This document shows, piece after piece, positions 1 through 64,000 of a DNA stretch of 64,000 nt. Position numbers and translations under genes: made by a program. Source of the stretch: Patescibacteria group bacterium (GTDB lineage: Bacteria > Patescibacteriota > Patescibacteriia > Patescibacteriales > UBA12465). Location of the stretch: positions 1,664 through 65,663 of the forward strand of contig JALNZW010000003.1 in the NCBI GenBank assembly GCA_023229115.1, in the 5' to 3' direction. Every line of letters begins with the position of its first letter. Position 1 is the first letter of the stretch. Under the pieces are notes generated by a model. It worked only from the letters and a program-made list of their open reading frames with translations. It did no database searches and was not told where the DNA came from.

Positions 1-1041
1 AACATACAAACCCATACGATAAGCAGCTGAAAAAAGTAAAAATAAAGAAGTAATAGTAAAGATGGCTAATATCCTTTGTATTAATAAATTTGTTTTTTTA
101 TAAGTAAAAAAATAAATTAAAATATTAATAATTGATAAAAACAACAACTGCCAAAAACCACTTTTAACTAAGCTTTCAACTTCCTTAAAATCGAAAGGCA
201 ATGATCCAATTAACAAGCGACTTAATTGTATCCACAAAAACAACAAATAAAGAAGTAAAACGCCGCCTAAAACAATTCCGGAAATTATAGGATCAATATT
301 TTTTTTATCTTCTTTTTTCTCTTCACAAATAAATTTTTCACTCCAAGCCGTAAGAGTGGAAAAAAATAAGATTGTTAGAGCAATAAATACTAAAGCTCTA
401 TAAACAAAAGGCAAGGAAATAAAAGAAGAAAACCAACCATAAAAAACCTTCATTCTACTAGCAAATTCCAAATCAGCTGAAGACAAAAGTGGTATAAAGA
501 AAGTTAAAGAAATTATCAAAAATAAAATTACTCCACTAATCACTCTAACAAAAACATTCTTCTTATTTTTATTAACTGGTACTAATAAGTTTAAATACAA
601 ATAAAATGTTTTTCCAATTTTAGATAAAAAAGAAAAAAATCTGGCTACTATCTTTGAAATAAAAGAAAAATCCCAAATTTTATTTTTTTTATTTATCAAA
701 AAAGATTGATTGTAAAAAACAATAAACAACAAAGGAAAAAACAATAAATTTACCACCTTAAAAAAGGGATTGTCATAAAAAGAATAACTAATTGCTATTA
801 AAACCATAGGTATAATCCATAACAAGTCCCTATGACTATAAAAATCTTTTTTATACAAAACCCAGGCAAACAAAGTCAGAAATATAAGCAAAAAGAAAGT
901 AGCATTAAAGCCTAAGGCATAAGGGCCTTTAGACCAAAAATTCCACAAAAAAATAACAAAAAACAAAGCTGGTACAGAGCTTAAAATCAGTCTTAGGGGC
1001 AAATCTTTTTTATTTTCTTTATAATTTTCAGTATGTGACAT
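1..1041 (-). CDS. polytopic membrane protein, 5'-complete with 3' end beyond the window edge (hypothetical)
   Basis: Hand translation of the minus strand from ATG at 1041 (MSHTENYKENKKDLPLRL...) stays open to position 1 and is very hydrophobic with multiple predicted TM helices. It is absent from the ORF track, probably because no stop codon lies in the window. Confidence 0.55.
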   Translation of the reverse strand, partial: MSHTENYKENKKDLPLRLILSSVPALFFVIFLWNFWSKGPYALGFNATFFLLIFLTLFAWVLYKKDFYSHRDLLWIIPMVLIAISYSFYDNPFFKVVNLLFFPLLFIVFYNQSFLINKKNKIWDFSFISKIVARFFSFLSKIGKTFYLYLNLLVPVNKNKKNVFVRVISGVILFLIISLTFFIPLLSSADLEFASRMKVFYGWFSSFISLPFVYRALVFIALTILFFSTLTAWSEKFICEEKKEDKKNIDPIISGIVLGGVLLLYLLFLWIQLSRLLIGSLPFDFKEVESLVKSGFWQLLFLSIINILIYFFTYKKTNLLIQRILAIFTITSLFLLFSAAYRMGLYV

Positions 1042-1144
1042 TCTTTTTAAAATATATTTTATAATAATCAACAACCAAATTATAACATATTTATTTTCTT
1101 GTTAAAATAATCAACCTAGATATTAAAAGACTTGTAATTAAAAA

Positions 1145-2191
1145 TTAAGAGTTTTCATTTTTAAGATACACAGTTCTAGAAGGAAGTGGAATACTGATAC
1201 CATTTTGATTTAAATCATTATAAATATTTTCTAATGCCTCTAATTTTTTATCGAAAGCAATGGATTGATCATTCACCCAAAATCTAGCCTGCCAATCCAA
1301 GCCAGAGTCCGCCAACTCTAACATGATAGCATTTGGAGCTGGTTCTTTTTCCACACCCTCTATTTTGTTTAAAGAATTAAAAACGACTTCCTTAATTTTA
1401 TCAATATTAGATCCATAGGCAGTGCTAAAATTAACTATAACCCTTAATTTTAAATTGGGTTGAGTAAAATTTTTAATTTTCATTTCAGCTAATCTTCCAT
1501 TCGGAATGGTAATAAGCTCATTGTCAAATGTTCTTATTTTCGTACTTCTAATAGTAACAGAATGAACAATACCCAATTCTCCACCCTCTAAAGACACCTT
1601 ATCTCCAACCTGAAGAGTTTTGTCTAATATTAAGCTAACTCCTCCAAATATATTTTTCAAAGAATCTTGCATGGCAAAACCAATAACAAAACCAGCTATT
1701 CCCATACTAGCCAAAAAAGGAGCAACATTAAATCCCCAAATATCTAAAATCCAAACCAAACCAATTATCAACAAGACAACGATAGTAGTCTTCTTAAATA
1801 ACGGAGATAAAGAGTCAACCATTTTGCTATTATTTTTCTTCTTAAAAACTTCTATCCAAAATCTAATTATAATATCAAAAACAATAGTCGCAGTATAAAT
1901 TAAAAAAACAGCTAAAGTTGAATCTATTATTCTTTCCAGCCAAAGATAAGTAAAATCTAACTGTTTAAGGGCAATTTGTAAACCCAAAACAATTAAAACA
2001 TAAATAAAGGGCGGTTTTAATTTTTCAATAATCAAATCATCTAGCTTTGTTTCTGTTTTTTGGCTCCATTTTTTAAAATATCTTTCAGTTAAAAAAGTTA
2101 TAATTTTTGATGCTAAAAAAAACAATATTAAAATTAACCCAGCCTTGATATATTGATTATCTAGTAAAAAATCGAAAATTTTATTAAACAT
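1145..2191 (-). CDS. small-conductance mechanosensitive channel (MscS family)
   Basis: 348 aa with N-terminal TM helices and the MscS-type core ASMGIAGFVIGFAMQDSLKNIFGGVSLILDKTLQVGDKV followed by a C-terminal beta domain. Confidence 0.8.
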   Translation of the reverse strand: MFNKIFDFLLDNQYIKAGLILILFFLASKIITFLTERYFKKWSQKTETKLDDLIIEKLKPPFIYVLIVLGLQIALKQLDFTYLWLERIIDSTLAVFLIYTATIVFDIIIRFWIEVFKKKNNSKMVDSLSPLFKKTTIVVLLIIGLVWILDIWGFNVAPFLASMGIAGFVIGFAMQDSLKNIFGGVSLILDKTLQVGDKVSLEGGELGIVHSVTIRSTKIRTFDNELITIPNGRLAEMKIKNFTQPNLKLRVIVNFSTAYGSNIDKIKEVVFNSLNKIEGVEKEPAPNAIMLELADSGLDWQARFWVNDQSIAFDKKLEALENIYNDLNQNGISIPLPSRTVYLKNENS

Positions 2192-2264
2192 AAATCGAAG
2201 TCTACTTAATTATTAAAATATTATTTTAACACAAAATACAGGAAAAACAAAGATATTTTTAGTA

Positions 2265-2300
2265 AAAACCCCGAAAATATTTTTTTCAGGGTTTTTATTT
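2265..2300. terminator. bidirectional rho-independent terminator-like hairpin
   Basis: aaaccccgaaaa ... ttttcagggttt inverted repeat with one mismatch, flanked by an A-run and a T-run. It lies between the small basic ORF and the MscS gene. Confidence 0.4.
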
Positions 2301-2307
2301 TGTTTTT

Positions 2308-2445
2308 TTATTTTTTTACTGCTTTTTTGGTACCTTTCTTTTCAGCTTTCTCTTCCAACATAACACGTTTAGCCTCTAAGCGTTTAGCTGTTTTATGAGA
2401 TTTACTGTTTTTTCTTTTACCAACACGATGTGGTTTAAGGGCCAT
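2308..2445 (-). CDS. small basic protein (45 aa, MALKPHRVGKRKNSKSHKTAKRLEAKRVMLEEKAEKKGTKKAVKK); possible ribosomal-protein-like or other nucleic-acid-binding peptide
   Basis: An ATG-to-TAA ORF found by hand that falls below the ORF-track length cutoff. It is extremely Lys/Arg rich and sits in an otherwise empty 340-bp gap followed by a terminator hairpin. Confidence 0.35.
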   Translation of the reverse strand: MALKPHRVGKRKNSKSHKTAKRLEAKRVMLEEKAEKKGTKKAVKK

Positions 2446-2535
2446 ATCTTTTAAATTAATTATAAATATAACGATTTCATAATAACACAGAAGAATTTAA
2501 TAAGCAAAAAACACCCAAGCACAAGACTTCTCTTT

Positions 2536-3303
2536 TTATTGCTTGTTCTTGTAAAAAATTCTTCCAATAAAAAACATAAACAAAGCCAAGCACAAGACTA
2601 AAGTAACAATAATGCTTAAATACTCTCCATTGAAGCCAGTTACGGATAAATGTTTTAATAATATACCAAGATAAGCCCAAACAAAAACTAATCCATAGGC
2701 AGTATTTTTATCTTTACACATGCGCAAAATTCCAATCAACGCCCCAACAAGTAAAATAATGCTTGTCCAAATATATTCAGCTATACCAAATCCATTCCAA
2801 TTAATACTTACTAAAAATACTGTAATATTAGCAATCGTCGCTACCGTAATCCAGCCAAAATAAACGCTAAAAGGAATTGATATAAAAAACTTCTCTAAAG
2901 AAGAAAATTTTTGCAGACGAACAATGTCAGCAATTTTAATAAGGCAGAAAAGTAATATTACCATAACAATTACTGACAAGCTAATATAATCATAGTGCCA
3001 AGCAAATATCCATAAAATATTAGCAATTGAAGTGATAATAAAAAAAAGATTTATTTTGCTAAAAAGCTCTGATCTTTTAGAATTAACCCTTAGAAATTGA
3101 TACACAATATAAAAAGCAAGTAGAAGGTAGATTAAACCCCAGATAGAGAAAGTTAAACCGGCTGGCGCAAATAAGTTTGGATAAGCATCTGATATTTGAC
3201 CAGTAGAGAGATTATTAATTGGCAAACTGTTCGCTAAAAAGTTTACAACAAGCATCGAAACATAAGTAACGACTGTAATAATTTTTATAAAAATATTTTT
3301 CAT
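2536..3303 (-). CDS. integral membrane protein (hypothetical; weak TspO/MBR-like resemblance)
   Basis: 255 aa with 5-6 predicted TM helices and a Trp-rich segment (LPINNLSTGQISDAYPNLFAPAGLTFSIWGLIYLL). Confidence 0.6.
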   Translation of the reverse strand: MKNIFIKIITVVTYVSMLVVNFLANSLPINNLSTGQISDAYPNLFAPAGLTFSIWGLIYLLLAFYIVYQFLRVNSKRSELFSKINLFFIITSIANILWIFAWHYDYISLSVIVMVILLFCLIKIADIVRLQKFSSLEKFFISIPFSVYFGWITVATIANITVFLVSINWNGFGIAEYIWTSIILLVGALIGILRMCKDKNTAYGLVFVWAYLGILLKHLSVTGFNGEYLSIIVTLVLCLALFMFFIGRIFYKNKQ

Positions 3304-3367
3304 AGTTTTATTTTTAATAATATAAATAAATTATAACATAAAAATACAAATATTTAAATTAATTAAA

Positions 3368-3396
3368 ACAAAAAAGCCCTTGAATTTTCAAGGGCA
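3368..3396 (-). terminator. rho-independent terminator after the ABC-F gene
   Basis: gcccttgaa/ttcaagggc 9-bp stem. On the minus strand it is followed by a T-run. Confidence 0.55.
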
Positions 3397-3415
3397 AAAA
3401 CAAATAAGCATTTTA

Positions 3416-4888
3416 CTAAAGTTTTCCTAAATCGAGTTCGTCCGTAATCTTTATTTCTTTTATAAATTCAGACATATGACTAATTATAATCAAAGCTCCC
3501 TGATAATCATTGATAGCTTCAGCTATTATTGGAATATGACGAAAATTTATATGATTTGTCGGCTCATCTAAAACCAAAAGACCTGGTTCCATCAAAACTA
3601 TTCTAGCAAAAGACAACAATCCTTTCTGACCCTCAGATAAATCACCAATTTTACTTCCCATTAAATCTCCTGTAATTAAAAATCCAGCAGCAACCGATCT
3701 CATTGTTTGTTCTGTCATCTCCTTGGAAAGACAAGAATCCAAAGATGAAAAAACCGTTTGATCATAATCTAAATTAGAAAAATCTTGACTATAATAGGCA
3801 AGCTTAACTTTTGGTAAAATCTCCAAGCCCTCTTGAGTTCCCAAGACCAAAGATCTAAGCAAACTACTCTTGCCAATTCCATTTGGCCCCTTTATTAAAA
3901 GCCTATCTCTTTTAGTTAAAACTTTGTTAACATTTTTAAATATTGGTTCATGGTTTTTAATTACTCTAACTTTTGAAATACTAACAATATTACCATTAAT
4001 ATCTTCTTGGGCCGGAATATCAAATTTTCTAATAGTTTTATCTTCCCTTCTAACATCTACTTTATTTTCCTCTAAGTCCTCTGTCTCTGCTTTTAACTTT
4101 TGAGCTAACTTACGCATCTTACCTCCCTTGTTGGCAAAAAAATTTACTTTTTCTTTTCGATCTTTTATCTTTTTTTCTAGTTGTGCATTTTTCATTATTT
4201 CCCTCTCTACTCTTCTGGAAACTTCTTCGACCACTGAATAATAATCACCAACATAAAGCTCTGTCTTTCTAGTAAAAACATCTAAGTAAATAACGCCCTC
4301 GGTAAAGCAGTTTAAAAAATCAGCATCATGAGAAATAACAATAACTGTTTTGTCATACATTATTAAAAAACTAATTAAGTGGTCTATACCACCTTGATCT
4401 AAGTTATTTGTAGGCTCATCTAACAGTAAAATGTCAGGGTCTTTAATTAAAGCAAAGGCAAGTAAAAGTCTCGCCTGTTGACCACCGGAAAGATCGCCAA
4501 CTTTTTTATCCAAAGGTACCTGAAAATCAACCGCATCTAGAACTTTACTGATACGACTTTTTATATTACCAGGAACTTCTTCAAAAGCTTTTGAAAAGTA
4601 ACTTTCAACACTAAGATCTAAATCTTCTTTGGCCATTGTTTGCTTGGCTGTTCCTATGCTAGCATCATTAGTAATGGAAATTAGACCTTCCTTTGCTTTT
4701 AATTCTCCTTTTATTAGCTTAAAAATAGTGCTTTTACCAGCCCCATTTTGACCCATTAAGGTTATTTTTGCTCCCCTTCTGATACTAAAATTAGCCTCAT
4801 CTAAAATGGGCTTTTTTTCTAAATATTCAAATTTAACATCTTTGAAACTAAGTATTACTTCTTCTGACATAAGTTCATATCCAATCAT
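3416..4888 (-). CDS. ABC-F family ATPase (two tandem ABC domains, no TMD; translation-factor type)
   Basis: Two Walker A motifs (GQNGAGKST, GPNGIGKSS), two ABC signatures (LSGGQQARLLLA, LSEGQKGLLSFA) and an inter-domain charged linker. Confidence 0.85.
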   Translation of the reverse strand: MIGYELMSEEVILSFKDVKFEYLEKKPILDEANFSIRRGAKITLMGQNGAGKSTIFKLIKGELKAKEGLISITNDASIGTAKQTMAKEDLDLSVESYFSKAFEEVPGNIKSRISKVLDAVDFQVPLDKKVGDLSGGQQARLLLAFALIKDPDILLLDEPTNNLDQGGIDHLISFLIMYDKTVIVISHDADFLNCFTEGVIYLDVFTRKTELYVGDYYSVVEEVSRRVEREIMKNAQLEKKIKDRKEKVNFFANKGGKMRKLAQKLKAETEDLEENKVDVRREDKTIRKFDIPAQEDINGNIVSISKVRVIKNHEPIFKNVNKVLTKRDRLLIKGPNGIGKSSLLRSLVLGTQEGLEILPKVKLAYYSQDFSNLDYDQTVFSSLDSCLSKEMTEQTMRSVAAGFLITGDLMGSKIGDLSEGQKGLLSFARIVLMEPGLLVLDEPTNHINFRHIPIIAEAINDYQGALIIISHMSEFIKEIKITDELDLGKL

Positions 4889-5024
4889 AAATAAATCAAA
4901 TTAAGAATGTTAAAGCAATTTTTGCTTATAAACATTAATAATCACCTTATTTAGGTTAGCACATCTTGAATAAAAATCAAATACAAAGACCTGTTTAGAT
5001 TTATATTAATTAAAATGATTATAT

Positions 5025-5054
5025 ACAAAAAACCGCATCTATTTAGATGCGGTA
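5025..5054 (-). terminator. rho-independent terminator (ccgcatcta/tagatgcgg stem plus T-run on minus)
   Basis: Perfect 9-bp inverted repeat followed by TTTTTTGT when read on the minus strand, downstream of the peroxiredoxin gene. Confidence 0.5.
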
Positions 5055-5286
5055 GAAGCATTGTCAAAGATTATAATCTCTTAAAAAGACCATCAAATAA
5101 AATGCCTAATTTGTCACAACGCTTTATGCCGTTGAGCCTACCCTGCACATCTTTTAGGTAAAAATATTTTTCATCTTTATTCATTTCTCTGATAGAGCCT
5201 GATGATTTTAATTGACAAACATTATGCTGATTATAAGCGCCAAAAACATTAACATCTTCATGTGAAGAAATAAATTTTAACTAACA

Positions 5287-5314
5287 AAAAAGTATACTAA
5301 AATAGTATACTTTT
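5287..5314. terminator. AT-rich dyad: aaaaGTATAC-taaaata-GTATACtttt
   Basis: 10-bp stem hairpin built from two copies of the palindromic hexamer GTATAC, lying 60 nt downstream of the peroxiredoxin stop. It could be a terminator or a protein-binding operator. Confidence 0.35.
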
Positions 5315-5373
5315 ATCAAGAGTCTGTAATTGTGAAAAAAACCGAAAGAATGTGACTAAAATTAAACAAGATT

Positions 5374-6090
5374 TTAACCCTTAATATTCAACTCTTTTTC
5401 AATATCTTCTTTGCTAATATTTTTAGTACAAAAAAACCAATCATAACAATTCATTTCATCTTTATTTTCCATTCTTTCTTTGGCTACACCACAAGAACCA
5501 GCTGTAGGCACTATAACTTCATCTCCTGGCCTCCAATCAGCTGGAGTAGCGATAGAAAATTTATCAGCGGCTTGCATAGCTATTAAAGCCCTATACAATT
5601 CATCAAAATTACGACCCAAACTTAATGGATAATAAATAATTGCTCTAATTATTCCCTTAGGATCAATAAAGAATACAGCCCGAACTGCCTTAGTATTACT
5701 CTCTCCTGGCTGCATCATTCCATATTTTTCAGCAACTTCCATAGTAATATCTTCAATTAAAGGAAATTTAACTTCGACATTTTTCATCCCCTTATACTCT
5801 ATTTTTTCCTTAATAGTACGAAGCCAAGCAATATGACTATACAAGCCATCAACTGATAATCCCACAAGCTTACAATTAGCTTGATTGAATTTTTCCTCCA
5901 TACTAGCAAAGGTCATAAATTCTGAAGTACAAACTGGAGTAAAATCAGCTGGATGACTAAAAAGAATAACCCAGGAATCTTTATAGTCTTCAGGAAAATT
6001 AATCTCACCTTGAGTAGTGACAGCTTTAAAGACTGGGGCCTTTTCACCAATTCTAGGAATTGAGAAAATTTTGTTTTCATTGTTTTCCAT
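5374..6090 (-). CDS. peroxiredoxin, 1-Cys Prx (Prx6-like) subfamily
   Basis: 238 aa with the peroxidatic motif DFTPVCTSEF and a thioredoxin fold. Confidence 0.85.
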   Translation of the reverse strand: MENNENKIFSIPRIGEKAPVFKAVTTQGEINFPEDYKDSWVILFSHPADFTPVCTSEFMTFASMEEKFNQANCKLVGLSVDGLYSHIAWLRTIKEKIEYKGMKNVEVKFPLIEDITMEVAEKYGMMQPGESNTKAVRAVFFIDPKGIIRAIIYYPLSLGRNFDELYRALIAMQAADKFSIATPADWRPGDEVIVPTAGSCGVAKERMENKDEMNCYDWFFCTKNISKEDIEKELNIKG

Positions 6091-6146
6091 AAATTTAAAA
6101 TTAATTATTAGTTAATTTATATTATATCATTTTTTAAGAGTATAGA

Positions 6147-6587
6147 CTAAATTTCTTTATCCATTAAAACAAAATCTCTATTTGCGTAATAATTAAGTAA
6201 AATAGCCCTAGTTTTATATCCAAGCTTTTCATACAAGCTTTTAGCCTTCCAGTCTAACCCAGTTTCAAGACGAATTTTGTGAACACCCAAAGACTTTACA
6301 TGGGTTTCAACTGTATTTATAATCTTTTTTGCCAAACCATTTCTTCTAAATCTTCTTCCAACAATTAATGAATCAATTTGTGCAACTCCTAACTCTGTAA
6401 AAAAAGAAACGTAAGCAATAATTTTATTATCGGCTGCGTTTCTAGCAACAAGGGTATAAAAATTTTTAGAAAAATCCAGATTATGTTCTCCATAATGCTC
6501 TCTATCGGCTTCGGGCCATTCTTCAGCTTTAAATTTATCCAACAAAAAAACATCTATATCCTCTAGTTTTACTATATCAATATTCAT
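6147..6587 (-). CDS. GNAT family N-acetyltransferase
   Basis: 146 aa with a VGRRFRRNGLAKKI acetyl-CoA binding motif A-like segment. Confidence 0.7.
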   Translation of the reverse strand: MNIDIVKLEDIDVFLLDKFKAEEWPEADREHYGEHNLDFSKNFYTLVARNAADNKIIAYVSFFTELGVAQIDSLIVGRRFRRNGLAKKIINTVETHVKSLGVHKIRLETGLDWKAKSLYEKLGYKTRAILLNYYANRDFVLMDKEI

Positions 6588-6670
6588 TTTTGAAATATAA
6601 ATTATAATTATTAAAATTATACCATTTTTTATTGAAAAAATAAAAAAGTTCTGATTCTTATCTAGGGTAT

Positions 6671-6701
6671 AAAAAAAGACCTAATAAAATTAGGTCTTTT
6701 A
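6671..6701. terminator. bidirectional terminator hairpin (agacctaat/attaggtct)
   Basis: 9-bp perfect stem flanked by an A-run and a T-run. Confidence 0.5.
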
Positions 6702-6755
6702 TCTTAGCCACGTAAAAAAACCTTCGATGTTCACGTGTCCACGTAATAAAAACAA

Positions 6756-6791
6756 AACAGCCACTAATGTGGCTTGTTTTATTTTTATTTT
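6756..6791. terminator. terminator hairpin agccac-taat-gtggct plus T-runs
   Basis: The stem is followed by tgttttatttttatttt. The same hairpin sequence (agccactaaYgtgg) recurs at 42714-42727. Confidence 0.45.
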
Positions 6792-6811
6792 ATTATATCT
6801 TATTTTAACAA

Positions 6812-6844
6812 CAAAAAAAGTAGACAAAATTTGTCTACTTTTTG
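6812..6844. terminator. terminator hairpin (gtagacaaa/tttgtctac) plus T-run
   Basis: 9-bp stem with A/T runs on both sides. Confidence 0.45.
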
Positions 6845-6845
6845 G

Positions 6846-6912
6846 GGTACAGATCATTGCTCCGAGGCTAGGACGCGAACGGGTCTCTCGAACCACGCCC
6901 GTCCCTCGGTAA
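6846..6912. other. GC-rich conserved intergenic motif copy 1 (GGCTAGGACGCGAACGGGTCTCTCGAACCACGCC within a ccgagg...cctcgg stem)
   Basis: Roughly 55% GC island in a roughly 30% GC genome. It shares GGCTA..GACGCG-N3-GGGTCTCTCGAA-NC-NCGC with 12401-12456 and sits immediately 3' of the minus-strand gene ending at 6917. Confidence 0.4.
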
Positions 6913-6916
6913 AAAA

Positions 6917-7861
6917 CTATTCAGTAGCCATAATAATCTCTCCACACTTATCTTTATACTGATCTACAATATCAAAAATATCATCTATTTTAGGTTCTCT
7001 AGCAGTGATTTCTTCTCCGTTTTTAAATGTCGCTGTAACTTCCAAAGCATGTGTTTGCATAACTGATTCTATTTCACATTCGGCAATAGCTTGTTTTATT
7101 AAATTCCAATTAGTAATATTTGTAAATGCATAATCTTCTGCTTTTACAATTAATTCGTCTACGTCATGATCAAATATTTTCCGTTGAACATCCTCGGGAA
7201 ATATTTTCTTAATATCTTTGGTATAATCAGCTCCATCACCTGGAGCTTCATATGAAAATTTATTTATATCATAATATGACAACTCATTTGGATAATCTAT
7301 TTTAACTGGACCAGATGAACCACTGACTGTAACTAACTTATTATTTTCAATCACATATTCTCCGCAATAGGCCCAAATATATAATGGGAATAATTCTTGG
7401 TCAGGTTTTAAATTTTTAATTGTACAAAAATTATAGCTATCATCTCGATTTTTCCAGCTAAAATGTTTTTGTATTAATAAATATCTTTCTATGGCTTGCT
7501 CTCTTGGTGTTGGGTTGTAGGCTATATTTATTTTATCTGTTACTTGGGTTGAAGCGTTAACACAAAATTGTTTTGAATGACAACTTAAATAATTTGAGAC
7601 TACCGTTTCACCACAAAGAGAGCAAGTGTCTTGATGTTCCAAGCACTCAACTTCATTTAACTTTTCACAAGCATCTTCATCGATAAAATCATTATTTTGC
7701 AAAGATAAAAGTATTCCAGGGATTATACCTACTAAAATCAGTACTACTCCTAAAATCAAATAGATTTTATTAAATTTATTTTGTTTTTTCTTTTGGGTAA
7801 AATAGATGATCAACCCAATTGTCCCCAAGATTAAAAATATTAGTGATGTTGGTATTGGCAT
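6917..7861 (-). CDS. hypothetical membrane-anchored protein (two N-terminal TM helices, Cys-rich linker, soluble C-domain)
   Basis: 314-aa ORF with no recognised motif. Confidence 0.5.
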   Translation of the reverse strand: MPIPTSLIFLILGTIGLIIYFTQKKKQNKFNKIYLILGVVLILVGIIPGILLSLQNNDFIDEDACEKLNEVECLEHQDTCSLCGETVVSNYLSCHSKQFCVNASTQVTDKINIAYNPTPREQAIERYLLIQKHFSWKNRDDSYNFCTIKNLKPDQELFPLYIWAYCGEYVIENNKLVTVSGSSGPVKIDYPNELSYYDINKFSYEAPGDGADYTKDIKKIFPEDVQRKIFDHDVDELIVKAEDYAFTNITNWNLIKQAIAECEIESVMQTHALEVTATFKNGEEITAREPKIDDIFDIVDQYKDKCGEIIMATE

Positions 7862-7889
7862 AAAGTTATATTAATAAATTTTTTAATCT

Positions 7890-8087
7890 CTAATTAATCT
7901 TAGTGTTATTATTCGTAAAAACATAAAAAAATAGAGCATTTATTATAACAAACAACAAAGAAAAAATAATAGAAAATGCTATAAAACTTTCTTCTAAACT
8001 TTTTTGTAATGCCCAAATATTTATACCAATAAATATTATTCCAATTATTGCATTGATAGAAATGTTTATAAAAATTATTTTTTTCAT
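7890..8087 (-). CDS. small hydrophobic membrane protein (65 aa)
   Basis: Two predicted TM helices, directly downstream of the 8105-9541 gene. Confidence 0.35.
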   Translation of the reverse strand: MKKIIFINISINAIIGIIFIGINIWALQKSLEESFIAFSIIFSLLFVIINALFFYVFTNNNTKIN

Positions 8088-8104
8088 AAGTATATTTTTA
8101 ATCT

Positions 8105-9541
8105 CTATAACTCATCATAATAATTTACAATACCAGAATTTTCCCCTGACACAACTTCCATATTACCAGTAATGTATACATTTAATCTACTTGTGTTTGT
8201 CGCATTAATTACCGCCTCCTCTGCTATAAATTTATCCATTTCAACCCAGCAATCACCTGAATCTATTATCAAATTCTTAGCCGAACCTGTTAAATTAATG
8301 ATACCACCATTAGCATCTAATTTCAATGTATCTATAACCTTAACATTACCCTTTATATTATTAAACCTATGAGTCAATTTTATTTCTAAATTATCAACTT
8401 CTAAACTTCCCAATTTAACATTAGCACCTTCATTTTTTATTTTTTCAACATCTGGCATGGTTATTTCTATCGCTAGGTGCTTGGTTCCTGCTCGAAACAA
8501 AATATTTCTGTTCTCTACGATCCAAGTATCAGTATTAAAAAATGTTTCAAAGCTCGATCTTTTAATATTTAAAGTATTATCAACTTTTTCAAAGTCTAAT
8601 CCGATCTGATCATACTCACTACCTTTAATTAAAATGTCAAAATCATCACCTTGCTTAATTATTATGTCATCAAATTCAACATAAGGTGATATATAGATGT
8701 TTTTAAAATCTTTAATATCAATATGACTCTCCTGAATGTTGGCCTTCATATCTGCTTCTTTTACTTTAAACCCAGAATTCAAATAAATAAATGATAAAAG
8801 AAAAATAATTAAAAAAATACCAAGATAGATAAGCAAACGCAATGATATTTTCTTGTTTAAATATTTCTTGCTAGGAAACAATGAAATTATTCCTAAATTA
8901 ATAATAAATATTAATGGTATCGCCAAAATACAAAAGATAGAAATGAGCATTGGATAATAACCCCAAAATCCAATAACATCTATAATTCTAAAATCAGCCA
9001 TTATGTATCTAAGCCAATGGCTTGAGGGGTTGAAAAATAAATATAAAAATATAACTGTGGATGTCAATATTCCCAAAGATCCAGCACCTAAAAATATTCC
9101 TCCAAATATTTTTTTAAAAGCTAGAACTATCTTTGAATTTGGATATTTTTTAAATTGCTCTGATGTGCCCCTGATAACTAATCCAATTAGACCACCCGCC
9201 AAACTTAAAACAATAAAAGGGAAAAATATACCCAACAAAGCTTCAAAACTGAAAGATGGCTTGGGCAAATATCCATGATTTGAATATGTTAATAAATAGT
9301 TAATTACTACAACTGCTATATTATTAACTAAAGTCCCGATTAATAAAATTGGTAAAAACTCATAGCTTCTATTTTTGTCTTGGACTAAAATCAATAAAAT
9401 ACCTGTCAAAAAAGGTAATAAAAGCATAATAAAAATAACTGGTAGATAGCCAAACATAATATTATCTAATCCACCAGGTAATATATTTAATACTGTAGTA
9501 ACAATTATAGTAAAAATAAAAATGTAAAAAAGTTTTTTCAT
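8105..9541 (-). CDS. membrane protein with C-terminal DUF4097-like (putative adhesin / LiaF-like beta-repeat) domain
   Basis: 478 aa with 6 or so N-terminal TM helices. The C-terminal 220 aa have repetitive beta-strand N/G/D-rich segments (NLTGSAKNLIIDSGD..., VYITGNMEVVSGENSG) typical of DUF4097. Confidence 0.5.
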   Translation of the reverse strand: MKKLFYIFIFTIIVTTVLNILPGGLDNIMFGYLPVIFIMLLLPFLTGILLILVQDKNRSYEFLPILLIGTLVNNIAVVVINYLLTYSNHGYLPKPSFSFEALLGIFFPFIVLSLAGGLIGLVIRGTSEQFKKYPNSKIVLAFKKIFGGIFLGAGSLGILTSTVIFLYLFFNPSSHWLRYIMADFRIIDVIGFWGYYPMLISIFCILAIPLIFIINLGIISLFPSKKYLNKKISLRLLIYLGIFLIIFLLSFIYLNSGFKVKEADMKANIQESHIDIKDFKNIYISPYVEFDDIIIKQGDDFDILIKGSEYDQIGLDFEKVDNTLNIKRSSFETFFNTDTWIVENRNILFRAGTKHLAIEITMPDVEKIKNEGANVKLGSLEVDNLEIKLTHRFNNIKGNVKVIDTLKLDANGGIINLTGSAKNLIIDSGDCWVEMDKFIAEEAVINATNTSRLNVYITGNMEVVSGENSGIVNYYDEL

Positions 9542-9547
9542 AAAAAT

Positions 9548-10204
9548 TTAATCCCAAGTATCTAAACCGCTTCCAGATAAAGGAATTACATCACCTAAAT
9601 ATTTTGGTTTTGAATTAAAAGTAATATTTAACCAAGCTTTAACTTTAGCTAAGACCTCTCTCCTGTTTCTAGTATCCTCACCATAGTATCTTTGCAAATC
9701 AGCGCTGACTCCACAACTATCTATTTCTAATTTATCAGCTATATATAAAGCTCTTGGCAGATGGAAATCTTGTGTTACAACAATCAGTGAATCGGCTTGA
9801 AATATTTCTTTAGCTCTATAAAGACTATCGTAGGTATCAAATCCTGCGTGATCTAAAAAAATATCTTCTGGTTTTATATTATTTTCCAACAAATATTCTT
9901 TAGCAGTATTTACCTCATCATACTCCACTTGCCCATGATCCCCACTAACTAAAATTTTATCCACCTTACCTGTGTTATATAACTCAATGGCTGTTTTGAC
10001 TCTATCTCTAAAAATATCACTCAAATTACCATTGTTCCAAACTTTAGCACCGAGAACTAAGGCAGCTTGCTTGTGGGTATTATCTAAATCACATAAATTA
10101 TTGCCAATTCGATTAATATTGATGTTGATTGCATAAATAGAACCTATCAAAACTATTATACAAATAATAAATATGGTTAATATTTTTTTCATAAACTTTA
10201 CCAA
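9548..10204 (-). CDS. DUF218 (SanA/YdcF/ElyC family) protein
   Basis: 218 aa with an N-terminal TM helix, then VLGAKVWNNG ... ILVSGDHG ... VVTQDFHLPRA, which are typical SanA/YdcF motifs. Confidence 0.7.
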   Translation of the reverse strand: MVKFMKKILTIFIICIIVLIGSIYAINININRIGNNLCDLDNTHKQAALVLGAKVWNNGNLSDIFRDRVKTAIELYNTGKVDKILVSGDHGQVEYDEVNTAKEYLLENNIKPEDIFLDHAGFDTYDSLYRAKEIFQADSLIVVTQDFHLPRALYIADKLEIDSCGVSADLQRYYGEDTRNRREVLAKVKAWLNITFNSKPKYLGDVIPLSGSGLDTWD

Positions 10205-11088
10205 TAAATTACATTTTCACTATCTGACCAGAATACATTTTCATATCTATCTTTAGACAACCTATTATTCTGTTTAATAATCTCACCTTTTTCTGTATCA
10301 AAAACAAACAATGTCCAATATTCATTTTTTGTATCATAATCAACAGATTCAATCTGTGCCTCAATAGCCAACCTGCTACTGTCAGGAGAAAAAACTATAT
10401 GGTTAAAATCAAGTAATTTGGTTTCTTTAAAACGTGTAATAAAAAACCCATCATTAATATCATCTAAATTTAATAAACGCAAACTTAAATTTTGGTTGTT
10501 ACAACTATGATTAATTTCCATAACAGGTGGATTTTTAACACATTCACTTTCTAAAAAGACCACCTTCTCACCGTCAGACGATTTAGCAACTAACTTACCT
10601 TTAGATGGTAGTTCCACTGTTTTTCTTGTCCTGAAATCTAAATAATAATTAGTAAACGGTCCATTATATAATTTTGAATCTTGCGGATAATACCAAGCTG
10701 ACCCAACTAAGGTATCCCTAGATAAAGGTGTAAGTATTGGATCTATATAGTATGTGTAAAAACCCAAAGAATCTTTAATCTCTCCATTTTGCATTATTCT
10801 AGTCCAGCCAACACCAAAATCAGTATCTTCTCCTATGTGATCAAAAGAAAATATATCATCATATTTATCTATGCTAAAAATAGATGGTTGGTTAAAACTT
10901 AAAATCTGTCCTGATAAATTATTAAACTCATTATCAATATCATCAAGCTTATTTTGTATATGACAATTAAAATATGGCGGTTGTATCAAACAAGCATCAC
11001 CACGTTTAAACCAGTAGATAAAAATAGCAACTATTGCTAATATTATTATGGCTAAAATTATACAAATTTTTCTTTTCATATTGTTCAT
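10198..11088 (-). CDS. hypothetical N-terminally anchored protein, beta-rich (TolB/beta-propeller-like repeats)
   Basis: 296 aa with an N-terminal TM helix and an FSPDSSRLA-type repeat. Confidence 0.45.
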   Translation of the reverse strand: MNNMKRKICIILAIIILAIVAIFIYWFKRGDACLIQPPYFNCHIQNKLDDIDNEFNNLSGQILSFNQPSIFSIDKYDDIFSFDHIGEDTDFGVGWTRIMQNGEIKDSLGFYTYYIDPILTPLSRDTLVGSAWYYPQDSKLYNGPFTNYYLDFRTRKTVELPSKGKLVAKSSDGEKVVFLESECVKNPPVMEINHSCNNQNLSLRLLNLDDINDGFFITRFKETKLLDFNHIVFSPDSSRLAIEAQIESVDYDTKNEYWTLFVFDTEKGEIIKQNNRLSKDRYENVFWSDSENVIYW

Positions 11089-11108
11089 TATACCTTATTT
11101 AAGACAAA

Positions 11109-11136
11109 CAAAAAACACCTCTAGAGGTGTTTTTTG
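11109..11136 (-). terminator. rho-independent terminator (acacctctagaggtgt palindrome plus T5)
   Basis: Perfect 16-bp palindrome followed by TTTTT, just past the stop of 11147-12202. Confidence 0.6.
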
Positions 11137-11146
11137 AAAATATATA

Positions 11147-12202
11147 CTATTTCTTCCAAACATTCTTTGCAAACTTCCATCCATATTTTGCAATAATAAG
11201 CATAATAAACAGATAGATAATATATTGTAGAATTAGGAATAACAATGATACTAGATTAATAGTAATATCTTGTGCAACCGTATTAATATCTCTAACAAAA
11301 GATTTTACTGCTACTTTCCATGATTCTTTTAAATTTTGCCCATCAATAAACTTATTCTCCACTACTCGAACATTAAAATATGTATATTCTAGTCGATCAA
11401 GCTGTTCCGCTTTAGATCTATTAATTCTTTCTAATTGTGCATTTATATTTATCTTTTCCTGAGTTAATCTTTCAATAATTCTTATTTTACTATCAATAAT
11501 TTTAGCTAGACTTTCTACGTCTTGAGTTCTGGTAGCTAAATCTGTAATATCGTCATAAGAGCTAACTGCATTATTTAGAGTTTCCTCAATAGAAGCCATT
11601 TTCTTTTCCAATATTTCTACTTCGCTAGTGTAGTCGTCAATTAATCTTTTAATGGTATATGTATTTTCATTTAATTCTTTAGGATCTAGTTCTTCAATAA
11701 TAGCTAATATCTCATTAACACTATCATGCTTAACTTTAAAATTATAATTACAGCTTCTTTCATATTCATTGGCATTTTCAAAAATTACATCTTCGTTTGA
11801 TTTCAGGTCAGCAACTTTTTTGCAAGTATCTTCTAGATGACGGGTTTCAATATTTGCACCATACTCAGTGACTTCGAAATCTTCAGCATCATCTCCCATT
11901 GTAGCTGTATTATCCATTGGGGGCATGAACGGTTCTGTGGCTATCACATTTCTTATAGATAAACCAACTGAACCACCCGATTCGCCATAACCCATATCTT
12001 TCATAGCGTATTCTTCATCATCCATGTCAAACATAGCATCCTGCGTGACCACACTTCTACCATTAGACCCAGGAGTTAAAGATTTAAAAGAAGATCCGAT
12101 TAAACGAAAGGCTAAAGTAATTACAATAATTACCACTAAGGCTAACCCAGCAATTTTAAAAATATTGGCTGGTTTTAAATTAAGATTGTTTGGAAATTGC
12201 AT
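11147..12202 (-). CDS. hypothetical coiled-coil protein with N- and C-terminal TM segments (DUF4349-like architecture)
   Basis: 351 aa with an N-terminal TM helix, an acidic region, a long heptad-like coiled coil and a C-terminal TM helix. Confidence 0.45.
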   Translation of the reverse strand: MQFPNNLNLKPANIFKIAGLALVVIIVITLAFRLIGSSFKSLTPGSNGRSVVTQDAMFDMDDEEYAMKDMGYGESGGSVGLSIRNVIATEPFMPPMDNTATMGDDAEDFEVTEYGANIETRHLEDTCKKVADLKSNEDVIFENANEYERSCNYNFKVKHDSVNEILAIIEELDPKELNENTYTIKRLIDDYTSEVEILEKKMASIEETLNNAVSSYDDITDLATRTQDVESLAKIIDSKIRIIERLTQEKININAQLERINRSKAEQLDRLEYTYFNVRVVENKFIDGQNLKESWKVAVKSFVRDINTVAQDITINLVSLLFLILQYIIYLFIMLIIAKYGWKFAKNVWKK

Positions 12203-12253
12203 ATGAGTTATTTAAGAGTCAATTATTAATTAATAAATAAATATATATTTTAT

Positions 12254-12284
12254 ATTATATCAGATTTTGATAAAAAATAACATT
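12254..12284 (-). promoter_or_regulatory. candidate promoter with extended -10 (TGATATAAT) for 11147-12202
   Basis: On the minus strand, atgtta-N18-tgaTATAAT lies about 45 nt upstream of the start codon. Confidence 0.3.
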
Positions 12285-12400
12285 TTTTAACCAAACAAAA
12301 AATACCTCGAATTTGAGATATTTTTTGCAACCTACTACGCATTTCAGTTCGAACCCCTTTCCCAGTAGGAAATAAAAGTATCGAACTAAAAATTGTTTTT

Positions 12401-12456
12401 GGCTAATATTAGACGCGTATGGGTCTCTCGAAACGCGCACTAGGTTGGCTCTGCGG
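12401..12456. other. GC-rich conserved intergenic motif copy 2 (GGCTAATATTAGACGCGTATGGGTCTCTCGAAACGCGC...)
   Basis: Shares the GACGCG-N3-GGGTCTCTCGAA core with 6846-6912. It also contains the 11-mer AATATTAGACG, which recurs at 20588-20598 and 21320-21330. Confidence 0.4.
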
Positions 12457-12528
12457 ATTACATATTTTCAGAGTTATTTAACATATTCCCTGCGATTAAA
12501 ATTAGTATGGGCAAACTGGAAAAAATAA

Positions 12529-13191
12529 TTAATTAATCAAAATCAGCCAAGCTTTTAAATTTTCTTTTTTTGTAAATTTATTTAGTTTTCTCCCATATCT
12601 ATTCGCCATAACACTTAGAATATAATTTATAGTTTTTTCCATTATTTCTAAGCGATCACCCGTAAACACAGCTTCTTCATTTGGTTCAAAGTTTTTATGA
12701 TAGTTCTCTATATGTATTCTATTTCTAAGCCATGCAAAATTATCTAAATATTTATAGATATTGCCATTTTCACTAAAGAGCAAATTGAATTTTCTGCAAT
12801 AATCGATAATTTCTTTAAAGTCATATCTTTTCATGGCGTAATACTTTTGAGCCTCTCCAGTGAGAACGTCAATTCTTTCTTTTTGCCTTTTGTCTTTTCC
12901 AATTTTAGATTTTATTTTTAAGACATCGTCTGAGGCCAAGCATTCTGGTAAATCATTAGTTGCGTTATCTAACCTTATTAACAAATCTATTAGTATTGCC
13001 TCTATAATCGAAACTAAAAAAATTGTGATCGGTTTATTATAACACATAGCATCTTCCTCCAAACCATTTTTCTTCGCTTCATACAATAAAAAAAGTATTT
13101 TAAAATTGTAAATTATATTGCCTCCTATATTAAAATTCCAGATAAATTCAGATAAATACATTGTTACTTCGGTTTTGTCATACTTAAACAT
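12529..13191 (-). CDS. hypothetical protein (220 aa), last gene of the putative island
   Basis: ORF with no recognised motif. It sits between the ATPase cluster and the GC-rich motif. Confidence 0.45.
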   Translation of the reverse strand: MFKYDKTEVTMYLSEFIWNFNIGGNIIYNFKILFLLYEAKKNGLEEDAMCYNKPITIFLVSIIEAILIDLLIRLDNATNDLPECLASDDVLKIKSKIGKDKRQKERIDVLTGEAQKYYAMKRYDFKEIIDYCRKFNLLFSENGNIYKYLDNFAWLRNRIHIENYHKNFEPNEEAVFTGDRLEIMEKTINYILSVMANRYGRKLNKFTKKENLKAWLILIN

Positions 13192-13245
13192 GGTGGTTAA
13201 ACTAAAAGATATTATCCAATTAAATTTTATATATTAAACTAAAAT

Positions 13246-15021
13246 TTAAAACCCCTTACCTCCAAACAGTAAATCATCTTTATCTAATTTTCTTACAATG
13301 TTTTCTTTCTCAATATCAAACCCCTGAGGGACATCACTTTTAATCATGCTAACAATAAGTTGGACATCATACTGAGTACTATAACGTTTAAAAAGTTTGA
13401 TAAAATTTTTCACAGGGTTATCCCCCCAATTTTCCAAGCCGCCATCTAAATAACAAAAGTTAAAATATGAATATTTAGAATAATACAATAAGATGGCTAC
13501 AATAAACGCCACGCACTGCACTCTTGTGGCGGTGTAACCGTCTCCCTTGCCTGTTAATTTTGCTTGATTTAGCGTAACTGTTTTAAAATCTACATTATTT
13601 TCCTTATTCATATTAATGCCAATAACTGCAGTATCATCCATAGACTCTTTATATATTTCGCTAAAAATATTTTGAATTTCCCTATATTCATTTCCAGAAA
13701 GCACCTTATCGACTTCGTTTTTTATTTCATCTATAATAACCTCAATTTTTCTTTTTAGTTGTTGAACGCCTTCTTCGAGTTTCTTAATATCACTAATATT
13801 ATCCAACTGATTTCTATAATCCTTAATTTCAGATTCAATATCAATAATATCGCGCTGATAAATTTTAAACTTAACGAAAGTGTCTTTTTCTTTTAATGTC
13901 TCAAGCGCAAAAAAGCGTTTTTCATTATATTCAATCAACTTTGTTTGGATACTTTCTAATTCATTTTCAAGTTCCACAAGCTCCTCTTTTAAATACTTTT
14001 CTCTTTCCTTTGTTATATCTCTTTCAAAGCTAATTAAGTCTTCGTAATCATTAACCAATTCCTTGGGAAAATAAATTTTTGCCTCATTAAAAATTTTTTC
14101 AATTTCTTTTAAATCAACACTTTCCCGGCTTTCTATAGATTCGTTTATCTTATCTTTTTCATAAGTTACATAGTATTTTCTTGAATTTAAATCAGAAATA
14201 TTTTTCTCAATATCTTCAATTAAATCCTTATTTAATCCGGCTTCCTTTGCAAAAAAATTAAATTGGTCTATTTTTCTCTGCACAGATTCTCTTTCTTTAT
14301 TTTTTGTATCAATTATAGTTTGAATTATATTTTTTTCGTCAGACACACCATTCTCATTCGATTTTCTTTTAATATAACGCTCTTCGTGAGAAATATCATC
14401 TGCGAGTTCAAATTTGTCCAACAATAAAACGCCATTGCCTCCAAATAAGTCAAACAAAAATGGTTTCCAGTACCTATCTTTACTCTTAAAACTTTTCATT
14501 TTAAAAATATCGCCGTATTCATCCTGTTTTCTAAGAATGTATTTCAAAAAGTGACGGTAATTGTGATCCTGAAGCTTATTAAAGTTTAAATATGACTCCA
14601 ATATTTTAACAGCATTCTGTTCATTTGACTTAGTGTTTATAGACACTTCAGTATAGTCCCATGAGTCCATATCTATATTTGTAAAATCCTGATTCTTTTC
14701 TTCATGCAACTTAAAAGAGACTCTTGAACTAATATTTACGCTTCTTCTTATTGTTAAATACTTTCCACTATTTAATTTTATTTCAAGAAAAAATGTCCAA
14801 TCACGAAACTCAAGATAATTTTTTTTAAAAAAATCGCTTTGTTTTTTGAGTAATAAAAAATCAATTAAATAAACTAATGCTGTTTTACCTAAATTATGTT
14901 CATGAAATTTTCCATCTTTGTCAACCTCATTCACGACATCACCAAAAACAATATTCAAACCTTTATCGAATAATATTGGCTTCATTTTTAAATTGTTCGA
15001 ATATATTTTGCTCAACATCAT
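13246..15021 (-). CDS. P-loop NTPase with SMC/ABC-like architecture (DUF2326/YydD-like; candidate ABC-3C-type ATPase)
   Basis: 591 aa. The N-terminal GLNIVFGDV...HNLGKTALVYLIDFLL is a Walker A (GKT) in the SMC/RecF/ABC-like N-terminal style. There is a long central coiled coil (ELVELENELESIQTKLIEYNEK...) and a C-terminal YLDGGLENWGD block. Confidence 0.6.
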   Translation of the reverse strand: MMLSKIYSNNLKMKPILFDKGLNIVFGDVVNEVDKDGKFHEHNLGKTALVYLIDFLLLKKQSDFFKKNYLEFRDWTFFLEIKLNSGKYLTIRRSVNISSRVSFKLHEEKNQDFTNIDMDSWDYTEVSINTKSNEQNAVKILESYLNFNKLQDHNYRHFLKYILRKQDEYGDIFKMKSFKSKDRYWKPFLFDLFGGNGVLLLDKFELADDISHEERYIKRKSNENGVSDEKNIIQTIIDTKNKERESVQRKIDQFNFFAKEAGLNKDLIEDIEKNISDLNSRKYYVTYEKDKINESIESRESVDLKEIEKIFNEAKIYFPKELVNDYEDLISFERDITKEREKYLKEELVELENELESIQTKLIEYNEKRFFALETLKEKDTFVKFKIYQRDIIDIESEIKDYRNQLDNISDIKKLEEGVQQLKRKIEVIIDEIKNEVDKVLSGNEYREIQNIFSEIYKESMDDTAVIGINMNKENNVDFKTVTLNQAKLTGKGDGYTATRVQCVAFIVAILLYYSKYSYFNFCYLDGGLENWGDNPVKNFIKLFKRYSTQYDVQLIVSMIKSDVPQGFDIEKENIVRKLDKDDLLFGGKGF

Positions 15022-15254
15022 AAAACAAATTCTATTACATCTTTATTTTTATAATACTTAATTTTTCTTATTGCGAATAAAAAACAAAGTGATTTTAAAT
15101 ATAAACCCTTTACTCGCTGACCTTTTATAACGATCAGTCTCCGAAGTAAATCATCATATCCAATTATTTTATTTTCCATCAGAATTTTTAACAACACAGA
15201 GCTAATATTTAAAACAGAGTATTCTAAATTTAAATGTTTTGTTGGTTTTAACAT
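15018..15254 (-). CDS. small protein (78 aa from internal Met; the ORF track gives a 129-aa version overlapping the upstream gene) - possible middle component
   Basis: The start was chosen at MLKPTK to avoid a 149-nt overlap with 15259-16236. Its stop overlaps the ATPase start (ATGA-type coupling). Confidence 0.35.
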   Translation of the reverse strand: MLKPTKHLNLEYSVLNISSVLLKILMENKIIGYDDLLRRLIVIKGQRVKGLYLKSLCFLFAIRKIKYYKNKDVIEFVL

Positions 15255-15258
15255 AATA

Positions 15259-16236
15259 TTATGGATTAATACCAAGATCACAATTGAAATACATATAATG
15301 AAGAAGCGTAAATATTTTTCTTTTATCGTATCCCAAGTCTTTAGTAAATTTTTCTTCCACTCTATTATAAACTTCTTGAAAAAACTCAGAAATACTATAA
15401 TATTCATCCTTTTTTGAAATATAAATTTCTTGGAGTTCGTTAAAAACAGAATTATAACAATTTAAAACTTCTTCATTAGCGTCTTCGCTCAAAAAAGATC
15501 TAATAGGGAGATGATGCCTAATATTTTTTCTAACTATATTTTCAAAATAATCTGAAGACATATTATTCTTAATATTCTTTATCTTAATGTCTTTTCTGGT
15601 CGGAATTTTAGTTATTTTCATCTCTGCGATTACGCCATTCTTAATTTCATCGCGAAGTTTTAATACCAAATTTTTTATATCCTCTTCGTTTAAACGAATC
15701 GGTTCATGTAAATTAATTTTAATGTAATCTGCTATATTAATATCTAATATTTTTAAAAGTTTTGACCATTTAACGGGGCTTAGTTGATTAATATCATTGA
15801 CAAGGTCGAAAATATCTTTAATTTGTGTTGTTTTATCAAAATTAAATTTTCCATCAATCTCCTTTTCAAAATCAACAGATTTATACCCACCAGAGCTTTT
15901 TTTACCAATAATAAAAATTATTAACTCGGGAAATTCAAGCGCTCTTGTCGAATGGCTTCTAAGAGTGTCTTTAATTTTTTCAGATCTACTTTCTGACGTT
16001 ATCTGATATGCCACTCCAGCACCTTTGTCACCAAGATCAATGCCTTTTATATTTTTTTCTACCTGATTTAAATTTTTTAAATTAAGATTATAGATTTCAT
16101 TCAAAAAAGTACAAAAAAAATCCTCACTTTTTTTATGAATATCAAATAAACACTGAGAGCCTCTTTGCTCAACATTATTTCGCAATACTCCGAGAGCATC
16201 ACTAATTTGCAAATTAATACCTATACTTTTTAACAT
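15259..16236 (-). CDS. hypothetical protein, candidate effector/sensor of the ATPase cluster (C-terminal R-x4-H HEPN-like motif RKNIRHH)
   Basis: 325 aa with conserved-looking IKGIDLGDKGAGVAYQITS and C-terminal YFENIVRKNIRHHLPIRSF. It is co-directional with, and tightly spaced to, the small ORF and the ATPase. Confidence 0.45.
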   Translation of the reverse strand: MLKSIGINLQISDALGVLRNNVEQRGSQCLFDIHKKSEDFFCTFLNEIYNLNLKNLNQVEKNIKGIDLGDKGAGVAYQITSESRSEKIKDTLRSHSTRALEFPELIIFIIGKKSSGGYKSVDFEKEIDGKFNFDKTTQIKDIFDLVNDINQLSPVKWSKLLKILDINIADYIKINLHEPIRLNEEDIKNLVLKLRDEIKNGVIAEMKITKIPTRKDIKIKNIKNNMSSDYFENIVRKNIRHHLPIRSFLSEDANEEVLNCYNSVFNELQEIYISKKDEYYSISEFFQEVYNRVEEKFTKDLGYDKRKIFTLLHYMYFNCDLGINP

Positions 16237-16369
16237 TTAACTTTAATTATACATCCTTAATGCAAACATAAAATGTGTGAAAAATTGCGTTTTTAGATAT
16301 ATAGAAAAACAATTTTAATATCTTTATTTTAACAGAAAAACCGTTTTAAATCAAAATGACATTCATAAA

Positions 16370-16393
16370 CAAAAAGACGCCTAAACGGCGTCT
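16370..16393 (-). terminator. rho-independent terminator overlapping the methyltransferase stop codon
   Basis: agacgcc/ggcgtct 7-bp stem with the TAG stop in the loop, followed by TTTTT on the minus strand. Confidence 0.55.
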
Positions 16394-17631
16394 CTTAGTG
16401 ATTCTCCTAATTTTTTAATAACTCCGACAACTAAAGCATTGCCCATAATGAATGCTCTTTTAATATCAGGAGCCATTTCAGTATGATTATCAGGAAACAT
16501 ATTTAATCTTTCAAGCTCCAAAGGCATTAATCTTCTCAGCCTTCCTGACTTTGTCTTTATTACATGTTTAAATCTTGATGGAGATGTTCCTCCTTCACCA
16601 GTAACTATTGTTCGAGAAGGTTTATTAATTAAATCAGGAAAGGCCATTTTTCCTTCAGAATAATTATACTCATGTCCGTCTTTAGATTTCCTTGGTGCCG
16701 TCTTTCCACCCTTTAAATATTCCCACCTCTTGATATCAGCAGGTTTAATAAAAAACTCTTCGGGAACTTTTTTTTCATCAATTAAAAAGTCTCCCAATAT
16801 TGAACTCTTACCCTTATAATCTGATTCAACCTTCATTGTTGTTACATGCCCGTTTATCATTACTCCGGCGTTTTCAAATGGACTCTTCGATGGCATATCC
16901 TTTGAAAATTTTTCAGAAACATAAACATAATCAGTGCCAATTTCAAATTGACTAAATTTAACCACGTCTTGATTAACCTTAAAAGCCTTAGCTATTAAAC
17001 CATCATTATTTATCCATTTCTTTTTATCTTTACAGGCTAAAACTTTTTTCCAAATAGATGTATTTTGTTTATAACCCATTATATAAATACGCCGACGACG
17101 TTGAGGAAAACCATAATCAGCGGCATTAATAACTCTCCACTCTACTGCGTAACCGAGTTTAGCTAAAGAGGACAACATAATAGCAAAATCACGACCTCTT
17201 TGTTTAACAGGAGATTTTAATAATCGATCAACATTTTCCAATAATAGAAACTTAGGAGTATTTTTGCCCTTCTTATTGAGAATATTAAAAATAGACCACC
17301 ATAGAACTCCTTTCTTTCCCTCCAGCCCTTTTGATTGCTTAAGTGTCCTGGCAACTGAATAATCTTGGCAAGGAAAACCGCCAACTAATAAATCATGATT
17401 AGGAATGTCATCAAATTTCATATCAACCACCTCTTGTATATCTTCACAAGAGTGTCCTTTACCACCAAAACGAGCCACATAAATATCTGAAGCATACTGT
17501 TTTTTGGCTCCTGGCTCCCACTGACTACTCCAAACAACTCTATATTTTGTATTATTATTACTGGCACCCTCAAGACCAATTCGAAAACCGCCCACACCAG
17601 CAAAAAGCTCAACGATTTTTATCTCCTTCAT
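16381..17631 (-). CDS. DNA (cytosine-5)-methyltransferase
   Basis: Motif I ELFAGVGGF, motif IV GGFPCQDYS, motif VI ENV and motif X MGNALVVGV. It is 416 aa, matching the M.Sau3AI size class. Confidence 0.9.
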   Translation of the reverse strand: MKEIKIVELFAGVGGFRIGLEGASNNNTKYRVVWSSQWEPGAKKQYASDIYVARFGGKGHSCEDIQEVVDMKFDDIPNHDLLVGGFPCQDYSVARTLKQSKGLEGKKGVLWWSIFNILNKKGKNTPKFLLLENVDRLLKSPVKQRGRDFAIMLSSLAKLGYAVEWRVINAADYGFPQRRRRIYIMGYKQNTSIWKKVLACKDKKKWINNDGLIAKAFKVNQDVVKFSQFEIGTDYVYVSEKFSKDMPSKSPFENAGVMINGHVTTMKVESDYKGKSSILGDFLIDEKKVPEEFFIKPADIKRWEYLKGGKTAPRKSKDGHEYNYSEGKMAFPDLINKPSRTIVTGEGGTSPSRFKHVIKTKSGRLRRLMPLELERLNMFPDNHTEMAPDIKRAFIMGNALVVGVIKKLGESLRDAV

Positions 17632-17697
17632 AATATTTCTCTAATTAATAAGCTATGCATGTAGCATAGCATATCAAAAAAAATTGATCAACACCCC

Positions 17698-19125
17698 TTA
17701 TTTTTCGAGGTTTTTCCTTATATAATCAGCATTAAGCCAGAAACAATGTTTCGTATAAAACTTACTACCTGTAAATTCATCTTCCGTTGGAAGTTCTATT
17801 ACATCAGAGGAATCCTTTCCATGAGGCCTAACATGTGCAACTCCATTAAACTTTGATGTTGGAAAGAAGGTAAATCTTCTTTCTTTGCCATTTTTATATT
17901 TTTTTATTTCTTTAACTATTTTACCTTTATCAACTAATTTCTTAGTCTTGCTCCAAACACTCTCAGCGTAGTTCATGTCAGAGGCGGGAAAGTTCCAAAA
18001 TTTATAGCCCTCAAAATGAATTAGATCTTTTGTCTTATCTTTATCTTTCCTAAAAATTATAAACAAAAACCTATCTTCTTCTAACATCTTGAAGAAATTA
18101 GTTTCCTCCCATTTCTGTTTCAGAATTTGTTTATAGTTAAAATATGGAAACGAGATTGATTCTTTTAATTTACCATTACTTTCTAACACCACAACTTTCA
18201 TTGTGACATTAGATTTCTCAAACTCCTCAACCTTATTAGCTGATATGCCGAGCATGAGATTGGCAAGTAATCTTTTATATTGCTTAGTTTTCTTATTAAC
18301 CTTAAGGCCAATCTCAGAAAGTATCTGTTTATCAGACATCCCAATAAAAGGAGCTAATCTATCATCAACAGACTTATCTATTGTCTTTCCTTTTTCGGAT
18401 ATAGATTGAATATCCCCCTCCAATCCCATAATCTTTTCATGGAGAATAAAATTTAAATAGTTTTGCTTCAAAGAAAAGGCTCTTGGCTTTGCTTGTATGT
18501 CAGAGTTTGGCTGCTTTCTTGTAATAGAACTATTAGCCGCCTTCGTGCAAGCACCGAGATAAAAAGTCTCGCCCTCTGAAAGTAAATGCGCCTCCCCTCT
18601 TTTAATTTTATTTATAATATACTCCCAATCATTCTTAATCTGCAAAGCATCTTCAGCAGAAATCTTGTTCACTAAATCAAGTTCATAAAGAAACTTAAAT
18701 TTATATTCCAATAAACTTAGGTCGCTCTCATAAAGATAAAACATAAGTAATATTAACTTATTCTTATCCAAAAATGAACTATGCTCCCAATCTTCTAATA
18801 CAACAGATACATAGTCTATCATTGAGAATACAAGGCGTTCTTTAACGGCATATTCTTTGCTTTTATGTTTTTTTATTGGCGTTGTTTTTAATTCAACTCC
18901 GGCAATCTTAAAGTCAGCCTCATGTCTATTGTCCACCAAAGCCTGGTTAAATACATATTTTTGAACAAGTTGACCAAGAAATCCTTTTCTTTTTTTTCCG
19001 TGTTTTTCTATATCTCTTTTTGCCTCAGCAACATCATCTTTTTCCATCACATCAAGAAGGCGCTTATCCATAAAGGCTAAGGCATCATTAAAGACTTCTT
19101 CTTTTGTGTTATAAACTTTTAACAT
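17698..19125 (-). CDS. type II restriction endonuclease, Sau3AI/MutH family (predicted GATC-specific)
   Basis: 475 aa. The MutH-like catalytic region is DNRHEADFKIAGVELKTTPIKK (D...E-x-K with the GVELKT motif), and the gene lies directly upstream of the C5-MTase. Confidence 0.7.
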   Translation of the reverse strand: MLKVYNTKEEVFNDALAFMDKRLLDVMEKDDVAEAKRDIEKHGKKRKGFLGQLVQKYVFNQALVDNRHEADFKIAGVELKTTPIKKHKSKEYAVKERLVFSMIDYVSVVLEDWEHSSFLDKNKLILLMFYLYESDLSLLEYKFKFLYELDLVNKISAEDALQIKNDWEYIINKIKRGEAHLLSEGETFYLGACTKAANSSITRKQPNSDIQAKPRAFSLKQNYLNFILHEKIMGLEGDIQSISEKGKTIDKSVDDRLAPFIGMSDKQILSEIGLKVNKKTKQYKRLLANLMLGISANKVEEFEKSNVTMKVVVLESNGKLKESISFPYFNYKQILKQKWEETNFFKMLEEDRFLFIIFRKDKDKTKDLIHFEGYKFWNFPASDMNYAESVWSKTKKLVDKGKIVKEIKKYKNGKERRFTFFPTSKFNGVAHVRPHGKDSSDVIELPTEDEFTGSKFYTKHCFWLNADYIRKNLEK

Positions 19126-19131
19126 AAATTA

Positions 19132-19938
19132 TTAAACAATCAACTTTATTTTTGAATCTCTCAAAAATCTGGTTAAGGTTCTTTTTTCTTGACCACCCCT
19201 TGGCACTCTTCCGTAAAATCTTTGTGATCCGACTCTTTTAGTACAGTAACTTATGTAAAGACCGTGCTTAGCTCTTGTCATTGAAACATAAAGCAATCTT
19301 CTTTCGTCTCCAATAAATTCACCTTCATTTTTCCCTGGTAAAAACTCATCTTCAGCCCCAACAATAAAGCAAACATCAAATGTTAACCCTTTAGCTTTGT
19401 GCATAGTAAGAATACTAACAGCATCCTTTTCTGCACTCTGTTCTATTCTATCAGAATTAATACCGATAGACTTTACTATGCTCTCTAATGTATCAGATTC
19501 ATCTGAAATATATTTAACAAAATATTTTAAAATCCTCTCACGTAAAACGGTATCTTCCACATAGTGCTCTATAACTCCTTTAACTTTATCAATTAAATTG
19601 TCTATTTTATTAAATTCTTCTAAATCATCTTCTACTTTTTCAACGAAACTCTTTATCTTTTCTCCATATTTACTAACAACAATATTTTGCTTTATTTCTT
19701 GTAAAGATTTACTGAATCTAAGATTTTTATCAACTGCTATTCGAAAAACATCATCAATACTTTTTTCTCCAATATTATTTTTAGCAAGCTCCAAGAGTGT
19801 TCTCCACGCTAAATCATCTTCTTTATTCGATAATAATCTAAAAATAGAAAGGACGACTCTAAATTCTGACTGGCTTTCTAATGCTGAATCAGGGGCACCC
19901 GCAATCATGATACCATTACCAACAAGCACATCACTCAT
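19132..19938 (-). pseudogene. helicase C-terminal fragment (SF1 UvrD-like motifs V-VI) of a disrupted nuclease-helicase gene
   Basis: ILTMHKAKGLTFDVCFIVGAED ... LLYVSMTRAKHGLYI are UvrD/PcrA helicase C-terminal motifs. No Walker A/B is found in this ORF. Confidence 0.55.
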
Positions 19939-19973
19939 TAAACTTAAAATGGCAGCACTTCTTGATAATATGA

Positions 19974-20558
19974 CTATTTTTTCTGCTGGAACACCTTTAC
20001 TAATACATCAAATGCTGATAAATAAGTCTTTCCAAGACCTGTGGCGAATACTACAAGACCTTTGTTTTTGCCAGATTTTCTTGTTTCATCTAAAGCCTCA
20101 AGGGCACGATTTTGAATATAGTGAGGCTCAACATCTCCCAACCTATTTAAATATATTTTATAAAGTTGTTCATCACCTATAAAACTTCTTCTTATTTCCC
20201 AAATGCAAGATTGAGGCTCTTTTCTTATTAAATCATTGGTAAATCGTATTAGATGAAAACCCTCTTTTATAATTTCGTTTTGCTTGTTTTGTAAATGATT
20301 AAAATATTCTTTAGTAACAGCTCCTTGCGCGTGATAATAGAGGCCGTCACACTCTATTGCATATTTTTTAAATTTTGTTGTTATAACAAAATCTAGTCTA
20401 TACACACCAGAACCATCTGGTTTAGGTATTTCATATTCTGGAGTAATATAATCAAGCCCCTTTTCTCCAAAATCTTTATAATAAACATTGATTATAAAGG
20501 TTTTACCCAAATCATTTAGCTTGTTTTTATATTTAAATAAAAAATCATTTAGTTTCAT
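19974..20558 (-). pseudogene. N-terminal fragment: DUF559/Vsr-like PD-(D/E)xK endonuclease domain plus helicase Walker A (ATGLGKTY), truncated
   Basis: YRLDFVI...AIECDGLYYH nuclease motifs, then GLVVFATGLGKTYLS. The ORF ends 20 residues later. The next ORF is in a different frame and carries only C-terminal helicase motifs. Confidence 0.5.
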
Positions 20559-20566
20559 ACAAACAA

Positions 20567-20586
20567 GGTTGATTGTAAAATCAACC
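20567..20586 (-). promoter_or_regulatory. 7-bp stem hairpin (ggttgat/atcaacc) immediately upstream of the 20558 start codon
   Basis: Perfect inverted repeat 9 nt before the ATG, adjacent to the AATATTAGACG 11-mer and a TATAAT box. Confidence 0.3.
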
Positions 20587-20682
20587 GAATATTAGACGAT
20601 AAATTATATAATTATTGTATCATTTAAAACGGCCTGGGTCAAAAAAAATAAATCCCTAAATATAAGGTATTTTTATACTTTA

Positions 20683-20979
20683 TCACTTCTTTTTTCTGCA
20701 GACATCGCACCCCGCCATGCCAGTAAACCATGGCCAATGTTCAATGCTATTACTAAATTTAATATATGAATTTGATACTGGTCTATGAATTCTATTCTTT
20801 TTACATTTTGGACATAGAATGCCATTACAAAGACAGGTAACTGAAATTAGCTTTTCACCTTCTTCTGGACTGTTATTGAAAAAATCGTTACCCCAATTTA
20901 AATATTTTTTCATTATTTTTCCATTATATTCCCCGCAAACTTTGCACTCAATTAAACCTTTCGAAATTTCGTTTTCCAT
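20683..20979 (-). CDS. Cys-rich zinc-ribbon protein (hypothetical)
   Basis: 98 aa with CKVC, CLC...CPKC and CDVC pairs. Confidence 0.5.
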   Translation of the reverse strand: MENEISKGLIECKVCGEYNGKIMKKYLNWGNDFFNNSPEEGEKLISVTCLCNGILCPKCKKNRIHRPVSNSYIKFSNSIEHWPWFTGMAGCDVCRKKK

Positions 20980-21049
20980 AAATTTATTGATTAATAATAA
21001 AAAACCTCTTCCCCTAGATTGAGAAAGAGTTTTTATTTATGAAAATAAA

Positions 21050-21170
21050 AAATCGACCTTTATCTTCCCCATCTAGGGCTAGGTTTAGCACCTTCTGAAT
21101 GGATTACTTCAGGGTTGCTGGCAGGTCATCGGGCTAGTTCCCTCACTGCACTCTTTATAAATAGATTATT
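21050..21170 (-). ncRNA. candidate structured ncRNA (GC-rich island, unidentified family)
   Basis: A roughly 55% GC, 120-nt island in an AT-rich spacer. On the minus strand an extended -10 (gTGcTATAAT, plus-strand 21190-21200) lies just upstream, and a hairpin plus T-run (about 21005-21040) lies downstream. Nested complementarity is present (gcag..ctgc, cggg..ccc). Confidence 0.35.
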
Positions 21171-21249
21171 CAATTGTAATTATATTATAGCACTATTACT
21201 ATCAAGAATAAAACAAGGCTCGGATTCGAACTAAGATTATCCTTCATAT

Positions 21250-21312
21250 AAAGCTCTTTTAGTTCATTTGACTTAATTAAAAGAGCTCAGCCTAAACTGA
21301 GTTCTTTTAATT
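21250..21312. other. stable hairpin pair (agctctttt...aaaagagct outer stem; ctcag-cctaaa-ctgag inner hairpin plus T-run)
   Basis: 9-bp and 5-bp stems followed by ttcttttaatttttt. Possibly a terminator for tRNA-Asn read-through or a small RNA. Confidence 0.35.
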
Positions 21313-21362
21313 TTTTAGTAATATTAGACGACTCCTGTCGGTCTACTACACTAAAACGTTGT

Positions 21363-21437
21363 TGGCTCCGAGGGTGGGATTCGAACCCACGACCAATTGA
21401 TTAACAGTCAACTGCGCTACCGCTGCGCCACCTCGGA
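21363..21437 (-). tRNA. tRNA-Asn (anticodon GTT)
   Basis: Manual cloverleaf TCCGAGG-TG-GCGC-AGCGGTA-GCGC-A-GTTGA-CTGTTAA-TCAAT-TGGTC-GTGGG-TTCGAAT-CCCAC-CCTCGGA-G-CCA. It has a 7-bp acceptor stem, U33 and A37, anticodon GUU, and an encoded CCA. Confidence 0.9.
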
Positions 21438-21511
21438 ATGATCAGTTTTAAATGTTTAAAACTGATATATATAATAACAAACTTAAATAATATGTCAAAT
21501 AAATTAAGAGA

Positions 21512-22420
21512 CTAATCAATAAGCATTTGTTTATCGTCTATCCACAAATTACCCTTAAAACAGTTCCTTCCTGGCTCAAATCTTCTATCAGCATAATAAT
21601 ACCTGCCCTCACCATCATTGCTACTTGTTCTAAAATTAGCACAAATTTCAAACTCTCTATCACTAATTTTATTATATTCTATTTTTTCACCAGTCTCTGG
21701 GTCATATAAGTCTTTTTCATTAAAATAAAACTTACCACTTTCTGAAGAAATTTCTTGCAGGTTGTTTGGCAATTTTTTATTTAAATCATAATAATTATTA
21801 ACCACACCCTCAATAACTGAAACTCTATTTAAAACTATCTGATCCAGTCTTTTTTTTCTAGCTATCTGGGGAGATTCTACAAAAAAGAAAGAAGAAATAA
21901 ATATAGCCAAAACTAATCCCAAAGAAATAATGAAAAAAGTTCTTATATTTTTATCTTTTTTTTCAACATTATCTCTCTTAATATCATAAAAATAATAACT
22001 GAAAACTAGCGCTGAAATAATTAGGACGGTCAAAGTTTTTAAAGCAAACTTTAAAGTCATTTCTCCTGATAAAAAACTATTTAAAATTCCAATCAAAGAA
22101 CCAAGAATTATTACTGCTGAAACAAAGAGTATAAAGTAAGTTAACCAACGACGCAAAGAAGATTCTTTTTCCAATTCATTTTTTCTAAGACCTTTATTAA
22201 CAAAATTTACCATCAAGAAAAAAATAGGCGCGGCAACAAACAAGGCTGAAATACCAAATCTTAAACCTCCGTCATTATTATAAACATTATCAACTAAAAT
22301 ATCGCGAATACTTTTATCAATTATTTGAAAAATAATAATAGCCGAAGAAATTGCCGTAAAAATTAAAGCCACTAAAGAAAGCAAATAATAAAAAGCAAAT
22401 TTAGGATTATTGTTCTTCAT
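21512..22420 (-). CDS. hypothetical membrane protein (4-5 TM helices, C-terminal soluble domain)
   Basis: 302-aa ORF with no recognised motif. Confidence 0.5.
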   Translation of the reverse strand: MKNNNPKFAFYYLLSLVALIFTAISSAIIIFQIIDKSIRDILVDNVYNNDGGLRFGISALFVAAPIFFLMVNFVNKGLRKNELEKESSLRRWLTYFILFVSAVIILGSLIGILNSFLSGEMTLKFALKTLTVLIISALVFSYYFYDIKRDNVEKKDKNIRTFFIISLGLVLAIFISSFFFVESPQIARKKRLDQIVLNRVSVIEGVVNNYYDLNKKLPNNLQEISSESGKFYFNEKDLYDPETGEKIEYNKISDREFEICANFRTSSNDGEGRYYYADRRFEPGRNCFKGNLWIDDKQMLID

Positions 22421-22452
22421 ATTTTTTAAATTATTTTTAAAAATTTTTTAAA

Positions 22453-23811
22453 TTAAAAATCTCTTAATTTTTCTAAACTCTTATTTTGCATTTTTCTAAT
22501 TTTTTCCAAAGCCTTAGCTTCAATCTGTCTAATTCTTTCTCTAGTAACCTCAAACTCTTGTCCAACCTCCTCCAATGTATGAGCAACACCATCAACCAAG
22601 CCAAATCTCATTTCTAATATTTTTTGTTCACGTGGAGAAAGATTAACTATAACCTCTTTAACATAATCCTTTAAAAGTTGTAAAGCAGCTACCCTGTCAG
22701 GTGTTTCATTTTTAACATCTTCAATAAAATCTTCTAGAGTTGAATTATCGTCATCATCACCAATAGTTGTCTCTAAGGAGATAGTTTCTTGAGAAATTTT
22801 CATTATATAAACAACTTTATCTAATTCCTCTCCCATTTCAGCTGCAGTTTCTTCAATCATTGGCTCTCTACCTAATTCTTGAATTAAAAATCTTTGAGCT
22901 TGTTGAAATTTATTAATATTTTCAACCATATGAACGGGAATACGAATCGTTCTTGATTGATCAGCTAGAGCTCTAGTTATCGCTTGTCTAATCCACCAAG
23001 TAGCGTAAGTTGAAAATTTATAACCCTTCTGATGTTCAAATTTATCAACTGCTCTAAACAAACCAATATTTCCTTCTTGAATTAAGTCTAATAAACTTAA
23101 ACCTTTAACACCAGAAAATTTCTTAGCAATTGATACTACTAACTTTAAGTTGGATTCAATCATTTTTCTTTCAGCATCTTTATCTCCCCTGTCTTTTCTT
23201 TTTGATAGCTCTACTTCCTCTTCTGCGGTTAAGAGTGGTATCTTGCCTATTTCTTTCAAATATATTTGGATTGAATCACTAGATAAATTAGCAAAATCAA
23301 AAGACATGCCGGAAGTTTTCTTTTTGTCTGGCAAATTTTTAAATCCTAATCCCAAAACATTTCCACTATCTTCGCTAACTGCAATACCGGTGTCATGTAA
23401 ACGACCCAAAAACATCTCATATTCATAAATATGATCTTCAACATTGGGAAATAAGTATAATATTTCTGTTTCAGTTAAAAAACCACGAGACCTACCTTTT
23501 TCAATAATTTTTAAAATTTGCTCTTCACTAGGTGCATCCTTTTTTTCATAATGTGTTAATTCCAAAGATTCTTTATTTTCTTTTTTACTAACTTTAATCT
23601 TAGAACTTTGTGTTTTTTTCTTATTGACAACCTTGGTTGTTTTAGCCACCTTCTTTCCAGTAACCTTTTTGCTGTTACCTACATTTTTCTTAGAAACTTT
23701 TTTTTCTTTTTTAACAACATTTTTTTTAACCGACTTTTCTTTTTTAACAACTTTAGTGCTTGGTCTTTTTTTAGAATCTTTTTTCTTATCTTTATTTTTT
23801 TTAACAGTCAT
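22453..23811 (-). CDS. rpoD: RNA polymerase sigma factor RpoD (sigma-70) with Lys-rich N-terminal region
   Basis: Region 2 [27 protein letters not shown]. Region 4 [24 protein letters not shown]. Confidence 0.9.
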
Positions 23812-23836
23812 ATTTATTAGGTTTATTTTTTGCTAA

Positions 23837-25711
23837 TTAATTAATGTGAAGAAACTTGTCATTTAAATCCTTTAATTCTTCTAAGATGCTTTCTATTTTG
23901 TCCTTTTCATTGTTTTTTTCAGCCAAAGACAAACTAAGCTCCTTTTCTCTTATTAAATTTTTATAATAAATCTTCTTAAGGTCTAAAATTATATTTAACA
24001 CTTCTTTTTTAACACTTAAATTTAATTCTTGGCTATCACTCTCATGCTCGTAAAGATAAAAATCAGCTAAAAGTGATATTTTGTTAAAAAAAGAAACTGC
24101 TTTTTGCTTATCCAAAATGAACTCCTGCTCACCCTTAATATAATCCAAAAACTGATTATAATCAAGCTTTTTATTGTTTTGATTATAGTAAATCAGCATA
24201 ATTTCATAAAATTTTCTAAATTTTACTGGAATTTGATCCAAATCCAATTTATTAGACAAATAGTCAAAATTATGTGGAAATCTCAAAATCAAAGACATCA
24301 AAAGCTCCGTCAACTTATCCTCTCTATTAACCGAAGATAGATTTTCTACTTGAACAAAATTTTTATCTATTTTTTTTTCAGTCTCAAAACCATTGATTTT
24401 ATTAGTGTTTTTACCTAATTTTAATAATTGCTCTCTTAAAAAAGACTCATTAACAGAATATTTTTGACCTATTTCTTTTATCCAAAAATCTTGTTCAACT
24501 TTATTATACAACATGTTTATAACTGTTAATATCTTGTTAACAGATTTATTTTTTTGATCAATATTATTTAAATCGAGGCTTTTGAGCTCTTTGTTTAAAT
24601 AATAATCAATAATATGCCTAGAATTTTCAATAGCCGACCCAAAAACAGTTGGATTTTCTCTAATTATCTCATCGGGGTCTTTACCGACCTCTTTATCATT
24701 AAAAACCACTACCTTCAAATTTAAACCCATTTTCAAGGCTTCAGCTATACCTCTGTCCGTAGCACCAGAACCAGCTAAATCCTGATCGAAGGACAAAATA
24801 ATATTATTAGTATATCTTTTAATTAAATTTAACTGAGAAACTGTTAATGCTGTACCAGAAGAAGCTACAACGTTTTTAAAGCCAGCCTCATGAACCGAAA
24901 TAACATCCATTTGTCCTTCAACCACAATCACTGCATCTTTCTCCTTAATAAATCCCTTGGCCTTATCTAGTCCAAAAAGGACTCTGCTTTTATCATACAA
25001 ATCAGTCTGAGGGCTATTTATATATTTACCAAACGATTTTTCCTTATCTTGATTATCTGGATTAACCCTAGCCGTAAAAGCTAGAACTCGACCATTAGCA
25101 TCTTTAATAGGAAACATTATTCGATCACGAAAACGATTAAAATATTTGCCCCTGTCACTCTTGGCCGACATTCCACTTAAAAATATCTCATTATCAGTAT
25201 ATTTTTTACTTTTTAAAAAATTTATTAAATCATCATAATTATTTAAACTATAACCTATACCCCAGCGATTAATAGCCTCTGTGTTTAAGCCTCTCTGAGC
25301 TAAATACTTTTTAATCTTGTCAATATTCTCATTCTTATTTTTCTCATTAGTTAAAATAAAATTATAATATTTTAAACTAAGTTCTAAAATTTCAAACAAA
25401 CGATTCTTGCTTTTATTTTCAGAAAAATCACGATTATCTAAAACAACTCCTGCCCTAGGAGCTAACATTTTTAAAGTTTCCACAAAATCCAATCCTTCCA
25501 TTTCCATGATAAAAGAAAAAATATCGCCACCCTTGCCACAACCAAAGCAATGCCAGATTTGTTTTTCTGGCGAAACCATAAAAGACGGTGTTTTTTCATT
25601 ATGAAAAGGACAAACACCCCTAAAATTAGAGCCGGCTGGCCTTAAATTAAGATATTGTGAAATTAATTCAACAATATCTATTTTAGCTTTTATTTCCTCT
25701 GAATGATTCAT
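23837..25711 (-). CDS. dnaG: DNA primase DnaG
   Basis: Zinc-binding CPFHNEKTPSF...CFGCGKGGD. TOPRIM VVVEGQMDVISVHEAG ... LSFDQDLAG. Confidence 0.9.
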   Translation of the reverse strand: MNHSEEIKAKIDIVELISQYLNLRPAGSNFRGVCPFHNEKTPSFMVSPEKQIWHCFGCGKGGDIFSFIMEMEGLDFVETLKMLAPRAGVVLDNRDFSENKSKNRLFEILELSLKYYNFILTNEKNKNENIDKIKKYLAQRGLNTEAINRWGIGYSLNNYDDLINFLKSKKYTDNEIFLSGMSAKSDRGKYFNRFRDRIMFPIKDANGRVLAFTARVNPDNQDKEKSFGKYINSPQTDLYDKSRVLFGLDKAKGFIKEKDAVIVVEGQMDVISVHEAGFKNVVASSGTALTVSQLNLIKRYTNNIILSFDQDLAGSGATDRGIAEALKMGLNLKVVVFNDKEVGKDPDEIIRENPTVFGSAIENSRHIIDYYLNKELKSLDLNNIDQKNKSVNKILTVINMLYNKVEQDFWIKEIGQKYSVNESFLREQLLKLGKNTNKINGFETEKKIDKNFVQVENLSSVNREDKLTELLMSLILRFPHNFDYLSNKLDLDQIPVKFRKFYEIMLIYYNQNNKKLDYNQFLDYIKGEQEFILDKQKAVSFFNKISLLADFYLYEHESDSQELNLSVKKEVLNIILDLKKIYYKNLIREKELSLSLAEKNNEKDKIESILEELKDLNDKFLHIN

Positions 25712-25717
25712 TTTAAT

Positions 25718-26221
25718 TTAAATAAATAAAAATCTTTTCTTTTTTACATTTTTATTAAAATTTTCAATATCTTTTTCTAAATCAGCTGTTTTCATATCAT
25801 CTAATATATCATCCCTTAGAGAGTCAGACTTAATTTCGGAATTAATACTTTCATTTTTAACACTACCAACCGCTTCCTCTTTTCTTGTTTCATTTTTCAT
25901 GCCTAAAGAAGAAACCTCATATTGTCCTGAAAAAAAAGAAGCTAAGGCGCTTATTTCGCTTTCAACCAAATCACCATCATACTCAGCGCTGTGCATGTGT
26001 TGACCTTCATAGCTAGCCTTTTTTTGATCTAAATGCAAACTAAATATACATCCCTGGCTATTTTCGTCTATATATAAATGAAAACGAGGATAATGTTCAC
26101 CGGATAAACGCCTAACCAAACTTTCCTGACCACTTCTTCTGTCAAATATTAGGGCATAACCAAAACGTCTAGTTATATTTTTCGCCTCCTCTAATTTTAT
26201 TGATTTAATCAAAACTTTCAT
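25718..26221 (-). CDS. hypothetical protein (167 aa)
   Basis: ORF tightly following dnaG, with no recognised motif. Confidence 0.45.
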   Translation of the reverse strand: MKVLIKSIKLEEAKNITRRFGYALIFDRRSGQESLVRRLSGEHYPRFHLYIDENSQGCIFSLHLDQKKASYEGQHMHSAEYDGDLVESEISALASFFSGQYEVSSLGMKNETRKEEAVGSVKNESINSEIKSDSLRDDILDDMKTADLEKDIENFNKNVKKKRFLFI

Positions 26222-26224
26222 ATA

Positions 26225-26671
26225 TTAACTTTTTTTCTTAAAAATAAAGAAATTATAAATAATAAAACTCTCTACTCCAATAATTACTGTAACTAAAGAC
26301 TGAGAACAAAGATAGTTAAATCCATTAATGCTTGAAAAAATATGCATCAATTTAACATTTATTAATAAATTTAAAAAAGAAATAAATAAATAGGAAAAAA
26401 GTTGACGATGGACATAGGCTAAGTTGTTGTCTCTAAATGTCCAAAATTTATGGGTAAAAAAATTAAATAAAAAGGACAAAAAGAAGGCCAAGGCAGTAGA
26501 TGGCAACAAACTCTGATTTAAAACATCATGCAATAAAAATAAAAATAATAAATCTAATAATAATGTAAAACAACCAGTTATAAAAAACTTAACATAAGCT
26601 TTTCTTAAATTTAAAATTTTAAAAGTTATTGGAAAATATGAAAAAATAAAAAATTTTAATTTTTGATACAT
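26225..26671 (-). CDS. GtrA-family membrane protein
   Basis: 148 aa with 4 TM helices and the NFFTHKFWTF motif typical of GtrA. Confidence 0.65.
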   Translation of the reverse strand: MYQKLKFFIFSYFPITFKILNLRKAYVKFFITGCFTLLLDLLFLFLLHDVLNQSLLPSTALAFFLSFLFNFFTHKFWTFRDNNLAYVHRQLFSYLFISFLNLLINVKLMHIFSSINGFNYLCSQSLVTVIIGVESFIIYNFFIFKKKS

Positions 26672-26676
26672 AGAAC

Positions 26677-27570
26677 TTACTTATAAATTTCAGCTACCTC
26701 AGCAATTATTTTTTCTGAATCCCGAAAACGATCTTTAATGCTTTTAGAATTTAAAACAACGCTTATAAACTCCTTACCATCACTATTAGAAAATTTTAAA
26801 GTTAAGCAATACCCTGCCAAAATATTATAACCCGTCTTTCCGGAAATAACCCGACCATCAACCTCTAAGTCTTTAAATCCGACAAGCAATTCGTTAGTAG
26901 AATTTACATTTTTAATACGACCATTCTTGGTTTCAAAATTATAAGCATATCTCTGGGCAAGATCGGCTATAAGTTCATTCTCAAAAGCTTTAGCGGTCAT
27001 AATGGCCACTTCTTTAGCCGTAGAAACATTATTATTACTTAAACCAGTCGCATCTTCGAAATAAGTTTTGTATAGCTTTAATTCTTTAGCCTTTTCATTC
27101 ATTTTTTTAACAAGATCATCTTCACTTAAACCAATGGAATTGCTTAAAGCAATAACTGCAGTATTATCAGAGGGAATTAAAGATAAAGCTAACAAATCAA
27201 TTTTTTTTACTTCTTCACCCAAAAAAAGATAATCTCTGCCTCCTAAACGACGGTCGCTTGCTTGAATTCTATAATAATCCTCAAAATTAATATCAAGATC
27301 CATGAAAACTAAAGCTGCCATTACCTTGCTAATACTAGCAATGGAACGAACTTCATTAGCCTCTCTTTCAAACAGAAAAAAATTAGCATCTGAATCAAGT
27401 ACAGCCACCGAAGAAGCTGATAAATCTAAATTATTAATTTTTTCTACTTTTTCGGAAAAGTTATTCAGTTGCCAAACCTTCTGTGTCTCTCCATAATTAT
27501 CAAAAGCAGACAAAGAAACAACATTAAACAACAAAGAACTTAAAATATGAAAAATAACAAAGATAAACAT
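26677..27570 (-). CDS. D-alanyl-D-alanine carboxypeptidase (serine-type, PBP5/DacA-like)
   Basis: Signal/anchor at the N-terminus, SxxK active site (ASISKVMAAL) and an SDN-like SDNTA motif. Confidence 0.75.
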   Translation of the reverse strand: MFIFVIFHILSSLLFNVVSLSAFDNYGETQKVWQLNNFSEKVEKINNLDLSASSVAVLDSDANFFLFEREANEVRSIASISKVMAALVFMDLDINFEDYYRIQASDRRLGGRDYLFLGEEVKKIDLLALSLIPSDNTAVIALSNSIGLSEDDLVKKMNEKAKELKLYKTYFEDATGLSNNNVSTAKEVAIMTAKAFENELIADLAQRYAYNFETKNGRIKNVNSTNELLVGFKDLEVDGRVISGKTGYNILAGYCLTLKFSNSDGKEFISVVLNSKSIKDRFRDSEKIIAEVAEIYK

Positions 27571-27576
27571 AAGCGA

Positions 27577-28380
27577 CTACTTTTCTAAATTATTATTAAC
27601 CTCTTCTTCTTCTTCTTCCTCTTCCTCGTTTTCATCTTCATCATCTTCTTCTTCATCATATTCACCCTCCTCGCCACCTTCATCTTCTTCGTTCTCGTCC
27701 TCATCTTTTTCATTCCCTACCTTTTCCCTAGAGCCATTATCCCCTTCACTGTCATTCTCACTATCGTCTACTAACATCTCTGTTTCATTATCAGCACCAA
27801 CTTCTAATTCGACTTCAAGCCCCAAATCATCGCTGTCATGATTATTTATTTTACCCAACAACTTATCTATCTCTTCATTATTATTAAATTTCTCATAATC
27901 AGGCAAATCATTTAAACTGGATATTCCTAAAAATTTAACAAAATCAAGACTAACAGTATAGATATTATCTTCAATTTCATCAGCTGATTTTTCTTCAACC
28001 AAACCCCTGATTAATAAATTTTTTAAAATCAAACTACAATTTATTCCTCTAATTTTTTCGATATCCTTCTTTTTAATTGGTCCCCTATAAGCAATAATAG
28101 TCAATGTTTCTAGGCTGGCCGGTGTTAATTCCCCACTAACCTCACTTTGCATAAACTTTTGAACGACAGCCGCGCTTTCAGGAGAACTAGACATTTGATA
28201 TTTTTTAGAATTTTCAATTATAAGAATTCCTCGATCATTATTCTTATAATCATCTATTAATTCTTGCAAATCTTTTTCAACCTCTTCTGTTTTTTTATCT
28301 AAGACATCAGCTAATTCCTTGAGAGATAATGGTTTGGGAGAAACAAAAAGCAATGATTCAATTGAGCGTTTAATATTCAT
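27577..28380 (-). CDS. scpB: segregation and condensation protein B (ScpB) with long acidic C-terminal tail
   Basis: Tandem winged-helix core (LETLTIIAYRGPIKKKDIEKIRGI). The C-terminal 70 aa are almost all D/E. Confidence 0.8.
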   Translation of the reverse strand: MNIKRSIESLLFVSPKPLSLKELADVLDKKTEEVEKDLQELIDDYKNNDRGILIIENSKKYQMSSSPESAAVVQKFMQSEVSGELTPASLETLTIIAYRGPIKKKDIEKIRGINCSLILKNLLIRGLVEEKSADEIEDNIYTVSLDFVKFLGISSLNDLPDYEKFNNNEEIDKLLGKINNHDSDDLGLEVELEVGADNETEMLVDDSENDSEGDNGSREKVGNEKDEDENEEDEGGEEGEYDEEEDDEDENEEEEEEEEEVNNNLEK

Positions 28381-28398
28381 AAAATTATTTTAATTAAA

Positions 28399-29130
28399 TT
28401 ACAAAATATCATCCTGACCTTCTTCTAAATAAATTTCACTAAACAAAGAAACTTGATTAAAAACTAATTGCCTTTGTTTTGACAATTCTAAAACGGCTAA
28501 AAAATTAACAATTATTTCTGTTTTAGATTTAGCTTCTTTTAAAATTTTAGTAAAATTTATTTTAATTTTCTTATTTATTAAATTTTTGATAAACGAAATT
28601 CTTTCTTCAATACTTATTTCAGCCTTAATCGTTTCTTCTTCTAATTTTTCCTCTTCAACTTCAATCTTTTCTAATATTTTTAAAAATGAACAATGTAAAT
28701 CATTTTGCTTAACATTTTTCGGGGGAAAAAAATAATCACCCAAAAAAGAAAAACGACGATTATTTTTATTTATAACCCTAGAAAAAGAAAACTTTTTTCT
28801 ACCAATAATTTTTTGAATTTTGCCACTCAAATCAACAAAATCTTTATACATTCTCAATTGTTTTTCTAGATCCTCAATCTCTTCCTCATCTTCGGGCGTA
28901 AATAAATATGGCAATAAAGCTTTCGATTTTAAATAAATTAATTTGCTAGCCATCAATAAAAAATCAGCCATTCTTTCTGGTAAAATATCCTTTGAATTTT
29001 GAATATATGTTAAATATTCGTCGGCTATTTTAGCTAAACTGACTGAAGTGATGTCCAATTCTTCTTTTTCTATAATTCGAAGAAGTAGGGATAAAGGGCC
29101 TTGAAATTGGTCTATTTTGATGTCTATCAT
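28399..29130 (-). CDS. scpA: segregation and condensation protein A (ScpA)
   Basis: N-terminal IDQFQGPLSLLLRIIEKEELDITSVSLAKIADEYL is the characteristic ScpA start, and the gene is adjacent to scpB. Confidence 0.8.
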   Translation of the reverse strand: MIDIKIDQFQGPLSLLLRIIEKEELDITSVSLAKIADEYLTYIQNSKDILPERMADFLLMASKLIYLKSKALLPYLFTPEDEEEIEDLEKQLRMYKDFVDLSGKIQKIIGRKKFSFSRVINKNNRRFSFLGDYFFPPKNVKQNDLHCSFLKILEKIEVEEEKLEEETIKAEISIEERISFIKNLINKKIKINFTKILKEAKSKTEIIVNFLAVLELSKQRQLVFNQVSLFSEIYLEEGQDDIL

Positions 29131-29231
29131 AGTATTTTTGATAAAAACAAGCCAAAAAAGGGGTATTTTATTAAAAACCCTTACTTATCCATTCTAACTA
29201 ATTTTAAGCGTTTTATCAATAGCAAAAAATA

Positions 29232-29963
29232 TTAAAAATTCAAATAATTTATTTTTCTTTTTATAAAATTTTGGAAATTTTTATCTGTTTTTAAATCTAA
29301 TAAAAATGAAAAATCATTTTTTTTAACAAACTCCTTTAAAGACAATAAGTCTTTGTTGATTTTCAAATGATTTATTTTATCAAGACTTCTATTGATAGTT
29401 TCCTTATTAGTACAAGAATCACAAACAACGCCTCCGCGATTTAAACTAATAAAATTCAAATTTTTATCGCAACCGCACTCAACACATCTAGAAGTTTGAT
29501 AAGAATAACCAAGCAAGTCTAAAAGTTTAAACTTTAAAATGTCACCTAAAAAATCAAGATCCTTTAAAGACTTACTCTTAACACTTTCAATGGAATCATT
29601 AATAGTTTTTAAAAAATTATTTAAAAAAATAAAAAGATCAAAATCTGCCTGGCCTTCTTTTACATGTTGATTAAAAAAAGAAAAAACCTTACCACTTAAA
29701 AGTAAAGAATTATAATCATTTTTTAAATTTAGAAAAGAATTTTGACTGATTACGCTACCAACACTAACCCCGTTTTTATTTTTAATCATCATTAAATCTA
29801 CAAAATTAAAAGGCTCAAGATGAGCCACTAATTTAGATGATTGCTTTCTAGCCCCTCTGGCTGTTAAAACTAATTTACCAAAGTCTAAAGTATAAAAATA
29901 GATTAAAGCATCATTTTCTTTATGGGGAAATCTATTTAAAACTATGGCTTTAGTTCTTATCAT
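29232..29963 (-). CDS. recO: DNA repair protein RecO
   Basis: N-terminal OB fold followed by a C-terminal CxxC...CxxC zinc finger (CVECGC...CDSC). Confidence 0.75.
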   Translation of the reverse strand: MIRTKAIVLNRFPHKENDALIYFYTLDFGKLVLTARGARKQSSKLVAHLEPFNFVDLMMIKNKNGVSVGSVISQNSFLNLKNDYNSLLLSGKVFSFFNQHVKEGQADFDLFIFLNNFLKTINDSIESVKSKSLKDLDFLGDILKFKLLDLLGYSYQTSRCVECGCDKNLNFISLNRGGVVCDSCTNKETINRSLDKINHLKINKDLLSLKEFVKKNDFSFLLDLKTDKNFQNFIKRKINYLNF

Positions 29964-30340
29964 CTTTTATCTAAATAAGATTGAAGGATTATCATAGCTG
30001 CCAAAGAATCGCGATTATCGTTCATTTTTTTATTCATTATAGAGTCAGCTTGTAAACTAGAAAGCCTTTCATCAATCAAAATCATCTTAACTTCTTTTCC
30101 AACTAATTCTTTTTCAATAAAATTAATAAATCTTAAAAAATTTTTATTGTCACTTTCTTGACCACTCATTTTCTTGGGATTGCCAATTACTAAAAAACCT
30201 ATTCCTTCCTTTTTCACAAGCTCAAGTAAAGCCGATGGACTAGAAACGGTTTTAAAAGGTGTAGATATTTTATTTTCACTGTTAGCCAGAGCCAGGCCTA
30301 TTCTTTTCTCGCCCCAGTCAACCCCCAAATATTTAATCAT
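29960..30340 (-). CDS. ruvX: Holliday-junction resolvase-like protein RuvX/YqgF
   Basis: 126 aa with LGVDWGEKRIGLALA and IGNPKKMSG ... IDERLSS motifs. Confidence 0.85.
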   Translation of the reverse strand: MIKYLGVDWGEKRIGLALANSENKISTPFKTVSSPSALLELVKKEGIGFLVIGNPKKMSGQESDNKNFLRFINFIEKELVGKEVKMILIDERLSSLQADSIMNKKMNDNRDSLAAMIILQSYLDKR

Positions 30341-31173
30341 TATTCAGTTAAAATTATATTTCCATCTTCAACAACGGCAATTGAGTGTTCGTAGTGAGAA
30401 CTAAGAGAATTATCAGAGGTTACAAAGGTATAAGTATTTTTAGCTACTTTAACATGAAATTTGCCAGCATTAATCATTGGTTCAATGGCAATAACCATTC
30501 CTGGCTTTAAAACTAAATTATCACGACTCTTATCACCTATTTCATAATTGAAAACATGAGGGTCCTCATGAGCTTGATAGCCAACTCCATGTCCAACTAA
30601 ATCTCTGACAACACTAAAGCCATTTTTAACAACAAAATCTTCGATTGTTTTACCAATATCATTTAAAGTCATACCTGGCTTGGCCTTGCCTATTCCTAAA
30701 AATAAAGCCTCTTTAGATATTTTAATTATTTTGGTAGCATCTTTAGATACTTTACCAACCGGAACAGTTCGACACATGTCAGTATAAAAACCACCACCCT
30801 TAGAGCGATGATTATAGGGTCGATTATTTTTTCGAGCCTCTTCTTTGCTTTGAATAGGCCATTCCATTCCAATATCCAAGCCAACAATATCTCCCGACTT
30901 TAAAACTTTATTTGGCAAAGCTGTTCCATGAACAACTTCATTATTTACAGAGACACAAAGTGTTGATGGAAAAAAAATTTTACCACCCATCGGATAATCT
31001 TTAAAAGCTGGTCGACCACCTTTTTTCTCTATCAAAGAAGTTGCTAAATTCTCTAAATCTTCTGAATTAACACCAGGTTTAACCATTTTACAAACCTCAC
31101 TCAAAACATTGGATAGTATTTTACCACCCTCTTTTAATATTTTAATCTCTTCTAATGTTTTAATTTCTATCAT
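30340..31173 (-). CDS. map: methionine aminopeptidase type I
   Basis: 277 aa with a pita-bread fold and metal ligands in DIVGLDIG ... HGVGYQAHE ... IEPM. Confidence 0.85.
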   Translation of the reverse strand: MIEIKTLEEIKILKEGGKILSNVLSEVCKMVKPGVNSEDLENLATSLIEKKGGRPAFKDYPMGGKIFFPSTLCVSVNNEVVHGTALPNKVLKSGDIVGLDIGMEWPIQSKEEARKNNRPYNHRSKGGGFYTDMCRTVPVGKVSKDATKIIKISKEALFLGIGKAKPGMTLNDIGKTIEDFVVKNGFSVVRDLVGHGVGYQAHEDPHVFNYEIGDKSRDNLVLKPGMVIAIEPMINAGKFHVKVAKNTYTFVTSDNSLSSHYEHSIAVVEDGNIILTE

Positions 31174-31177
31174 TTTT

Positions 31178-31465
31178 TTATTTATAATTTTCTAAAATTT
31201 TCTTAAAATTTTTTGTATCCTGATCACTTGTCTTGGGATCTTTATCAAACTCCCTAAGAGCTCTACTTCTAGTAAAAAACGGTATTTTCCCATCATCCTT
31301 AATAGTCTTAGCCAATCTTTTAAAGATTTTTATAGCCAAATCCTTGTTATTCTTTAAACTAGAAAATTGACCATGATTAACCATGCTAGAAAATTTTCTA
31401 GCAAAACCACTGCTGCCACTCATTCTAAAAGAATGTCCAGTTGGTGGTAATTTTTTAGATGGCAT
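31178..31465 (-). CDS. hypothetical basic protein (95 aa) between secY and map
   Basis: ORF occupying the position where adk or infA usually sits, with no recognised motif. Confidence 0.4.
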   Translation of the reverse strand: MPSKKLPPTGHSFRMSGSSGFARKFSSMVNHGQFSSLKNNKDLAIKIFKRLAKTIKDDGKIPFFTRSRALREFDKDPKTSDQDTKNFKKILENYK

Positions 31466-31563
31466 ATTATATGTTATTACGTATTATAATAAGCTTATTA
31501 TAATAAAAAAACAATAAAAAAACAAGGAATTTTATCCTTGTTTTCTTTATATTCTAAAAAATA

Positions 31564-32832
31564 TTAAATACTATCGTAATCTCTCATGGTTATCTGGGAC
31601 TCAATCTGTTTTACTGTTTCAATAACAACTGAAACAACGATCAACATACTTGTTCCTCCAATAGCTAATGTTTGCATTCCTGTAAAATATTTCATCACTA
31701 AAGGCAAAACAGCGATAACACCCAAGAAAAGCGAACCAGTAAGCAAAATGCGTCTGCTAATGCCTTGTAAATAATCACTAGTATGTCTTCCTGGCCTTAT
31801 TCCTGGTATAAAACCTCCTTGTTTTTGTAAATTTTCAGCTATTTGATCTGGCTTAAATACTATTTCTGTATAAAAATAAGTAAAGCCAACAACTAAAATA
31901 AAGTAAAATATACCATAAAAAAGTTGATTCTCAAAAACTTTTATTATCCAAGTTGAAACATTAGCTAAAATAGCATATTTAGAGGAAACAAAAAACTGGG
32001 CAATCATTGTTGGAAAAACAATAATGGAAATAGCAAAGATAATCGGAATAACACCAGCAGTATTAACTCTCAGTGGTAAATGAGTACTTGTTCCACCAAA
32101 AGCTCTATTTCCCCTTATTTGTCTAGCGTATTGAACTGGAATATTTCTTTGACCCTCATTAATAATAACGATACCAATAATAGTTATTAGGGTTATAAAA
32201 ATAAAACCTAAAAGCATGAATAATTGAGATTGGTCAAAAGTAAAAATTATTCTCTGAAGACCAGTTGGTAAACCGGCTATAATACCAGCAAAGATTAAAA
32301 GAGAAATACCATTTCCAATCTTTTTTTCTGAAATAAGCTCACCAATCCACATTAAGAATATTGTTCCAGCAGTTATGGTTATGATAATAGTTAATAAATC
32401 AAAATAACCACCACTTAAAATACCAGCTCCAGAACTGTTAAGTAACTTGATCATGCCATAAGCTTGAATCATGGCTAAAGGAACCGTTCCTAATCTTGTC
32501 CAAGTATTAATTTTTTGACGACCAGACTCCTCTTTTTGCATTTCTTCTAATTTAGGAAGAATCATTCCTAATAATTGAAAAATAATAGAAGAAGTGATAT
32601 AAGGAGCAATACCCATCATAACTATTGAAAAATTGTCCATACTACCGCCAGAAAAAACATTCAACATTCCTAAAAATTGATTTGAAGAAAAAATATCCCT
32701 CAAAACATCAACATTAACGCCTGGAACAGGGATATGAGCAAAAAGTCTAAAAAAAGCTAACATTAACAACACAAAAAGAATGTTATTTCTTAAATCTCTA
32801 ATTTTCCAAATTTTTGTTATTTTATCAAACAT
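31564..32832 (-). CDS. secY: preprotein translocase subunit SecY
   Basis: 422 aa with 10 TM helices, directly downstream of rplO. Confidence 0.9.
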   Translation of the reverse strand: MFDKITKIWKIRDLRNNILFVLLMLAFFRLFAHIPVPGVNVDVLRDIFSSNQFLGMLNVFSGGSMDNFSIVMMGIAPYITSSIIFQLLGMILPKLEEMQKEESGRQKINTWTRLGTVPLAMIQAYGMIKLLNSSGAGILSGGYFDLLTIIITITAGTIFLMWIGELISEKKIGNGISLLIFAGIIAGLPTGLQRIIFTFDQSQLFMLLGFIFITLITIIGIVIINEGQRNIPVQYARQIRGNRAFGGTSTHLPLRVNTAGVIPIIFAISIIVFPTMIAQFFVSSKYAILANVSTWIIKVFENQLFYGIFYFILVVGFTYFYTEIVFKPDQIAENLQKQGGFIPGIRPGRHTSDYLQGISRRILLTGSLFLGVIAVLPLVMKYFTGMQTLAIGGTSMLIVVSVVIETVKQIESQITMRDYDSI

Positions 32833-32840
32833 ATTTTAAA

Positions 32841-33266
32841 TTATTTTTCTAATGTTTTTTTAACACCATCACTCATTTTAAGATTCTCAAACTTTAAGCC
32901 CTTAACTGTCAAAGACTCTTTTCCTAAAATTTTCACAACCTGATTTTTCTTAGAAATAAGTTTTTTAGCCAATAAAGTTTCTGGACTAACCACCTCATTA
33001 TCTTTAAAATTCTCATTAATAGCCTTAATACTAACAACTTGGTTTTTGTCACTTAAAGATTTAAAACCTCTAACTTTTGGTGTTTTTAAAAGATTTTGCT
33101 TCATGCCCAATCTTTTTAATTTACCACGACTAACACCAGAACGAGATTTTTGTCCTTTTAAACCACGTCCGCTATAAGTACCAGAACCAGAAGAATTTCC
33201 TCTGCCAATTCTTTTTTTCTTCTTCAAGGTTCCTTTTCCCTTTTTTATACTATCTAGTGTAATCAT
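32841..33266 (-). CDS. rplO: 50S ribosomal protein L15
   Basis: 141 aa, Gly/Arg/Lys rich, in the conserved position before secY. Confidence 0.85.
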   Translation of the reverse strand: MITLDSIKKGKGTLKKKKRIGRGNSSGSGTYSGRGLKGQKSRSGVSRGKLKRLGMKQNLLKTPKVRGFKSLSDKNQVVSIKAINENFKDNEVVSPETLLAKKLISKKNQVVKILGKESLTVKGLKFENLKMSDGVKKTLEK

Positions 33267-33286
33267 ATCTTTTATAAAAATTATTT

Positions 33287-33955
33287 TTATTTTTTGGATT
33301 TAATTTCTTTTTTATCTGCTGTTTCTAAAGAATTCTTATCTTTATTCACTTTATTTTCAGAATCTTTTTTAGGAGAAAAAGTTTTTCTTTTTAATTTTGA
33401 TAAAGCTAAAATTGTACATTTAGCATTATTAACCTTATTATTTGTTCCTAAAATTTTACTAGTAACATTTTTAATACCAGCTAAATCCATTATAACCCTA
33501 ACAACGCCTCCAGCAATAACACCTCTACCCTTAGCGGCTGGTTTAAACATTAATTTAGCTGAACCAAATTTAGCATTTATTTGATGAGGGATAGTGTCGT
33601 TATAAATAGGAACTTCTAGTAAATTCTTTTTAGCCTTATTAACAGCTTTATTAACTGCTAGAGTAACATCAGCACCTTTGCCCAAAGCAACAGCAATTCT
33701 TCCCTTCTTATCACCAATGACAACGCAAGCTCTAAAGCTCATTCTTTTGCCACCCTTCATAACTCTAGTTACGCGAGCCAAATCTAGAATTCTTTGCTCA
33801 AACTCCTCCTTTGGTCTTTCTCCAAATCTTTTTCCACGTCCAGAAAAATCTTTTCTCTTTTTATTAAAACCAGAATTATTAAATGGTTTTCCGGCGATTC
33901 CGGTAGTTGGAGTGTTTTCCTGTTTTTTTTCTTCTTGTTTTTTTTCTTCGGACAT
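33287..33955 (-). CDS. rpsE: 30S ribosomal protein S5 (with N- and C-terminal extensions)
   Basis: Core ILDLARVTRVMKGGKRMSFRACVVIGDKKGRIAVALGKG...GRGVIAGG. Confidence 0.9.
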   Translation of the reverse strand: MSEEKKQEEKKQENTPTTGIAGKPFNNSGFNKKRKDFSGRGKRFGERPKEEFEQRILDLARVTRVMKGGKRMSFRACVVIGDKKGRIAVALGKGADVTLAVNKAVNKAKKNLLEVPIYNDTIPHQINAKFGSAKLMFKPAAKGRGVIAGGVVRVIMDLAGIKNVTSKILGTNNKVNNAKCTILALSKLKRKTFSPKKDSENKVNKDKNSLETADKKEIKSKK

Positions 33956-33989
33956 AATATTTAAAAACTTATATATAAATAAATTATGA

Positions 33990-34349
33990 TTAAAACTTCA
34001 ATCCAGCTTCACGGGCGCCATCAGCTACAGCCTTAACTCTTCCATGATATTTATAACCACCACGATCAAAAACTGCCTCTGAAATATTAGCTTTAACAGC
34101 TTTTTCTCCTAAAAGCTTACCTAATTTAAAGCTTTGCTCAGTTTTTTTCATCTTATCGGCCCCTTTTAATTCTTTAAAATTAACACTAAATAATGTTTTT
34201 CCGTTAACATCATCAATCAATTGTAAGTAAATGCCGATATTAGATTTAAAGACACTTAATCTTGGCTTGCTAGCTGTGCCACTAATCTTCATTCTAATTT
34301 TTTTATGTCTTCTTTCTAATTTACTATTTTTTTCTTTCTGCTTGTTCAT
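33990..34349 (-). CDS. rplR: 50S ribosomal protein L18
   Basis: 119 aa ending VFDRGGYKYHGRVKAVADGAREAGLKF. Confidence 0.9.
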   Translation of the reverse strand: MNKQKEKNSKLERRHKKIRMKISGTASKPRLSVFKSNIGIYLQLIDDVNGKTLFSVNFKELKGADKMKKTEQSFKLGKLLGEKAVKANISEAVFDRGGYKYHGRVKAVADGAREAGLKF

Positions 34350-34381
34350 ATGTGAAAAATTTATTTATAAATATTATTAAA

Positions 34382-34921
34382 TTATTTAGCAGCAGCTTTA
34401 CCAGCTTTTCTTCTAATAACTTCATCACTATATTTAATACCCTTACCTTTGTATGGCTCTGGCACCCTTAATTTTCTAATTTGGGCAGCTATTTCACCAA
34501 CCAATTGCTTGTCAATGCCACTAATTGTCAAATTATTGCCTTCTGCCACAGCTGAAATTCCTTGAGGTAAAGGAAATTCTATTGGATGTGAAAAGCCTAA
34601 ATTAAAATTTATTTTATTACCAGCGACAGCCATTTTGTAACCAACACCTTTAATTTCTAATTTTTTTTCAAAGCCATCATTAACGCCCACAACCATATTA
34701 TTTATTAAAGCTCTGTATAAACCCCATAAAGATTTCTCCTTCTTATTTTCTGGGTTAGAAACTTTAACTATAATTTCTCCATCAACAACTTCAACCTTAG
34801 CCTCTTTTAAAAAGCTTGTTTTTAGTTCACCTTTTGGGCCCTTAACAGTTACTGTTCTGCCCTCAATTTTAACATCAGTTCCGTTTGGTATTTTGATTGC
34901 TAATTTTCCTAATCTTGACAT
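34382..34921 (-). CDS. rplF: 50S ribosomal protein L6
   Basis: 179 aa with two-domain L6 pattern (IPNGTDVKIEG..VTVKGPKG). Confidence 0.9.
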   Translation of the reverse strand: MSRLGKLAIKIPNGTDVKIEGRTVTVKGPKGELKTSFLKEAKVEVVDGEIIVKVSNPENKKEKSLWGLYRALINNMVVGVNDGFEKKLEIKGVGYKMAVAGNKINFNLGFSHPIEFPLPQGISAVAEGNNLTISGIDKQLVGEIAAQIRKLRVPEPYKGKGIKYSDEVIRRKAGKAAAK

Positions 34922-34980
34922 AATAATGGTATTATAATTTTAAAATTAAAAATAATTTCAAAAGCATTTTTCTTAAAAAA

Positions 34981-35400
34981 TTAATAAATTTCACAAATAA
35001 ATTCTCCACCAATCTTGGTTTTTCTGGCTTCGATATTAGTCATCAAACCTTTAGAGGTAGAAACTATAGCCAAACCAAAACCATTTAAAATAGTTGGGAT
35101 ATTGTCTTTATTGATATAAACTCTTCTGCCTGGCTTACTTATTCTCTTTAAAGAGCTTATTCTTGGTCGGCCATCAGCTTCATATTTCAAAACCAATCTA
35201 ATTTGATCAAATTTTGAACTCTTGTTTTTTTGCAAATCTTGGCCACCTTTAATTATTTCAGCTTTGCTTATAAAACCCTCTCTCTCTAATATCTTGGCAA
35301 TGTTGAACTTTATTTTGCTCATTGGCAAAAGAACATCAGCCTTTCTTACAGTAGAGGCGTTTCTAATTCTGGTTAGCATGTCTGCGATTGGATCTATCAT
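34981..35400 (-). CDS. rpsH: 30S ribosomal protein S8
   Basis: 139 aa beginning MIDPIADMLTRIRNA. Confidence 0.9.
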   Translation of the reverse strand: MIDPIADMLTRIRNASTVRKADVLLPMSKIKFNIAKILEREGFISKAEIIKGGQDLQKNKSSKFDQIRLVLKYEADGRPRISSLKRISKPGRRVYINKDNIPTILNGFGLAIVSTSKGLMTNIEARKTKIGGEFICEIY

Positions 35401-35444
35401 AATATTTTAATTAAATAAAAGTATATAATTTAATAAATAGCGAA

Positions 35445-35630
35445 TTACCAACTTGCTTTTTTAATTCCTGGTAAATCTCCATTGTCAGCTAATTCTCTAA
35501 AACAAATACGACACAAATCAAAATCTCTCATGTATCCCTTGTTCCTACCACAACGCCAGCATCTATTAATTTTTCTAGTTGAAAATTTTGCCTGTCTTTT
35601 AGCTTTTACAATTAACGCTTGTCTAGCCAT
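35445..35630 (-). CDS. rpsZ: 30S ribosomal protein S14 type Z (zinc-binding)
   Basis: 61 aa with CWRCGR...CRIC. Confidence 0.9.
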
Positions 35631-35645
35631 ATAAATATTTTTTAA

Positions 35646-36200
35646 TTATTTTTTATTATTCTCCTCTTTTTTAAAAGGAAAACCAAACATTCTGAATAAC
35701 TCTAAACCTTCTTCTTTGTTTTTAGCACTTGAATCAACTATAACCTCTAATCCGTGAATATTATTAATATCATCAACTTTCACTTCTGGAAAAGCAGTAT
35801 TCTCTTTAAAGCCAATGGTTAAATTACCCTGTTTATCAACTGATTTTTCTGATATACCTCTAAAATCTCTAACACGAGGAAAACTAACATTAACTAATTT
35901 CTCTAAAAAATTATACATTCTTTCACCTCTAAGGGTAACCATGATACCAATAATCATACCCTCTCTAACTTTAAAAGATGAAATTGATTTTTTAGCTTTT
36001 GTAAAAACTGGCTTTTGCCCTGTAATCTTAATTAAAGTTTTTTCAATATTATCAATATAGTCCTTGTCCTTAACTCTTCGACCAAAACCAACATTAATAA
36101 CAACTTTTTTAATTTTAGGAACTAAAAACCCATTAGAATAATTAAATTTATCTTTCAAGGCAGGTATTATTTCTTTTTGATATTTTTCTTTTAAACTCAT
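35646..36200 (-). CDS. rplE: 50S ribosomal protein L5
   Basis: 184 aa in the conserved order and with L5 motifs. Confidence 0.9.
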   Translation of the reverse strand: MSLKEKYQKEIIPALKDKFNYSNGFLVPKIKKVVINVGFGRRVKDKDYIDNIEKTLIKITGQKPVFTKAKKSISSFKVREGMIIGIMVTLRGERMYNFLEKLVNVSFPRVRDFRGISEKSVDKQGNLTIGFKENTAFPEVKVDDINNIHGLEVIVDSSAKNKEEGLELFRMFGFPFKKEENNKK

Positions 36201-36223
36201 ACTATTATTTTAATATATTTTAA

Positions 36224-36550
36224 TTAATCTATGGTTTCACCACATTTTTTACAAACTCTAAATTTCTTAGCACTTGAGTCAGAACCCTTTTCTCCTATCT
36301 TATAAGAAACTCTGGTATTTTTGCCGCATTTAGGGCAAATTAAAGCAACATTTGAAATATTAATTAAACCTGGGAATTCAATTCTTTGTCCCTTCTCTCC
36401 TTGCTTTTGGGGTCTTAAATGTTTAATTAAAATATTTAAGCCCTCGACACTAACTCTTCCTTCTTTAGGGAAAATTTGTAAAACTTTGCCAGTTTTACCG
36501 CTATCCTTTCCGGCTAATATTTTAACTTTATCTCCTTTTTTTATCTTCAT
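36224..36550 (-). CDS. rplX: 50S ribosomal protein L24 with C-terminal zinc-ribbon extension
   Basis: KOW motif KIKKGDKVKILAGKDSGKTGKV, plus a C-terminal CPKCGK...CKKCGE. Confidence 0.85.
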   Translation of the reverse strand: MKIKKGDKVKILAGKDSGKTGKVLQIFPKEGRVSVEGLNILIKHLRPQKQGEKGQRIEFPGLINISNVALICPKCGKNTRVSYKIGEKGSDSSAKKFRVCKKCGETID

Positions 36551-36580
36551 ATCAAAAAATTTAATTTAATAAATCAAAAA

Positions 36581-36952
36581 TTATAAAACCTCTGGGGCTA
36601 AAGAAGCTATCTTGGTAAAACCAGCTCTTCTAACTTCTCTGGCTACTGGACCAAAAATACGTGTTCCCTTCGGCTCCTTTTTTTCTTTATCAATAACAAC
36701 ACAAGCATTATCATCGAACCTCAAATAACTGCCATCTTTTCTTCTAATTTCTTTTTTTGTTCTAACAACAACAGCTCTAAGAACATCACTCTTTTTAATA
36801 GGCATATGAGGACTAGCTGATTTAACAGTAGCCACAATAATATCACCAACAGTGGCATATCTTTTTTTATAACCACCCAAAACTCTAATACACAAAACTT
36901 CTTTAGCTCCGGTATTATCAGCAACTTTTAATCGACTTTCTACTTGTATCAT
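36581..36952 (-). CDS. rplN: 50S ribosomal protein L14
   Basis: 123 aa beginning [17 protein letters not shown]. Confidence 0.9.
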
Positions 36953-36984
36953 ATATTTATAATATTTAAAAACAATTAAAATTA

Positions 36985-37242
36985 TTAACTATAAATAACT
37001 CTCCATTTTTTATCTTTACTAATTGGACGACATTCTACAAAAGAAACTTTGTCCCCTATTTTAAACTTATTCTCTTCATCATGAACTTTATATTTCTTGC
37101 TAGAAATATATCTTTTCTGGTATTTTTTATTAATCTTAGTAATATCAACAGAAACAAGAACAGTTTTGTCAGACTTATCACTAACAACCACTCCTGAGAA
37201 TTTTTTTCTAATAACTTTTTTAACTTCTTTTTTATTTTCCAT
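36985..37242 (-). CDS. rpsQ: 30S ribosomal protein S17
   Basis: 85-aa OB-fold protein in the conserved position. Confidence 0.85.
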
Positions 37243-37250
37243 ATTATTTT

Positions 37251-37478
37251 TTATTTATTCTCTTCATTTTTATTATTTTCTATATCGGTAGAATTTTTGT
37301 CAGAATTCAATAATGTCAAAACTTGAGCAACATTTTTTCTAATGTTTCTGATTTCTCTAATGTTTTTTAATTGACGATTAGAGTCCTTAAATCTAAGTTC
37401 TCTCAACTCCTCTCTCCATTTAGCAAGCAAAGAATGAAGTTCAGAGTCTTTTTTCGTTTTTAATTCTTTTAAGTCCAT
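37251..37478 (-). CDS. rpmC: 50S ribosomal protein L29
   Basis: 75 aa with MDLKELKTKKDSELHSLLAKWREEL. Confidence 0.85.
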   Translation of the reverse strand: MDLKELKTKKDSELHSLLAKWREELRELRFKDSNRQLKNIREIRNIRKNVAQVLTLLNSDKNSTDIENNKNEENK

Positions 37479-37501
37479 ATTTTAATTATTTATTTTTATA
37501 A

Positions 37502-37909
37502 TTAATCTTTTTTAACAATCTTACATTTTACTGGTAATTTATAAGCAGCTAAATTTAAAGCCTGTAAGGATTGTTCCTCTGTTAGACCGTCAATTTCATA
37601 CATGATCATACCTGGTTTAACTGGACAAATATAGTGATCAACTGCTCCCTTTCCCTTACCCATAGGTATTTCTCCACCTTTTTGAGTAACTGATCTGTCT
37701 GGAAAAATTCTAATCCAAATTTTACCATTCTTTTTGGTATATTTAGCAATAACTCTTCTGGCAGCCTCAATTTGACGTGAGCTAATCCAACAAGCCTCCA
37801 TGCTTTTTAAACCATAAGATCCAAAATCAACATTAAGTAAACTACTGGCTTTACCACCTCTTTTGGCCTTGTGCATCTTTCTATGTTTAGTTTTTTTTGG
37901 CATTAACAT
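37502..37909 (-). CDS. rplP: 50S ribosomal protein L16
   Basis: 135 aa beginning MLMPKKTKHRKMHKAKRGG. Confidence 0.9.
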   Translation of the reverse strand: MLMPKKTKHRKMHKAKRGGKASSLLNVDFGSYGLKSMEACWISSRQIEAARRVIAKYTKKNGKIWIRIFPDRSVTQKGGEIPMGKGKGAVDHYICPVKPGMIMYEIDGLTEEQSLQALNLAAYKLPVKCKIVKKD

Positions 37910-38026
37910 ATTTTTTGTTTAAGATTCTTGAGATCACCGAGATCCTTAGATTGTTTTTTAATTTTATATTTCCAAAACTATTTAAGAATCCTGAATATTT
38001 CAAGAATCTTAATTAATAATCATAAA

Positions 38027-38686
38027 TTATTTTTTCTTAAAAATTTCACCCTTGTATATCCAAACCTTGATACCAATAGCTCCATATGTAGTGCGAGCAG
38101 CTCCTCTAGCATAATCGATATTAGCCCTCAAAGTACTAAGCGGTAATTTTCCGAAAATTAATTTTTCAGATCTGGCAATTTCAGCACCATTAAGACGACC
38201 GGCGACAACCACCTTAACACCCAAAGCACCAGCCCTCTCTATTCTAGAAATAGCTTGTTTCATAACTTTTCTGAAAGGAACTCTTTTCTCTATTTCCAAA
38301 GATATTGCTTGAACATTGATTTGAGCACTTAAATTAGGATTATCAACTTCTTTGATATTTATACTTAAATCATCTAATCTAATTTTCATTGGATTGCTTA
38401 AAAATTTTCGGTGTAATTTCCTTTTTAATTCCTCAACTCCGTTACCACCTCTACCAATAATAATACCAGGTTTACCTGTATAAACATCCATTGTAATTCT
38501 ACCAGAATCTCTACTGATCTCTACTTTATCAATACCAGCCTCTCTAAATTCTTTTAAAATGTATTTTCTAATCAAAACATCTTGCTTAACATTTGTAATA
38601 TAATTGTTACCAGCGCTAAACCAAGTTGAAGGCCAAGTCTTGGTAATTCCCATTCTTAGTATTTTTGGATTTACTTTTTTACCCAT
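38027..38686 (-). CDS. rpsC: 30S ribosomal protein S3
   Basis: 219 aa with a KH domain plus the S3 C-terminal domain. Confidence 0.9.
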   Translation of the reverse strand: MGKKVNPKILRMGITKTWPSTWFSAGNNYITNVKQDVLIRKYILKEFREAGIDKVEISRDSGRITMDVYTGKPGIIIGRGGNGVEELKRKLHRKFLSNPMKIRLDDLSINIKEVDNPNLSAQINVQAISLEIEKRVPFRKVMKQAISRIERAGALGVKVVVAGRLNGAEIARSEKLIFGKLPLSTLRANIDYARGAARTTYGAIGIKVWIYKGEIFKKK

Positions 38687-38717
38687 ATTTTTTATTAAAT
38701 AAAATTTTTAATCAATA

Positions 38718-39242
38718 TTAACCAACTTTTCTTCTAAAAACTTTGTTAGCAAAACTTTTATTAGAAGATTTAACATCACCTTTCACATTTTTATCTATAT
38801 CTTTATCTATCTTATCATCTTTTTTTGTTTTTTTAGCCTCCTTAGCAACTTCATCTAATTTGACTGGTGCTTCCACTTTTACTTTTTTAGCTTCTTTTTT
38901 ACCACTATCAACTATTTCAGATAAAGTAATTGCTATGTGACTCATTTTTTTTCTTAAAATAGTAGCTCGACCATGAGCTCTTGGTAACCATCTCTTAAGA
39001 ACACGTCCCTCATCAACCTTAATTTCTTTAATAACTAAATTATTTCTATCTAAATCATAATTATTAATAGCATTAGCAACAGCTGATTCTAATAATTTTA
39101 GCATTGGTTTAGCTGATTTTTTATTTAAAAATTTCAATTGATTAGCAGCTTTATTAACATCCAAACCACGGACTAAACCGGAAACCAATCTGGCTTTTCT
39201 TGGAGCTACTCTTAAATGTTTTAAACTGGCTCTAACTTCCAT
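38718..39242 (-). CDS. rplV: 50S ribosomal protein L22 with Lys-rich C-terminal extension
   Basis: Core LRVAPRKARLVSGLVRG..., plus a roughly 60-aa K/E/D-rich tail. Confidence 0.9.
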   Translation of the reverse strand: MEVRASLKHLRVAPRKARLVSGLVRGLDVNKAANQLKFLNKKSAKPMLKLLESAVANAINNYDLDRNNLVIKEIKVDEGRVLKRWLPRAHGRATILRKKMSHIAITLSEIVDSGKKEAKKVKVEAPVKLDEVAKEAKKTKKDDKIDKDIDKNVKGDVKSSNKSFANKVFRRKVG

Positions 39243-39270
39243 ATTTTTAATATATTATGATATTAGTTAA

Positions 39271-39558
39271 TTATTTTTTTACCTGAGATTGGGCTTTTGC
39301 CATTTTTCCTCCATGTCCAACAAATTTTTTAGTAATCGAAAACTCTCCCAACTTATGACCAACCATATTTTCTACAATATAAACAGGAACATGTTGTTTT
39401 CCGTTGTGGACTCCAATAGTTTTACCAACCATTTCTGGGGTTATCGAACAAGCTCTGTCCCAAACCTTAATAACAGTTTTATCTTCTGGAGACATAGCTT
39501 TTATTTTTGCCAATATTCTTTGGTTAACGTATGGTCCTTTTTTTAAACTTCTTGCCAT
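39271..39558 (-). CDS. rpsS: 30S ribosomal protein S19
   Basis: 95 aa with [10 protein letters not shown]...GHKLGEF. Confidence 0.9.
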
Positions 39559-39578
39559 AATATTATAGTTAAATTATT

Positions 39579-40424
39579 TTATTTCTTCTTTTTAGAAGGT
39601 CTTCTTTTAACAATCAATTTGTTAGATCTTCTTTTCTTTCTAGTTTTTACACCCAATGCTGGTTTACCCCATTTTGTTTTTGGTCCTTTAAGACCAATGG
39701 ATTGTTTTCCTTCTCCACCACCATGAGGATGATCATTAGGATTCATAGCTGTACCTCTAACTGTTGGTCTTATTCCTAAAAGTCTTTTTCTACCAGCTGA
39801 ACCAATTTTAATATGCATCTTGTCTGGGTTACTAACTTGCCCAACAGTACAAAGAGCCTCCTTTTTAATCAAACGAATTTCTCCTGATGGCATTTTAACT
39901 TGAGCATACTTACCTTCAATGCCCATGACAGCGACTGCGTTTCCAGCTCCTCTGGCAATTTTAGCACCCATCCCTGGTTCTATTTCAATATTATGAACAG
40001 AAATACCAGCTGGTATAAATTTAAGAGGCATAGCATTACCTGCTTTTATTTCAACTAACTCTTTAGAGCTAATAATTTTATCACCAACCTTCAGACCAAC
40101 TGGAGCTACAATATATTTTTTATCACCATCAAGATAAGAAACTAGAGCAATACGAGAACCTCTGTTTGGATCATATTCAATAGTTTTTACGACTGCTGGG
40201 ATATTAAATTTATCTCTTTTAAAATCAATCAATCTAATATATCTTTTTACACCACCACCACGGTGTCTAACTGTAATTTTTCCCTGATTATTTCTTCCAC
40301 CTTTCTTCTTCTTTATTTTTAAAAGTCTCTTTTCAGGAGATGCTTCACGAGAAATATCTGAAAAATCATCGTAGGTAGCATGACGTCTCTTTGGTGTATT
40401 TGGTTTTGTTTTTTTTATAGCCAT
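39579..40424 (-). CDS. rplB: 50S ribosomal protein L2
   Basis: 281 aa with the GRNNQGKITVRHRGGG motif. Confidence 0.95.
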   Translation of the reverse strand: MAIKKTKPNTPKRRHATYDDFSDISREASPEKRLLKIKKKKGGRNNQGKITVRHRGGGVKRYIRLIDFKRDKFNIPAVVKTIEYDPNRGSRIALVSYLDGDKKYIVAPVGLKVGDKIISSKELVEIKAGNAMPLKFIPAGISVHNIEIEPGMGAKIARGAGNAVAVMGIEGKYAQVKMPSGEIRLIKKEALCTVGQVSNPDKMHIKIGSAGRKRLLGIRPTVRGTAMNPNDHPHGGGEGKQSIGLKGPKTKWGKPALGVKTRKKRRSNKLIVKRRPSKKKK

Positions 40425-40446
40425 ATCCTTAATAAATTATATTATT

Positions 40447-40902
40447 TTAAACTCCTTCGTAAATTGATATAGAATCACCTTTTTTAAGACTAACTAAAGC
40501 TTTTTTAAAATCTTTCCTCTTTCCAGTGATTTTACCTCTACTAACAACCTTTCCTTTGACCTTAATAATATTAACCTTTTCCGGTTTTACACCATAAACC
40601 TCAAAAATAGCCTTGGCTACATCTATTTTATTAGCTGAATCAGAAACGACAAAAGCATACTGATTTAGAGAGCCAAGATTAGCAGCCTTTTCTGTTACCA
40701 AAGGTTTAACCAAGATTCTATAAGCCACTGAATTTTTAACTCCTTTTTTAGAAGTCTTGTCAGTACCTTCACTATAAAGATCCTTCATTGACTTTTCTTC
40801 TTTAGCCACCTCTTTTTTAGCTTTTTTTTCTTTATTTAAATCAATAGTCTCTTTCTCTTGACCTTCAGAATCATTTGTTTTTTTAGCAGTAAATATTCCC
40901 AT
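40447..40902 (-). CDS. rplW: 50S ribosomal protein L23 with roughly 55-aa N-terminal extension
   Basis: L23 core (YRILVKPLVTEKA ... ) preceded by a K/E-rich extension. Confidence 0.85.
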   Translation of the reverse strand: MGIFTAKKTNDSEGQEKETIDLNKEKKAKKEVAKEEKSMKDLYSEGTDKTSKKGVKNSVAYRILVKPLVTEKAANLGSLNQYAFVVSDSANKIDVAKAIFEVYGVKPEKVNIIKVKGKVVSRGKITGKRKDFKKALVSLKKGDSISIYEGV

Positions 40903-40921
40903 ATTTTTAAAAAAAATTTAA

Positions 40922-41584
40922 TTATTCTTTTGAGTATCTTTCGTTAATTTTTTTAATAGCAGATTCTGAAATTAACAAATTTCTATTTTTTAATAAATCA
41001 ACAATATTAATATTTTCCAAATTAATCATTTCAACCCCGGATAAATTACGTCCAGAATTAAGAACTTTAACATCTTTACTATCATTTATAAACAAAACAC
41101 TTCTTCTTCCTTTTGGATCGAATCCATTAAAGTTTTTTTCTATTTTCTTTAAAGAATCATTAAAAAGTTTAGTTTTAAATTCAGCCATTTCAACCTTGTC
41201 AACAACTAATAAATTATTATTTTTAACTCTATCAGAAAAAACCATCATTAAAGCTTTTTGCTTCATTTTTTTATTAATCTTTTTAGAAAAATTACGATCT
41301 TTTCTGGGACCAAAAGTGACTCCACCACCAACCCAGATAGGAGATCTGCTAGAACCAGCTCTAGCTCTACCTGTTCCTTTTTGTTTCCATGGTTTTTTAC
41401 CTCCACCACGAACCTCAGATTTTGTCTTAGTGTGTGCTAAGACTTGTCTTTCGTTAGCTGTTTGAGCAACCATTGCCTGGTGAACCAAGTCATTATTAAC
41501 CTCCAAAGCAAAAACCTTATCAGAAAGCTTTAGTTCTCCTGTTTGTTCACCATTTTGATTGTATATATTTACTTTAACAGACAT
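40922..41584 (-). CDS. rplD: 50S ribosomal protein L4
   Basis: 220 aa containing KPWKQKGTGRARAGS. Confidence 0.9.
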   Translation of the reverse strand: MSVKVNIYNQNGEQTGELKLSDKVFALEVNNDLVHQAMVAQTANERQVLAHTKTKSEVRGGGKKPWKQKGTGRARAGSSRSPIWVGGGVTFGPRKDRNFSKKINKKMKQKALMMVFSDRVKNNNLLVVDKVEMAEFKTKLFNDSLKKIEKNFNGFDPKGRRSVLFINDSKDVKVLNSGRNLSGVEMINLENINIVDLLKNRNLLISESAIKKINERYSKE

Positions 41585-41622
41585 AAGATTTATATCAAAT
41601 TTATTTTATTAAATGTTTAGAC

Positions 41623-42468
41623 TTACTTCTCGCTTGAGTCTTCTTTTTTTTCTTCAACTTTCTCTTCAGCCTTTTCCTCAACTTTCTCCTCGACTTTTTC
41701 TTCTTTTTTTTCTTCAACTTTTTCGGCAATCTTTTCTTCAGTCTTTTCTTCAGTCTTGTTTTCTACTTCTTCTGTTTTATTTTCAACAAGCTCTTCTTTT
41801 TTTTCTTTTACTTTTTCTGTTTTAACGCTGTCTTTAACAAGCAATTCACCTTCTCCCTTGATAATCACTAAAGAATTTGTAGCTCCAGGAACAGCTCCTT
41901 TTACAAAGATTACATTATTTTCTAAATCAATATCAACAATTTCCATATTTTTAGTAGTAATTCTGTCACCACCCATTCTTCCACCCATTTTAGTTCCTTT
42001 AAAAACATGGGCTGGACCTTTTGGGCCAACAGAACCAGAGGCTCTTAATTGATCTTTATTACCATGAGTCTTCTTAGAACCAGAAAAACCATGTCTTCTA
42101 ACAACACCCTGGAATCCTTTTCCCTTTGAAGTTCCTGTAACATCAACAATATCGCCGCCAGTAAAAGTAGAGACATCAATCATTTTACCAATTTCTATAT
42201 TTGAATTATCTTCTTTTAATCTAAATTCTCTTAAATATCTAACATCCTCACGACCCAAAGCTTTCTTCACATGACCTTTAACTGATTTGGAAATATTTTT
42301 AGACCTTCTTTCTCCATAAGAAATCTGAACAGCTTTATAAGAATCGCTCTTATCATTTTTAATTTGAGTAACAAAACAAGGACCAGCCTGAACAAGAGTA
42401 CAAGGAATAACTTTATCCCCTTGCCAAATCTGAGTCATTTTCATTTTTTTCCCTAGTATAAATTTCAT
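41623..42468 (-). CDS. rplC: 50S ribosomal protein L3 with roughly 70-aa Lys/Glu-repeat C-terminal tail
   Basis: L3 core up to about residue 210, then EKVKEKKEELVENKTEEVENKTEEKTEEK... low-complexity repeats. Confidence 0.9.
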   Translation of the reverse strand: MKFILGKKMKMTQIWQGDKVIPCTLVQAGPCFVTQIKNDKSDSYKAVQISYGERRSKNISKSVKGHVKKALGREDVRYLREFRLKEDNSNIEIGKMIDVSTFTGGDIVDVTGTSKGKGFQGVVRRHGFSGSKKTHGNKDQLRASGSVGPKGPAHVFKGTKMGGRMGGDRITTKNMEIVDIDLENNVIFVKGAVPGATNSLVIIKGEGELLVKDSVKTEKVKEKKEELVENKTEEVENKTEEKTEEKIAEKVEEKKEEKVEEKVEEKAEEKVEEKKEDSSEK

Positions 42469-42713
42469 ATATATTAAAAAATTATCTAATAAAATAAAAA
42501 CTGGTTCTCAACAAAAACCAGTAGCGAAAACTTTATAATTCAAAGTATAAGCTTAAATTTGTTTTTGTTGAAAAAAATACCTCCTCTAAAAATGATTGAT
42601 AAATCTTTAGGGGACTTTCCTCTTATTTTTAAAAGAAGAGTTTCCGAAAAAATAAACAATCAATTAATTTCAATTTAATTTATTTTAAAAAAATACAAAA
42701 TAAACAAAACAAT

Positions 42714-42727
42714 AGCCACTAACGTGG
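42714..42727 (-). terminator. hairpin agccac-taac-gtgg followed by a T-run on minus, between rpsJ and rplC
   Basis: Same hairpin as 6759-6774. On the minus strand it reads ccacgttagtggct followed by attgttttgtttatttt. Confidence 0.35.
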
Positions 42728-42740
42728 TATCAGTAACATT

Positions 42741-43094
42741 CTAATCCATTTTTATTTCTAAGTCAACCCCTGAAGGAAGAGATAAACTTGTCAAATCTTC
42801 AATGGTTTTAGCTGATGGTTCAATAATGTCAATTAGTCTTTTGTGTGTTCTCATTTCATACTGATCTCTAGCATTTTTATGCACAAAAGTTGAGCGATTA
42901 ACTGTATATTTCCTTTTTTCAGTAGGAAGTGGAACTGGACCTGAAACCTGGGCATCAGTTCTCAATGCTGTCTCAATAATGGTTTTAGACGCCTGATCAA
43001 TTATTTTGTGATCAAAAGCCTTAATCTTGATACGGATTTTGCTTTTTGATTCACCGCTCTCTTTCTTGACGTTCTTTTTTTTACTTTCAGCCAT
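42741..43094 (-). CDS. rpsJ: 30S ribosomal protein S10
   Basis: 117 aa with [15 protein letters not shown]...VSGPVPLPT. Confidence 0.9.
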
Positions 43095-43110
43095 ATGGAT
43101 TTACGATTAA

Positions 43111-43151
43111 ATGTGCAACAATTTAAAAGATCTTTTCACTATACTGCACAT
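43111..43151 (-). promoter_or_regulatory. S10-operon leader inverted repeat (atgtgca ... tgcacat)
   Basis: 7-bp arms with a roughly 27-nt loop in the 5' UTR of rpsJ. It could be a leader structure for autoregulation. Confidence 0.3.
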
Positions 43152-43204
43152 CTTAATTTTATATTTTATTTTAAATTATAAATTATTTTAAATAAACATT
43201 ATAA

Positions 43205-43225
43205 GCTCGCCTAGTAAAGGCGAGC
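43205..43225 (-). terminator. hairpin after tuf (gctcgcc/ggcgagc)
   Basis: 7-bp GC-rich stem 9 nt after the tuf stop, followed on minus by T-rich sequence. Confidence 0.45.
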
Positions 43226-43233
43226 CTAAATAT

Positions 43234-44436
43234 TTACTTGATAATTTTAGCTACAACACCAGCTCCAACTGTTCTACCACCTTCACGAATAGCAAATCTT
43301 TGCTTTTCTTCAAGAGCGATAGGAGCAATTAATTTAACCTTTAAATTAACTGTATCGCCAGGCATAACCATTTCAACTCCTGCTGGTAATTCAATTTCAC
43401 CAGTTACATCAGTTGTTCTGATGTAGAATTGAGGTTTATAACCTTTGAAAAATGGTTTGTGTCTTCCACCTTCATCTTTACCTAAAATATAAACTTCAGC
43501 TTCAAATTCTGTATGAGGTGTAACTGTTCCTGGTTTTACCAAAACTTGACCTCTCTCTACTTCATCTTTTTTTGTACCTCTTAAAAGTAAACCAGCATTA
43601 TCACCAGCTTCACCTCTATCTAAAGATTTGTTAAACATTTCTACTCCAGTAATAGTTGTTTTCTTGGTATCCATTAAACCAACGATCTCAACTTCATCAC
43701 CAACATTGACAACACCTCTTTCAATTCTGCCTGTACAAACAGTACCTCTTCCTTCAATTGAGAAGATATCTTCAATCGGCATCAAAAATGATTTATCCAA
43801 ATCTCTCTCCGGAGTTGGAATATGATCATCTAAGGCTTTAAGTAAATCAGCAATTGGTTGTGCGTCTGGTCCTGTTGGATTTTCTAAAGCCTTCAAAGCA
43901 CTACCTCTAATGATCGGAGTTGCATCTCCAGGGAATTCATATTTCTTTAATAAATCCTTGATTTCCTCTTCGACTAAATCAATTAATTCTTTATCCTCCA
44001 CCAAGTCACATTTGTTCAAAAATACAACAATGTAAGGAACACCAACCTGACGAGCTAACAAGATATGCTCTCTAGTTTGAGGCATAGGTCCATCAGTGGC
44101 TGAAACCACTAAAATAGCACCGTCCATTTGAGCGGCACCAGTGATCATATTTTTAACGTAATCAGCGTGACCAGGACAATCAACGTGAGCATAATGTCTA
44201 GTTGCTGTTTCATACTCTTGGTGAGAAGTAGCAATTGTGATACCTCTTTGTTTCTCCTCAGGAGCATTGTCAATTTCATCAACTCCTCTTTGAGTTGCTT
44301 TCATACCTTGAGCATTAGCTACATTTAATATAGCTGCTGTCAAAGTTGTCTTCCCATGATCAACGTGACCAATTGTTCCAACGTTGACATGAGACTTACT
44401 GCGTTCAAATTTGTCTGCCATTTTTTTTGAAAACAC
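43234..44436 (-). CDS. tuf: elongation factor Tu
   Basis: 400 aa with [18 protein letters not shown] and NKCD motifs. Confidence 0.95.
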
Positions 44437-44562
44437 GACCTCCTTTCGGAGTTACTTGCCTCAAAGGCAACCAGCCGTTTACATTAATTATTAATAAATT
44501 TATTTTATAAACAAGCAAAAATAGCTAAAAAAATTAACTATTTTTAATTTGTTTTATTCAAT

Positions 44563-44832
44563 TTAATTTTCAGCCTCTTCTCTAATTTGCGGTGGAATCT
44601 TCCAATTACTCGAACCTTTTCCGTTTTCATTAACACCATTTTCATCTCCCTTGATATTATCAATATTTTTTTTCTCTGTCAAGCCTTTTTCCTGACTAAT
44701 ATTAATTAAGCCTTCATATTGATCCAGGCTCATCAAAACAAAAGAATCCTCTGGCTCACTATTATCAAAAACAATAATACGATCCCCTGTTTTTTTTGAT
44801 AAACTTATAACTTGTTTTAATTGTTTAGACAT
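44563..44832 (-). CDS. hypothetical acidic protein (89 aa)
   Basis: ORF between the pilin-like genes and tuf, with no recognised motif. Confidence 0.4.
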   Translation of the reverse strand: MSKQLKQVISLSKKTGDRIIVFDNSEPEDSFVLMSLDQYEGLINISQEKGLTEKKNIDNIKGDENGVNENGKGSSNWKIPPQIREEAEN

Positions 44833-44893
44833 AAAATAACATTTTAATTATAACTAAGTATTATAATTAAAAATTAAATTATGTCAATAAAGA

Positions 44894-45904
44894 TTAGTTT
44901 GGATAATAACAAGTATTGCCCATTTCATATAAAAAACTTATTTCATCTAGAGACAATTCCCGGTTAAAAAACATAATCTCATCAATTGGTCCCAAAAAAT
45001 AATAACCATCAAACCTTCTTCCAATAAAATCAATTAATATATTACTTGAATTATTTCCAGAATAAGAGGTCCCAATCTTAACTCCGTTAATATAAAAATC
45101 AAAATTATAACTATCTGTTTTTACAACAACCAAATGAACAAATTCATTTACCTTAGACCAATTAACGCCAGTATAGCCTGATCCAACCTGAAAGGCTAAA
45201 AATTCTGTACCATTATAACGAATACCAGCAGTACGAGAAGAGTCACCTATGAAATATCTAGTAGTAGAAACATTATTGAGATTAATCCAAAGAGATAGGC
45301 TTGTGCCAACAGAAAACTCTATTGGAGAATTCAAGGTTATGTAATTGCTAGAACCATCAAAATTAAAAGCTTGCCCAAACCTACCATCAACATAAGTGGC
45401 TCCAGTAAAAACACCATCATAATTTCCTAAATAATCATTAGCATTTTCTTCCGCCTGTAAATAGGCTATTAAATCAGAAGGACAGCAAGGACTATCTATT
45501 ATGTTTTCATTTACTGCACAATTATAACCAGAATCAAAATCATCCAAATTGCCCTCTAACTCAAAAGAAAGGGAATATTTTCCACTGTCTTGATAATGAT
45601 TATAAATAACATTATCAGGAATCTTATCATAAAAAACAACACCCGAAGGGCTAACTAATTGTTCACCGTAATTAAAATTTTGATTATCAGGATATTCACC
45701 TTCTACCATTTTATAAGACTCTAGAGCTAATCTTAACTCTGAAATATTACTTAAAACCTTTTTGTCCCTAGCTGATCTTCTAATAACACTAACTGAAGCG
45801 ATAGCCACGGTTGTCACTAATGAAATTATTAAAACAACCACCATGAGTTCTGTAAAAGTAAAAGCAGTTAATAAATTTTTTCTATTTTTTTTAAAAACAA
45901 ACAT
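44894..45904 (-). CDS. prepilin-type N-terminal domain protein with C-terminal LamG-like (concanavalin A-like) domain, paralog 3
   Basis: N-terminus MFVFKKNRKNLLTAFTFTELMVVVLIISLV (class III signal). C-terminal LamG_3-like block ending IDEIMFFNRELSLDEISFLYE. Confidence 0.7.
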   Translation of the reverse strand: MFVFKKNRKNLLTAFTFTELMVVVLIISLVTTVAIASVSVIRRSARDKKVLSNISELRLALESYKMVEGEYPDNQNFNYGEQLVSPSGVVFYDKIPDNVIYNHYQDSGKYSLSFELEGNLDDFDSGYNCAVNENIIDSPCCPSDLIAYLQAEENANDYLGNYDGVFTGATYVDGRFGQAFNFDGSSNYITLNSPIEFSVGTSLSLWINLNNVSTTRYFIGDSSRTAGIRYNGTEFLAFQVGSGYTGVNWSKVNEFVHLVVVKTDSYNFDFYINGVKIGTSYSGNNSSNILIDFIGRRFDGYYFLGPIDEIMFFNRELSLDEISFLYEMGNTCYYPN

Positions 45905-45930
45905 AAATATTTGTAAATTATAAATTATTA

Positions 45931-47004
45931 TTATAAAACACTATCCACCCACATAGGACAAGACGTCGGACAATCAGGTAATAAAGAAGCATTGTTTTTA
46001 TTAATAGAATAATCCAAAACAGAACACCCAGAACCATCATCCATTAACCATCGAACGAGCAGATCGTTACTTGATATTTTTCTTCCTTCATGTAAAGAAA
46101 CTATTTCCTCAAGAGTTAGAGCTCTTCTGTAAATTCGAGCATCATAAATATAGCCTTTAAAATAGTTAGAAATGCCAGCTGTGTATACACCTCTATAACC
46201 AGAAGTTATCGGTCTATTTATTGAATTAACCAAATTAATACTATAGGTTCTCTCTCCAACTTTAACACCATCCAAATAAGCAAAAAACTTTTTATTAGAA
46301 AAATCATGAACAATAGTTGCTAAATACCACTGATTTCTAGGGACATAAGAATCAAAGCTAACACAAAAAGCAAGGCTATCTCCATAAGTACAAACTCTGT
46401 TAGCATAAAGATGAAATCCGAAAAGATACTGCTGACCAACACCTATAACCGTTTGCCAATTCATTAAATCTTGGTTATCAACATATACCCAAGCACTAGC
46501 TGAGTAATCACCGGAATTAATATTAAAATCAACGTTTTGACTGGAGGATAAACAATCATCGACTCCATCAAATTTAAGATAATTACTACTTAGATCAGGT
46601 ATAATGTCTTTGTTTGTAATCCCTTCAGGTGTTGCTAAGTTTAAACCTTCACTCAATTGATCTGAATTATTTTCTAGTTCAAATTCTAGCTCATAATAAT
46701 CGTCTCCAAATAATAAATATGAAAAATCACCCGGCATTTCATTTAAAAAAACCAAATTGGAAGAGCTTCCAATTAATTGATCACTCAAATTTAATTGTTC
46801 CGGATATTCCCCTTCAACGTTTTTATAATTTTCTAAAGCAATTTGAATTTGATTAACATCATTGATTTTTTTTAAGTCCCTACCCTTACTCCTGGAATTA
46901 GAAAGAGAAATCATCACTAAAGTAGAAATTAAGGCAACAATTAAAACAGCAACTAAAATCTCAACAAAGGTAAAGGCTTTCTTGTTTTTAAAAACATTAA
47001 TCAT
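45931..47004 (-). CDS. prepilin-type N-terminal domain protein with C-terminal LamG-like domain, paralog 2
   Basis: N-terminus KKAFTFVEILVAVLIVALISTLVMISLSNSRSKGRDLKKINDVNQIQIALENYK. C-terminus ...ARIYRRALTLEEIVSLHE. Confidence 0.7.
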   Translation of the reverse strand: MINVFKNKKAFTFVEILVAVLIVALISTLVMISLSNSRSKGRDLKKINDVNQIQIALENYKNVEGEYPEQLNLSDQLIGSSSNLVFLNEMPGDFSYLLFGDDYYELEFELENNSDQLSEGLNLATPEGITNKDIIPDLSSNYLKFDGVDDCLSSSQNVDFNINSGDYSASAWVYVDNQDLMNWQTVIGVGQQYLFGFHLYANRVCTYGDSLAFCVSFDSYVPRNQWYLATIVHDFSNKKFFAYLDGVKVGERTYSINLVNSINRPITSGYRGVYTAGISNYFKGYIYDARIYRRALTLEEIVSLHEGRKISSNDLLVRWLMDDGSGCSVLDYSINKNNASLLPDCPTSCPMWVDSVL

Positions 47005-47007
47005 ATT

Positions 47008-48249
47008 TTAGTAATTTTTGTAATATTTTTTAGTATTATCATACAAACTCAAAACTTCTTCAGCTGATAAAGCCTTATTAAAATACATAGCATCGTTTAT
47101 ACGACCTTGAAAATAAGATTCGGTAGTACTACCACCCTTACCTAAAAACATGGGCTTGTCAGTTCCTATATTCATAACGGTATTTTCGATTTCAGATATC
47201 AACTGACCATTCTTATAAAATCTACGAAAAGAACCATCATCAGTTAAAACAATAAAATGCCAACCATCGGGGTATTTACTTAGAATATAATCTTCTATGG
47301 GCCACCATTGCCTATCGATAGAATCAATTGAATTTTGACTAGCAATTTTACCAGAATAGAGGGCTAGCCCCCAACGACCCAAACTCAAACCAGTACCCCA
47401 CAACAATCCTCCTGAGCCCTGTGGCTTTGTACCATCTAGCCAAAGAGCTAAAGAATATTCTGTTTGTTTTGGCATTGTTGAAATATTAAAAAAATCATCA
47501 ACTCCATCAAAATAAACAAATCCATTGATCAATTTTGGCTGAAGATCAATATTTGTTTGAATTGCATTTTTTTTATTCAAAGAAAGATCATAAATCTCTC
47601 CAACCCCATCAACACTACTGCTGTCAATTTTTAAGCCACCATCAGATGATAAAAAAAGAATTAAATTTTCATAAATATTATTGTTTTGAAAATAATGGAA
47701 TAAGTTGTAGGTTTTATTTTCATTTAAAATAAAACCTCCACTACTAGAAACAAAACCTAAATAGTCTAAGCAATAATCTCGACAACAAGCTGATTCAAGA
47801 ATGCCATCAGCATTAGCACATTTAATTCCGGGAGAAAAATTTAAAGCAGTATTTTCAACTTCAAAACCTATGTCATAACTCAAAGTTAAAGTATTATAAT
47901 AATAATCAACTTTGTCTGGCACCTCACTTAAAAAAACCAAACCAGAAGAACTTCCAACTAACGATTCTCCTGGGATTAATTGTTCTGGGTATCGTCCTTC
48001 AACATTTTTATAATTTTCTAAAGCAACTTGAATTTGATTAACATCATTAATTCTTTTTAAATCTCTGCCCTTACTCCTGGAGTTAGAAAGAGAAATCATC
48101 ACTAAAGTAGAAATTAAGGCAACAATTAAAACAGCAACTAAAATCTCAACAAAGGTAAAAGCTTTTTTATTTCTTATAAACAAAAAATTATTCATACCAA
48201 AATTATAGCAAAAAAATATATATTTTAAAAACAAAAAACGGAGCTTCAA
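47008..48249 (-). CDS. prepilin-type N-terminal domain protein with C-terminal LamG-like domain, paralog 1 (true start probably the internal Met at 48195)
   Basis: The first 55 residues after the leader are identical to paralog 2. C-terminus DAMYFNKALSAEEVLSLYD. The Met at residue 19 gives a 12-aa leader before AFTFVE. Confidence 0.7.
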   Translation of the reverse strand: MKLRFLFLKYIFFCYNFGMNNFLFIRNKKAFTFVEILVAVLIVALISTLVMISLSNSRSKGRDLKRINDVNQIQVALENYKNVEGRYPEQLIPGESLVGSSSGLVFLSEVPDKVDYYYNTLTLSYDIGFEVENTALNFSPGIKCANADGILESACCRDYCLDYLGFVSSSGGFILNENKTYNLFHYFQNNNIYENLILFLSSDGGLKIDSSSVDGVGEIYDLSLNKKNAIQTNIDLQPKLINGFVYFDGVDDFFNISTMPKQTEYSLALWLDGTKPQGSGGLLWGTGLSLGRWGLALYSGKIASQNSIDSIDRQWWPIEDYILSKYPDGWHFIVLTDDGSFRRFYKNGQLISEIENTVMNIGTDKPMFLGKGGSTTESYFQGRINDAMYFNKALSAEEVLSLYDNTKKYYKNY

Positions 48250-48277
48250 ACAGCTCCGTTTTTTTATCTATAAAAAA

Positions 48278-50362
48278 CTATTTACCACTTTTTTCTTTAA
48301 TTTGTTCTAAAATATTTCTTGGAACTTCATTATAATGAGAAAATTCCATTGAATAATTAGCTCTACCTTGACTCATTGACCTCAAAGATGTGGCATAGCC
48401 AAACATTTCTGCCAATGGAACTTTAGCTAAAATAACTTTAGCATTACCCCTATCAGTCATTTCTTCAATTTGACCTCTTTTAGCATTTAAATCCCCAATA
48501 ATATTACCCATATATTCCTCTGGAGTAGTAACTTCAACTTTCATAATTGGCTCAAGTAAAACTGGACTAGCTTTTTGACAAGCATCTTTGAAGGCAAAAA
48601 TAGCTGCCATTTTAAAAGCTATTTCAGAAGAGTCAACCTCATGATAAGAACCATCATAAACAGTTACCTTAACATCAACCATTGGATAACCAGCTAAGAC
48701 ACCGCTTCCCATTGCCTCTTTAACACCCTTCTCAATAGCAGGAATATATTCCCTTGGAATAGCTCCTCCCTTAACTTCATCAACAAATTCATAAGTTTTA
48801 CCACCTTCATTAACCTGTGGTTCCAATCTCAAGTAACAATGACCATATTGACCACGGCCACCAGATTGTTTAGCATATTTATGTTCAGCCTCAGCTTTTT
48901 GTTTAATAGTTTCACGATAAGATACTTGAGGATTGCCAACATTAGCTTCAACACCAAATTCTCTTCTCATACGATCAACAATAATGTCCAGATGAAGCTC
49001 TCCCATGCCAGAAATCAAAACTTGTCCACTCTCTTCATCACTTTCCACTCTAAAAGTTGGGTCTTCTTCGGCTAATCTGCTTAAAGCAATACCCATTTTT
49101 TCTTGATCAGCCTTAGTTTTTGGTTCAACAGCAATCTTAATAACTGGTTCAGGGAAAACAATAGATTCAAGTAGTAAAGGATTCTTTTCATCACATAAAG
49201 TATTTCCAGTTGTAGTATCTTTTAAACCAATAACAGCTGCAATATCTCCAGCCTTTATTTCTTTGATTTCTTCTCTGTGGTTGGCATGCATACGAACTAA
49301 ACGACCGATTCTTTCTTTGTTACCAGTAGAAGAATTTATTATGTATGAACCAGAACTCAAAACACCACTATAAACTCTAACGAAACAAAGCTTTCCAATA
49401 AAAGGATCGGTGGCTATTTTAAAAGCCAAACCCATAAAAGGTTCTTTTTCATCCGGCTTAACAACCACCTTTTTAGTTTCATCATCAACATCGGTAGCTT
49501 CTATCTCTGGAACATCAAGAGGAGATGGTAAATAATCACAAACAGCATCAAGGGCTTTTTGGACTCCAATATTCTGCAAAGCTGTTCCACAAAAAACTGG
49601 ATATATTCCATTTGAAATAACACCCTTTCTTAAAGCTGGTTTCAATTCTTCAACAGATATTTGTTCACCACTTAAATATTTTTCAGTTAAATTATCATCA
49701 AATTCAGCAATTCTTTCAACTAATTCGCTGTGATATTTTTCAACCTTATCTTGTATGTCAGCTGGAATTTCAATTTCAGTTATATTCATACCAAAATTAC
49801 CTTCAAACTTATAAGCTTTTTTTTCTAAAACATCAACAACTCCAGAAAAAGTACTTTCAGAACCAATTGGCAACTGATAAGCAACTGCTTTAGGGTTTAG
49901 TCTTTTTTTAATAGAATCCAAACTCATATAAAAATCAGCTCCTGTTTTATCCATTTTATTAACAAAACAAAGTCTAGGAACATTATATTTGTCTGCTTGA
50001 CGCCAAACAGTTTCTGATTGAGGTTCAACACCTTGAGATCCATCAAAAACGGCAATAGCGCCATCCAAAACACGAAGTGATCTTTCTACCTCAACAGTAA
50101 AATCAACGTGACCAGGGGTATCAATTATATTAATTTTATTGTCCTTCCAAAAACAAGTTGTAGCGGCTGAAGTTATAGTAATTCCTCTCTCTTTTTCTTG
50201 TTCCATCCAATCCATATCAGCGGCACCATCATGAGTTTCACCGATCTTATGTTTTTTTCCAGTATAAAAAAGAACTCTTTCAGTAAAAGTTGTTTTTCCA
50301 GCATCAATATGGGCCATGATACCAATGTTTCTAAATTTATCCAGAGTATAATCTTGCGACAT
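48278..50362 (-). CDS. fusA: elongation factor G
   Basis: 694 aa with AHIDAGKTT and DTPGHVDF. Confidence 0.95.
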
Positions 50363-50604
50363 ATATTATTTTAAGAGTTTTAAGAGTTTTAGGACTTTTA
50401 AGACTCTTAGGATACTTATTTTAATTTTTATATATATTTTATATTTTTTTATTTCTTCTTAAAACCTCATATTTTAAGTGAAATTTTTAGAAAAAAATTA
50501 AGAAAGAATTGCGATTAAAATTTTATATTTTGAGCAAAATTTGAGGAAAAGACGAGAAGCGAAGTAAGTCGTATTTATAATACGATGAACGAGCCTCGCA
50601 GTCT

Positions 50605-50634
50605 TTGACAAAAAAGTTTGCCAAAATATATAAT
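50605..50634 (+). promoter_or_regulatory. sigma70-consensus-like element TTGACA-N18-TATAAT on the plus strand (antisense to rpsG)
   Basis: Exact TTGACA at 50605-50610 and TATAAT at 50629-50634, inside the 276-bp rpsG-fusA spacer. Confidence 0.25.
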
Positions 50635-50638
50635 TTTA

Positions 50639-51106
50639 TTATCTTGAGAAATGAGCAAAAGCCTTATTAGCCTCAGCCATCTTATGAACAGTTTCTCTCT
50701 TTCTAACAGATGCACCTTCACCATTAGAAGCATCTAAAATTTCAGCAGCTAATTTCTCGGCCATTGATCTTCCTTTTCGATCTTTAGAAGCTGAAATAAT
50801 CCAATTACAACCCAAATAAAATCTTCTTTCGCCTCTTACTTGGAAAGGAACTTGGTAGTTGGCACCACCAACTCTTTTACCTCTAACCTCAAGCAAAGGA
50901 GAAACTTTCTTCAAAGCTTTATTAAAAATGTGTCTTGGATCGTGTTTGGTTTCTTGGCGAATAATATCAAAAGCATCATAAGTTATCTTTTGAGCTACTG
51001 ATCTCTTTCCGTCAACCATTATATAATTTATAAACTTGGCAATATTTTTATCACCATATTTTAAATCATTTTCAATTTTTCTTTTTGGAGCTTGTTTACC
51101 TCTCAT
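50639..51106 (-). CDS. rpsG: 30S ribosomal protein S7
   Basis: 155-aa protein with strong S7 similarity throughout. Confidence 0.9.
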   Translation of the reverse strand: MRGKQAPKRKIENDLKYGDKNIAKFINYIMVDGKRSVAQKITYDAFDIIRQETKHDPRHIFNKALKKVSPLLEVRGKRVGGANYQVPFQVRGERRFYLGCNWIISASKDRKGRSMAEKLAAEILDASNGEGASVRKRETVHKMAEANKAFAHFSR

Positions 51107-51170
51107 AGTTTTAAAATTACCAGCTATAGCAATTTTTATTAATTTATATCAATTTTATGTTAATTAAATT

Positions 51171-51590
51171 TTAAGCTTTTGGCTTTTTGGCACCATAGCA
51201 GCTTCTTCCCTGTCTTCGAGCATCAACACCCTGAGCATCATAAACACCACGAACAACTTTGTATCTAACACCCGGTAAATCTTTTGTTTTTCCACCCTTA
51301 ATTAAAACGATTGAGTGCTCTTGCAAATTATGTCCCATTCCAGGAATATAGGCAGTAACCTCCATTCCATTAGACAAACGAACACGAGCAATTTTACGTA
51401 AAGCTGAGTTCGGTTTCTTGGGAGTCATGGTAGTAACCTTAAGACAAACACCCTGCTTAAAAGGTGAGCCACTTTTTGTAACTTTTTTCTTACGATGCAA
51501 AGAATCTAAACTAGTACGTAAAGCTAAATTCTTTTTTCTTTTACTGGAAGGTTTTCTTCCCTTTCTAACTAACTGATTAATAGTTGGCAT
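51171..51590 (-). CDS. rpsL: 30S ribosomal protein S12
   Basis: 139 aa with [10 protein letters not shown] and [12 protein letters not shown]. Confidence 0.95.
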
Positions 51591-51721
51591 AAAAATTATT
51601 TAAAATTTTATTAATTTATACTATTTTTATATTACTTATACAAATAAAAACACAAACAACACAATTCTGGAATGTGTATAAAGAATTTAGCAAAGAAAAG
51701 ATAATAAGTCAAGAATACTAA

Positions 51722-52645
51722 TTATTCCTTAATACATCTAATGTATCGACCATAAACAGAGTCTATCAGAACAGAGTTAGAAGTCACAATTGTTAACCCA
51801 CTATTATTATATACATCATACAAACGTGTTCCGAGATCATCTACTGTTCTGGTCCAGAGATAAAAACCAGTTCCGAAATAAGGCCATTGAGTTGAATATT
51901 TGTGACCACCAGGAAGTAAAGAAAAGCCAAGATCGTCAGTGCCATAAACAGTGTCAGAAGCCCAATAAGGATGCTCTGAAGTTGTACATTCTCCTCTTAA
52001 AGGAGAATTTGTTTGACGACATGATCTAAGATTATAAACATTATAGGCACCAATATTGCTAATTAGAGAAATAAAATCATCTCTGGTTGGCACCATCCAA
52101 CCATCAGGACAAACTCCTCTAGGGTCAGTTATAGTATGAGATGAGTAAACATAGCCATAAAGACCGCTATAAAGAAAATCATGAGTCGGATAATTCACTC
52201 CTGTCCAACTTCCAGTAACATAAGGAATACTATCCCTATTTTTAAATTTGTCAGTTATTAAATTTTCTTTAAACCAACACTGATCACCGATAGCAACTGT
52301 AGGATAAGTGTAACCATTATAGGAGACATCTTGACCACATTCAAAAGTATCAACAATACAAGAACCACTTTGACAAATATAGCCAGGTTGGCAATCAGGG
52401 TAACAAATATTAGAAGTAGATTCTCCTCCTTCTCCTGATTCACCACTTGAACAATCATAATTTAAAATACCTCCAGGTGTAGCACATTTTGGTCCTTCTT
52501 CTAGGCTAGAGATGTCATTTCCTAAACAGAAAGAAATAGAATAAGTAGAATAATCATCATCAACTTGATAATAAAAAGTATTTTGATTAGGATCACAGAC
52601 ACCATCAGCTGGATAAGGAGCAGTAGGAATATTAATCATTAACAT
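51722..52645 (-). CDS. FISUMP (Fibrobacter succinogenes major paralogous) domain protein; downstream part of a frameshifted prepilin-FISUMP gene
   Basis: GDQCWFKENL...GVCPDGWMVPTRDDFISL... matches the FISUMP signature. Confidence 0.7.
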   Translation of the reverse strand: MLMINIPTAPYPADGVCDPNQNTFYYQVDDDYSTYSISFCLGNDISSLEEGPKCATPGGILNYDCSSGESGEGGESTSNICYPDCQPGYICQSGSCIVDTFECGQDVSYNGYTYPTVAIGDQCWFKENLITDKFKNRDSIPYVTGSWTGVNYPTHDFLYSGLYGYVYSSHTITDPRGVCPDGWMVPTRDDFISLISNIGAYNVYNLRSCRQTNSPLRGECTTSEHPYWASDTVYGTDDLGFSLLPGGHKYSTQWPYFGTGFYLWTRTVDDLGTRLYDVYNNSGLTIVTSNSVLIDSVYGRYIRCIKE

Positions 52646-52899
52646 TTCTCCACTAGAAGTAATGAGAGTACCACTATTCCATTCTTCTACAGTAGGATAA
52701 CGGCCTTGTTCATTAAAGAATAGCTCTAGGGCGGTTTGGGTTTGTTTAACGTCAGCTACACGTTTAGAATCACGAGCACGAGAGCGAGCCTGTTGTAAGG
52801 CGACAACTGCTAAGTAGCCAGTATTCCAATGATAGCGATTACTACCAAGAGTTCGATGAGGGTGAAGGCTTTTTGTTTTTTATAATTGTTTTTAAACAT
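52646..52899 (-). pseudogene. prepilin-type leader plus N-terminal helix segment, offset by 1 nt from the FISUMP ORF (frameshift near 52812)
   Basis: From ATG at 52899: MFKNNYKKQKAFTLIELLVVIAIIGILAT, then TAG. The -1/+2 frame continues (L)AVVALQQARSRARDSKRVADVKQTQTALELFFNEQGRYP... directly into MLMINIPTAPY. One T appears to be missing in ACT-TTA. Confidence 0.55.
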
Positions 52900-52943
52900 T
52901 ATTTTTTATTTGTAATTTAAGAAAAAATATTAAAAATTTTAAT

Positions 52944-54800
52944 TTATAATAAAACGGCTTTAATTCTCCTAACACCAGAACTAGAACTTTCTTCTTTTTG
53001 TATTTTAAATACACCTAAATTTTCCAAACTTTCAACATGAGGACCACCACAAATTTCTTTAGAAAAGTCACCCACAGAATAAACTTTTACTTTTTCTCCA
53101 TATTTAGATTCAAAAACTCCAGTAGCCCCCATCTTCTTAGCTTCTTCCAAACTCATTTCGCTACAATTAACTTTTAAACCTTTCTGAATATTTTCATTTA
53201 CCAAATCTTCTACTTGTTTTTTTTGTTCATCAGTCATTTTCTCAGGATGCGAAAAATCGAAACGAAGTCTTTCGGCAGTAATATTACTTCCCCGCTGTGA
53301 TACATGATCACCTAAAACTCGACGAAGAGCCTCTAACAATAAATGAGCCGCAGTATGAAGCTTGGTAGTTTCCTCGCTTTGATCAGCCAGACCTCCCTTA
53401 AACTTTCCAGCACTAGCGGTTTTAGATAATTTTTGATGTTTGTTTAAAGCTTGATTATATTCCTCTAAAAAATTATCTGATTTGGAAATATTTTTTTCTT
53501 CTATAATTTCTAATGTCATCTCGAGTGGATAGCCATGACTTTGAAAAAGATTAAAAGCAATTTCGCCATTAATTTTCTCCCCCTTTTCAACCAAACTATT
53601 TAAAACTCTCTCCCCCTTCTCTATGGTTTTATTAAACTTGTATTCTTCTTCATTAAAAGCTTTTAAAATAAAATTCCTATTTTTATTTAATTCACTATAA
53701 GAATCTTTATAGAAATCAACAATCACCTGACTTAATTCAGAGATAAGATTTTGTTGTTCAATTTTTAATTGCTTCAAGTAGCGCACCGCTCGTCTAATAA
53801 GACGCCTAATAATATAACCTTGATCAGTGTTAGATGGGCTAAGTCCCTTGTCATCTCCCAATAAAAAAGTTGCACCCTTAATATGATCAGCAATAACTTC
53901 AAAAGCTTTTTTATTATCTTCGTATTTAAGTCCAGAAATATTTTCTAATCTATCAACAATAGAACCCAAGGAGTCAATTTTGAAAATATTGCTCAAATTA
54001 TTTTTTATCATCACAATTCGCTCTAATCCTCCACCAAAGTCAACATTTTTGTTTTCTAATTCTTTCCAGCCATCAACTGTTTTTTGATACTGCATAAAAA
54101 CAGAATTACCAATTTCAATAAATCTTCCACAGTCGCAATTTAAATGACAATGCTCACCAAATTTTGGATCATGTTTTTTACCAGTATCATAAAAAGTTTC
54201 ACTATCTGGACCGCCTAATTCTCCAACAGCATCACCTCTCTGCCACCAATTTTTATCACGGTAAGCAAAGATTCTATCTTTAAAAAAATCAAGCTCTACA
54301 CCCGGCCCCTCATCTCCCTTGGTGGTAGTTTCGGGTCCTTCACCAGCTTCAACTCCGTATTTCTTATAAATATTTTTTAGAATTTGAATTGATTCTTCAT
54401 CTTTGACAATATTCTTTCCATCACCAACATAAACTGTTTGATAAATTTTATTTATATCAAAGCCTAGTTCTTCTATTAAAAATTCAAACCACCAATTCAA
54501 TTGCTCCTCTTTAAAATAATCTCCCAAACTCCAGTTACCAAGCATTTCAAAAAAAGTATTATGGCGACCATCGCCAACATCATCAATATCTTCGGAACGA
54601 AAACATTTTTGACTATTTGTTAAACGAACGCCAGCTGGATGTTTCTCGCCTAAAAGATATGGGACCAAGGGAAACATACCAGAATTGGTAAACAAAAGAC
54701 TAGAATCATTTTCGGGAATGAGCGATGAAGATGATATCAGGGCGTGTTGTTTTTTTTGAAAAAATTCAAAATATTTTTGTCTGATTTCACTAGTTGTCAT
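52944..54800 (-). CDS. alaS: alanine--tRNA ligase, short form lacking C-Ala domain
   Basis: Catalytic core (FTNSGM, RHNTFFEMLGNWSLGDYFK) and editing-domain HTAAHLL...CGGPHV. It is 618 aa, versus about 870 aa for typical AlaRS. Confidence 0.85.
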   Translation of the reverse strand: MTTSEIRQKYFEFFQKKQHALISSSSLIPENDSSLLFTNSGMFPLVPYLLGEKHPAGVRLTNSQKCFRSEDIDDVGDGRHNTFFEMLGNWSLGDYFKEEQLNWWFEFLIEELGFDINKIYQTVYVGDGKNIVKDEESIQILKNIYKKYGVEAGEGPETTTKGDEGPGVELDFFKDRIFAYRDKNWWQRGDAVGELGGPDSETFYDTGKKHDPKFGEHCHLNCDCGRFIEIGNSVFMQYQKTVDGWKELENKNVDFGGGLERIVMIKNNLSNIFKIDSLGSIVDRLENISGLKYEDNKKAFEVIADHIKGATFLLGDDKGLSPSNTDQGYIIRRLIRRAVRYLKQLKIEQQNLISELSQVIVDFYKDSYSELNKNRNFILKAFNEEEYKFNKTIEKGERVLNSLVEKGEKINGEIAFNLFQSHGYPLEMTLEIIEEKNISKSDNFLEEYNQALNKHQKLSKTASAGKFKGGLADQSEETTKLHTAAHLLLEALRRVLGDHVSQRGSNITAERLRFDFSHPEKMTDEQKKQVEDLVNENIQKGLKVNCSEMSLEEAKKMGATGVFESKYGEKVKVYSVGDFSKEICGGPHVESLENLGVFKIQKEESSSSGVRRIKAVLL

Positions 54801-54910
54801 ATATATTGTTTATATTATTTTTTATACTTTAATTATTATACTATAATTTTTGTAAAATTGGCAATAAAAAAACACCCCAGCTTTCGCTGGGGTAACAAAA
54901 AATGAGGTGT

Positions 54911-55936
54911 TTATTTCAAAATATTAACCTCTGCCTCTAAAATTATACCAAACTTATCAAAAACATTTTTCTTCACCAAATCTACCAAAAACAAAACATC
55001 TTTTTGGCTAGCACTACCATGATTTACTAAAATTAAAGCTTGGTTTTCATAAACCCCGGCATCGCCATGACGATAGCCCTTCACATCAACTTGCTCTATC
55101 AACCAACCAGCTGGAATCTTTATTCCTTTTTGATCGGGAAAACTTTTAATATCTGAAAATTTATCTTTTAATATTTTAAACTCATCTTCGGAAATAACTG
55201 GATTTTTGAAAAATGAACCAGCATTAGGAAGTATTCCCGGGTTAGGTAATTTTAAATTTCTAATTTCTTGAATTACTTCTGCCACATCCTTTAATTTAGG
55301 ATTTTCTATCCCCTTCTCTGCTAGTTTATTTTTTATATCACCGTATTCTAAATTAAATTTTTCTTTTTTGCTCAACTTTAACTCGACCCATAAAACAAAA
55401 TATTTGTTTTTCAATTTATTTTTAAAAATACTATCACGATAAGCAAACTGACAATCTTTTAAATTAAAATATTTTTTTTCACCTGTCTTTAAATCAATAG
55501 CACATAGATTATAAAAAATATCCTTCAATTCCACGCCATAAGCTCCAATGTTTTGCACTGGCGCGGCTCCAACTGTTCCAAAGATATAAAACATATTTTC
55601 TATTCCATAATAATTACGAGAAATAGAAAAATTAACCATTTTTGACCAAGCTTCCCCGCTATATGATTTTATAATAGCAGAATCTTCATTTTCGCCCACA
55701 ACCTCCATTCCTTTTATCTCATTCTTTATCACCAAGCCATCAAAACCTTTGTCAGAAAATAAAATATTTGAACCACCACCTAGAACAAAGATCTTTTTAG
55801 ATCTTCTCTTGGCCCATTTAATAGCTACTATAAAATCATCTTCACTTTTTACAACTACAAAATATTTAGCCAAACCACCAATTTTAAAAGTAGAATAATC
55901 GGCTAGTTTTACATTTTTTTTAATCTCTAATTCCAT
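54911..55936 (-). CDS. murB: UDP-N-acetylenolpyruvoylglucosamine reductase MurB
   Basis: FAD-binding domain FKIGGLAKYFVVV...VLGGGSNILF. Confidence 0.85.
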   Translation of the reverse strand: MELEIKKNVKLADYSTFKIGGLAKYFVVVKSEDDFIVAIKWAKRRSKKIFVLGGGSNILFSDKGFDGLVIKNEIKGMEVVGENEDSAIIKSYSGEAWSKMVNFSISRNYYGIENMFYIFGTVGAAPVQNIGAYGVELKDIFYNLCAIDLKTGEKKYFNLKDCQFAYRDSIFKNKLKNKYFVLWVELKLSKKEKFNLEYGDIKNKLAEKGIENPKLKDVAEVIQEIRNLKLPNPGILPNAGSFFKNPVISEDEFKILKDKFSDIKSFPDQKGIKIPAGWLIEQVDVKGYRHGDAGVYENQALILVNHGSASQKDVLFLVDLVKKNVFDKFGIILEAEVNILK

Positions 55937-55939
55937 ATA

Positions 55940-57373
55940 TTAAATATCTTTAGAAGATATATTAAGTAATTTATAAGCTACTCGAAAAATATCACCAGCA
56001 CCCAAAAGTAAAATAACTTTATCCTTGCTAGCTATTTTTCTTAAATCTTTTTCAATATCAGAAAAATTTTTAAAATATTTTAATTCTTGCTTTTTATTAT
56101 TTTTCAAATTATATTGCCCTATTTTTTTCATTAAATCAAGGCTGGAAAGTTTTTGAAACTTTTCTCGAGCTGAAGTATAAATCTCCATTAAATATAAACT
56201 ATCAGTTAATTCAAAGCTTTTAACAAAATCATCGAATAAAGCCTTGGTTCGACTTACGGTGTGCGGATGAAAAACAGTAATTATTTTTTTATCTCCATAT
56301 CTTTGTTTAACTGCCTGAAGACATGCTTTTACTTCAGTTGGATGATGTCCATAATCATCTATAATAACCGACCCCCTATAAACACCCAAGACATCGAAGC
56401 GACGAGAAGCCCCAGTAAACAAAAACAAATTTTTTCTAATTTTTTCCAAATCAACTCTCAATTCTAGACAAGAAGAAATTACAGCCAAAGCATTAGAAAT
56501 GTTATGTTCACCCATTAACTTAATTTTAAACTTACCCAAACTTTTATTATTTTTATACAAAATAAAACTTTGTCCGTAATTTTCAGTCTTTATCTCTTTG
56601 GCTTGATAAAAATATTTATAATTTAATTTTTCTAAATTTTTTATATCATTAACAGAATAAAAAATATTTTTACCTTTATTAAATTTACTAATTTTTAAGC
56701 ACTGCTCATCTTCGGCGTTAGTTATTAAAAAACCTGATGAAGGAATTTTTTTTATAAAATCAGCAAAAACCTTAAAGTAAGCTTTTTTATCTTTAAAATA
56801 ATCAGGATGATCAAAATCAATATTATTTAAAGCGACCATCTGCGGATTAAAATATTGCAATTTATTTTGATACTCGTCAGATTCTAACACAAAATATTTT
56901 GATTTTCCCAACAAAGAACTTCCTTTAAATTGTCTAACATAAGAACCAGATAAAACATTAGGAGAAAAATCAGATTTAAATAAAGCATAACCAAGCCAAG
57001 AAGTAACAGTTGTCTTTCCATGACTACCACAAACAGAAATACCAAAATATTGATTAAACAAATATCCAACCGCCTCAGCATAAGTTACAATTTTAACACC
57101 TTTTTTATTTAAAAACTTAAGTTCAATATTTTTATTAACTTCAAAAGCTGAAGAACGAATAACTAAGTCAATTTTTTCTGGGAAATCTTTTAAGGAAAAC
57201 CCATGTTTAACTTTTATCTTGGAATTAGCGAGTGTTTTATTGGTTTGAAATTCTTCTTCCACGTCGGAACCAGAGACTTTAAATCCCTTAAAAACCAAAA
57301 ACTGAGCTAACATTGCCATGCCAACCCCCTTAATACCAACCATGTAAATATTGTCCTTTTTATTTAAAATCAT
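55940..57373 (-). CDS. murC: UDP-N-acetylmuramate--L-alanine ligase MurC
   Basis: Mur ligase P-loop VCGSHGKTTVTSWL, adjacent to murB. Confidence 0.85.
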   Translation of the reverse strand: MILNKKDNIYMVGIKGVGMAMLAQFLVFKGFKVSGSDVEEEFQTNKTLANSKIKVKHGFSLKDFPEKIDLVIRSSAFEVNKNIELKFLNKKGVKIVTYAEAVGYLFNQYFGISVCGSHGKTTVTSWLGYALFKSDFSPNVLSGSYVRQFKGSSLLGKSKYFVLESDEYQNKLQYFNPQMVALNNIDFDHPDYFKDKKAYFKVFADFIKKIPSSGFLITNAEDEQCLKISKFNKGKNIFYSVNDIKNLEKLNYKYFYQAKEIKTENYGQSFILYKNNKSLGKFKIKLMGEHNISNALAVISSCLELRVDLEKIRKNLFLFTGASRRFDVLGVYRGSVIIDDYGHHPTEVKACLQAVKQRYGDKKIITVFHPHTVSRTKALFDDFVKSFELTDSLYLMEIYTSAREKFQKLSSLDLMKKIGQYNLKNNKKQELKYFKNFSDIEKDLRKIASKDKVILLLGAGDIFRVAYKLLNISSKDI

Positions 57374-57441
57374 AAATATTATAAAATTATTATAACATAT
57401 TTAAATAAATAAAAAAGTGGAATCAACGACTCCACTTTTAA

Positions 57442-58053
57442 TTAAAAAATTCTTTCAAGACAGAAGGGTCTTGCTTCTTTTAAAAGACCACTGCTCTCTT
57501 GGTCTTCAAAATAATCCCAATCAACTTTGGGATGCTCTCCTCTGTAAACATGAATAACAGGAGAATCCTTAACAGTTTTTAAAAAAGAATTAAGAGCTTT
57601 AACATAATATTTGTTTAAAATATTACTGTGTAAGCACAAAGCCAATGACTCCGATAAAGTTAAAAATTTTTCAGAATCAACAGGCACTCTAGAATTAGAA
57701 GAATCATTGTTTACTCCCCAAAGATAATAAGGCGTCTGAGATACTGTTATTAAATTCTCAATATCATCATTATCAAAATAAGAATAACCCTTATTACCAT
57801 TGAATTGTAAAAATTGAACCTGATTTGAAACCCTAATAATATCAAAAGGTATGACTGGAACAAACCACACATCAAGTAAGTAGTCACTATTATCAAGCTC
57901 TTTAATCCTAGAAATAATTTTTTCTTTAAACTCCATCAAAGAAAGCAAAGGGTCAGTCATAACAAAAGCCGGAACATCCAAAGAGGCTAATTTATTTATT
58001 TGAAAATCAAACAACTCAATTGCCTGTTTAACAATTTTTTTTCTCCTCTTCAT
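57442..58053 (-). CDS. hypothetical protein (203 aa)
   Basis: ORF inside the inserted block between murG and murC, with no recognised motif. Confidence 0.4.
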   Translation of the reverse strand: MKRRKKIVKQAIELFDFQINKLASLDVPAFVMTDPLLSLMEFKEKIISRIKELDNSDYLLDVWFVPVIPFDIIRVSNQVQFLQFNGNKGYSYFDNDDIENLITVSQTPYYLWGVNNDSSNSRVPVDSEKFLTLSESLALCLHSNILNKYYVKALNSFLKTVKDSPVIHVYRGEHPKVDWDYFEDQESSGLLKEARPFCLERIF

Positions 58054-58093
58054 GATTTATTTTTTTTAAAGGTACGAATTATTTTAATTTAAT

Positions 58094-58846
58094 TTAATCT
58101 TTCTTATTCTTAAAACTTTCAAACGCTTTTAATATTTCAACCGGAGTAACAAAAACTATTGTATTTGATTGATCAGACGATATATCATTTATTGACTGCA
58201 ATGTTCTTAAATGTAAGGCACCATCAGAAGATGATAATATCTTGGCAGCATTAGACAAATTCTCAGCAGCCGCCAACTCTCCCTGAGCATTAATAATCAC
58301 AGCTCTTTTTTCCCTCTCGGCCTCAGCTTGTTTGGCAATAGTTCTTTCCATTGACTCTGGCAATATTATATCTTTTAATTCAACGTTATTAACCTTTAAG
58401 CCCCAGGCATCAGTTTCTTTGTCGACAATTTCTCTAATTCTTTCAGCAATTTGATCACGATTAGTCAAAAGTTCATCAAGACTTGTTTCTCCGACAATGT
58501 TTCTCATGGTTGTTTGAGCATATTGAGAGACAGCATAATAAAAATTTTCAACCTCAATAATAGCCTTAGAAGCATCAGATATTTTATAATATAAAACAGC
58601 ATTAACTGTCACTGGCACATTATCCCTAGTAATAGCCCTTTGATCTGGAACGTCAACAGCTTTAACTCTAATATCAACCTTCTTATAAGTTTGAAAAATT
58701 GGCCACAAAAACTTCCAACCTGGATTCATAACACTAGAAAAACGACCCATTGTAAATTTAACACCTCTTTCGTATTGATTTATTTGTTTTAAAGATGATA
58801 AGAAAAAAATAAAAACAAAAACCAAAAGAACAATAAAAAAATCCAT
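58094..58846 (-). CDS. SPFH/band-7 (stomatin/HflC-like) domain membrane protein
   Basis: N-terminal TM helix, then the SPFH domain (QRAITRDNVPVTVNAVLYYKI ... AKQAEAEREKRAVII). Confidence 0.8.
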   Translation of the reverse strand: MDFFIVLLVFVFIFFLSSLKQINQYERGVKFTMGRFSSVMNPGWKFLWPIFQTYKKVDIRVKAVDVPDQRAITRDNVPVTVNAVLYYKISDASKAIIEVENFYYAVSQYAQTTMRNIVGETSLDELLTNRDQIAERIREIVDKETDAWGLKVNNVELKDIILPESMERTIAKQAEAEREKRAVIINAQGELAAAENLSNAAKILSSSDGALHLRTLQSINDISSDQSNTIVFVTPVEILKAFESFKNKKD

Positions 58847-58927
58847 ATATTTAAATTTAAGAATAAAAAATAAATCTATCCTTAATATATTAACACAAAA
58901 AAATAAAAAAATAAATATAAATTTTAA

Positions 58928-58956
58928 TTGACAAAAAAGGCTTTTTTTAGTAAAAT
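58928..58956 (+). promoter_or_regulatory. sigma70-type promoter TTGACA-N17-TAAAAT for the plus-strand cluster
   Basis: Exact -35 hexamer, 17-bp spacer and TAAAAT -10, about 25 nt upstream of the 58982 ATG. Confidence 0.45.
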
Positions 58957-58981
58957 TTACTAAAGTATTAAAAGAAAAAAA

Positions 58982-59161
58982 ATGAATATTGATTTAGAGA
59001 TAGAAAAAAAGATAGAAGAAATAAAAGCTATCTATCAAGAATACATCAATCAAATAAAAAAACTTAAACTTAGGCAAGAAAAAATTGTTTTAGATTTTAT
59101 CAAATTAAAAGAAGAAGAGCATTTGAACAAAATAAGACAAGAAATTAAAAATAACTTTTAA
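58982..59161 (+). CDS. small coiled-coil protein (59 aa)
   Basis: MNIDLEIEKKIEEIKAIYQEYINQIKKLKLRQEKIVLDFIKLKEEEHLNKIRQEIKNNF. It ends 5 nt before the next gene and falls below the ORF-track cutoff. Confidence 0.4.
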   Translation: MNIDLEIEKKIEEIKAIYQEYINQIKKLKLRQEKIVLDFIKLKEEEHLNKIRQEIKNNF

Positions 59162-59166
59162 TAAAT

Positions 59167-60669
59167 ATGAAAAAAGAGTCAATAAAAAAAGAAAATTTAG
59201 ATATAGAAACAATTGAACCACTGGAAAAAAATATTGCAGAGAAGTTTAGTGTTGTCGAAAAAGCAAAAATGGTAATAAAGGAAACCAAAGAAAAAATAAA
59301 CAAACAAAAAGAAGAAAATAAAAATTCTTATGAAAAATTACAAAGTGATTTAAAAAATTTTTTAGTTGCCATAGAAGGAACAAAAGATGTCTATAAAAAA
59401 GATAAATATGATTTATCAGATAACCAAGAGGCTAATCTTGTAATAGAAGAAATAGGTAGTATCCAAGAAGAAATAAAACTATTAGTCAGTGAATTAGAAA
59501 CAAAAATAAATAATTTAGAAAAAGGAATAAACCAGCATCCTAGTCCAGAAAATATAAAGTCAAGATTAGAGATTAGAGATTCAAGTCAAGAAGAGCAAGA
59601 AAGATTTGCCGAAAGAATACCTAGTCACCAAAAAGAAGCTCTTAGAATTTGTTCTAAGATTTTTAATAAGTGCCAATATCCTTGGTATTTAACTGGATCA
59701 ATCGCCTTTTTAATAAACGCTACTGAAAGCAAAAAACAACCAGATGACATTGATATCATTTTTCATGAAAAAGATTTTGAAAAAATGTCACAAGAATTTA
59801 AATCTCTGGGATTTGAGACCGGAATAGCCGCTACCACTGGCTGTCCCTTTATAAAAGGAAAGATTAAAATAGAAAACGAAAAAGGAGAAAGTAAAGAAAT
59901 CGATGTTGAAGCTTTTGGACAAAAAACAGAAGAACCAAATGGTTTAATAAATCCAGGAGCCAAAGATACTAAATGTCAAATAATTAAAAATAAAACATCT
60001 GAAAACGATCAAGAAAATTTTAATATTTTAGACAAATCTGGACAAGTAGAATTATACTTCAAAAGTTTAATCAACGAGATCAAAGGTTTTAACTTTGAAT
60101 CTTTTTTAAACGAAAAAGATGATCAAAAAAGCGAAAATAAATCTAAAAAATTTATTAATAGAATAGCTAATCTCTTTGAATTAAGTGGAAATAATAAATT
60201 GGAAATAATCAGAAAAACAAGAGAGCTTTGCCAAAACAAAGAAGAATTATTGCTACTAAGAAATTTTATTGATATTAGTAAAAAATTTAAAGAAGAAAAA
60301 CATAACGGAAAAGGATTAGAAAATGTTTATAACGATGGACACTTGCAAATAGCTGTAGAGAATCTAAAAAAAGAAATCGGTCGCGAACAAGAATTACTTA
60401 AAAATAGTTATCTGGAAATATCAAACAAAATGAAGGACCTTAGCAATATGAATAAGGAGGAAAAAATAGAATTAATAAACAAAATTGATCAAGAAATTTA
60501 TTCCAAAAAAGACATGATTGATAATTTTTTGAAAAGTCACAAAGAAATAAATAATGAAAATGAGGGAAATAAAGATTTACCAATTTATATTTTTATAAGC
60601 AAATTTAAAGAAAACTTTATAAACCCTTTTTGTGAAAAAATGGCTAACTTTAAAAAAGAATTAATTTAA
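59167..60669 (+). CDS. coiled-coil protein with central Pol-beta-type nucleotidyltransferase-like core
   Basis: 500 aa. The central YPWYLTGSIAFLINATESKKQPDDIDIIFHEKDFEKM resembles the GS...DxD NTase motif seen in ANT(2'')/MNT-like enzymes, flanked by long K/E-rich helices. Confidence 0.45.
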   Translation: MKKESIKKENLDIETIEPLEKNIAEKFSVVEKAKMVIKETKEKINKQKEENKNSYEKLQSDLKNFLVAIEGTKDVYKKDKYDLSDNQEANLVIEEIGSIQEEIKLLVSELETKINNLEKGINQHPSPENIKSRLEIRDSSQEEQERFAERIPSHQKEALRICSKIFNKCQYPWYLTGSIAFLINATESKKQPDDIDIIFHEKDFEKMSQEFKSLGFETGIAATTGCPFIKGKIKIENEKGESKEIDVEAFGQKTEEPNGLINPGAKDTKCQIIKNKTSENDQENFNILDKSGQVELYFKSLINEIKGFNFESFLNEKDDQKSENKSKKFINRIANLFELSGNNKLEIIRKTRELCQNKEELLLLRNFIDISKKFKEEKHNGKGLENVYNDGHLQIAVENLKKEIGREQELLKNSYLEISNKMKDLSNMNKEEKIELINKIDQEIYSKKDMIDNFLKSHKEINNENEGNKDLPIYIFISKFKENFINPFCEKMANFKKELI

Positions 60670-60673
60670 AAAT

Positions 60674-60862
60674 ATGGAGGAATTAAAAATGGAAAAACTT
60701 TTTTCACCGGAGGAGATAAACGAATTAAACAAAAAAACAGATCCAAAGGATCTGGAAGAATTTTTTTTCGAAATCTTTGTTAAAAAAGGAGATAATCAAG
60801 AAAAAGCTAGAAAAATGGCTCAAGAATGGGCGCAAGAAATTACTAGCAATAAGATTGATTAA
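60674..60862 (+). CDS. small hypothetical protein (62 aa)
   Basis: ORF starting 5 nt after the NTase-like gene, convergent with murG. Confidence 0.35.
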   Translation: MEELKMEKLFSPEEINELNKKTDPKDLEEFFFEIFVKKGDNQEKARKMAQEWAQEITSNKID

Positions 60863-61962
60863 TTCTCAAAAAAAGACTCAACAATGGCAATCATTCTTTG
60901 GTTGCCATTTTTTATTACCTCAGAAACGTTATTAGACAATTTCTCTCTTAAATAATTATTGGATAAAACCTCCTTTATTTCCTTAACCAATAAAGTAGGG
61001 CTTAGGTTTTTTTCCTCTAAAATTATAGCTGCTTCTTTGTTTTTAAATTCCCAAGCGTTATATTCTTGATGAGAATCAGGCATAGGAATAAGTATTGAAG
61101 GTTTTTTTAAAAAAGAAATTTCAGTTAAAGTAGCCAAGCCACACCTAGAAACAAGTAAGTCGGAAATATACATTAATTCGATTAAATCTTTATGCTTTAA
61201 GAATTCAAATCTCAAATAATTATCTACATTCTCTTCTATTTCGAAACCCCTATCGCTCCTGCCACTAATGTGAACAATATTAGTTAACAAGGACAATTCT
61301 TTCAAGGACAATTTTAATAAATTATTAATAAAATATGAACCAGTACCGCCACCAAGAACTAACAATAAAGGTAAGTCATCCTTTAAATGATATTTTTTAA
61401 AAATATCATTTTTGGTAATTCCCAACAAACCTAAATCAGCCGCTATATTCCCTATTAATCTCCCTTTTTTACCATAAGATTTTAAAGATTTTTCAAAAGT
61501 GACAGTAACTATTTTAGAAAATGGAGCCATTAACTTGTTTGCTAAGCCAGGAACAACATCTTGTTGATGTATCAAAACTGGAATCTTTAAAAACCAGGAA
61601 GCAAAAACCAAAGGGACAGACACAAAACCACCAGCACTAATAATTAATCCGGGTCTTTCCTTGATAAGTAAAAATAAAGATTGCCAAAAAGCTATAAAAA
61701 TTTTAAACAAATCAATAAAATTATAAACTGAAAAATAACGTCTTAATTTTCCGCTAAAAATTGCTTTATACTTCATACCTTCTGATAAAACTATATTTTT
61801 TTCTACTCCTCTATAAGTGCCAACAAACAAAAAATCAAAATTGTTTTTCAATTCCTCTCTTATAAAAATCAAAGGAATAACAGAGCCCCCAGTACCACCA
61901 CCACTTAAAATTATTTTTTTATTTTTATTGTTTTTCATAAAAATTATTTTTTTCATCAACAA
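60859..61962 (-). CDS. murG: undecaprenyldiphospho-muramoylpentapeptide beta-N-acetylglucosaminyltransferase MurG
   Basis: Glycine-rich motifs ILSGGGTGGSVIP and LVLGGGTGS, directly downstream of ftsW. Confidence 0.85.
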   Translation of the reverse strand: MLMKKIIFMKNNKNKKIILSGGGTGGSVIPLIFIREELKNNFDFLFVGTYRGVEKNIVLSEGMKYKAIFSGKLRRYFSVYNFIDLFKIFIAFWQSLFLLIKERPGLIISAGGFVSVPLVFASWFLKIPVLIHQQDVVPGLANKLMAPFSKIVTVTFEKSLKSYGKKGRLIGNIAADLGLLGITKNDIFKKYHLKDDLPLLLVLGGGTGSYFINNLLKLSLKELSLLTNIVHISGRSDRGFEIEENVDNYLRFEFLKHKDLIELMYISDLLVSRCGLATLTEISFLKKPSILIPMPDSHQEYNAWEFKNKEAAIILEEKNLSPTLLVKEIKEVLSNNYLREKLSNNVSEVIKNGNQRMIAIVESFFEN

Positions 61963-63088
61963 CTTGACGACTAATATTTAACAAAATTCCAAAAGCAGCC
62001 AACAAGACAGACAGAGATGTTCCACCAGCACTAATAAAAGGCAAAGGAACTCCAGTCATTGGAACTAAATTCATCATTCCAGCTATATTCAAGAAAGCTT
62101 GAAAAAAAATCCAAACAGATATTCCAACCGCTAAAGATTGACCAAAAAGGTCGGGCGCTCGACTAGCAATTTTCATTCCCCTAATAAATATAAAAAGGTA
62201 AATTAAAATTAAAATTAAAGAACCAATAAAACCGATTTCTTCAGCAATTATAGGAAAAATAGAATCAGCCCAAACCTCTGGCAAATAATTAAATTTTTGC
62301 CTACTTTCACCCAGGCCCCTTCCCCATAAGCCGCCGGAACCAACAGCGATTAGAGATTGATTAACTTGATAACAAATATCCCTATCAAAATCAGGATTTT
62401 GTAAGCACTTTATTCTGTTAATTTGATATTCTTTTATTAAGCCCTTATCGCCCTCGGAATTCATGGAATTAAAAATAAATAAAATTCCAATAATCATTAT
62501 TAAAAATAAAACAAACAAATGACTAAGATTGCCACCGGCCACCAAATAAACCATCAAAGAAACAAAAAAAATAATTAAAAAAGTACCCAAATCTGGTTGC
62601 TTTAAAATTAATACTCCAATAGTTGTCAAAACGACTAAAAAAGGAAAAATGCCTGTGGAAAATTTTTTCAAATCATCTTTCTTGGATTCCAACCAAGCTG
62701 CTAAATAAAACAGAAAAAACAATTTAACAAATTCCGAAACCTGAAACGATTTACCAAAAACAACTATCCAGCTACGAGACGTGCCATATTCATTACCCAG
62801 ACCAGGGACAAAAACTAAAATCAAAAGAGCCACAGATAAAATAAGAAAAAGAAAAGAATATTTTTTAAAAAAATGATAATCTATTTTAAAAAATAAAAAA
62901 AATAAAAAAAGACCAAAAATTAAACCAAAAATCTGGCCCCTAACATAATGATAAGGCTCTCCAAAATTAGACTGAGAGACAGCCAAAGAAGCACTAAAAA
63001 GCATGACTAAGCCAAAAACAATCAACAAAGGAACAATAAAAGACAAATATTTATCAACCGAAGCAATTTTTTTATTTTTCAATATCAT
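61925..63088 (-). CDS. ftsW: SEDS-family peptidoglycan glycosyltransferase FtsW/RodA
   Basis: 387 aa with 10 TM helices, positioned between mraY and murG. Confidence 0.8.
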   Translation of the reverse strand: MILKNKKIASVDKYLSFIVPLLIVFGLVMLFSASLAVSQSNFGEPYHYVRGQIFGLIFGLFLFFLFFKIDYHFFKKYSFLFLILSVALLILVFVPGLGNEYGTSRSWIVVFGKSFQVSEFVKLFFLFYLAAWLESKKDDLKKFSTGIFPFLVVLTTIGVLILKQPDLGTFLIIFFVSLMVYLVAGGNLSHLFVLFLIMIIGILFIFNSMNSEGDKGLIKEYQINRIKCLQNPDFDRDICYQVNQSLIAVGSGGLWGRGLGESRQKFNYLPEVWADSIFPIIAEEIGFIGSLILILIYLFIFIRGMKIASRAPDLFGQSLAVGISVWIFFQAFLNIAGMMNLVPMTGVPLPFISAGGTSLSVLLAAFGILLNISRQVVDEKNNFYEKQ

Positions 63089-63093
63089 AAAAC

Positions 63094-64000
63094 TTAAAAA
63101 GAGAAGCTTTTATCAAGTAAAAAAATCATCAAACCAATGGCAGCGGCTACAGCCGAAATAAGCCAAAACCTCATAACTATTTTGGCCTCGGTCCAACCAC
63201 AGGCCTGAAAATGATGATGTATCGGAGCTGATAATAAAACTTTTTTATTCCTAATCTTTTTAGAAAGAATTTGAATTATAACTGATAAAGATTCAAGTAA
63301 AAAAATAAAACCAATAAAGGGCAAAAGAAGAACATTATTGGTCAATAAAGCAATTATACCCAAGGTAACACCTAAGCTCATAGAGCCCGTATCACCCATA
63401 TAGAATCTAGCTGGAGGAATATTAAACCACAAAAATGCCAAAAGAGCTCCAACTATAACGGCACAAAAAGTAGCTAGATCATATCTGCCCATAGCAAAGG
63501 ATATAATTCCATAAGAAGCATAGGAAATTAAAAGAGTTCCACCCGCCAAACCGTCCAAACCATCAGTTTCATTAACTGAAAAAGACGTAGCTACTATTAT
63601 AAAAATAAAAACAGGAACATACCACCAAGCAATTTGAAAATAACCCAAGAAAGGAACGTGTATTAATGTCCAGTCTAACTTAAAATAAAACCACAAAGCA
63701 CCAATAACAGCAATTAAAGTATAAATCAATAAACGATGTTTCATTCTCAAACCACCACCGCCGAAAACGCCTTTACCAGAAACATCTAGCCAGTCATCCA
63801 GCAAACCAATAAGAGCCGAGGCCATTAAAGCGCCTAGGGGAAGTAAGGTTTCTTTTTGTGATAAAAAATTAAGGTGAGCAATAATGCTATCTGGAAAAAT
63901 CAAACTTAAGTAATAAAAAACAAGAATAAGAAAAAAAAGTGTACCCCAAATTAATATACCGCCCATAGTTGGTGTTCCAGATTTATGAGCGTGGAGTTCA
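63094..64000 (-). CDS. mraY: phospho-N-acetylmuramoyl-pentapeptide transferase MraY (N-terminus beyond window)
   Basis: NETDGLDGLAGG and SAPIHHHFQ motifs. The reading frame stays open to the window edge (…HAHKSGTPTMGG matches the conserved MraY segment), so the true start lies outside. Confidence 0.9.
   Translation of the reverse strand, partial: ELHAHKSGTPTMGGILIWGTLFFLILVFYYLSLIFPDSIIAHLNFLSQKETLLPLGALMASALIGLLDDWLDVSGKGVFGGGGLRMKHRLLIYTLIAVIGALWFYFKLDWTLIHVPFLGYFQIAWWYVPVFIFIIVATSFSVNETDGLDGLAGGTLLISYASYGIISFAMGRYDLATFCAVIVGALLAFLWFNIPPARFYMGDTGSMSLGVTLGIIALLTNNVLLLPFIGFIFLLESLSVIIQILSKKIRNKKVLLSAPIHHHFQACGWTEAKIVMRFWLISAVAAAIGLMIFLLDKSFSF

What the first reader, a model, noticed from the sequence alone, without database searches (positions are those of the whole stretch)
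6846..6912. Recurring GC-rich intergenic motif GGCTA..GACGCG-N3-GGGTCTCTCGAA-NC-NCGC, copy 1
This is a 55-60% GC element in a roughly 30% GC genome, and it recurs at 12401-12456 with a 12-nt identical core (GGGTCTCTCGAA) and conserved flanks. Both copies lie immediately 3' of minus-strand genes and next to clusters of terminator hairpins. Both can fold, with an outer GACGCG/CGCG(n)TC stem enclosing the conserved core. It could be a small RNA, a 3'-UTR element, a REP-like repeat or a protein-binding site.
Basis: seen in the sequence. Interest (0 to 1): 0.55.

Follow-up and report, generated by a model that had tools for sequence, protein, structure and literature searches.

The report
Serine-recombinase attachment-site relics near tRNA-Asn
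The two GC-rich repeats are most likely not RNA genes but leftover docking (attachment) sites where mobile defence-gene islands, probably moved by a large serine recombinase, plug into the 3' end of a tRNA gene in these small-genome (Patescibacteria) bacteria.

Summary
An identical 12-nt core (GGGTCTCTCGAA on +, TTCGAGAGACCC in the sense of the genes) sits at 6881-6892 and 12421-12432, inside the two most GC-rich non-tRNA islands of a 30% GC window. The RNA readings are not supported: no Rfam hit, no significant fold, and no consensus structure among 12 homologues.

Comparison with about 40 related contigs shows that both copies lie exactly at strain-specific synteny breakpoints, at GAGC(C)A, which is the 3' end of tRNA-Asn. 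In relatives the copy-2 sequence directly follows an intact tRNA-Asn or tRNA-Gln. It opens islands of restriction-modification and other defence genes that carry a large serine recombinase (LSR).

Two LSR clades go with two versions of this arm, whichever tRNA is used. The core starts 16-18 bp from the junction. A T-loop-like 8-mer lies at 13-20 bp on tRNA-type arms and at 18-25 bp on element-type arms, which is the 5-bp attB/attP offset known for serine integrases.

Copy 1 is a relic arm fused to a pseudo-tRNA-Asn 3' end. Four different sequences are joined to it in other strains. The window itself has no LSR, so its sites are relics or serve non-autonomous elements. This is a new member of a known kind, of moderate interest.

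The parts
12421..12432 (-). Core of copy 2 (TTCGAGAGACCC in gene sense). It starts 18 nt from the central A of GAGCCA. Proposed distal (zinc-ribbon-domain) recognition motif of an attP-type half-site.
12433..12451 (-). GAGCCA + ACCTAGTGCGCGT: the junction core (identical to the tRNA-Asn 3' end GAGCCA) and the crossover-proximal part of the element-side arm. Homology with L012/L025/L035 stops at 12451|12452.
12400..12420 (-). Distal part of copy 2 (ATACGCGTCTAATATTAGCCA). It is homologous to the pseudo-tRNA part of copy 1 and shares CGTCTAATATTA with the trailer of the window's tRNA-Asn.
   Evidence: by eye
12449..12476 (-). Degenerate element-type left arm (AACTCTGAAAATATGTAATCCGCAGAGC), the right end of the defence island 12452-21362. 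It has TCAGAGTT at 18-25 nt from the centre, as L040 has TCAGAACT.
   Evidence: weak (14/28 to other P arms, by eye)
12296..12326 (-). Intrinsic-terminator hairpin that follows the arm. It is conserved with the terminators after the same arm in L009, L024 and L033.
6881..6892 (-). Core of copy 1. Here it lies upstream of the GAGC junction in the same orientation, so it is not at a canonical half-site distance. Read as a relic arm. One strain group carries a SNP in it (TTCGAAAGACCC).
6859..6880 (-). Pseudo-tRNA-Asn 3' end (GTTCGCGTCCTAGCCTCGGAGC), with the same length as T-loop-to-discriminator of the real tRNA-Asn and the last 11 nt identical. The junction is at 6859|6858, and four different right-hand flanks are joined here in other strains.
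6893..6910 (-). Left arm of copy 1 (ACCGAGGGACGGGCGTGG), alignable to ACCTAGTG--CGCGT of copy 2 with a 5-nt insertion. It starts a few nt after the stop codon of ORF 6917-7861.
21363..21437 (-). tRNA-Asn (GTT), the primary integration target. Its 3' end is ...GGTTCGAATCCCACCCTCGGAGCCA.
21320..21362 (-). Trailer of tRNA-Asn (ACAACGTTTTAGTGTAGTAGACCGACAGGAGTCGTCTAATATTAC). It is a diverged arm of the second type (..AGACCGAC at the same distance), related to the arm found with clade-2 recombinases. The same sequence follows copy 1 in L005/L027.
12452..21362 (-). Variable island between tRNA-Asn and copy 2: SAM riboswitch + 98-aa ORF, helicase fragments, MutH-like endonuclease + C5 methylase, and an ABC-3C system (SMEK, MC, DUF2326, 220 aa). 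No recombinase gene. Other strains have different islands here.
6917..12202 (-). Six-gene cluster between the two copies (351 aa, 296 aa, DUF218, DUF2807, 65 aa, 314 aa). It travels as a block with copy 2 on one side and copy 1 on the other, and is 85-99% identical in relatives whose outer flanks differ.

Best explanation
Both copies are DNA-level attachment-site (att) sequences of a family of mobile islands and cassettes. These insert at the very 3' end (GAG|CCA) of tRNA-Asn, and in other lineages of tRNA-Gln, in Patescibacteria.

Shown by comparison:
(i) Homology between strains breaks exactly at GAGC(C)A next to both copies.
(ii) In relatives the copy-2 sequence directly follows an intact tRNA and opens a 3.5-4.7 kb block of defence genes, followed by a large serine recombinase (LSR) gene on the opposite strand.
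(iii) The arm type co-varies with the LSR clade, not with the tRNA.

Inferred: the LSR catalyses the insertion, with crossover in or next to GAG. The invariant core TTCGAGAGACC, 16-18 bp from the centre, is the distal motif read by the recombinase's zinc-ribbon domain in an attP-type half-site. The tRNA T-loop, read on the other strand as TTCGAACC, supplies the equivalent motif 5 bp closer in the attB-type half-site.

Copy 2 (12400-12451) is such an element-side arm, abutting the degenerate end of the neighbouring defence island. Copy 1 (6859-6910) is a relic of the same arm fused to a pseudo-tRNA-Asn 3' end, and it serves as a secondary landing site. The window has no LSR gene, so its sites are relics or belong to non-autonomous elements that could only move with a recombinase supplied in trans.
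For: Breakpoints:
- L009 is 99% identical to window 6859-10789, then continues with a different sequence.
- L005/L027 are 85% identical to 6859-12285, then continue with the window's own tRNA-Asn trailer.
- L036 is 99% identical up to 6857 and then unrelated.
- L012/L025/L035 are 95-96% identical up to 12451 and then differ.

An intact tRNA is followed directly by the arm in L024, L033 and L085 (tRNA-Asn) and L086 (tRNA-Gln).

A 14-kb island lies between tRNA-Asn and copy 2 in one strain, bounded by 38-nt direct repeats with 3 mismatches, and carries an LSR with Resolvase+Recombinase+Zn_ribbon_recom domains.

LSR homologues are present in every island of this kind that was fetched. All 5 independent clade-1 LSR loci carry the core, and both clade-2 loci (L079 at tRNA-Asn, L091 at tRNA-Gln; 96% identical LSRs) carry the other arm, TGTGAGAGACCGAC.

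Half-site geometry: TTCGAACC lies at 13-20 on tRNA arms and TTAGAACC/TCAGAACT at 18-25 on element arms; the core starts at 16-18. This matches the 5-bp ZD-motif shift described for serine integrases (PMC3783163).

The LSR aligns to the TP901-1 and SPbeta integrases.

There is no RNA signal.
Against: - No LSR or other recombinase gene is in the window.
- No empty tRNA site and no circular attP junction was recovered, so the crossover is bracketed rather than mapped.
- The right end of the 14-kb LSR island has tRNA-type spacing on its left half and element-type on its right (attL-like). That is not the attR configuration a canonical serine integrase should leave.
- No element-type arm was found next to any LSR gene.
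- The LSR gene sits mid-island, 3.5-4.7 kb from the tRNA, not at an end.
- attP-like and attB-like arms share up to 38 nt, which is more than is usual for serine integrases.
- In copy 1 the core lies on the opposite side of the junction, at no canonical distance.
- A 43-nt homologue in unrelated 48% GC contigs (L023 group) has no tRNA and no island.
Confidence: 0.68

Rival explanations
1. It is a functional RNA element in the 3' trailer of tRNA-Asn/tRNA-Gln precursors or in mRNA 3' UTRs, for example a processing signal, a protective hairpin or an sRNA. The conserved core would be a loop presented by a stem.
For: The element is always transcribed in the tRNA sense, between a tRNA (or tRNA-like end) and an intrinsic terminator. 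In copy 1 and copy 2 the core can be drawn as a 14-nt loop closed by 8-9 bp stems that differ in sequence (and by eye). Copy 1 is closed by the two strands of the tRNA-Asn acceptor stem.
Against: No Rfam family matches at E<=10 or at the gathering threshold. Folding z-scores are not significant, and the better strand differs between the copies. RNAalifold finds 0 consensus pairs in 12 homologues. The stem is absent in L040 and displaced in the c2var type. The 7 substitutions between window and L027 copy 1 include none that is compensatory, and two or three break pairs (by eye). The arm type follows the recombinase clade, not the tRNA.
Confidence: 0.1
2. They are neutral relics: decaying duplicates of the tRNA-Asn 3' end and trailer, left by old integrations or duplications, with no present function. 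The shared core would be residual identity.
For: The window has no recombinase. One strain group has a SNP inside the copy-1 core. Copy 1 has the core at a non-canonical position. The pseudo-tRNA parts are clearly degenerate.
Against: The 11-nt core is invariant in 12 distinct junctions from lineages with 28-42% GC, while everything around it has diverged. The 24 nt around the copy-1 core are unchanged between window and L027, while the remaining 30 nt carry 7 changes. Copy 1 is demonstrably used as a junction in at least three other arrangements in near-identical strains.
Confidence: 0.15
3. The junction modules belong to a different recombination system, such as a tyrosine integrase targeting the tRNA 3' end, an integron-like attC system or a transposon end. 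The LSR would be a passenger, for example an invertase or resolvase of the defence islands.
For: Long direct repeats that include a tRNA 3' end are typical of tyrosine-integrase islands. L034 shows six modules in about 3 kb flanking 0.3-0.8 kb cassettes, which is integron-like. The attL/attR geometry does not fit a canonical serine integrase.
Against: No tyrosine recombinase, IntI or transposase is linked in any of the roughly 15 island loci annotated. The single IS200 TnpA, in L009, has its own hairpin ends. The junction GGTTGGCTC does not fit the integron core site GTTRRRY (by eye). LSR clade and arm type co-vary perfectly in 7 loci.
Confidence: 0.07

Closest known systems
Attachment sites of large serine integrases (Listeria A118/LI, Bxb1, phiC31, TP901-1, SPbeta)
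   Same: The linked enzyme has the Resolvase + Recombinase + zinc-ribbon architecture and aligns to the TP901-1 and SPbeta integrases. The site has a short central core flanked by half-sites. A distal 8-11 bp motif lies 5 bp further from the centre in element-type than in target-type half-sites, as described for LI integrase.
   Different: The target is the 3' end of a tRNA gene, and the T-loop itself supplies the target-side motif. Element and target arms share up to 38 nt. The integrase gene is mid-island. Junctions with attL-like or attP-like geometry occur at both ends and inside arrays. Cargo is defence genes, not a phage.
SCC elements of staphylococci (CcrAB/CcrC serine recombinases inserting at the 3' end of rlmH/orfX)
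   Same: Serine recombinase; one conserved chromosomal landing site at the 3' end of a housekeeping gene; tandem composite arrays separated by repeated att sequences; many elements lacking their own recombinase (from general knowledge of SCC biology).
   Different: Different target (tRNA versus rlmH), different host phylum, different cargo, and no sequence relation was tested here.
tRNA-gene-targeting genomic islands with tyrosine integrases (P4-like, ICEs, pathogenicity islands)
   Same: Insertion at the 3' end of a tRNA gene; a copy of the tRNA 3' end at the far boundary; strain-variable cargo; tandem accretion.
   Different: No tyrosine integrase was found in any locus. The recombinase present is a serine enzyme.
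Integron attC sites and cassette arrays
   Same: In L034, six short recombination modules separate small, mostly single-gene cassettes.
   Different: No IntI, no GTTRRRY core and no attC-type folded bottom strand (one search found no common fold). The modules mimic a tRNA 3' end.
LOOT RNA motif (Rfam RF03000)
   Same: It lies next to the same LSR genes in three relatives. Its 3' strand, TTTCGGGAGACCC, resembles the core.
   Different: The window's two copies do not match the LOOT model even at E<=10. LOOT is about 125 nt with its own fold.

Membership tests
Large-serine-recombinase attachment site | A cognate LSR gene (Resolvase + Recombinase + Zn-ribbon) in the same element | tested here: inconclusive
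   Present in 7 related island loci. Absent from the window.
Large-serine-recombinase attachment site | Sequence exchange at one defined short core | tested here: met
   All synteny breakpoints fall at GAGC(C)A: window 6859|6858 and 12451|12452. Resolution is a few bp; the dinucleotide is not mapped.
Large-serine-recombinase attachment site | Distal (ZD) motif shifted by 5 bp between attB-type and attP-type half-sites | tested here: met
   TTCGAACC lies at 13-20 in five tRNA arms (CTAGAACC at the same position in the L012 pseudo-tRNA arm) and TTAGAACC/TCAGAACT at 18-25 in four element arms. The core starts at 16-18. The rule is from PMC3783163.
Large-serine-recombinase attachment site | Arm sequence specific to the recombinase | tested here: met
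   Clade-1 LSRs (80-100% identical) go with TTCGAGAGACC arms in 5 loci. Clade-2 LSRs (96% identical to each other, 70-75% to clade 1) go with TGTGAGAGACCGAC arms in 2 loci. Each clade is found at both tRNA-Asn and tRNA-Gln.
Large-serine-recombinase attachment site | Integrated element flanked by attL (B-P') and attR (P-B') | tested here: not met
   The left junction fits attL. The right end of the 14-kb LSR island is again B-type/P'-type, and no P arm was found near LSR genes. One small cassette in L009 does have c2var on the left and a P arm on the right.
Large-serine-recombinase attachment site | Recombination by the enzyme in vivo or in vitro | not testable with these tools
   Needs experiments.
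tRNA-targeting genomic island boundary | Insertion at the tRNA 3' end, with a tRNA-3'-end-like repeat at the distal boundary and strain-variable cargo | tested here: met
   tRNA-Asn/Gln + arm. Pseudo-3' ends lie at distal boundaries. At least five different islands occur downstream of the same tRNA-Asn.
Structured non-coding RNA (sRNA, riboswitch, ribozyme, 3'-UTR element) | Match to a curated family, or a conserved secondary structure with covariation | tested here: not met
   No Rfam hit. z-scores not significant. 0 consensus pairs.
REP/MITE-like dispersed repeat | Many copies dispersed through intergenic regions | tested here: not met
   2 copies in 64 kb. In about 40 related loci, copies occur only at junctions next to GAGC(C)A.
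tRNA gene or tRNA-like RNA | Cloverleaf detected by ARAGORN or the Rfam tRNA model | tested here: not met
   Only tRNA-Asn at 21363-21437 is detected. Copy 1 keeps only the acceptor strands and a T-loop-to-3'-end-like segment of 22 nt.
Integron attC | IntI tyrosine recombinase nearby and a GTTRRRY core at cassette boundaries | tested here: not met
   No integrase of that type in the annotated loci. The boundary reads GGTTGGCTC.

The most novel reading that the evidence does not exclude
Patescibacteria may carry an undescribed cassette system run by a large serine recombinase. Its roughly 60-bp att modules would imitate a tRNA 3' end (with a 5-bp spacer change) plus the TTCGAGAGACC arm. Defence genes would then be stacked and swapped in arrays behind tRNA-Asn/Gln, functionally like an integron but with serine chemistry. 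The orphan LOOT RNA motif would be a component of the autonomous elements.
Probability: 0.3. Interest if true: 0.7.

Novelty: new member of a known kind. Interest (0 to 1): 0.45.

Why it matters
If right, the motif marks a precise integration hotspot that shapes strain-level variation in defence systems in candidate-phyla-radiation bacteria, whose mobile elements are poorly known. It yields predicted attB/attP pairs for a large, highly conserved family of serine recombinases. In these pairs the target-side recognition motif is the universally conserved tRNA T-loop, which could be useful as a source of new integrase tools. It also gives a genomic context for the orphan LOOT RNA motif. For annotation, it warns that GC-rich intergenic islands in AT-rich genomes can be recombination sites rather than RNAs.

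Tried and rejected
- Known RNA families: Rfam at gathering and at E<=10 on both copies and on five relatives gave nothing for the element.
- Hammerhead-like look of the c2var plus strand (TTGATGAG...GAAA): the C3 position is wrong, stem II does not pair, A9 is lost in a homologue, and there is no Rfam hit.
- preQ1-I-like look (GGTTC..ACCC): no Rfam hit.
- tRNA or minihelix reading of copy 1: ARAGORN is negative, and the acceptor-like stem is not maintained in L027.
- IS200/IS605 end: the only TnpA (L009) has its own CCACCAG..CTGGTGG hairpins, and TnpA is absent elsewhere.
- DGR/retroelement (IMH-like GC-rich repeat): only one degenerate RT fragment, in L034.
- Coding reading (..SFERPV..): it is in frame only by chance in L023, with no ORF in the Patescibacteria.
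- 'Island B is the mobile island': weakened, because the 351-aa protein has 764 homologues across Patescibacteria, although the six-gene cluster itself is not conserved in a 76% relative.
- Crossover centred on the core itself (dyad symmetry): the dyad centres differ between copies 1 and 2, and the half-site similarity is weak.
- Viral contigs: two scans gave only chance hits.
- Literature search for the core sequence: no paper. The LOOT motif is not discussed in the main text of its source paper, and no supplement is held.
- Look-up of the window's RpoD to find an empty site: not on record.

Full report
**1. The observation**

The 12-mer GGGTCTCTCGAA is present exactly twice, at 6881-6892 and 12421-12432, both on the + strand. 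The window is 30.0% GC. The two elements are the strongest non-coding GC peaks besides the tRNA: 0.70 and 0.58 in 50-nt windows. Read in the sense of the surrounding minus-strand genes, the homology extends over about 45 nt: ACCKAGKG...TTCGAGAGACCC-RTWCGCGTC...AGCCA. The statement that both copies fold is weak. None of the four strand/copy combinations folds better than shuffles (z from -1.23 to +0.40), and the better strand differs between the copies.

**2. Not a known or detectable RNA**

Rfam finds only tRNA-Asn (21363-21437, minus) and a SAM riboswitch in the window. Searches at E<=10 over both elements give nothing relevant. ARAGORN finds no tRNA there. With 12 non-identical homologues collected later, RNAalifold predicts no consensus pair at all. 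Between the window's copy 1 and its orthologue in an 85%-identical genome (L027) there are 7 substitutions. All lie outside a 24-nt invariant centre, none is compensatory, and several break the stems proposed for either strand (counted by eye).

**3. What the relatives show**

A scan of one genome per species with GACGCGNNNGGGTCTCTCGAA returned about the chance number of hits in GC-rich genomes, plus three AT-rich contigs that are true relatives. A metagenome scan with TTCGAGAGACCCRTWCNCNTC added nine more. BLAST against the window shows that both copies sit exactly at breakpoints of synteny.

*Copy 1:*
- L009 is 99% identical to window 6859-10789 and then continues with a different sequence.
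- L005/L027 are 85% identical to 6859-12285 and then continue with the window's own tRNA-Asn downstream flank (21222-21386).
- L036 is 99% identical up to 6857 and then unrelated.
- The window's own arrangement recurs in many contigs.
- In gene sense, all four right-hand flanks start after ...CCTCGGAGC.

*Copy 2:* L012, L025 and L035 are 95-96% identical up to 12451 and then differ from the window and from each other. All of them read ...GAGCCA|ACCTAGTGCGCG.

GAGCCA is the 3' end of the window's tRNA-Asn (...CCCTCGGAGCCA). The 22 nt of copy 1 that precede the junction (GTTCGCGTCCTAGCCTCGGAGC) have the same length as T-loop-to-discriminator of that tRNA, and the last 11 nt are identical. This segment is a pseudo-tRNA-Asn 3' end.

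**4. The arm follows real tRNAs and opens defence islands**

In L024, L033 and L085 an intact tRNA-Asn is followed directly by ACCYAGTRCGTCTTTCGAGAGACCC... plus a terminator. In L086 the same arm follows tRNA-Gln(ttg). What follows is variable and defence-rich:
- AlwI, DpnII, Eco57I-like and other restriction-modification systems;
- Hachiman (HamA + helicase);
- Fic proteins.

In the window, the 8.9 kb between tRNA-Asn and copy 2 holds a MutH-like endonuclease with a C5 methylase, an ABC-3C system and helicase fragments. Assemblies repeatedly break inside the tRNA or just beside the arm, as expected for strain-variable DNA.

**5. The recombinase**

In the strain represented by L033/L035/L060, a 14-kb island lies between the tRNA-Asn CCA and GGGAGCCA|copy 2. 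The loci overlap. The island is bounded by 38-nt direct repeats with 3 mismatches (GGAGCCAACCYAGTGCGNNTTTCGAGAGACCC) and encodes a 440-aa protein with Resolvase, Recombinase and Zn_ribbon_recom domains. Homologues are in the L024 island (95%) and the L079 island (70%). The family is large and highly conserved, and it aligns to the TP901-1 and SPbeta serine integrases.

I fetched loci for further homologues. Every one has a tRNA, then the arm, then 3.5-4.7 kb of cargo, then the LSR on the opposite strand.

The arm type follows the enzyme rather than the tRNA:
- Five loci with clade-1 LSRs (80-100% identical) carry the TTCGAGAGACC arm, at tRNA-Asn or tRNA-Gln(ttg).
- Two loci with clade-2 LSRs (96% identical to each other, 70-75% to clade 1) carry ...TGTGAGAGACCGAC..., at tRNA-Asn (L079) or tRNA-Gln(ctg) (L091).

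This is the strongest argument that the arm is element-borne and cognate to the recombinase. The window's tRNA-Asn trailer (..GTAGTAGACCGAC..) is a diverged arm of the second type, and it also follows copy 1 in L005/L027.

**6. Geometry**

I aligned 12 distinct junctions on the A of GAG.
- The core starts 16-18 nt to the right in all of them.
- On the left, real tRNAs present their T-loop on the other strand as TTCGAACC at 13-20.
- The non-tRNA left arms of L025, L034 (two) and L040 present TTAGAACC/TCAGAACT at 18-25, exactly 5 bp further out. The window's 12449-12476 is a degenerate version of this arm.

For the Listeria A118-type integrase, the zinc-ribbon domain reads a 9-bp motif at positions 16-24 of attP half-sites, and the same motif shifted 5 bp toward the centre in attB (PMC3783163). 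This step is inference.

A profile of the element-type left arm finds six such modules within about 3 kb of L034. They separate 0.3-0.8 kb cassettes, one of which holds a degenerate reverse-transcriptase fragment. It also finds one module closing a small cassette inserted at copy 1 in L009.

**7. What the two window copies are**

Copy 2 is a clade-1-type P' arm placed directly against the degenerate end of the neighbouring island, so the junction looks attP-like. Copy 1 is composite: a relic of the same arm (with a 5-nt insertion, and with the core on the 'wrong' side of the junction) fused to a pseudo-tRNA-Asn 3' end. Its GAGC end is where other strains carry a c2var-led cassette, a type-2-led island or unrelated DNA, so it behaves as a secondary landing site. 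A SNP in the copy-1 core in one strain group fits a relic. The window has no LSR.

**8. What does not fit**

- I found no empty tRNA site and no circular joint.
- The right end of the 14-kb island has attL-like rather than attR-like geometry.
- No element-type arm lies next to any LSR gene.
- The LSR sits mid-island.
- Arms share more identity than is usual for serine integrases.

The enzyme may have relaxed site rules, as some serine transposases and Ccr recombinases do (my recollection, not tested). Arrays may also grow by co-integrates and homologous exchange.

Four related 48% GC contigs (L023 group) carry a 43-nt stretch at the end of a PPIase gene, before pdxJ. It matches the arm at 17 of 20 positions beyond the search pattern (my binomial estimate for that many matches by chance is about 3e-8), yet it has no tRNA and no island. 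I cannot explain it.

**9. Comparison and verdict**

The system works like serine-integrase att sites, and in its array behaviour like SCC elements at rlmH. It shares its target logic with tRNA-targeting islands.

Membership in 'LSR attachment site' is supported on four features: a defined core, the 5-bp shift, enzyme-arm co-variation, and a linked enzyme in relatives. It fails on the expected attL/attR pairing and is untested biochemically.

The finding is therefore best filed as a new member of a known kind, of moderate interest. A less certain but more interesting possibility is a serine-recombinase cassette system with tRNA-mimicking modules.

Noticed in passing
L024 832-961 (-), L060 1777-1903 (+), L089 873-1001 (-): The orphan Rfam motif LOOT (RF03000) lies divergently next to the 5' end of the serine recombinase gene in three islands. 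Its 3' strand, TTTCGGGAGACCC, pairs with GGTCTTCCGA at its 5' end and resembles the core. L085 has a different GC-rich structured segment in the same place.
   Followed up: partly
window 21057-21163 (-) with ORF 20683-20979 (-): A SAM (S-box) riboswitch precedes a 98-aa ORF with no Pfam hit. It lies inside the variable island, just downstream of tRNA-Asn.
   Followed up: no
window 12529-16236 (-): A complete-looking ABC-3C (ABC-three-component) defence system: SMEK/CTD12 protein, MC6/MC8 middle component, DUF2326 ATPase and a 220-aa protein without a family.
   Followed up: partly
window 16381-20558 (-): C5 cytosine methylase plus a 475-aa MutH-domain endonuclease (a likely restriction-modification pair). 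Next to them are two short ORFs that look like fragments of a UvrD/ResIII helicase-nuclease (268 aa and 194 aa).
   Followed up: no
L023 3255-3310 (also L026, L037, L041): Contigs with 48% GC and a core proteobacterial-like context (scpAB, PPIase, pdxJ) contain CTGTCTTTCGAGAGACCCGTTCCCATCAAATAACGCAGTAAAC. This is about 85% identical to the Patescibacteria arm and overlaps the last 10 codons of the PPIase gene.
   Followed up: partly
L034 200-3150: An array of six tRNA-3'-end-like modules (RGTTCKRAYATCGTCC..GGAGC) separates very small cassettes. One cassette holds a truncated, frameshifted reverse transcriptase with a DGR-like IGNLTSQ/YADD signature.
   Followed up: partly
L009 3300-3990: An IS200-type element (Y1 transposase, 152 aa) with its own CCACCAG...CTGGTGG end hairpins is inserted just after the arm and terminator.
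   Followed up: yes
window 6852-6857 and 21438-21443: GATCAT lies directly beside copy 1's junction and, in inverted orientation, directly 5' of tRNA-Asn. This could be chance or the scar of an inversion between acceptor-stem strands.
   Followed up: no
window 12337-12375 and 21225-21250: Further T-loop-like fragments (GGGGTTCGAAC; TTAGTTCGAATCCGAGCC) lie 80-190 nt downstream of the junctions. A similar one is in L079 (GTGGTTCGAATCCCATT). They may be older att relics.
   Followed up: no
L055-L057 position 1; L080, L082, L083 ends: Independent assemblies end at the same base 72 nt upstream of the 351-aa gene, or inside tRNA-Asn. This indicates strain heterogeneity at these junctions within samples.
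   Followed up: partly
L060 1634-1735, L024 1000-1104, L085, L086, L089 (upstream of the LSR start): About 100 nt directly upstream of the recombinase start codon are conserved across clade-1 loci (TTACAACWACATTRATGACRCGACCC....ARGTAGTCCAG). This could be a promoter/operator or a site for the enzyme.
   Followed up: no

Follow-up and report, generated by a model that had tools for sequence, protein, structure and literature searches.

A mosaic defence island at the 3' end of tRNA-Asn in a Patescibacteria genome, probably descended from a family of large serine recombinase islands

Gene content of the island

The window, a 64,000-nucleotide stretch of the genome of an ultra-small Patescibacteria group bacterium, contains an insert of 8,909 bp (12452-21360) on the 3' side of a tRNA-Asn gene (Table 1). 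The tRNA gene is intact, and 2 nt separate its CCA from the start of the insert. Only accessory genes had been reported between the outer copies of an 11-mer near the two ends, and domain and NCBIfam annotation agrees. The 194-aa and 268-aa fragments are nuclease and helicase remnants, the helicase core being missing from the latter. The restriction endonuclease (REase) and adjacent C5 methyltransferase (MTase) are annotated as a Sau3AI-type type II restriction-modification (R-M) system; Sau3AI, after which the family is named, has GATC as its site. Three genes that had been read as an ATPase triplet encode instead one ABC ATPase (DUF2326), an MC8 middle component and a SMEK_N/CTD12 effector. 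ATPase, middle component and effector with matching CTD lie in adjacent or overlapping genes, and on this annotation they would form an ABC-3C conflict system.

The 220-aa protein at the distal end has no Pfam match. Its family carries an invariant R156-N157-x-x-H160, which is one residue shorter than the canonical HEPN Rx4-6H, and the best meaningful PDB matches of its predicted model were to a HEPN toxin (probability 0.77-0.89, TM ~0.5, E>0.1; 7ae2_A at probability 0.89 and TM 0.53), with no structure at E<=0.001. The protein is possibly a HEPN-like nuclease. At the tRNA-proximal end lies a cassette with a SAM-I riboswitch and a Cys-rich ORF, for which only 13 homologues were found. A SAM-I OFF-riboswitch would permit synthesis of the zinc-ribbon-like protein only at low SAM.

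A compositional signature of foreign origin is absent from the island. The comparison of composition proposed in the initial annotation gave no GC or tetranucleotide deviation from the host: island GC is 30.15% against 30.45 +/- 1.3%, and the tetranucleotide distance is unremarkable, with ~20% of same-size segments at least as deviant as the island.

Table 1. Features of the tRNA-Asn locus, in window coordinates
Feature	Position	Strand	Evidence or remark
tRNA-Asn (GTT), integration target	21363..21437	-	ARAGORN; Rfam tRNA 73.3 bits; 3' end towards island
Right octamer copy GAGCCAAC	21361..21368	-	Discriminator, CCA, then AC; homology with L002, L027, L029 and L024 stops here
'Trailer A', conserved ~165-nt tRNA-proximal end module	21193..21360	-	Alignment of 10 copies behind tRNA-Asn or tRNA-Gln
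Mobile cassette	20669..21192	-	Extended -10 TGCTATAAT (21184-21192), SAM-I aptamer, terminator, Cys-rich ORF
SAM-I riboswitch aptamer	21057-21163	-	Rfam RF00162, 62.2 bits (gathering score 44.4)
Expression-platform terminator	21006-21029	-	Terminator scan
98-aa Cys-rich ORF, downstream of riboswitch	20683-20979	-	Small zinc-ribbon-like protein
Third 11-mer copy	20588..20598	+	5' leader of REase-fragment gene, downstream of promoter-like site
REase-like domain (MTES_1575/DUF559), then helicase P-loop start, 194-aa fragment	19974..20558	-	Pfam; PADLOC
UvrD-like SF1 helicase C-terminal half, 268-aa fragment	19132..19938	-	Pfam UvrD_C positions 109-349 only; NCBIfam
Sau3AI-family type II restriction endonuclease, 475 aa	17698..19125	-	NCBIfam NF040973 429 bits (cut-off 300); Pfam MutH
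C5 cytosine DNA methyltransferase, REase partner, 416 aa	16381..17631	-	Pfam PF00145, 206.7 bits
ABC-3C effector component, SMEK_N + CTD12, 325 aa	15259..16236	-	Pfam
ABC-3C middle component MC8, 78 aa in L001 gene call	15018..15254	-	Pfam MC8
ABC-3C ABC ATPase, DUF2326, 591 aa	13246..15021	-	Pfam; PADLOC PDC-M68B/LmuB-like
220-aa protein, small family (39 members)	12529..13191	-	All-helical model, pLDDT 90.8
Distal junction	12444..12468	-	Degenerate tRNA 3'-end copy (TAATCC..GCAGAGCCAAC) ending in left octamer, 12444-12451
Resident tRNA-Asn flank outside island, 'type B' trailer relic	12290..12443	-	Present at empty site

Junctions, empty site and alternative cargos

Strain and species comparison places the junctions at 12451/12452 and 21360/21361. 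The octamer GTTGGCTC flanks the insert at 12444-12451 and 21361-21368; on the gene strand it reads GAGCCAAC, the 3' end of tRNA-Asn, and occurs at both junctions and at no other site within the 64-kb window. This octamer alone is common to both junctions in the window's species. The perfect direct repeat is only 8 bp and the extended repeat, matching at 11 of 13 positions, is short and degenerate.

An empty site is present in a related genome, L024, in which tRNA-Asn is fused straight to the homologue of window position 12451 and below. Its match to the tRNA-Asn (window 21439-21361) and its 85% identical match to the flank (window 12451-10531) share an overlap that is precisely GAGCCAAC. Locus L002 exhibits 99.96% identity over 11,059 nt, up to window position 21362, past which it encodes a 707-aa protein, two MTases and a large serine recombinase (LSR). 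Loci L008-L017 are 96-98% identical from position 12451 downward, where window homology with both L008-L017 and L024 begins, and on the island side carry a type III R-M system, an LSR, MTases and Hachiman; a sister island of this type spans 13,999 nt on the single contig L086. No protein is common to the three cargos (window, L002 and the L008-L017 type). Exactly this pair of junctions encloses unrelated cargos in conspecific strains. Together, the empty site and alternative cargos bear out the accessory island of ~9 kb recognized 3' of tRNA-Asn in the initial annotation, which had considered it old and fixed. Since the island is polymorphic among near-identical strains, with a different island beside the 99.96% identical flank of L002 and a third in strains at 96-97% identity, it is not old and fixed.

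End modules and the 11-mer

Immediately behind the tRNA, the island begins with trailer A (nhmmer E=6.6e-43 at 21374-21192), of which further copies are present in L065, L056, L067 and L097. The module holds a TTTTaGTGT..GACCGAC motif and AGTCAAAT, a hairpin with a 3' strand that extends into the 11-mer at 21320-21330, an intrinsic terminator at 21275-21312 (terminator scan; 10 covarying pairs) and a T-arm-like motif, GTTCGAATCCGAGCC, at 21217-21231. The last had been noticed as a T-loop-like fragment, and the alignment of trailer A identifies it as a real, conserved feature of the island end module. Trailer A stands behind tRNA-Asn or tRNA-Gln in many Patescibacteria loci that bear an LSR. 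An inverted-repeat partner of the trailer motif was sought at the distal end of the island and no clear one was found. The resident flank beyond the distal junction contains a TTCGAGAGACCC hairpin, the 11-mer at 12405-12415, four TTCGA motifs and a terminator-like hairpin; this type B module is island-borne in L055, L027 and L086. A second T-loop-like fragment (12345-12357), previously suggested as a possible decayed att repeat, falls beyond the edge of the island. The empty site has it too, so it is no att repeat of this insertion.

The 11-mer AATATTAGACG had been proposed as an att core whose copies bound the island, a model that now appears barely credible. A sequence search of the window recovered the three exact copies previously listed (12405, 20588 and 21320), all on the + strand and intergenic, two of them near the ends of the island. 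As a bare statistic the triple occurrence is weak, given that 823 different 11-mers reach at least three copies in this 30% GC window, at least 40 of which contain 3 or more G/C. The 11-mer is nevertheless rare in relatives, its occurrences among 54 related loci being confined to the orthologous tRNA flank and to copies of the window's island. Against its role as an att core, the outer copies sit about 28-37 nt away from the true junctions, which are marked by the octamer: the 21320 copy is 30 nt inside the island, within trailer A, and the 12405 copy is 28 nt outside, in a flank shared with the empty site and with strains carrying other cargo. This 21320 copy of the 11-mer lies 32 nt from the tRNA end, not the 28 nt first given. 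Both outer copies are collinear in homologous modules (octamer, 28/30 nt, CGTCTAATATTA, nnAAAAA), and the motif is semi-conserved in the end-module family and missing from some members. The 12405 copy is probably a relic of an earlier module. The middle copy exhibits no extended similarity to the trailers and is probably due to chance. The att-core model is contradicted by the comparisons with L024, L008 and L002.

Association with large serine recombinases

Domain search detected no recombinase across the whole window, island ORFs included, and tblastn found no LSR remnant, in agreement with the initial annotation that no integrase is left in the island. An LSR gene is present in L002, L027/L008, L055, L063, L066 and L099, and is truncated in L098, perhaps representing an intermediate in its decay. 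For the sister island that was annotated in full, the LSR (Resolvase, Recombinase and Zn_ribbon_recom domains) is the only recombinase. The intact island of L055 encloses its LSR between perfect tRNA 3'-end repeats of 20-21 bp, 10.4 kb apart; in L055 and L097, identity with the tRNA starts at TCGAATCC in the T-loop. Among 44 GTDB loci that encode an LSR homologue, 26 have a tRNA downstream of it. In every one of these cases the tRNA occupies the opposite strand and its 3' end points at the LSR; no tRNA lies upstream. At four further loci the tRNA-Asn is partial or cut by the contig end. A search of IMG/VR returned no close relatives of the LSR.

The window island shares several components with recombinase-bearing members. 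Genes encoding a 92% aa identical C5 MTase are present at the equivalent position in the LSR islands L098 and L063, Sau3AI-like REase relatives (63% aa) adjoin the tRNA in L098 and L066, and the same 524-bp riboswitch cassette is 92% identical at the nucleotide level in L099-L104, where it lies within a tRNA-Gln LSR island and its riboswitch scores 64.7 bits. Because the window island encodes no recombinase or remnant of one, the link to LSRs is drawn from module homology and association and is not direct.

Origin of the island

The 8.9-kb segment at window 12452-21360 is probably a mosaic defence island that occupies an integration hotspot, the tRNA-Asn(GTT) 3' end of a Patescibacteria (CPR) bacterium, and that descends from an LSR-island family. 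Its ancestors would have been integrative islands that used an LSR to enter tRNA 3' ends. Trailer A would replace the downstream flank of the tRNA, supply it with a new intrinsic terminator and probably hold the element-side half-site of the recombinase. Serial insertions would leave degenerate tRNA-end copies and old trailers downstream, so that the 11-mer comes to lie both inside and outside the island. In the window copy, the recombinase gene would have been lost and the distal site become degenerate, hence the island is probably immobile on its own; its gain and loss may proceed through a recombinase acting in trans or through homologous exchange of the flanks.

A wider reading, on which we place about even confidence, is that the island may be a decayed member of a Patescibacteria family of 1.5-14-kb defence or accessory islands inserted by LSRs at tRNA 3' ends (Asn, Gln, Ser, Leu and others), each with a ~165-nt module restoring flank and terminator. 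Repeated use of such sites would generate tandem arrays and secondary tRNA-like att sites (e.g. window 6850-6905), and the SAM-riboswitch-gated zinc-ribbon protein, a shuffled module located beside DNA methyltransferases, could raise an alarm when SAM is depleted, for instance by phage enzymes that degrade it. No description of an LSR-island family at tRNA 3' ends was found in the literature searched.

It is unlikely that the locus is simply a variable region in which cargos are swapped by homologous recombination in the flanks of the interval between tRNA-Asn and a 351-aa gene, with no site-specific event. The lack of a recombinase, the near-identical flanks of strains with different cargo and the host-like composition of the island are all consistent with such exchange. 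However, independent comparisons place the breakpoints on the same base pairs, coinciding with a direct repeat of the tRNA end; the end module at the start of the island also accompanies LSR islands at other tRNAs and in other genomes, and sister islands at the same junctions encode LSRs. Homologous exchange may move the island today without explaining its origin.

A tRNA 3' end as integration site, together with a repeated tRNA end, is the textbook hallmark of tyrosine integrases (review PMC5704250), and a classical tRNA-targeting island could have arisen in this way and later lost its integrase by deletion. This appears distinctly improbable, given that no tyrosine integrase is seen in the annotated sister islands or annotated LSR loci, where the LSR is the sole recombinase, and that the LSR genes are strictly oriented towards tRNA 3' ends. 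Descent from a degraded prophage or phage satellite, to which the adjoining tRNA and, in a sister island, a ParB-methylase and a weak small-terminase-like match (E=0.007, below cut-off) might point, is very improbable, since none of the islands contains phage structural or replication genes and the LSR has no close relatives in IMG/VR. Descent from LSR islands is the preferred reading.

Significance and comparison with known systems

The genomes of CPR/Patescibacteria are tiny, and few mobile elements or defence systems are known from them. A tRNA-associated island is a known kind of feature; more unusual is the link of LSRs to tRNA 3' ends. One tRNA end acts here as a docking site with fast turnover, occupied by differing defence systems in strains whose remaining sequence is 96-99.96% identical. 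If the serine-recombinase link is true, tRNA 3' ends would join the target repertoire of LSRs, and natural attB/attP pairs would become usable for engineering uncultivated Patescibacteria. With the riboswitch cassette, metabolite sensing would be built into a defence island, which is rare.

As in defence islands and hotspots, one site receives differing combinations of systems in conspecific strains (type II and type III R-M, ABC-3C and Hachiman), but here the host is a small-genome CPR/Patescibacteria bacterium and a tRNA end fixes the hotspot with base-pair precision. Genomic islands carrying R-M systems have been reported in Patescibacteria on the basis of composition-based prediction tools, in an article whose main text does not mention tRNA, integrase or recombinase (PMC12455944); the boundaries of the present island, by contrast, derive from an empty site and strain comparison, and its composition is not deviant.

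Islands and integrative mobilizable elements of the tyrosine-integrase type that target tRNAs likewise insert at the 3' end and leave the tRNA intact, have at their far junction a directly repeated tRNA end, carry accessory cargo, are polymorphic for presence or absence and accumulate remnants in tandem. Unlike these, the window copy is without an integrase and its sister islands encode an LSR, the repeat is very short (8 bp) and composition does not deviate. The sister islands resemble LSR elements (phiC31 and Bxb1, SCCmec with CcrAB, and Tn4451-like IMEs) in that their only recombinase is an LSR, and in such elements, as here, junction repeats can be very short. The site-specific serine-recombinase elements that have been described reportedly insert inside genes (PMC5704250), whereas here tRNA genes are targeted at their 3' end, with restoration of the tRNA, and the Patescibacteria islands add a conserved ~165-nt module with a replacement terminator.

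Boundaries of the tRNA-Asn island

The defence-gene insert that the initial annotation described as an island of roughly 9 kb beside tRNA-Asn is genuine, but its edges had been misplaced and are corrected to 12452-21360 by comparison with the related contigs L002 and L008-L017 and with L024, a genome in which the site is empty. On the right side, L002, a contig obtained from a different sample, matches the window at 99.96% identity between 32420 and 21362 and diverges past 21362. The homology of the related contigs L027 (92%) and L029 (80-90%) also stops at 21361, and several short contigs end within the tRNA, which ARAGORN and Rfam both place where it had been annotated before. On the left side, the ten contigs L008-L017, from one strain and 95-98% identical, align with the window at positions up to 12451, beyond which, towards the island, their DNA is different. 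The empty site of L024 comprises DnaG, RpoD, two small genes and tRNA-Asn, followed directly by a homologue of window 12451-10531, and the 351-aa flanking protein is 91% identical to that of the window. The tRNA match and the flank match in L024 share exactly eight bases, GAGCCAAC. On searching both strands of the window, this octamer (GTTGGCTC on the plus strand) is present only at 12444-12451 and 21361-21368, and therefore the insert spans 12452-21360, or 8,909 bp. In the window's species, GAGCCAAC alone is common to both junctions and the empty site. The 351-aa protein carries the NCBI annotation 'Patescibacteria group bacterium' (locus tag M0Q39_01760), and its relatives are found in MAGs of Falkowbacteria, Magasanikbacteria and similar.

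Coordinates and content of features in and around the tRNA-Asn island
Feature	Position in window	Strand	Description
tRNA-Asn(GTT)	21363-21437	minus	ARAGORN and Rfam
Trailer A, part 1			TTTTGGTGT-N4-GACCGAC
Trailer A, part 2			small hairpin, 3' strand running into (T)CGTCTAATATTA-nn-AAAAA, the 11-mer, semi-conserved only
Trailer A, part 3			intrinsic terminator, 10 covarying pairs
Trailer A, part 4			AGTCAAAT, then TAAATAAAGG
Trailer A, part 5	21217-21231		TGGTTCGAATCCGAG, T-loop-like fragment of the initial annotation
SAM-I riboswitch	21057-21163	minus	62 bits, Rfam
Terminator	21029-21006	minus	between riboswitch and 98-aa ORF
98-aa Cys-rich ORF	20683-20979	minus	SAM-I riboswitch and terminator ahead
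194-aa fragment		minus	REase-like, with P-loop start
268-aa UvrD_C fragment		minus	matches C-terminal part of profile only
Sau3AI-family endonuclease		minus	NF040973, 429 bits against a cut-off of 300
C5 methyltransferase		minus	partner of Sau3AI-family endonuclease
ABC-3C system		minus	SMEK_N + CTD12 effector, MC8 middle component, DUF2326 ABC ATPase
220-aa protein	12529-13191	minus	candidate HEPN-type
Distal junction			TAATCC..GCAGAGCCAAC, degenerate copy of the tRNA 3' end, 11/13 over last bases
Mini tRNA-Asn-like element	6850-6905	minus	ACCGAGGG, then hairpin with TTCGAGAGACCC, then TAGCCTCGGAGCAATG

The deviation in base composition to which the initial annotation had looked is absent. 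Island GC is 30.15%, against 30.45 +/- 1.3% in same-size segments, and about 20% of segments equal or exceed the island in tetranucleotide distance; the donors were therefore compositionally alike. A phage origin was rejected, close relatives of the large serine recombinase (LSR) being absent from IMG/VR and informative PHROG matches not being found.

The 11-mer and the island end modules

The 11-mer AATATTAGACG, originally proposed to delimit the island, has exactly three copies in the window (12405, 20588 and 21320), all on the plus strand and between ORFs, the nearest being 32 nt from the tRNA end rather than 28 nt. Its triple occurrence is in itself statistically unremarkable in the window, where GC is 30%, 823 different 11-mers reach three or more copies, at least 40 of them with three or more G/C. 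The concern that it is simply a common motif falls away, as among 54 related loci it is confined to the orthologous tRNA flank and copies of this island. A role as delimiter or att core is ruled out by its position 28-30 nt from the junctions and by the one copy that lies outside the island and is kept at the empty site. Judged from sequence, the 11-mer is instead a by-product of homologous end modules. The copy at 20588, located within the REase-fragment gene's leader, was rejected as a relic of a further trailer: extended similarity to either trailer was not found by local alignment, which was no better than with shuffles, or with the trailer-A HMM, which gave no match at E<=10. The upstream similarity, GACC..AGG, is slight enough to be discounted, and this copy is regarded as chance or unexplained.

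Behind the tRNA, the island opens with trailer A, a module of ~165 nt with 65% mean column identity over ten copies, whose terminator is the sole consensus structure from RNAalifold. Trailer A follows tRNA-Asn or tRNA-Gln in LSR-bearing loci and a tRNA-like site in the related locus L018. Its HMM detects one copy in the window (E=6.6e-43) and more in the loci L065, L056, L067 and L097, some as tandem pairs; an inverted-repeat partner of the trailer motif was not found at the distal end. The tandem pairs of L065 (16811-18460), L056 and L057 are spaced 0.8-1.9 kb apart with a partial tRNA 3' end before each copy, indicating serial insertions, and in L065 a coding stretch of ~1.2 kb lies between the two copies. 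In L099, an IS91-family (Y2) transposase gene lies within trailer A, giving two overlapping halves (118-216 and 1696-1807).

The 12405 copy of the 11-mer sits in the resident flank (12290-12443), which lies outside the island, and is kept in L024 and L008 (11/11). This flank and trailer A are collinear (octamer, 28 or 30 nt, CGTCTAATATTA, nnAAAAA), and flanks of its type (GAGCCAAC-CyAGTgCG..TTTCGAGAGACCC) are island-borne in L055, L027 and L086; the simplest explanation of the "native" flank is therefore that it remains from the end of an earlier island. The flank ends in a terminator-like hairpin and contains four TTCGA motifs in 122 nt, the only such cluster within 64 kb, and a search of Rfam with 12290-12470 gave nothing above noise at E<=10. 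The flank might be a place where old att half-sites have accumulated, or else an unrecognised small RNA. Two T-loop-like fragments had been read as decayed att repeats: the first does belong to the island, as part of trailer A, but that at 12345-12357 was rejected as an att repeat of this island because it falls beyond the insert and the empty site has it too. Lying among the TTCGA motifs, it may have been left by earlier events.

The mini tRNA-Asn-like element resembles an attachment site, either an old or a secondary one. The orthologous site in L018 (5350-5640, 86-90% identical) ends ..GAGCCAACA; after it come a trailer-A copy, with 83% identity to window 21222-21368, and different genes (Peptidase_S51, Fic, GIY-YIG and methyltransferase).

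Island cargo and its turnover

All genes between the outer copies of the 11-mer are on the minus strand. The Sau3AI-like R-M pair recognised initially holds, with the endonuclease above its family cut-off and a C5 methyltransferase as partner. The nuclease-helicase survives as REase-like and UvrD_C fragments, but the helicase core is missing, since the latter covers only the C-terminal part of its profile; the "ATPase triplet" is indeed three genes, but these form an ABC-3C system with a single ABC ATPase. Avoidance of GATC, the Sau3AI-family site, as a mark of long residence of the system is not seen in the window (observed/expected 0.88). The most depleted 4-bp palindromes of the window are GGCC (0.63), TGCA (0.68) and GTAC (0.76).

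For the 220-aa protein, a family match was not found. It has a confident helical model (pLDDT 90.8), whose only meaningful resemblance in the PDB, a weak one, is to a HEPN toxin (probability 0.77-0.89, TM about 0.5, E>0.1), and its family has an invariant R-N-x-x-H. This similarity and motif make it a candidate HEPN-type protein and a possible RNase effector. The family of the 98-aa protein has only 13 members among 5.8 billion proteins, with conserved CxxCGE[YF], CLCxG and RPxSN[ST]Y and a near-invariant HWPWF; a PDB fold match was not found for its model (pLDDT 70). This zinc-ribbon-like protein, which the riboswitch would allow to be made only at low SAM, lies in a defence island and might sense SAM depletion.

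The initial view of an old, fixed island is contradicted by three unrelated cargos at the same junctions in conspecific strains, among which no common protein was found. The L002 flank is only 0.04% different, so turnover at the tRNA-Asn site is recent, and the evidence points to rapid turnover at the locus rather than an old fixed state. The window-type cargo is shared by the related contigs L001, identical through the island with all 17 differences outside it at 12205-12248, and L004, which spans the tRNA-proximal part at 99.1%. The L002-type cargo comprises a 707-aa protein, two N6/N4 methyltransferases and a serine recombinase. The L027/L008-type cargo, about 14.0 kb and whole on the single contig L086, comprises an HTH protein, type III Mod/Res, a large serine recombinase, a LOOT RNA, two methyltransferases, Hachiman HamA/HamB and two small ORFs. 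The LOOT RNA (Rfam RF03000, 69.5 bits) is directly beside the recombinase gene (L008 1777-1903, L027 17082-17208), and functional literature on it was not found. As the initial annotation had observed of integrases, the island genes lack a recombinase domain, and tblastn with the sister-island serine recombinases gave zero matches across 64 kb.

Serine recombinase islands at tRNA ends

Searching GTDB genomes with the recombinase of L008 (Resolvase + Recombinase + Zn_ribbon_recom) yielded 44 LSR loci, with record titles mostly of Patescibacteria/CPR lineages and the remainder unrelated or generic labels. Of the 44 loci, 26 have a tRNA downstream of the recombinase gene and none has one upstream, and the nearest downstream tRNA is in all 26 on the opposite strand with its 3' end towards the recombinase. 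These tRNAs are Gln (ten), Asn (six), Ser (three), Leu (two), Gly (one), Asp (one) and three more; in four further loci, tRNA-Asn is partial or truncated where the contig stops. An intact case is L055, with perfect 20-21-bp tRNA-Asn 3'-end repeats 10.4 kb apart and the recombinase between them. In L055 and L097, tRNA identity begins at TCGAATCC, in the T-loop.

The C5 methyltransferase of the window is 92% identical in amino acids to genes of the loci L098 and L063, and the Sau3AI-like enzyme 63% identical to genes of L098 and L066; in all three loci the R-M homologues are positioned between the tRNA or trailer and the recombinase, whose ORF in L098 is only truncated. The riboswitch cassette (20669-21192, 524 bp) has a 92% identical counterpart in L099-L104, within a tRNA-Gln island that carries an LSR, and the riboswitch was detected there as well. 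The modules recur in LSR islands, and the window island is thus a mosaic of circulating modules minus the recombinase. The L099 copy of the cassette (5438-5960) precedes two DNA methyltransferase genes and an HTH gene. One conspecific MAG, GCA_964572055.1 (L057 and L086), has two LSR islands, at tRNA-Asn and at tRNA-Gln; the species therefore has a recombinase, possibly acting in trans.

In the proposed mechanism, an LSR element would have recombined with the tRNA-Asn end, and the incoming end module would have given the tRNA a new downstream flank and a new terminator in place of the old ones. The previous flank would thereby have been moved to a distance of 8.9 kb, where a degenerate tRNA-end copy precedes it.

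A tRNA-adjacent defence island is an ordinary kind of feature. Integration at tRNA 3' ends has been credited to tyrosine integrases, and site-specific serine-recombinase elements have been described as integrating within genes (PMC5704250). The main text of a study of Patescibacteria R-M islands is without mention of tRNA, integrase or recombinase (PMC12455944). LSR use at tRNA 3' ends was not found in the limited literature searched, and prior descriptions elsewhere are possible. Less ordinary is that CPR bacteria apparently use LSRs together with a conserved module that would replace the tRNA flank.

Follow-up and report, generated by a model that had tools for sequence, protein, structure and literature searches.

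The three-gene ABC-3C systems are now understood as type II Lamassu, composed of LmuA, LmuC and LmuB in that order (10.1101/2025.06.23.660979; PMC10586767), and a sequestration-and-release mechanism has been described for Lamassu (10.1101/2025.03.14.643221). Within those parts of Haudiquet et al. (PNAS 2025, PMC12663957) that treat the short form, LmuB is given an average length of ~600 aa and a diversified Walker B (hhhhD[Q/S/T/E]), the C-terminal domain of LmuA is short (five to six helices), LmuC is small, and SMEK already appears among the effector types. Because SMEK is listed there as a short-Lamassu effector, the locus described here is a further example of an already known system type, and its earlier description as a possible unstudied variant, given in a first-pass annotation of this DNA, was an overstatement. 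Short-form type II Lamassu with SMEK is reportedly equivalent to the ABC-3C of Krishnan et al. 2020. The literature searched yielded no experiments with SMEK-type Lamassu, this locus included, and nothing useful on DUF2326, YydD/YydB or PDC-M68; we therefore regard the SMEK-Lamassu clade, with its D-G Walker B, its lack of a zinc hook and a nuclease also found in short-Argonaute systems, as a reasonable target for study.

ORF listing and sequence reading of the window (the whole 64,000-nt stretch of DNA that was analysed) place three same-direction, closely coupled genes on the minus strand at 13246-16236, the 325-aa gene being followed by a small gene and then by a 591-aa gene (Table 1). These genes very probably constitute an intact short-form three-gene Lamassu (type II, i.e., ABC-3C) with the order lmuA-lmuC-lmuB, located in a part of a Patescibacteria genome that varies between strains, beside a Sau3AI-type restriction-modification (R-M) operon. 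All three proteins pass the curated Pfam cut-offs of ABC-3C families (SMEK_N, CTD12, MC8 and DUF2326), and the hallmarks of type II Lamassu are present: an LmuB with a coiled-coil insert, a small LmuC between the two larger genes, and an LmuA that joins a variable N-terminus to a C-terminal domain (CTD). The dimensions are those of the short form, with an LmuB of 591 aa, a CTD12 helical bundle spanning residues 184-318 and an LmuC of 78 aa. The proposal of an ABC-3C-type conflict system built on an SMC/Rad50-style ATPase is thus borne out, and the locus, at first thought impossible to assign to a named system, can be placed in type II Lamassu (10.1101/2025.06.23.660979). We see in it an ordinary representative of a known family, carried by an unusual lineage; the host, initially called CPR-like, belongs to the Patescibacteria according to the NCBI names of the matches. 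What had been a candidate “unassigned conflict system” can now be labelled short Lamassu of standard make-up, with a predicted DNA nuclease as its effector.

Table 1. Positions of the Lamassu genes, their domains and motifs, and neighbouring features in the window
Feature	Position	Strand	Basis or description
lmuA, effector, 325 aa (SMEK_N + CTD12)	15259..16236	-	Pfam, NCBIfam, AlphaFold
SMEK_N domain of LmuA, aa 10-150	15787..16209	-	Mrr-like PD-(D/E)xK fold; conserved D67, D70, Q78-x-T80, S85, K87
CTD12 of LmuA, aa 178-322, helical C-terminal domain	15271..15705	-	Pfam PF20279, 61.8 bits (cut-off 25)
lmuC, middle component, 78 aa	15018..15254	-	Pfam MC8/MC6; position between lmuA and lmuB
lmuB, SMC/Rad50-like ABC ATPase, 591 aa, “short” Lamassu type	13246..15021	-	Pfam DUF2326, PADLOC, AlphaFold, Foldseek
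Walker A / P-loop of LmuB, aa 39-47, FHEHNLGKT (H42-N-L-G45-K46-T47)	14881..14907	-	H42, G45 and K46 invariant in 29 homologues
Coiled-coil insert of LmuB, aa 197-461	13639..14433	-	Long helices in model; without CxxC zinc hook
Deviant Walker B of LmuB, aa 522-530, FCYLDGGLE	13432..13458	-	D526-G527, not D-E; acidic residue at +4
220-aa gene	13191..12529	-	54 nt downstream of lmuB; unannotated family
Possible extended -10 box, TGTATAAT	16246..16253	-	Ends 9 nt before lmuA ATG; putative, read from the sequence
Terminator-like hairpin	16372..16396	-	10-bp stem with 5 G-C pairs, then T-run; 3' of methylase gene

The tight coupling reported by the first-pass annotation, including the overlap of the ATPase start with the small-ORF stop, proved exact in its coordinates. 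The lmuA stop codon (TAA, 15261-15259) is followed, 4 nt further, by the ATG of lmuC at 15254, and at an ATGATG junction the lmuC TGA (15020-15018) overlaps the lmuB ATG (15021-15019); lmuA, lmuC and lmuB are all full length relative to their homologues and translationally coupled. The cluster was also correctly placed directly behind the terminator of an R-M operon: a hairpin with a T-run lies behind the methylase gene and, as judged from its sequence, ends the upstream Sau3AI-type operon and bounds the Lamassu transcription unit at its 5' end. A promoter consensus scan returned sites at chance level (47 found, 48 expected).

LmuB was identified by family models and by fold. Besides DUF2326, the protein matches two PADLOC models, PDC-M68B (6.7e-34) and LmuB (1.3e-14), the latter nearly full length over residues 3-559. 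That the candidate model PDC-M68B outscores LmuB in the 2023 PADLOC models gives the locus a modest value as a cataloguing example. PADLOC returned only these two models for the ATPase, with neither an HNH nor a TOPRIM partner such as would point to Septu (PtuA) or Gabija (GajA). In the AlphaFold model (pLDDT 86) an N-terminal lobe is followed by helices that form the coiled-coil insert and by a separate C-terminal lobe (464-580), an architecture that the initial reading had recognised along with the N-terminal Walker A. Structure prediction likewise upheld the P-loop/ABC fold: Foldseek ranked YydD first (9a6c_A, 4e-23), then four independent cryo-EM LmuB chains (9uxh_F at 1.1e-12, 9hqx_f, 9hqu_B and 9ux7_A; E 1e-12 to 1e-9), and then Rad50/SMC heads. 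When solved structures were searched by sequence, with the ATPase alone and with a 29-sequence profile, no LmuB chain was returned, only coiled-coil noise; the link to LmuB draws on family models and fold because the protein is too diverged for a sequence match to the solved chains.

The Walker B of this LmuB is strongly conserved in an unusual form. D526 is present in 29/29 homologues, G527 in 28/29, and position 530 is E or D in 29/29, whereas position 525, which is H in the Y-H-D-G motif of the family, is L here and also varies in two other members. The motif thus reads hhhhD-G, which does not fit the hhhhD[Q/S/T/E] reported for short Lamassu, and for this reason the behaviour of the ATPase may differ. 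We take D-G as clade variation rather than grounds for exclusion because PMC12663957, in its passages on the short form, calls the Walker B “diversified”. By analogy with what is reported for other short LmuB proteins, the D-G form suggests that ATP turnover may be slow or regulatory. No CxxC zinc hook was found in LmuB, which has only two cysteines (503 and 523), or in the 29 homologues.

LmuA combines a predicted nuclease with a helical C-terminal domain. Its N-terminal half matches SMEK_N in both Pfam (8.9e-38) and NCBIfam (5.2e-27), and CTD12 is matched at 1.3e-16; the length agrees with that of homologues (320-334 aa). SMEK_N has the alpha-beta fold of a restriction endonuclease, in which acidic residues and a lysine are conserved, and the AlphaFold model (pLDDT 82) matches restriction endonucleases in structure comparison. 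At the sequence level (E 3.7e-12) the domain is homologous to an Mrr nuclease domain of known structure, and all conserved nuclease residues are retained in the homologue alignment. We refer to a predicted nuclease with a putative substrate because SMEK_N carries Q-x-T where classical Mrr has (D/E/Q)-x-K. CTD12 forms seven helices (184 to 318) in the model and is predicted to be a docking module for LmuB and LmuC; when the LmuA model is compared with the PDB by Foldseek, the top match is YydB (9a6c_B, prob 1.00), part of the YydD-YydB complex model. Elsewhere, SMEK_N is found fused to NACHT, to SAVED and, as seen in the Aga_REase model of PADLOC and the Kordia entry of the PDB, to Argonaute-partner proteins, as would be expected of an exchangeable effector module.

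The middle gene encodes a protein of 78 aa that scores 29.7 bits with MC8 (cut-off 25) and 25.6 bits with MC6 (cut-off 27.2). A longer reading of it as a 129-aa ORF (15407..15018) was rejected, as this would run 149 nt into the 325-aa gene; the true start is M52 (15254). The shorter size is backed by two gene calls made independently on public contigs, and homologues are 79-83 aa.

Conservation of the gene triplet, proposed earlier as a check, was confirmed together with the suggested HMM searches, which gave DUF2326, SMEK_N, CTD12 and MC8 from Pfam and LmuB from PADLOC. The order [variable N-terminal domain + CTD12]-[MC6/MC8]-[DUF2326] was found in four other genomes, each with an MC6/MC8 gene at the equivalent position. 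In Labilibaculum, of the Bacteroidota, and in one Parcubacteria genome the N-terminus of the effector is SMEK_N; in Yersinia bercovieri the N-terminal region is without a Pfam match; and in Bacillus paralicheniformis the effector gene consists of CTD12 only (196 aa). Among these homologous operons, then, the N-terminal domain of the effector is exchanged and CTD12 is kept.

We compared the locus with the described systems nearest to it. It resembles short SMEK Lamassu, as portrayed in the relevant portions of PMC12663957, in its lmuA-lmuC-lmuB order, an LmuB that is ~600 aa long and has a short coiled coil, an LmuA made of an N-terminal SMEK and a helical C-terminus, and a prototypical Walker A with a diversified Walker B; it departs from that description in having D-G rather than D[Q/S/T/E] and in its Patescibacteria host. 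With Vibrio cholerae DdmABC/VcLmuACB and Salmonella enterica LmuACB (9uxh, 9hqu, 9hqx) it shares three components, a nuclease effector and the fold of LmuB (Foldseek E 1e-12 to 1e-10; structural-alignment identity 12-14%), as well as, with the Vibrio clade, the absence of a zinc hook. However, the LmuB proteins have no detectable sequence similarity, and those systems use a Cap4-type nuclease, CTD7 and MC3, in contrast to SMEK_N, CTD12 and MC8/MC6 here. Structurally, Bacillus subtilis YydB-YydD (9a6c, an integrative model), whose YydD shares the DUF2326 family with our LmuB, is the closest match to the ATPase (E 4e-23, TM 0.60) as well as to the effector CTD; unlike LmuA, YydB is 481 aa long with another N-terminal domain, and sequence identity is only 17% between the ATPases and 12% between the effectors. 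The type I Lamassu of Bacillus cellulasensis, BcLmuAB (9ux7), likewise has CTD12 as the CTD of LmuA and a similar LmuB fold (E 1.1e-9), but differs in having two genes, no LmuC and a Cap4 nuclease effector. Finally, the Mrr domain of the short-Argonaute system SPARMA from Kordia jejudonensis (26bh) aligns with SMEK_N at E 3.7e-12, with IDLxD ... QITS ... S-x-K-I-x-D-T-L in common. There the nuclease is joined to APAZ and under the control of an Argonaute, whereas here it is joined to CTD12 and, by analogy, would be controlled by an SMC-like ATPase.

Upstream of the Lamassu genes lies a pair encoding a Dcm-type methylase and an endonuclease that scores 429 bits with the Sau3AI family (cut-off 300); GATC sites were not depleted (138 against 141 expected). 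A close sister strain, 97.7% identical over a 5.6 kb flank, is without the R-M and Lamassu segment at the junction, which marks this segment as accessory. Because the sequence to either side of the shared 5.6-kb block is different in the sister strain, we describe a variable junction and not a simple insertion, and this one sister-strain comparison gave no clean “empty site” for the island. The island had been called tRNA-flanked; a tRNA does adjoin the region, but it is the only one in the window (tRNA-Asn, 21437..21363), and tRNA-adjacent is therefore the appropriate term. Also in the island are two genes that look like fragments, one a 194-aa DUF559/ResIII N-terminus and the other a 268-aa UvrD C-terminus. 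Small-genome Patescibacteria, on this evidence, carry full SMC-based abortive-infection systems beside R-M genes, in strain-variable regions.

By analogy with the Vibrio, Salmonella and Bacillus complexes of known structure, a dimer of LmuB together with LmuC would hold one LmuA by its CTD at the coiled coil, and the nuclease would thereby be kept monomeric and inactive. The LmuB heads would bind DNA ends or aberrant replication intermediates from phage or plasmid, and this binding would free LmuA, which could then oligomerise and cut DNA without sequence specificity. The infected cell would die, and the infection would be aborted.

A different effector chemistry was suggested by the string RKNIRHH in the 325-aa protein, from which the first-pass annotation took that protein to be HEPN-like; an ABC-3C system with a HEPN RNase effector would, on activation, cleave RNA through an R-x4-H motif. 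The string does exist, at residues 236-242 and in an all-helical region, but that region is Pfam CTD12, the docking domain, and conservation there is not that of a HEPN motif: R236 occurs in 13/24 homologues, H241 in 3/24 and H242 in 1/24, with a consensus of IRGHLxYN. LmuA matched no HEPN Pfam family at E up to 0.1, and its conserved polar residues sit in the N-terminal half, the SMEK_N domain. Because the string is unconserved and the N-terminal domain has a restriction-endonuclease fold, we reject the HEPN reading as scarcely credible. A housekeeping role, in which the ATPase would be an SMC/Rad50/RecN-type repair or chromosome-maintenance protein with two accessory proteins, draws on the resemblance of its fold to Rad50, SbcC and SMC heads and on a weak NCBIfam match to the Rad50 coiled coil. 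Rad50 and SMC nevertheless rank below YydD and LmuB, the partner proteins belong to ABC-3C-specific families, the sister strain is without the genes at this junction, homologues are patchy across phyla and have PHROG relatives, and the neighbour is an R-M operon; such a role is highly improbable. The locus might instead be a decaying or inactive Lamassu remnant, like the helicase fragments in the same island, and the L at position 525 of LmuB could be read in that way. Yet that position varies in two other members of the family, the three ORFs are full length with intact start/stop coupling, and all invariant nuclease and Walker A/B residues are kept, which makes decay very unlikely.

Also to be weighed against a three-gene Lamassu is a four-gene system, in which the 220-aa gene would be a functional part of the operon, e.g., a second effector or a regulator. 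It lies on the same strand, no terminator-like site occurs in the gap after lmuB, and its family tends toward defence contexts. On the other hand, a downstream homologue is present in 0/4 of the other Lamassu loci examined (two genes downstream of the Parcubacteria Lamassu were considered and found to be unrelated), and in four other contexts examined the 220-aa family is not beside Lamassu, so that we give the four-gene arrangement very little chance. We retain the three-gene Lamassu and treat the 220-aa gene as a neighbour, whose family is the only element of the locus that could lead to something new. It is possible, though somewhat doubtful, that at least one of the following is true: (i) the clade with a D-G, hookless LmuB and a SMEK Q-x-T...K nuclease works unlike Cap4-type systems, e.g., with ATP bound unhydrolysed or with another trigger or substrate, or (ii) the 220-aa gene is a new stand-alone defence gene. 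The 220-aa protein had no match in Pfam, PADLOC or NCBIfam and none by PDB profile search, its match among PHROGs being a weak one (E 0.007) to a family of unknown function; further members of the family likewise lack a Pfam or meaningful PADLOC match. A HEPN-like identity was considered for it and set aside, as its R-N-x-x-H motif is one residue shorter than R-x4-6-H and no family match supports it. The family comprises 669 clusters at 50% identity, in which R-N-x-x-H is invariant, and its members recur within or next to defence loci, in one case embedded in a type I restriction-modification operon.

As judged from profile searches, the domain composition of the three co-directional minus-strand genes at 13246-16236, whose coordinates the first-pass annotation gave exactly according to ORF listing and direct sequence reading, matches an ABC-three-component (ABC-3C) system, the Pfam families of all three proteins being those defined for such systems. 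The 325-aa protein matched SMEK_N (aa 10-150, 8.9e-38) and CTD12 (aa 178-322, 1.3e-16), the small protein MC8 (over cut-off) and MC6, and the ATPase DUF2326. In PADLOC, the ATPase matched the candidate model PDC-M68B (6.7e-34) and, across almost its full length, LmuB (1.3e-14); the N-terminal half of the 325-aa protein matched a model for an Argonaute-associated protein, in that model's restriction-endonuclease part (2.9e-39). ABC-3C corresponds to type II Lamassu, LmuA-LmuC-LmuB (10.1101/2025.06.23.660979; PMC10586767). The earlier proposal of an ABC-3C-type conflict system is thus borne out by the families found on all three proteins and by the LmuB match, and we refer to the genes as lmuA, lmuC, and lmuB.

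The small gene was listed as a 129-aa ORF, in which form it overlaps lmuA by 149 nt; an alternative in-frame ATG, four bases past the lmuA TAA, yields 78 aa, a form that still gives a passing MC8 match and that agrees in size with the gene as called on two public contigs that contain this sequence. The middle genes of homologous operons encode 79-83 aa. The lmuC stop overlaps the lmuB start in the string ATGATG, as had been claimed, and this overlap, together with the start/stop spacing, indicates that all three genes are tightly coupled. A hairpin and T-run terminates the upstream methylase gene, confirming that the cluster lies directly after the terminator of a restriction-modification operon.

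Coordinates of features in and around the Lamassu operon
Feature	Position	Strand	Basis or remark
lmuA, 325-aa ORF	16236..15259	minus	ORF listing
lmuC, 129-aa form	15407..15018	minus	ORF listing
lmuC, 78-aa form	ATG at 15254	minus	alternative start
lmuC stop/lmuB start	15021-15016	minus	ATGATG
lmuB, 591-aa ORF	15021..13246	minus	ORF listing
220-aa gene	13191..12529	minus	54 nt downstream of lmuB; no terminator in gap
Two-block repeat	12450-12404		copies tRNA-Asn 3' end and flank, about 21365-21319
Repeat pair	12404-12466, 21319-21365		resembles attachment-site remnants
Hairpin and T-run	16396-16372		terminates methylase gene
Sau3AI-family endonuclease and C5-methylase	16381-19125		type II pair; GATC recognition predicted
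194-aa ORF	within 19132-20558	minus	DUF559/MTES_1575-type endonuclease and first 44 positions of ResIII helicase
268-aa ORF	within 19132-20558	minus	UvrD C-terminal domain only; GajB-like PADLOC matches
98-aa cysteine-rich ORF	20683-20979		no family match
Terminator-like hairpin	21029-21006		with SAM-I riboswitch
SAM-I riboswitch	21057-21163	minus	Rfam RF00162
GTTCGAATCCGAGC	21218-21231	minus	about 130 nt downstream of tRNA-Asn
tRNA-Asn	21437..21363		only tRNA in window

Synteny is conserved: in the neighborhoods of four ATPase homologues, the order CTD12-containing gene, MC6/MC8 gene, DUF2326 gene recurred at all four loci. The effector combines SMEK_N and CTD12 in Labilibaculum antarcticum and on a Parcubacteria contig; in Yersinia bercovieri it is a 315-aa protein whose N-terminal region, lacking a Pfam match, precedes CTD12, and in Bacillus paralicheniformis the effector gene (196 aa) encodes CTD12 only. 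The ATPase homologues are patchily spread over Patescibacteria, Bacteroidota, Firmicutes, Proteobacteria, and one archaeon, and PHROG relatives exist for all three components. This patchy distribution and domain exchange is what has been described for Lamassu, a modular and horizontally mobile pattern.

The catalytic motifs of LmuB are intact. In a 29-sequence alignment, the Walker A core residues H42, G45, and K46 and the signature-region G495 are invariant, a Q-loop-like R164-x-Q166 is present, Walker B consists of four hydrophobic residues followed by D526-G527 (G in 28/29), and position 530 is acidic throughout (29/29); a CxxC zinc hook was found in none of the 29 sequences. In the AlphaFold model (pLDDT 86), long helices (197-461) lie between two nucleotide-binding lobes, in agreement with the predicted coiled-coil insert and separate C-terminal lobe. 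Foldseek comparison with the PDB likewise supported an ABC-type fold, the best match being Bacillus subtilis YydD (9a6c_A, E 4e-23), followed by LmuB chains of Vibrio (9uxh_F), Salmonella (9hqx, 9hqu), and Bacillus (9ux7_A), with Rad50, SMC, MukB, and JetC ranking below these. Sequence searches of the PDB with either the single ATPase or a profile recovered no solved LmuB, indicating that this LmuB clade lies far from the solved systems. With its 591 aa, the protein falls in the “short” Lamassu class, in which LmuB averages about 600 aa (PMC12663957); the Walker B of that class is given as hhhhD[Q/S/T/E] (PMC12663957), to which the D-G seen here adds another variant.

The 325-aa protein had been read as HEPN-like from its R-x4-H motif. 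We reject this reading: the string RKNIRHH (aa 236-242) lies inside CTD12, its histidines are kept in only 3/24 and 1/24 homologues, and no HEPN family in Pfam matched the protein. The conserved polar residues of LmuA cluster instead in the N-terminal domain, where, in a 24-sequence alignment, I66-D67-L68-G69, Q78, T80, and K87 are invariant, and D70 and S85 are kept in 23 and 21 sequences, respectively. A phmmer search of PDB sequences returned one significant relative, 26bh_D (E 3.7e-12), entitled “Mrr domain from Kordia jejudonensis Mrr-APAZ pAgo”, which shares with LmuA the motifs IDLxD, QITS, and S-x-K-I-x-D-T-L. A SPARDA preprint refers to the Mrr domain as the Kordia system's nuclease domain (10.1101/2025.04.08.647717), and the title of a work cited there (Kim et al. 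2020) calls the Kordia Argonaute system a nucleic-acid-guided nuclease. We predict LmuA to be an Mrr/PD-(D/E)xK-type DNA nuclease. In its AlphaFold model (pLDDT 82), an alpha-beta N-terminal domain is followed by a helical C-terminal domain; the sole confident Foldseek match was YydB, which pairs with YydD in 9a6c, and, given its 149 aligned columns, this match most likely spans the C-terminal domain. Elsewhere, SMEK_N is fused to NACHT/AAA_16 and to SAVED, a pattern that portable immune effector domains typically show.

By analogy with the solved systems, we postulate that an LmuB dimer with LmuC would hold the C-terminal domain of a single LmuA at the coiled coil, keeping the nuclease monomeric; binding of LmuB to DNA ends or unusual replication structures would free LmuA, which would then oligomerise and degrade DNA, with death of the infected cell as the outcome. 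Judging from the D-G Walker B, ATP turnover may be slow or purely regulatory. The suggestion that the cluster may be an unstudied variant went too far, as SMEK is already among the named effectors of short Lamassu (PMC12663957) and existing Pfam and NCBIfam models label the proteins; the locus therefore belongs to a known kind of system. It is distinguished in small points: the D-G Walker B, the lack of a zinc hook, the CPR host, and a Q-x-T...K nuclease motif in LmuA in common with a short-Argonaute nuclease.

The 220-aa protein encoded downstream of lmuB had no match in Pfam, PADLOC, NCBIfam, or the PDB. Its unannotated family comprises 669 clusters at 50% identity, with invariant residues including F20, G23, N25, E64, D69, and R156-N157-x-x-H160. 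Family members elsewhere occur within a type I restriction-modification operon (L013), adjoin DUF3644, TerB_N, toxin-antitoxin, and Fic genes (L011 and L012), or adjoin a reverse transcriptase (RVT_1) and a PDDEXK nuclease (PDDEXK_1; L007); one further relative has housekeeping neighbors. Among the loci examined, the family is not linked to Lamassu elsewhere, and we consider the gene a candidate stand-alone defence gene.

Identical proteins at NCBI are sourced to “Patescibacteria group bacterium”. The location of the operon is accessory. A sister-strain contig, JAVEZP010000002.1 (L014), recovered using the 351-aa protein encoded just past the cluster, is 97.7% identical in DNA to window 6859-12466; in the 10 kb past the junction it has no 220-aa, Lamassu, or restriction-modification genes, nor helicase-type fragments; a tRNA-Gln is followed there by NUDIX genes and an adenosine-deaminase-like gene instead. 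Homology stops at 12466 for L014 and, for a second contig sharing this junction (L015), at 12451, directly beside a two-block repeat (AGCCAAC, ~30 nt, then GTCTAATATTA) that duplicates the 3' terminus of tRNA-Asn with its flank and whose 11-mer occurs three times in the window versus 0.07 expected. Together, these data define the stretch from tRNA-Asn to about 12451 as a strain-variable, tRNA-adjacent region; the description as a tRNA-flanked island holds as to adjacency but not as to flanking. No integrase lies within this stretch, and the sister strain diverges at the other end of the shared block as well, so that the comparison shows a variable junction rather than a single clean insertion. 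A Magasanikbacteria genome has tRNA-Asn just 2.6 kb upstream of its homologue of the 351-aa gene.

The paired repeats would bound a variable region of roughly 9 kb containing the restriction-modification genes, the Lamassu operon, and the 220-aa gene. L014 6084-6252, downstream of tRNA-Gln, is 75% identical to the tRNA-Asn flank (window 21220-21388), and L014 15341-15432 matches window 12294-12451 as a second, partial junction copy after the shared 5.6-kb block; such repeats may mediate gene-block rearrangement between strains. GTTCGAATCCGAGC looks like a piece of a tRNA (T-arm and acceptor), possibly left over from an older integration. The upstream Sau3AI-family endonuclease (NCBIfam 429 bits, cut-off 300) is paired with a C5-cytosine methylase, and GATC was not depleted across the window (138 sites versus 141 expected), consistent with either (i) recent acquisition or (ii) effective methylation. 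The 194-aa and 268-aa ORFs lie side by side and look like parts of a single, degraded helicase-nuclease gene. Finally, a SAM-I riboswitch (62.2 bits, gathering score 44.4) precedes the 98-aa cysteine-rich ORF, an unusual regulated gene for this element, here in a Patescibacteria genome.
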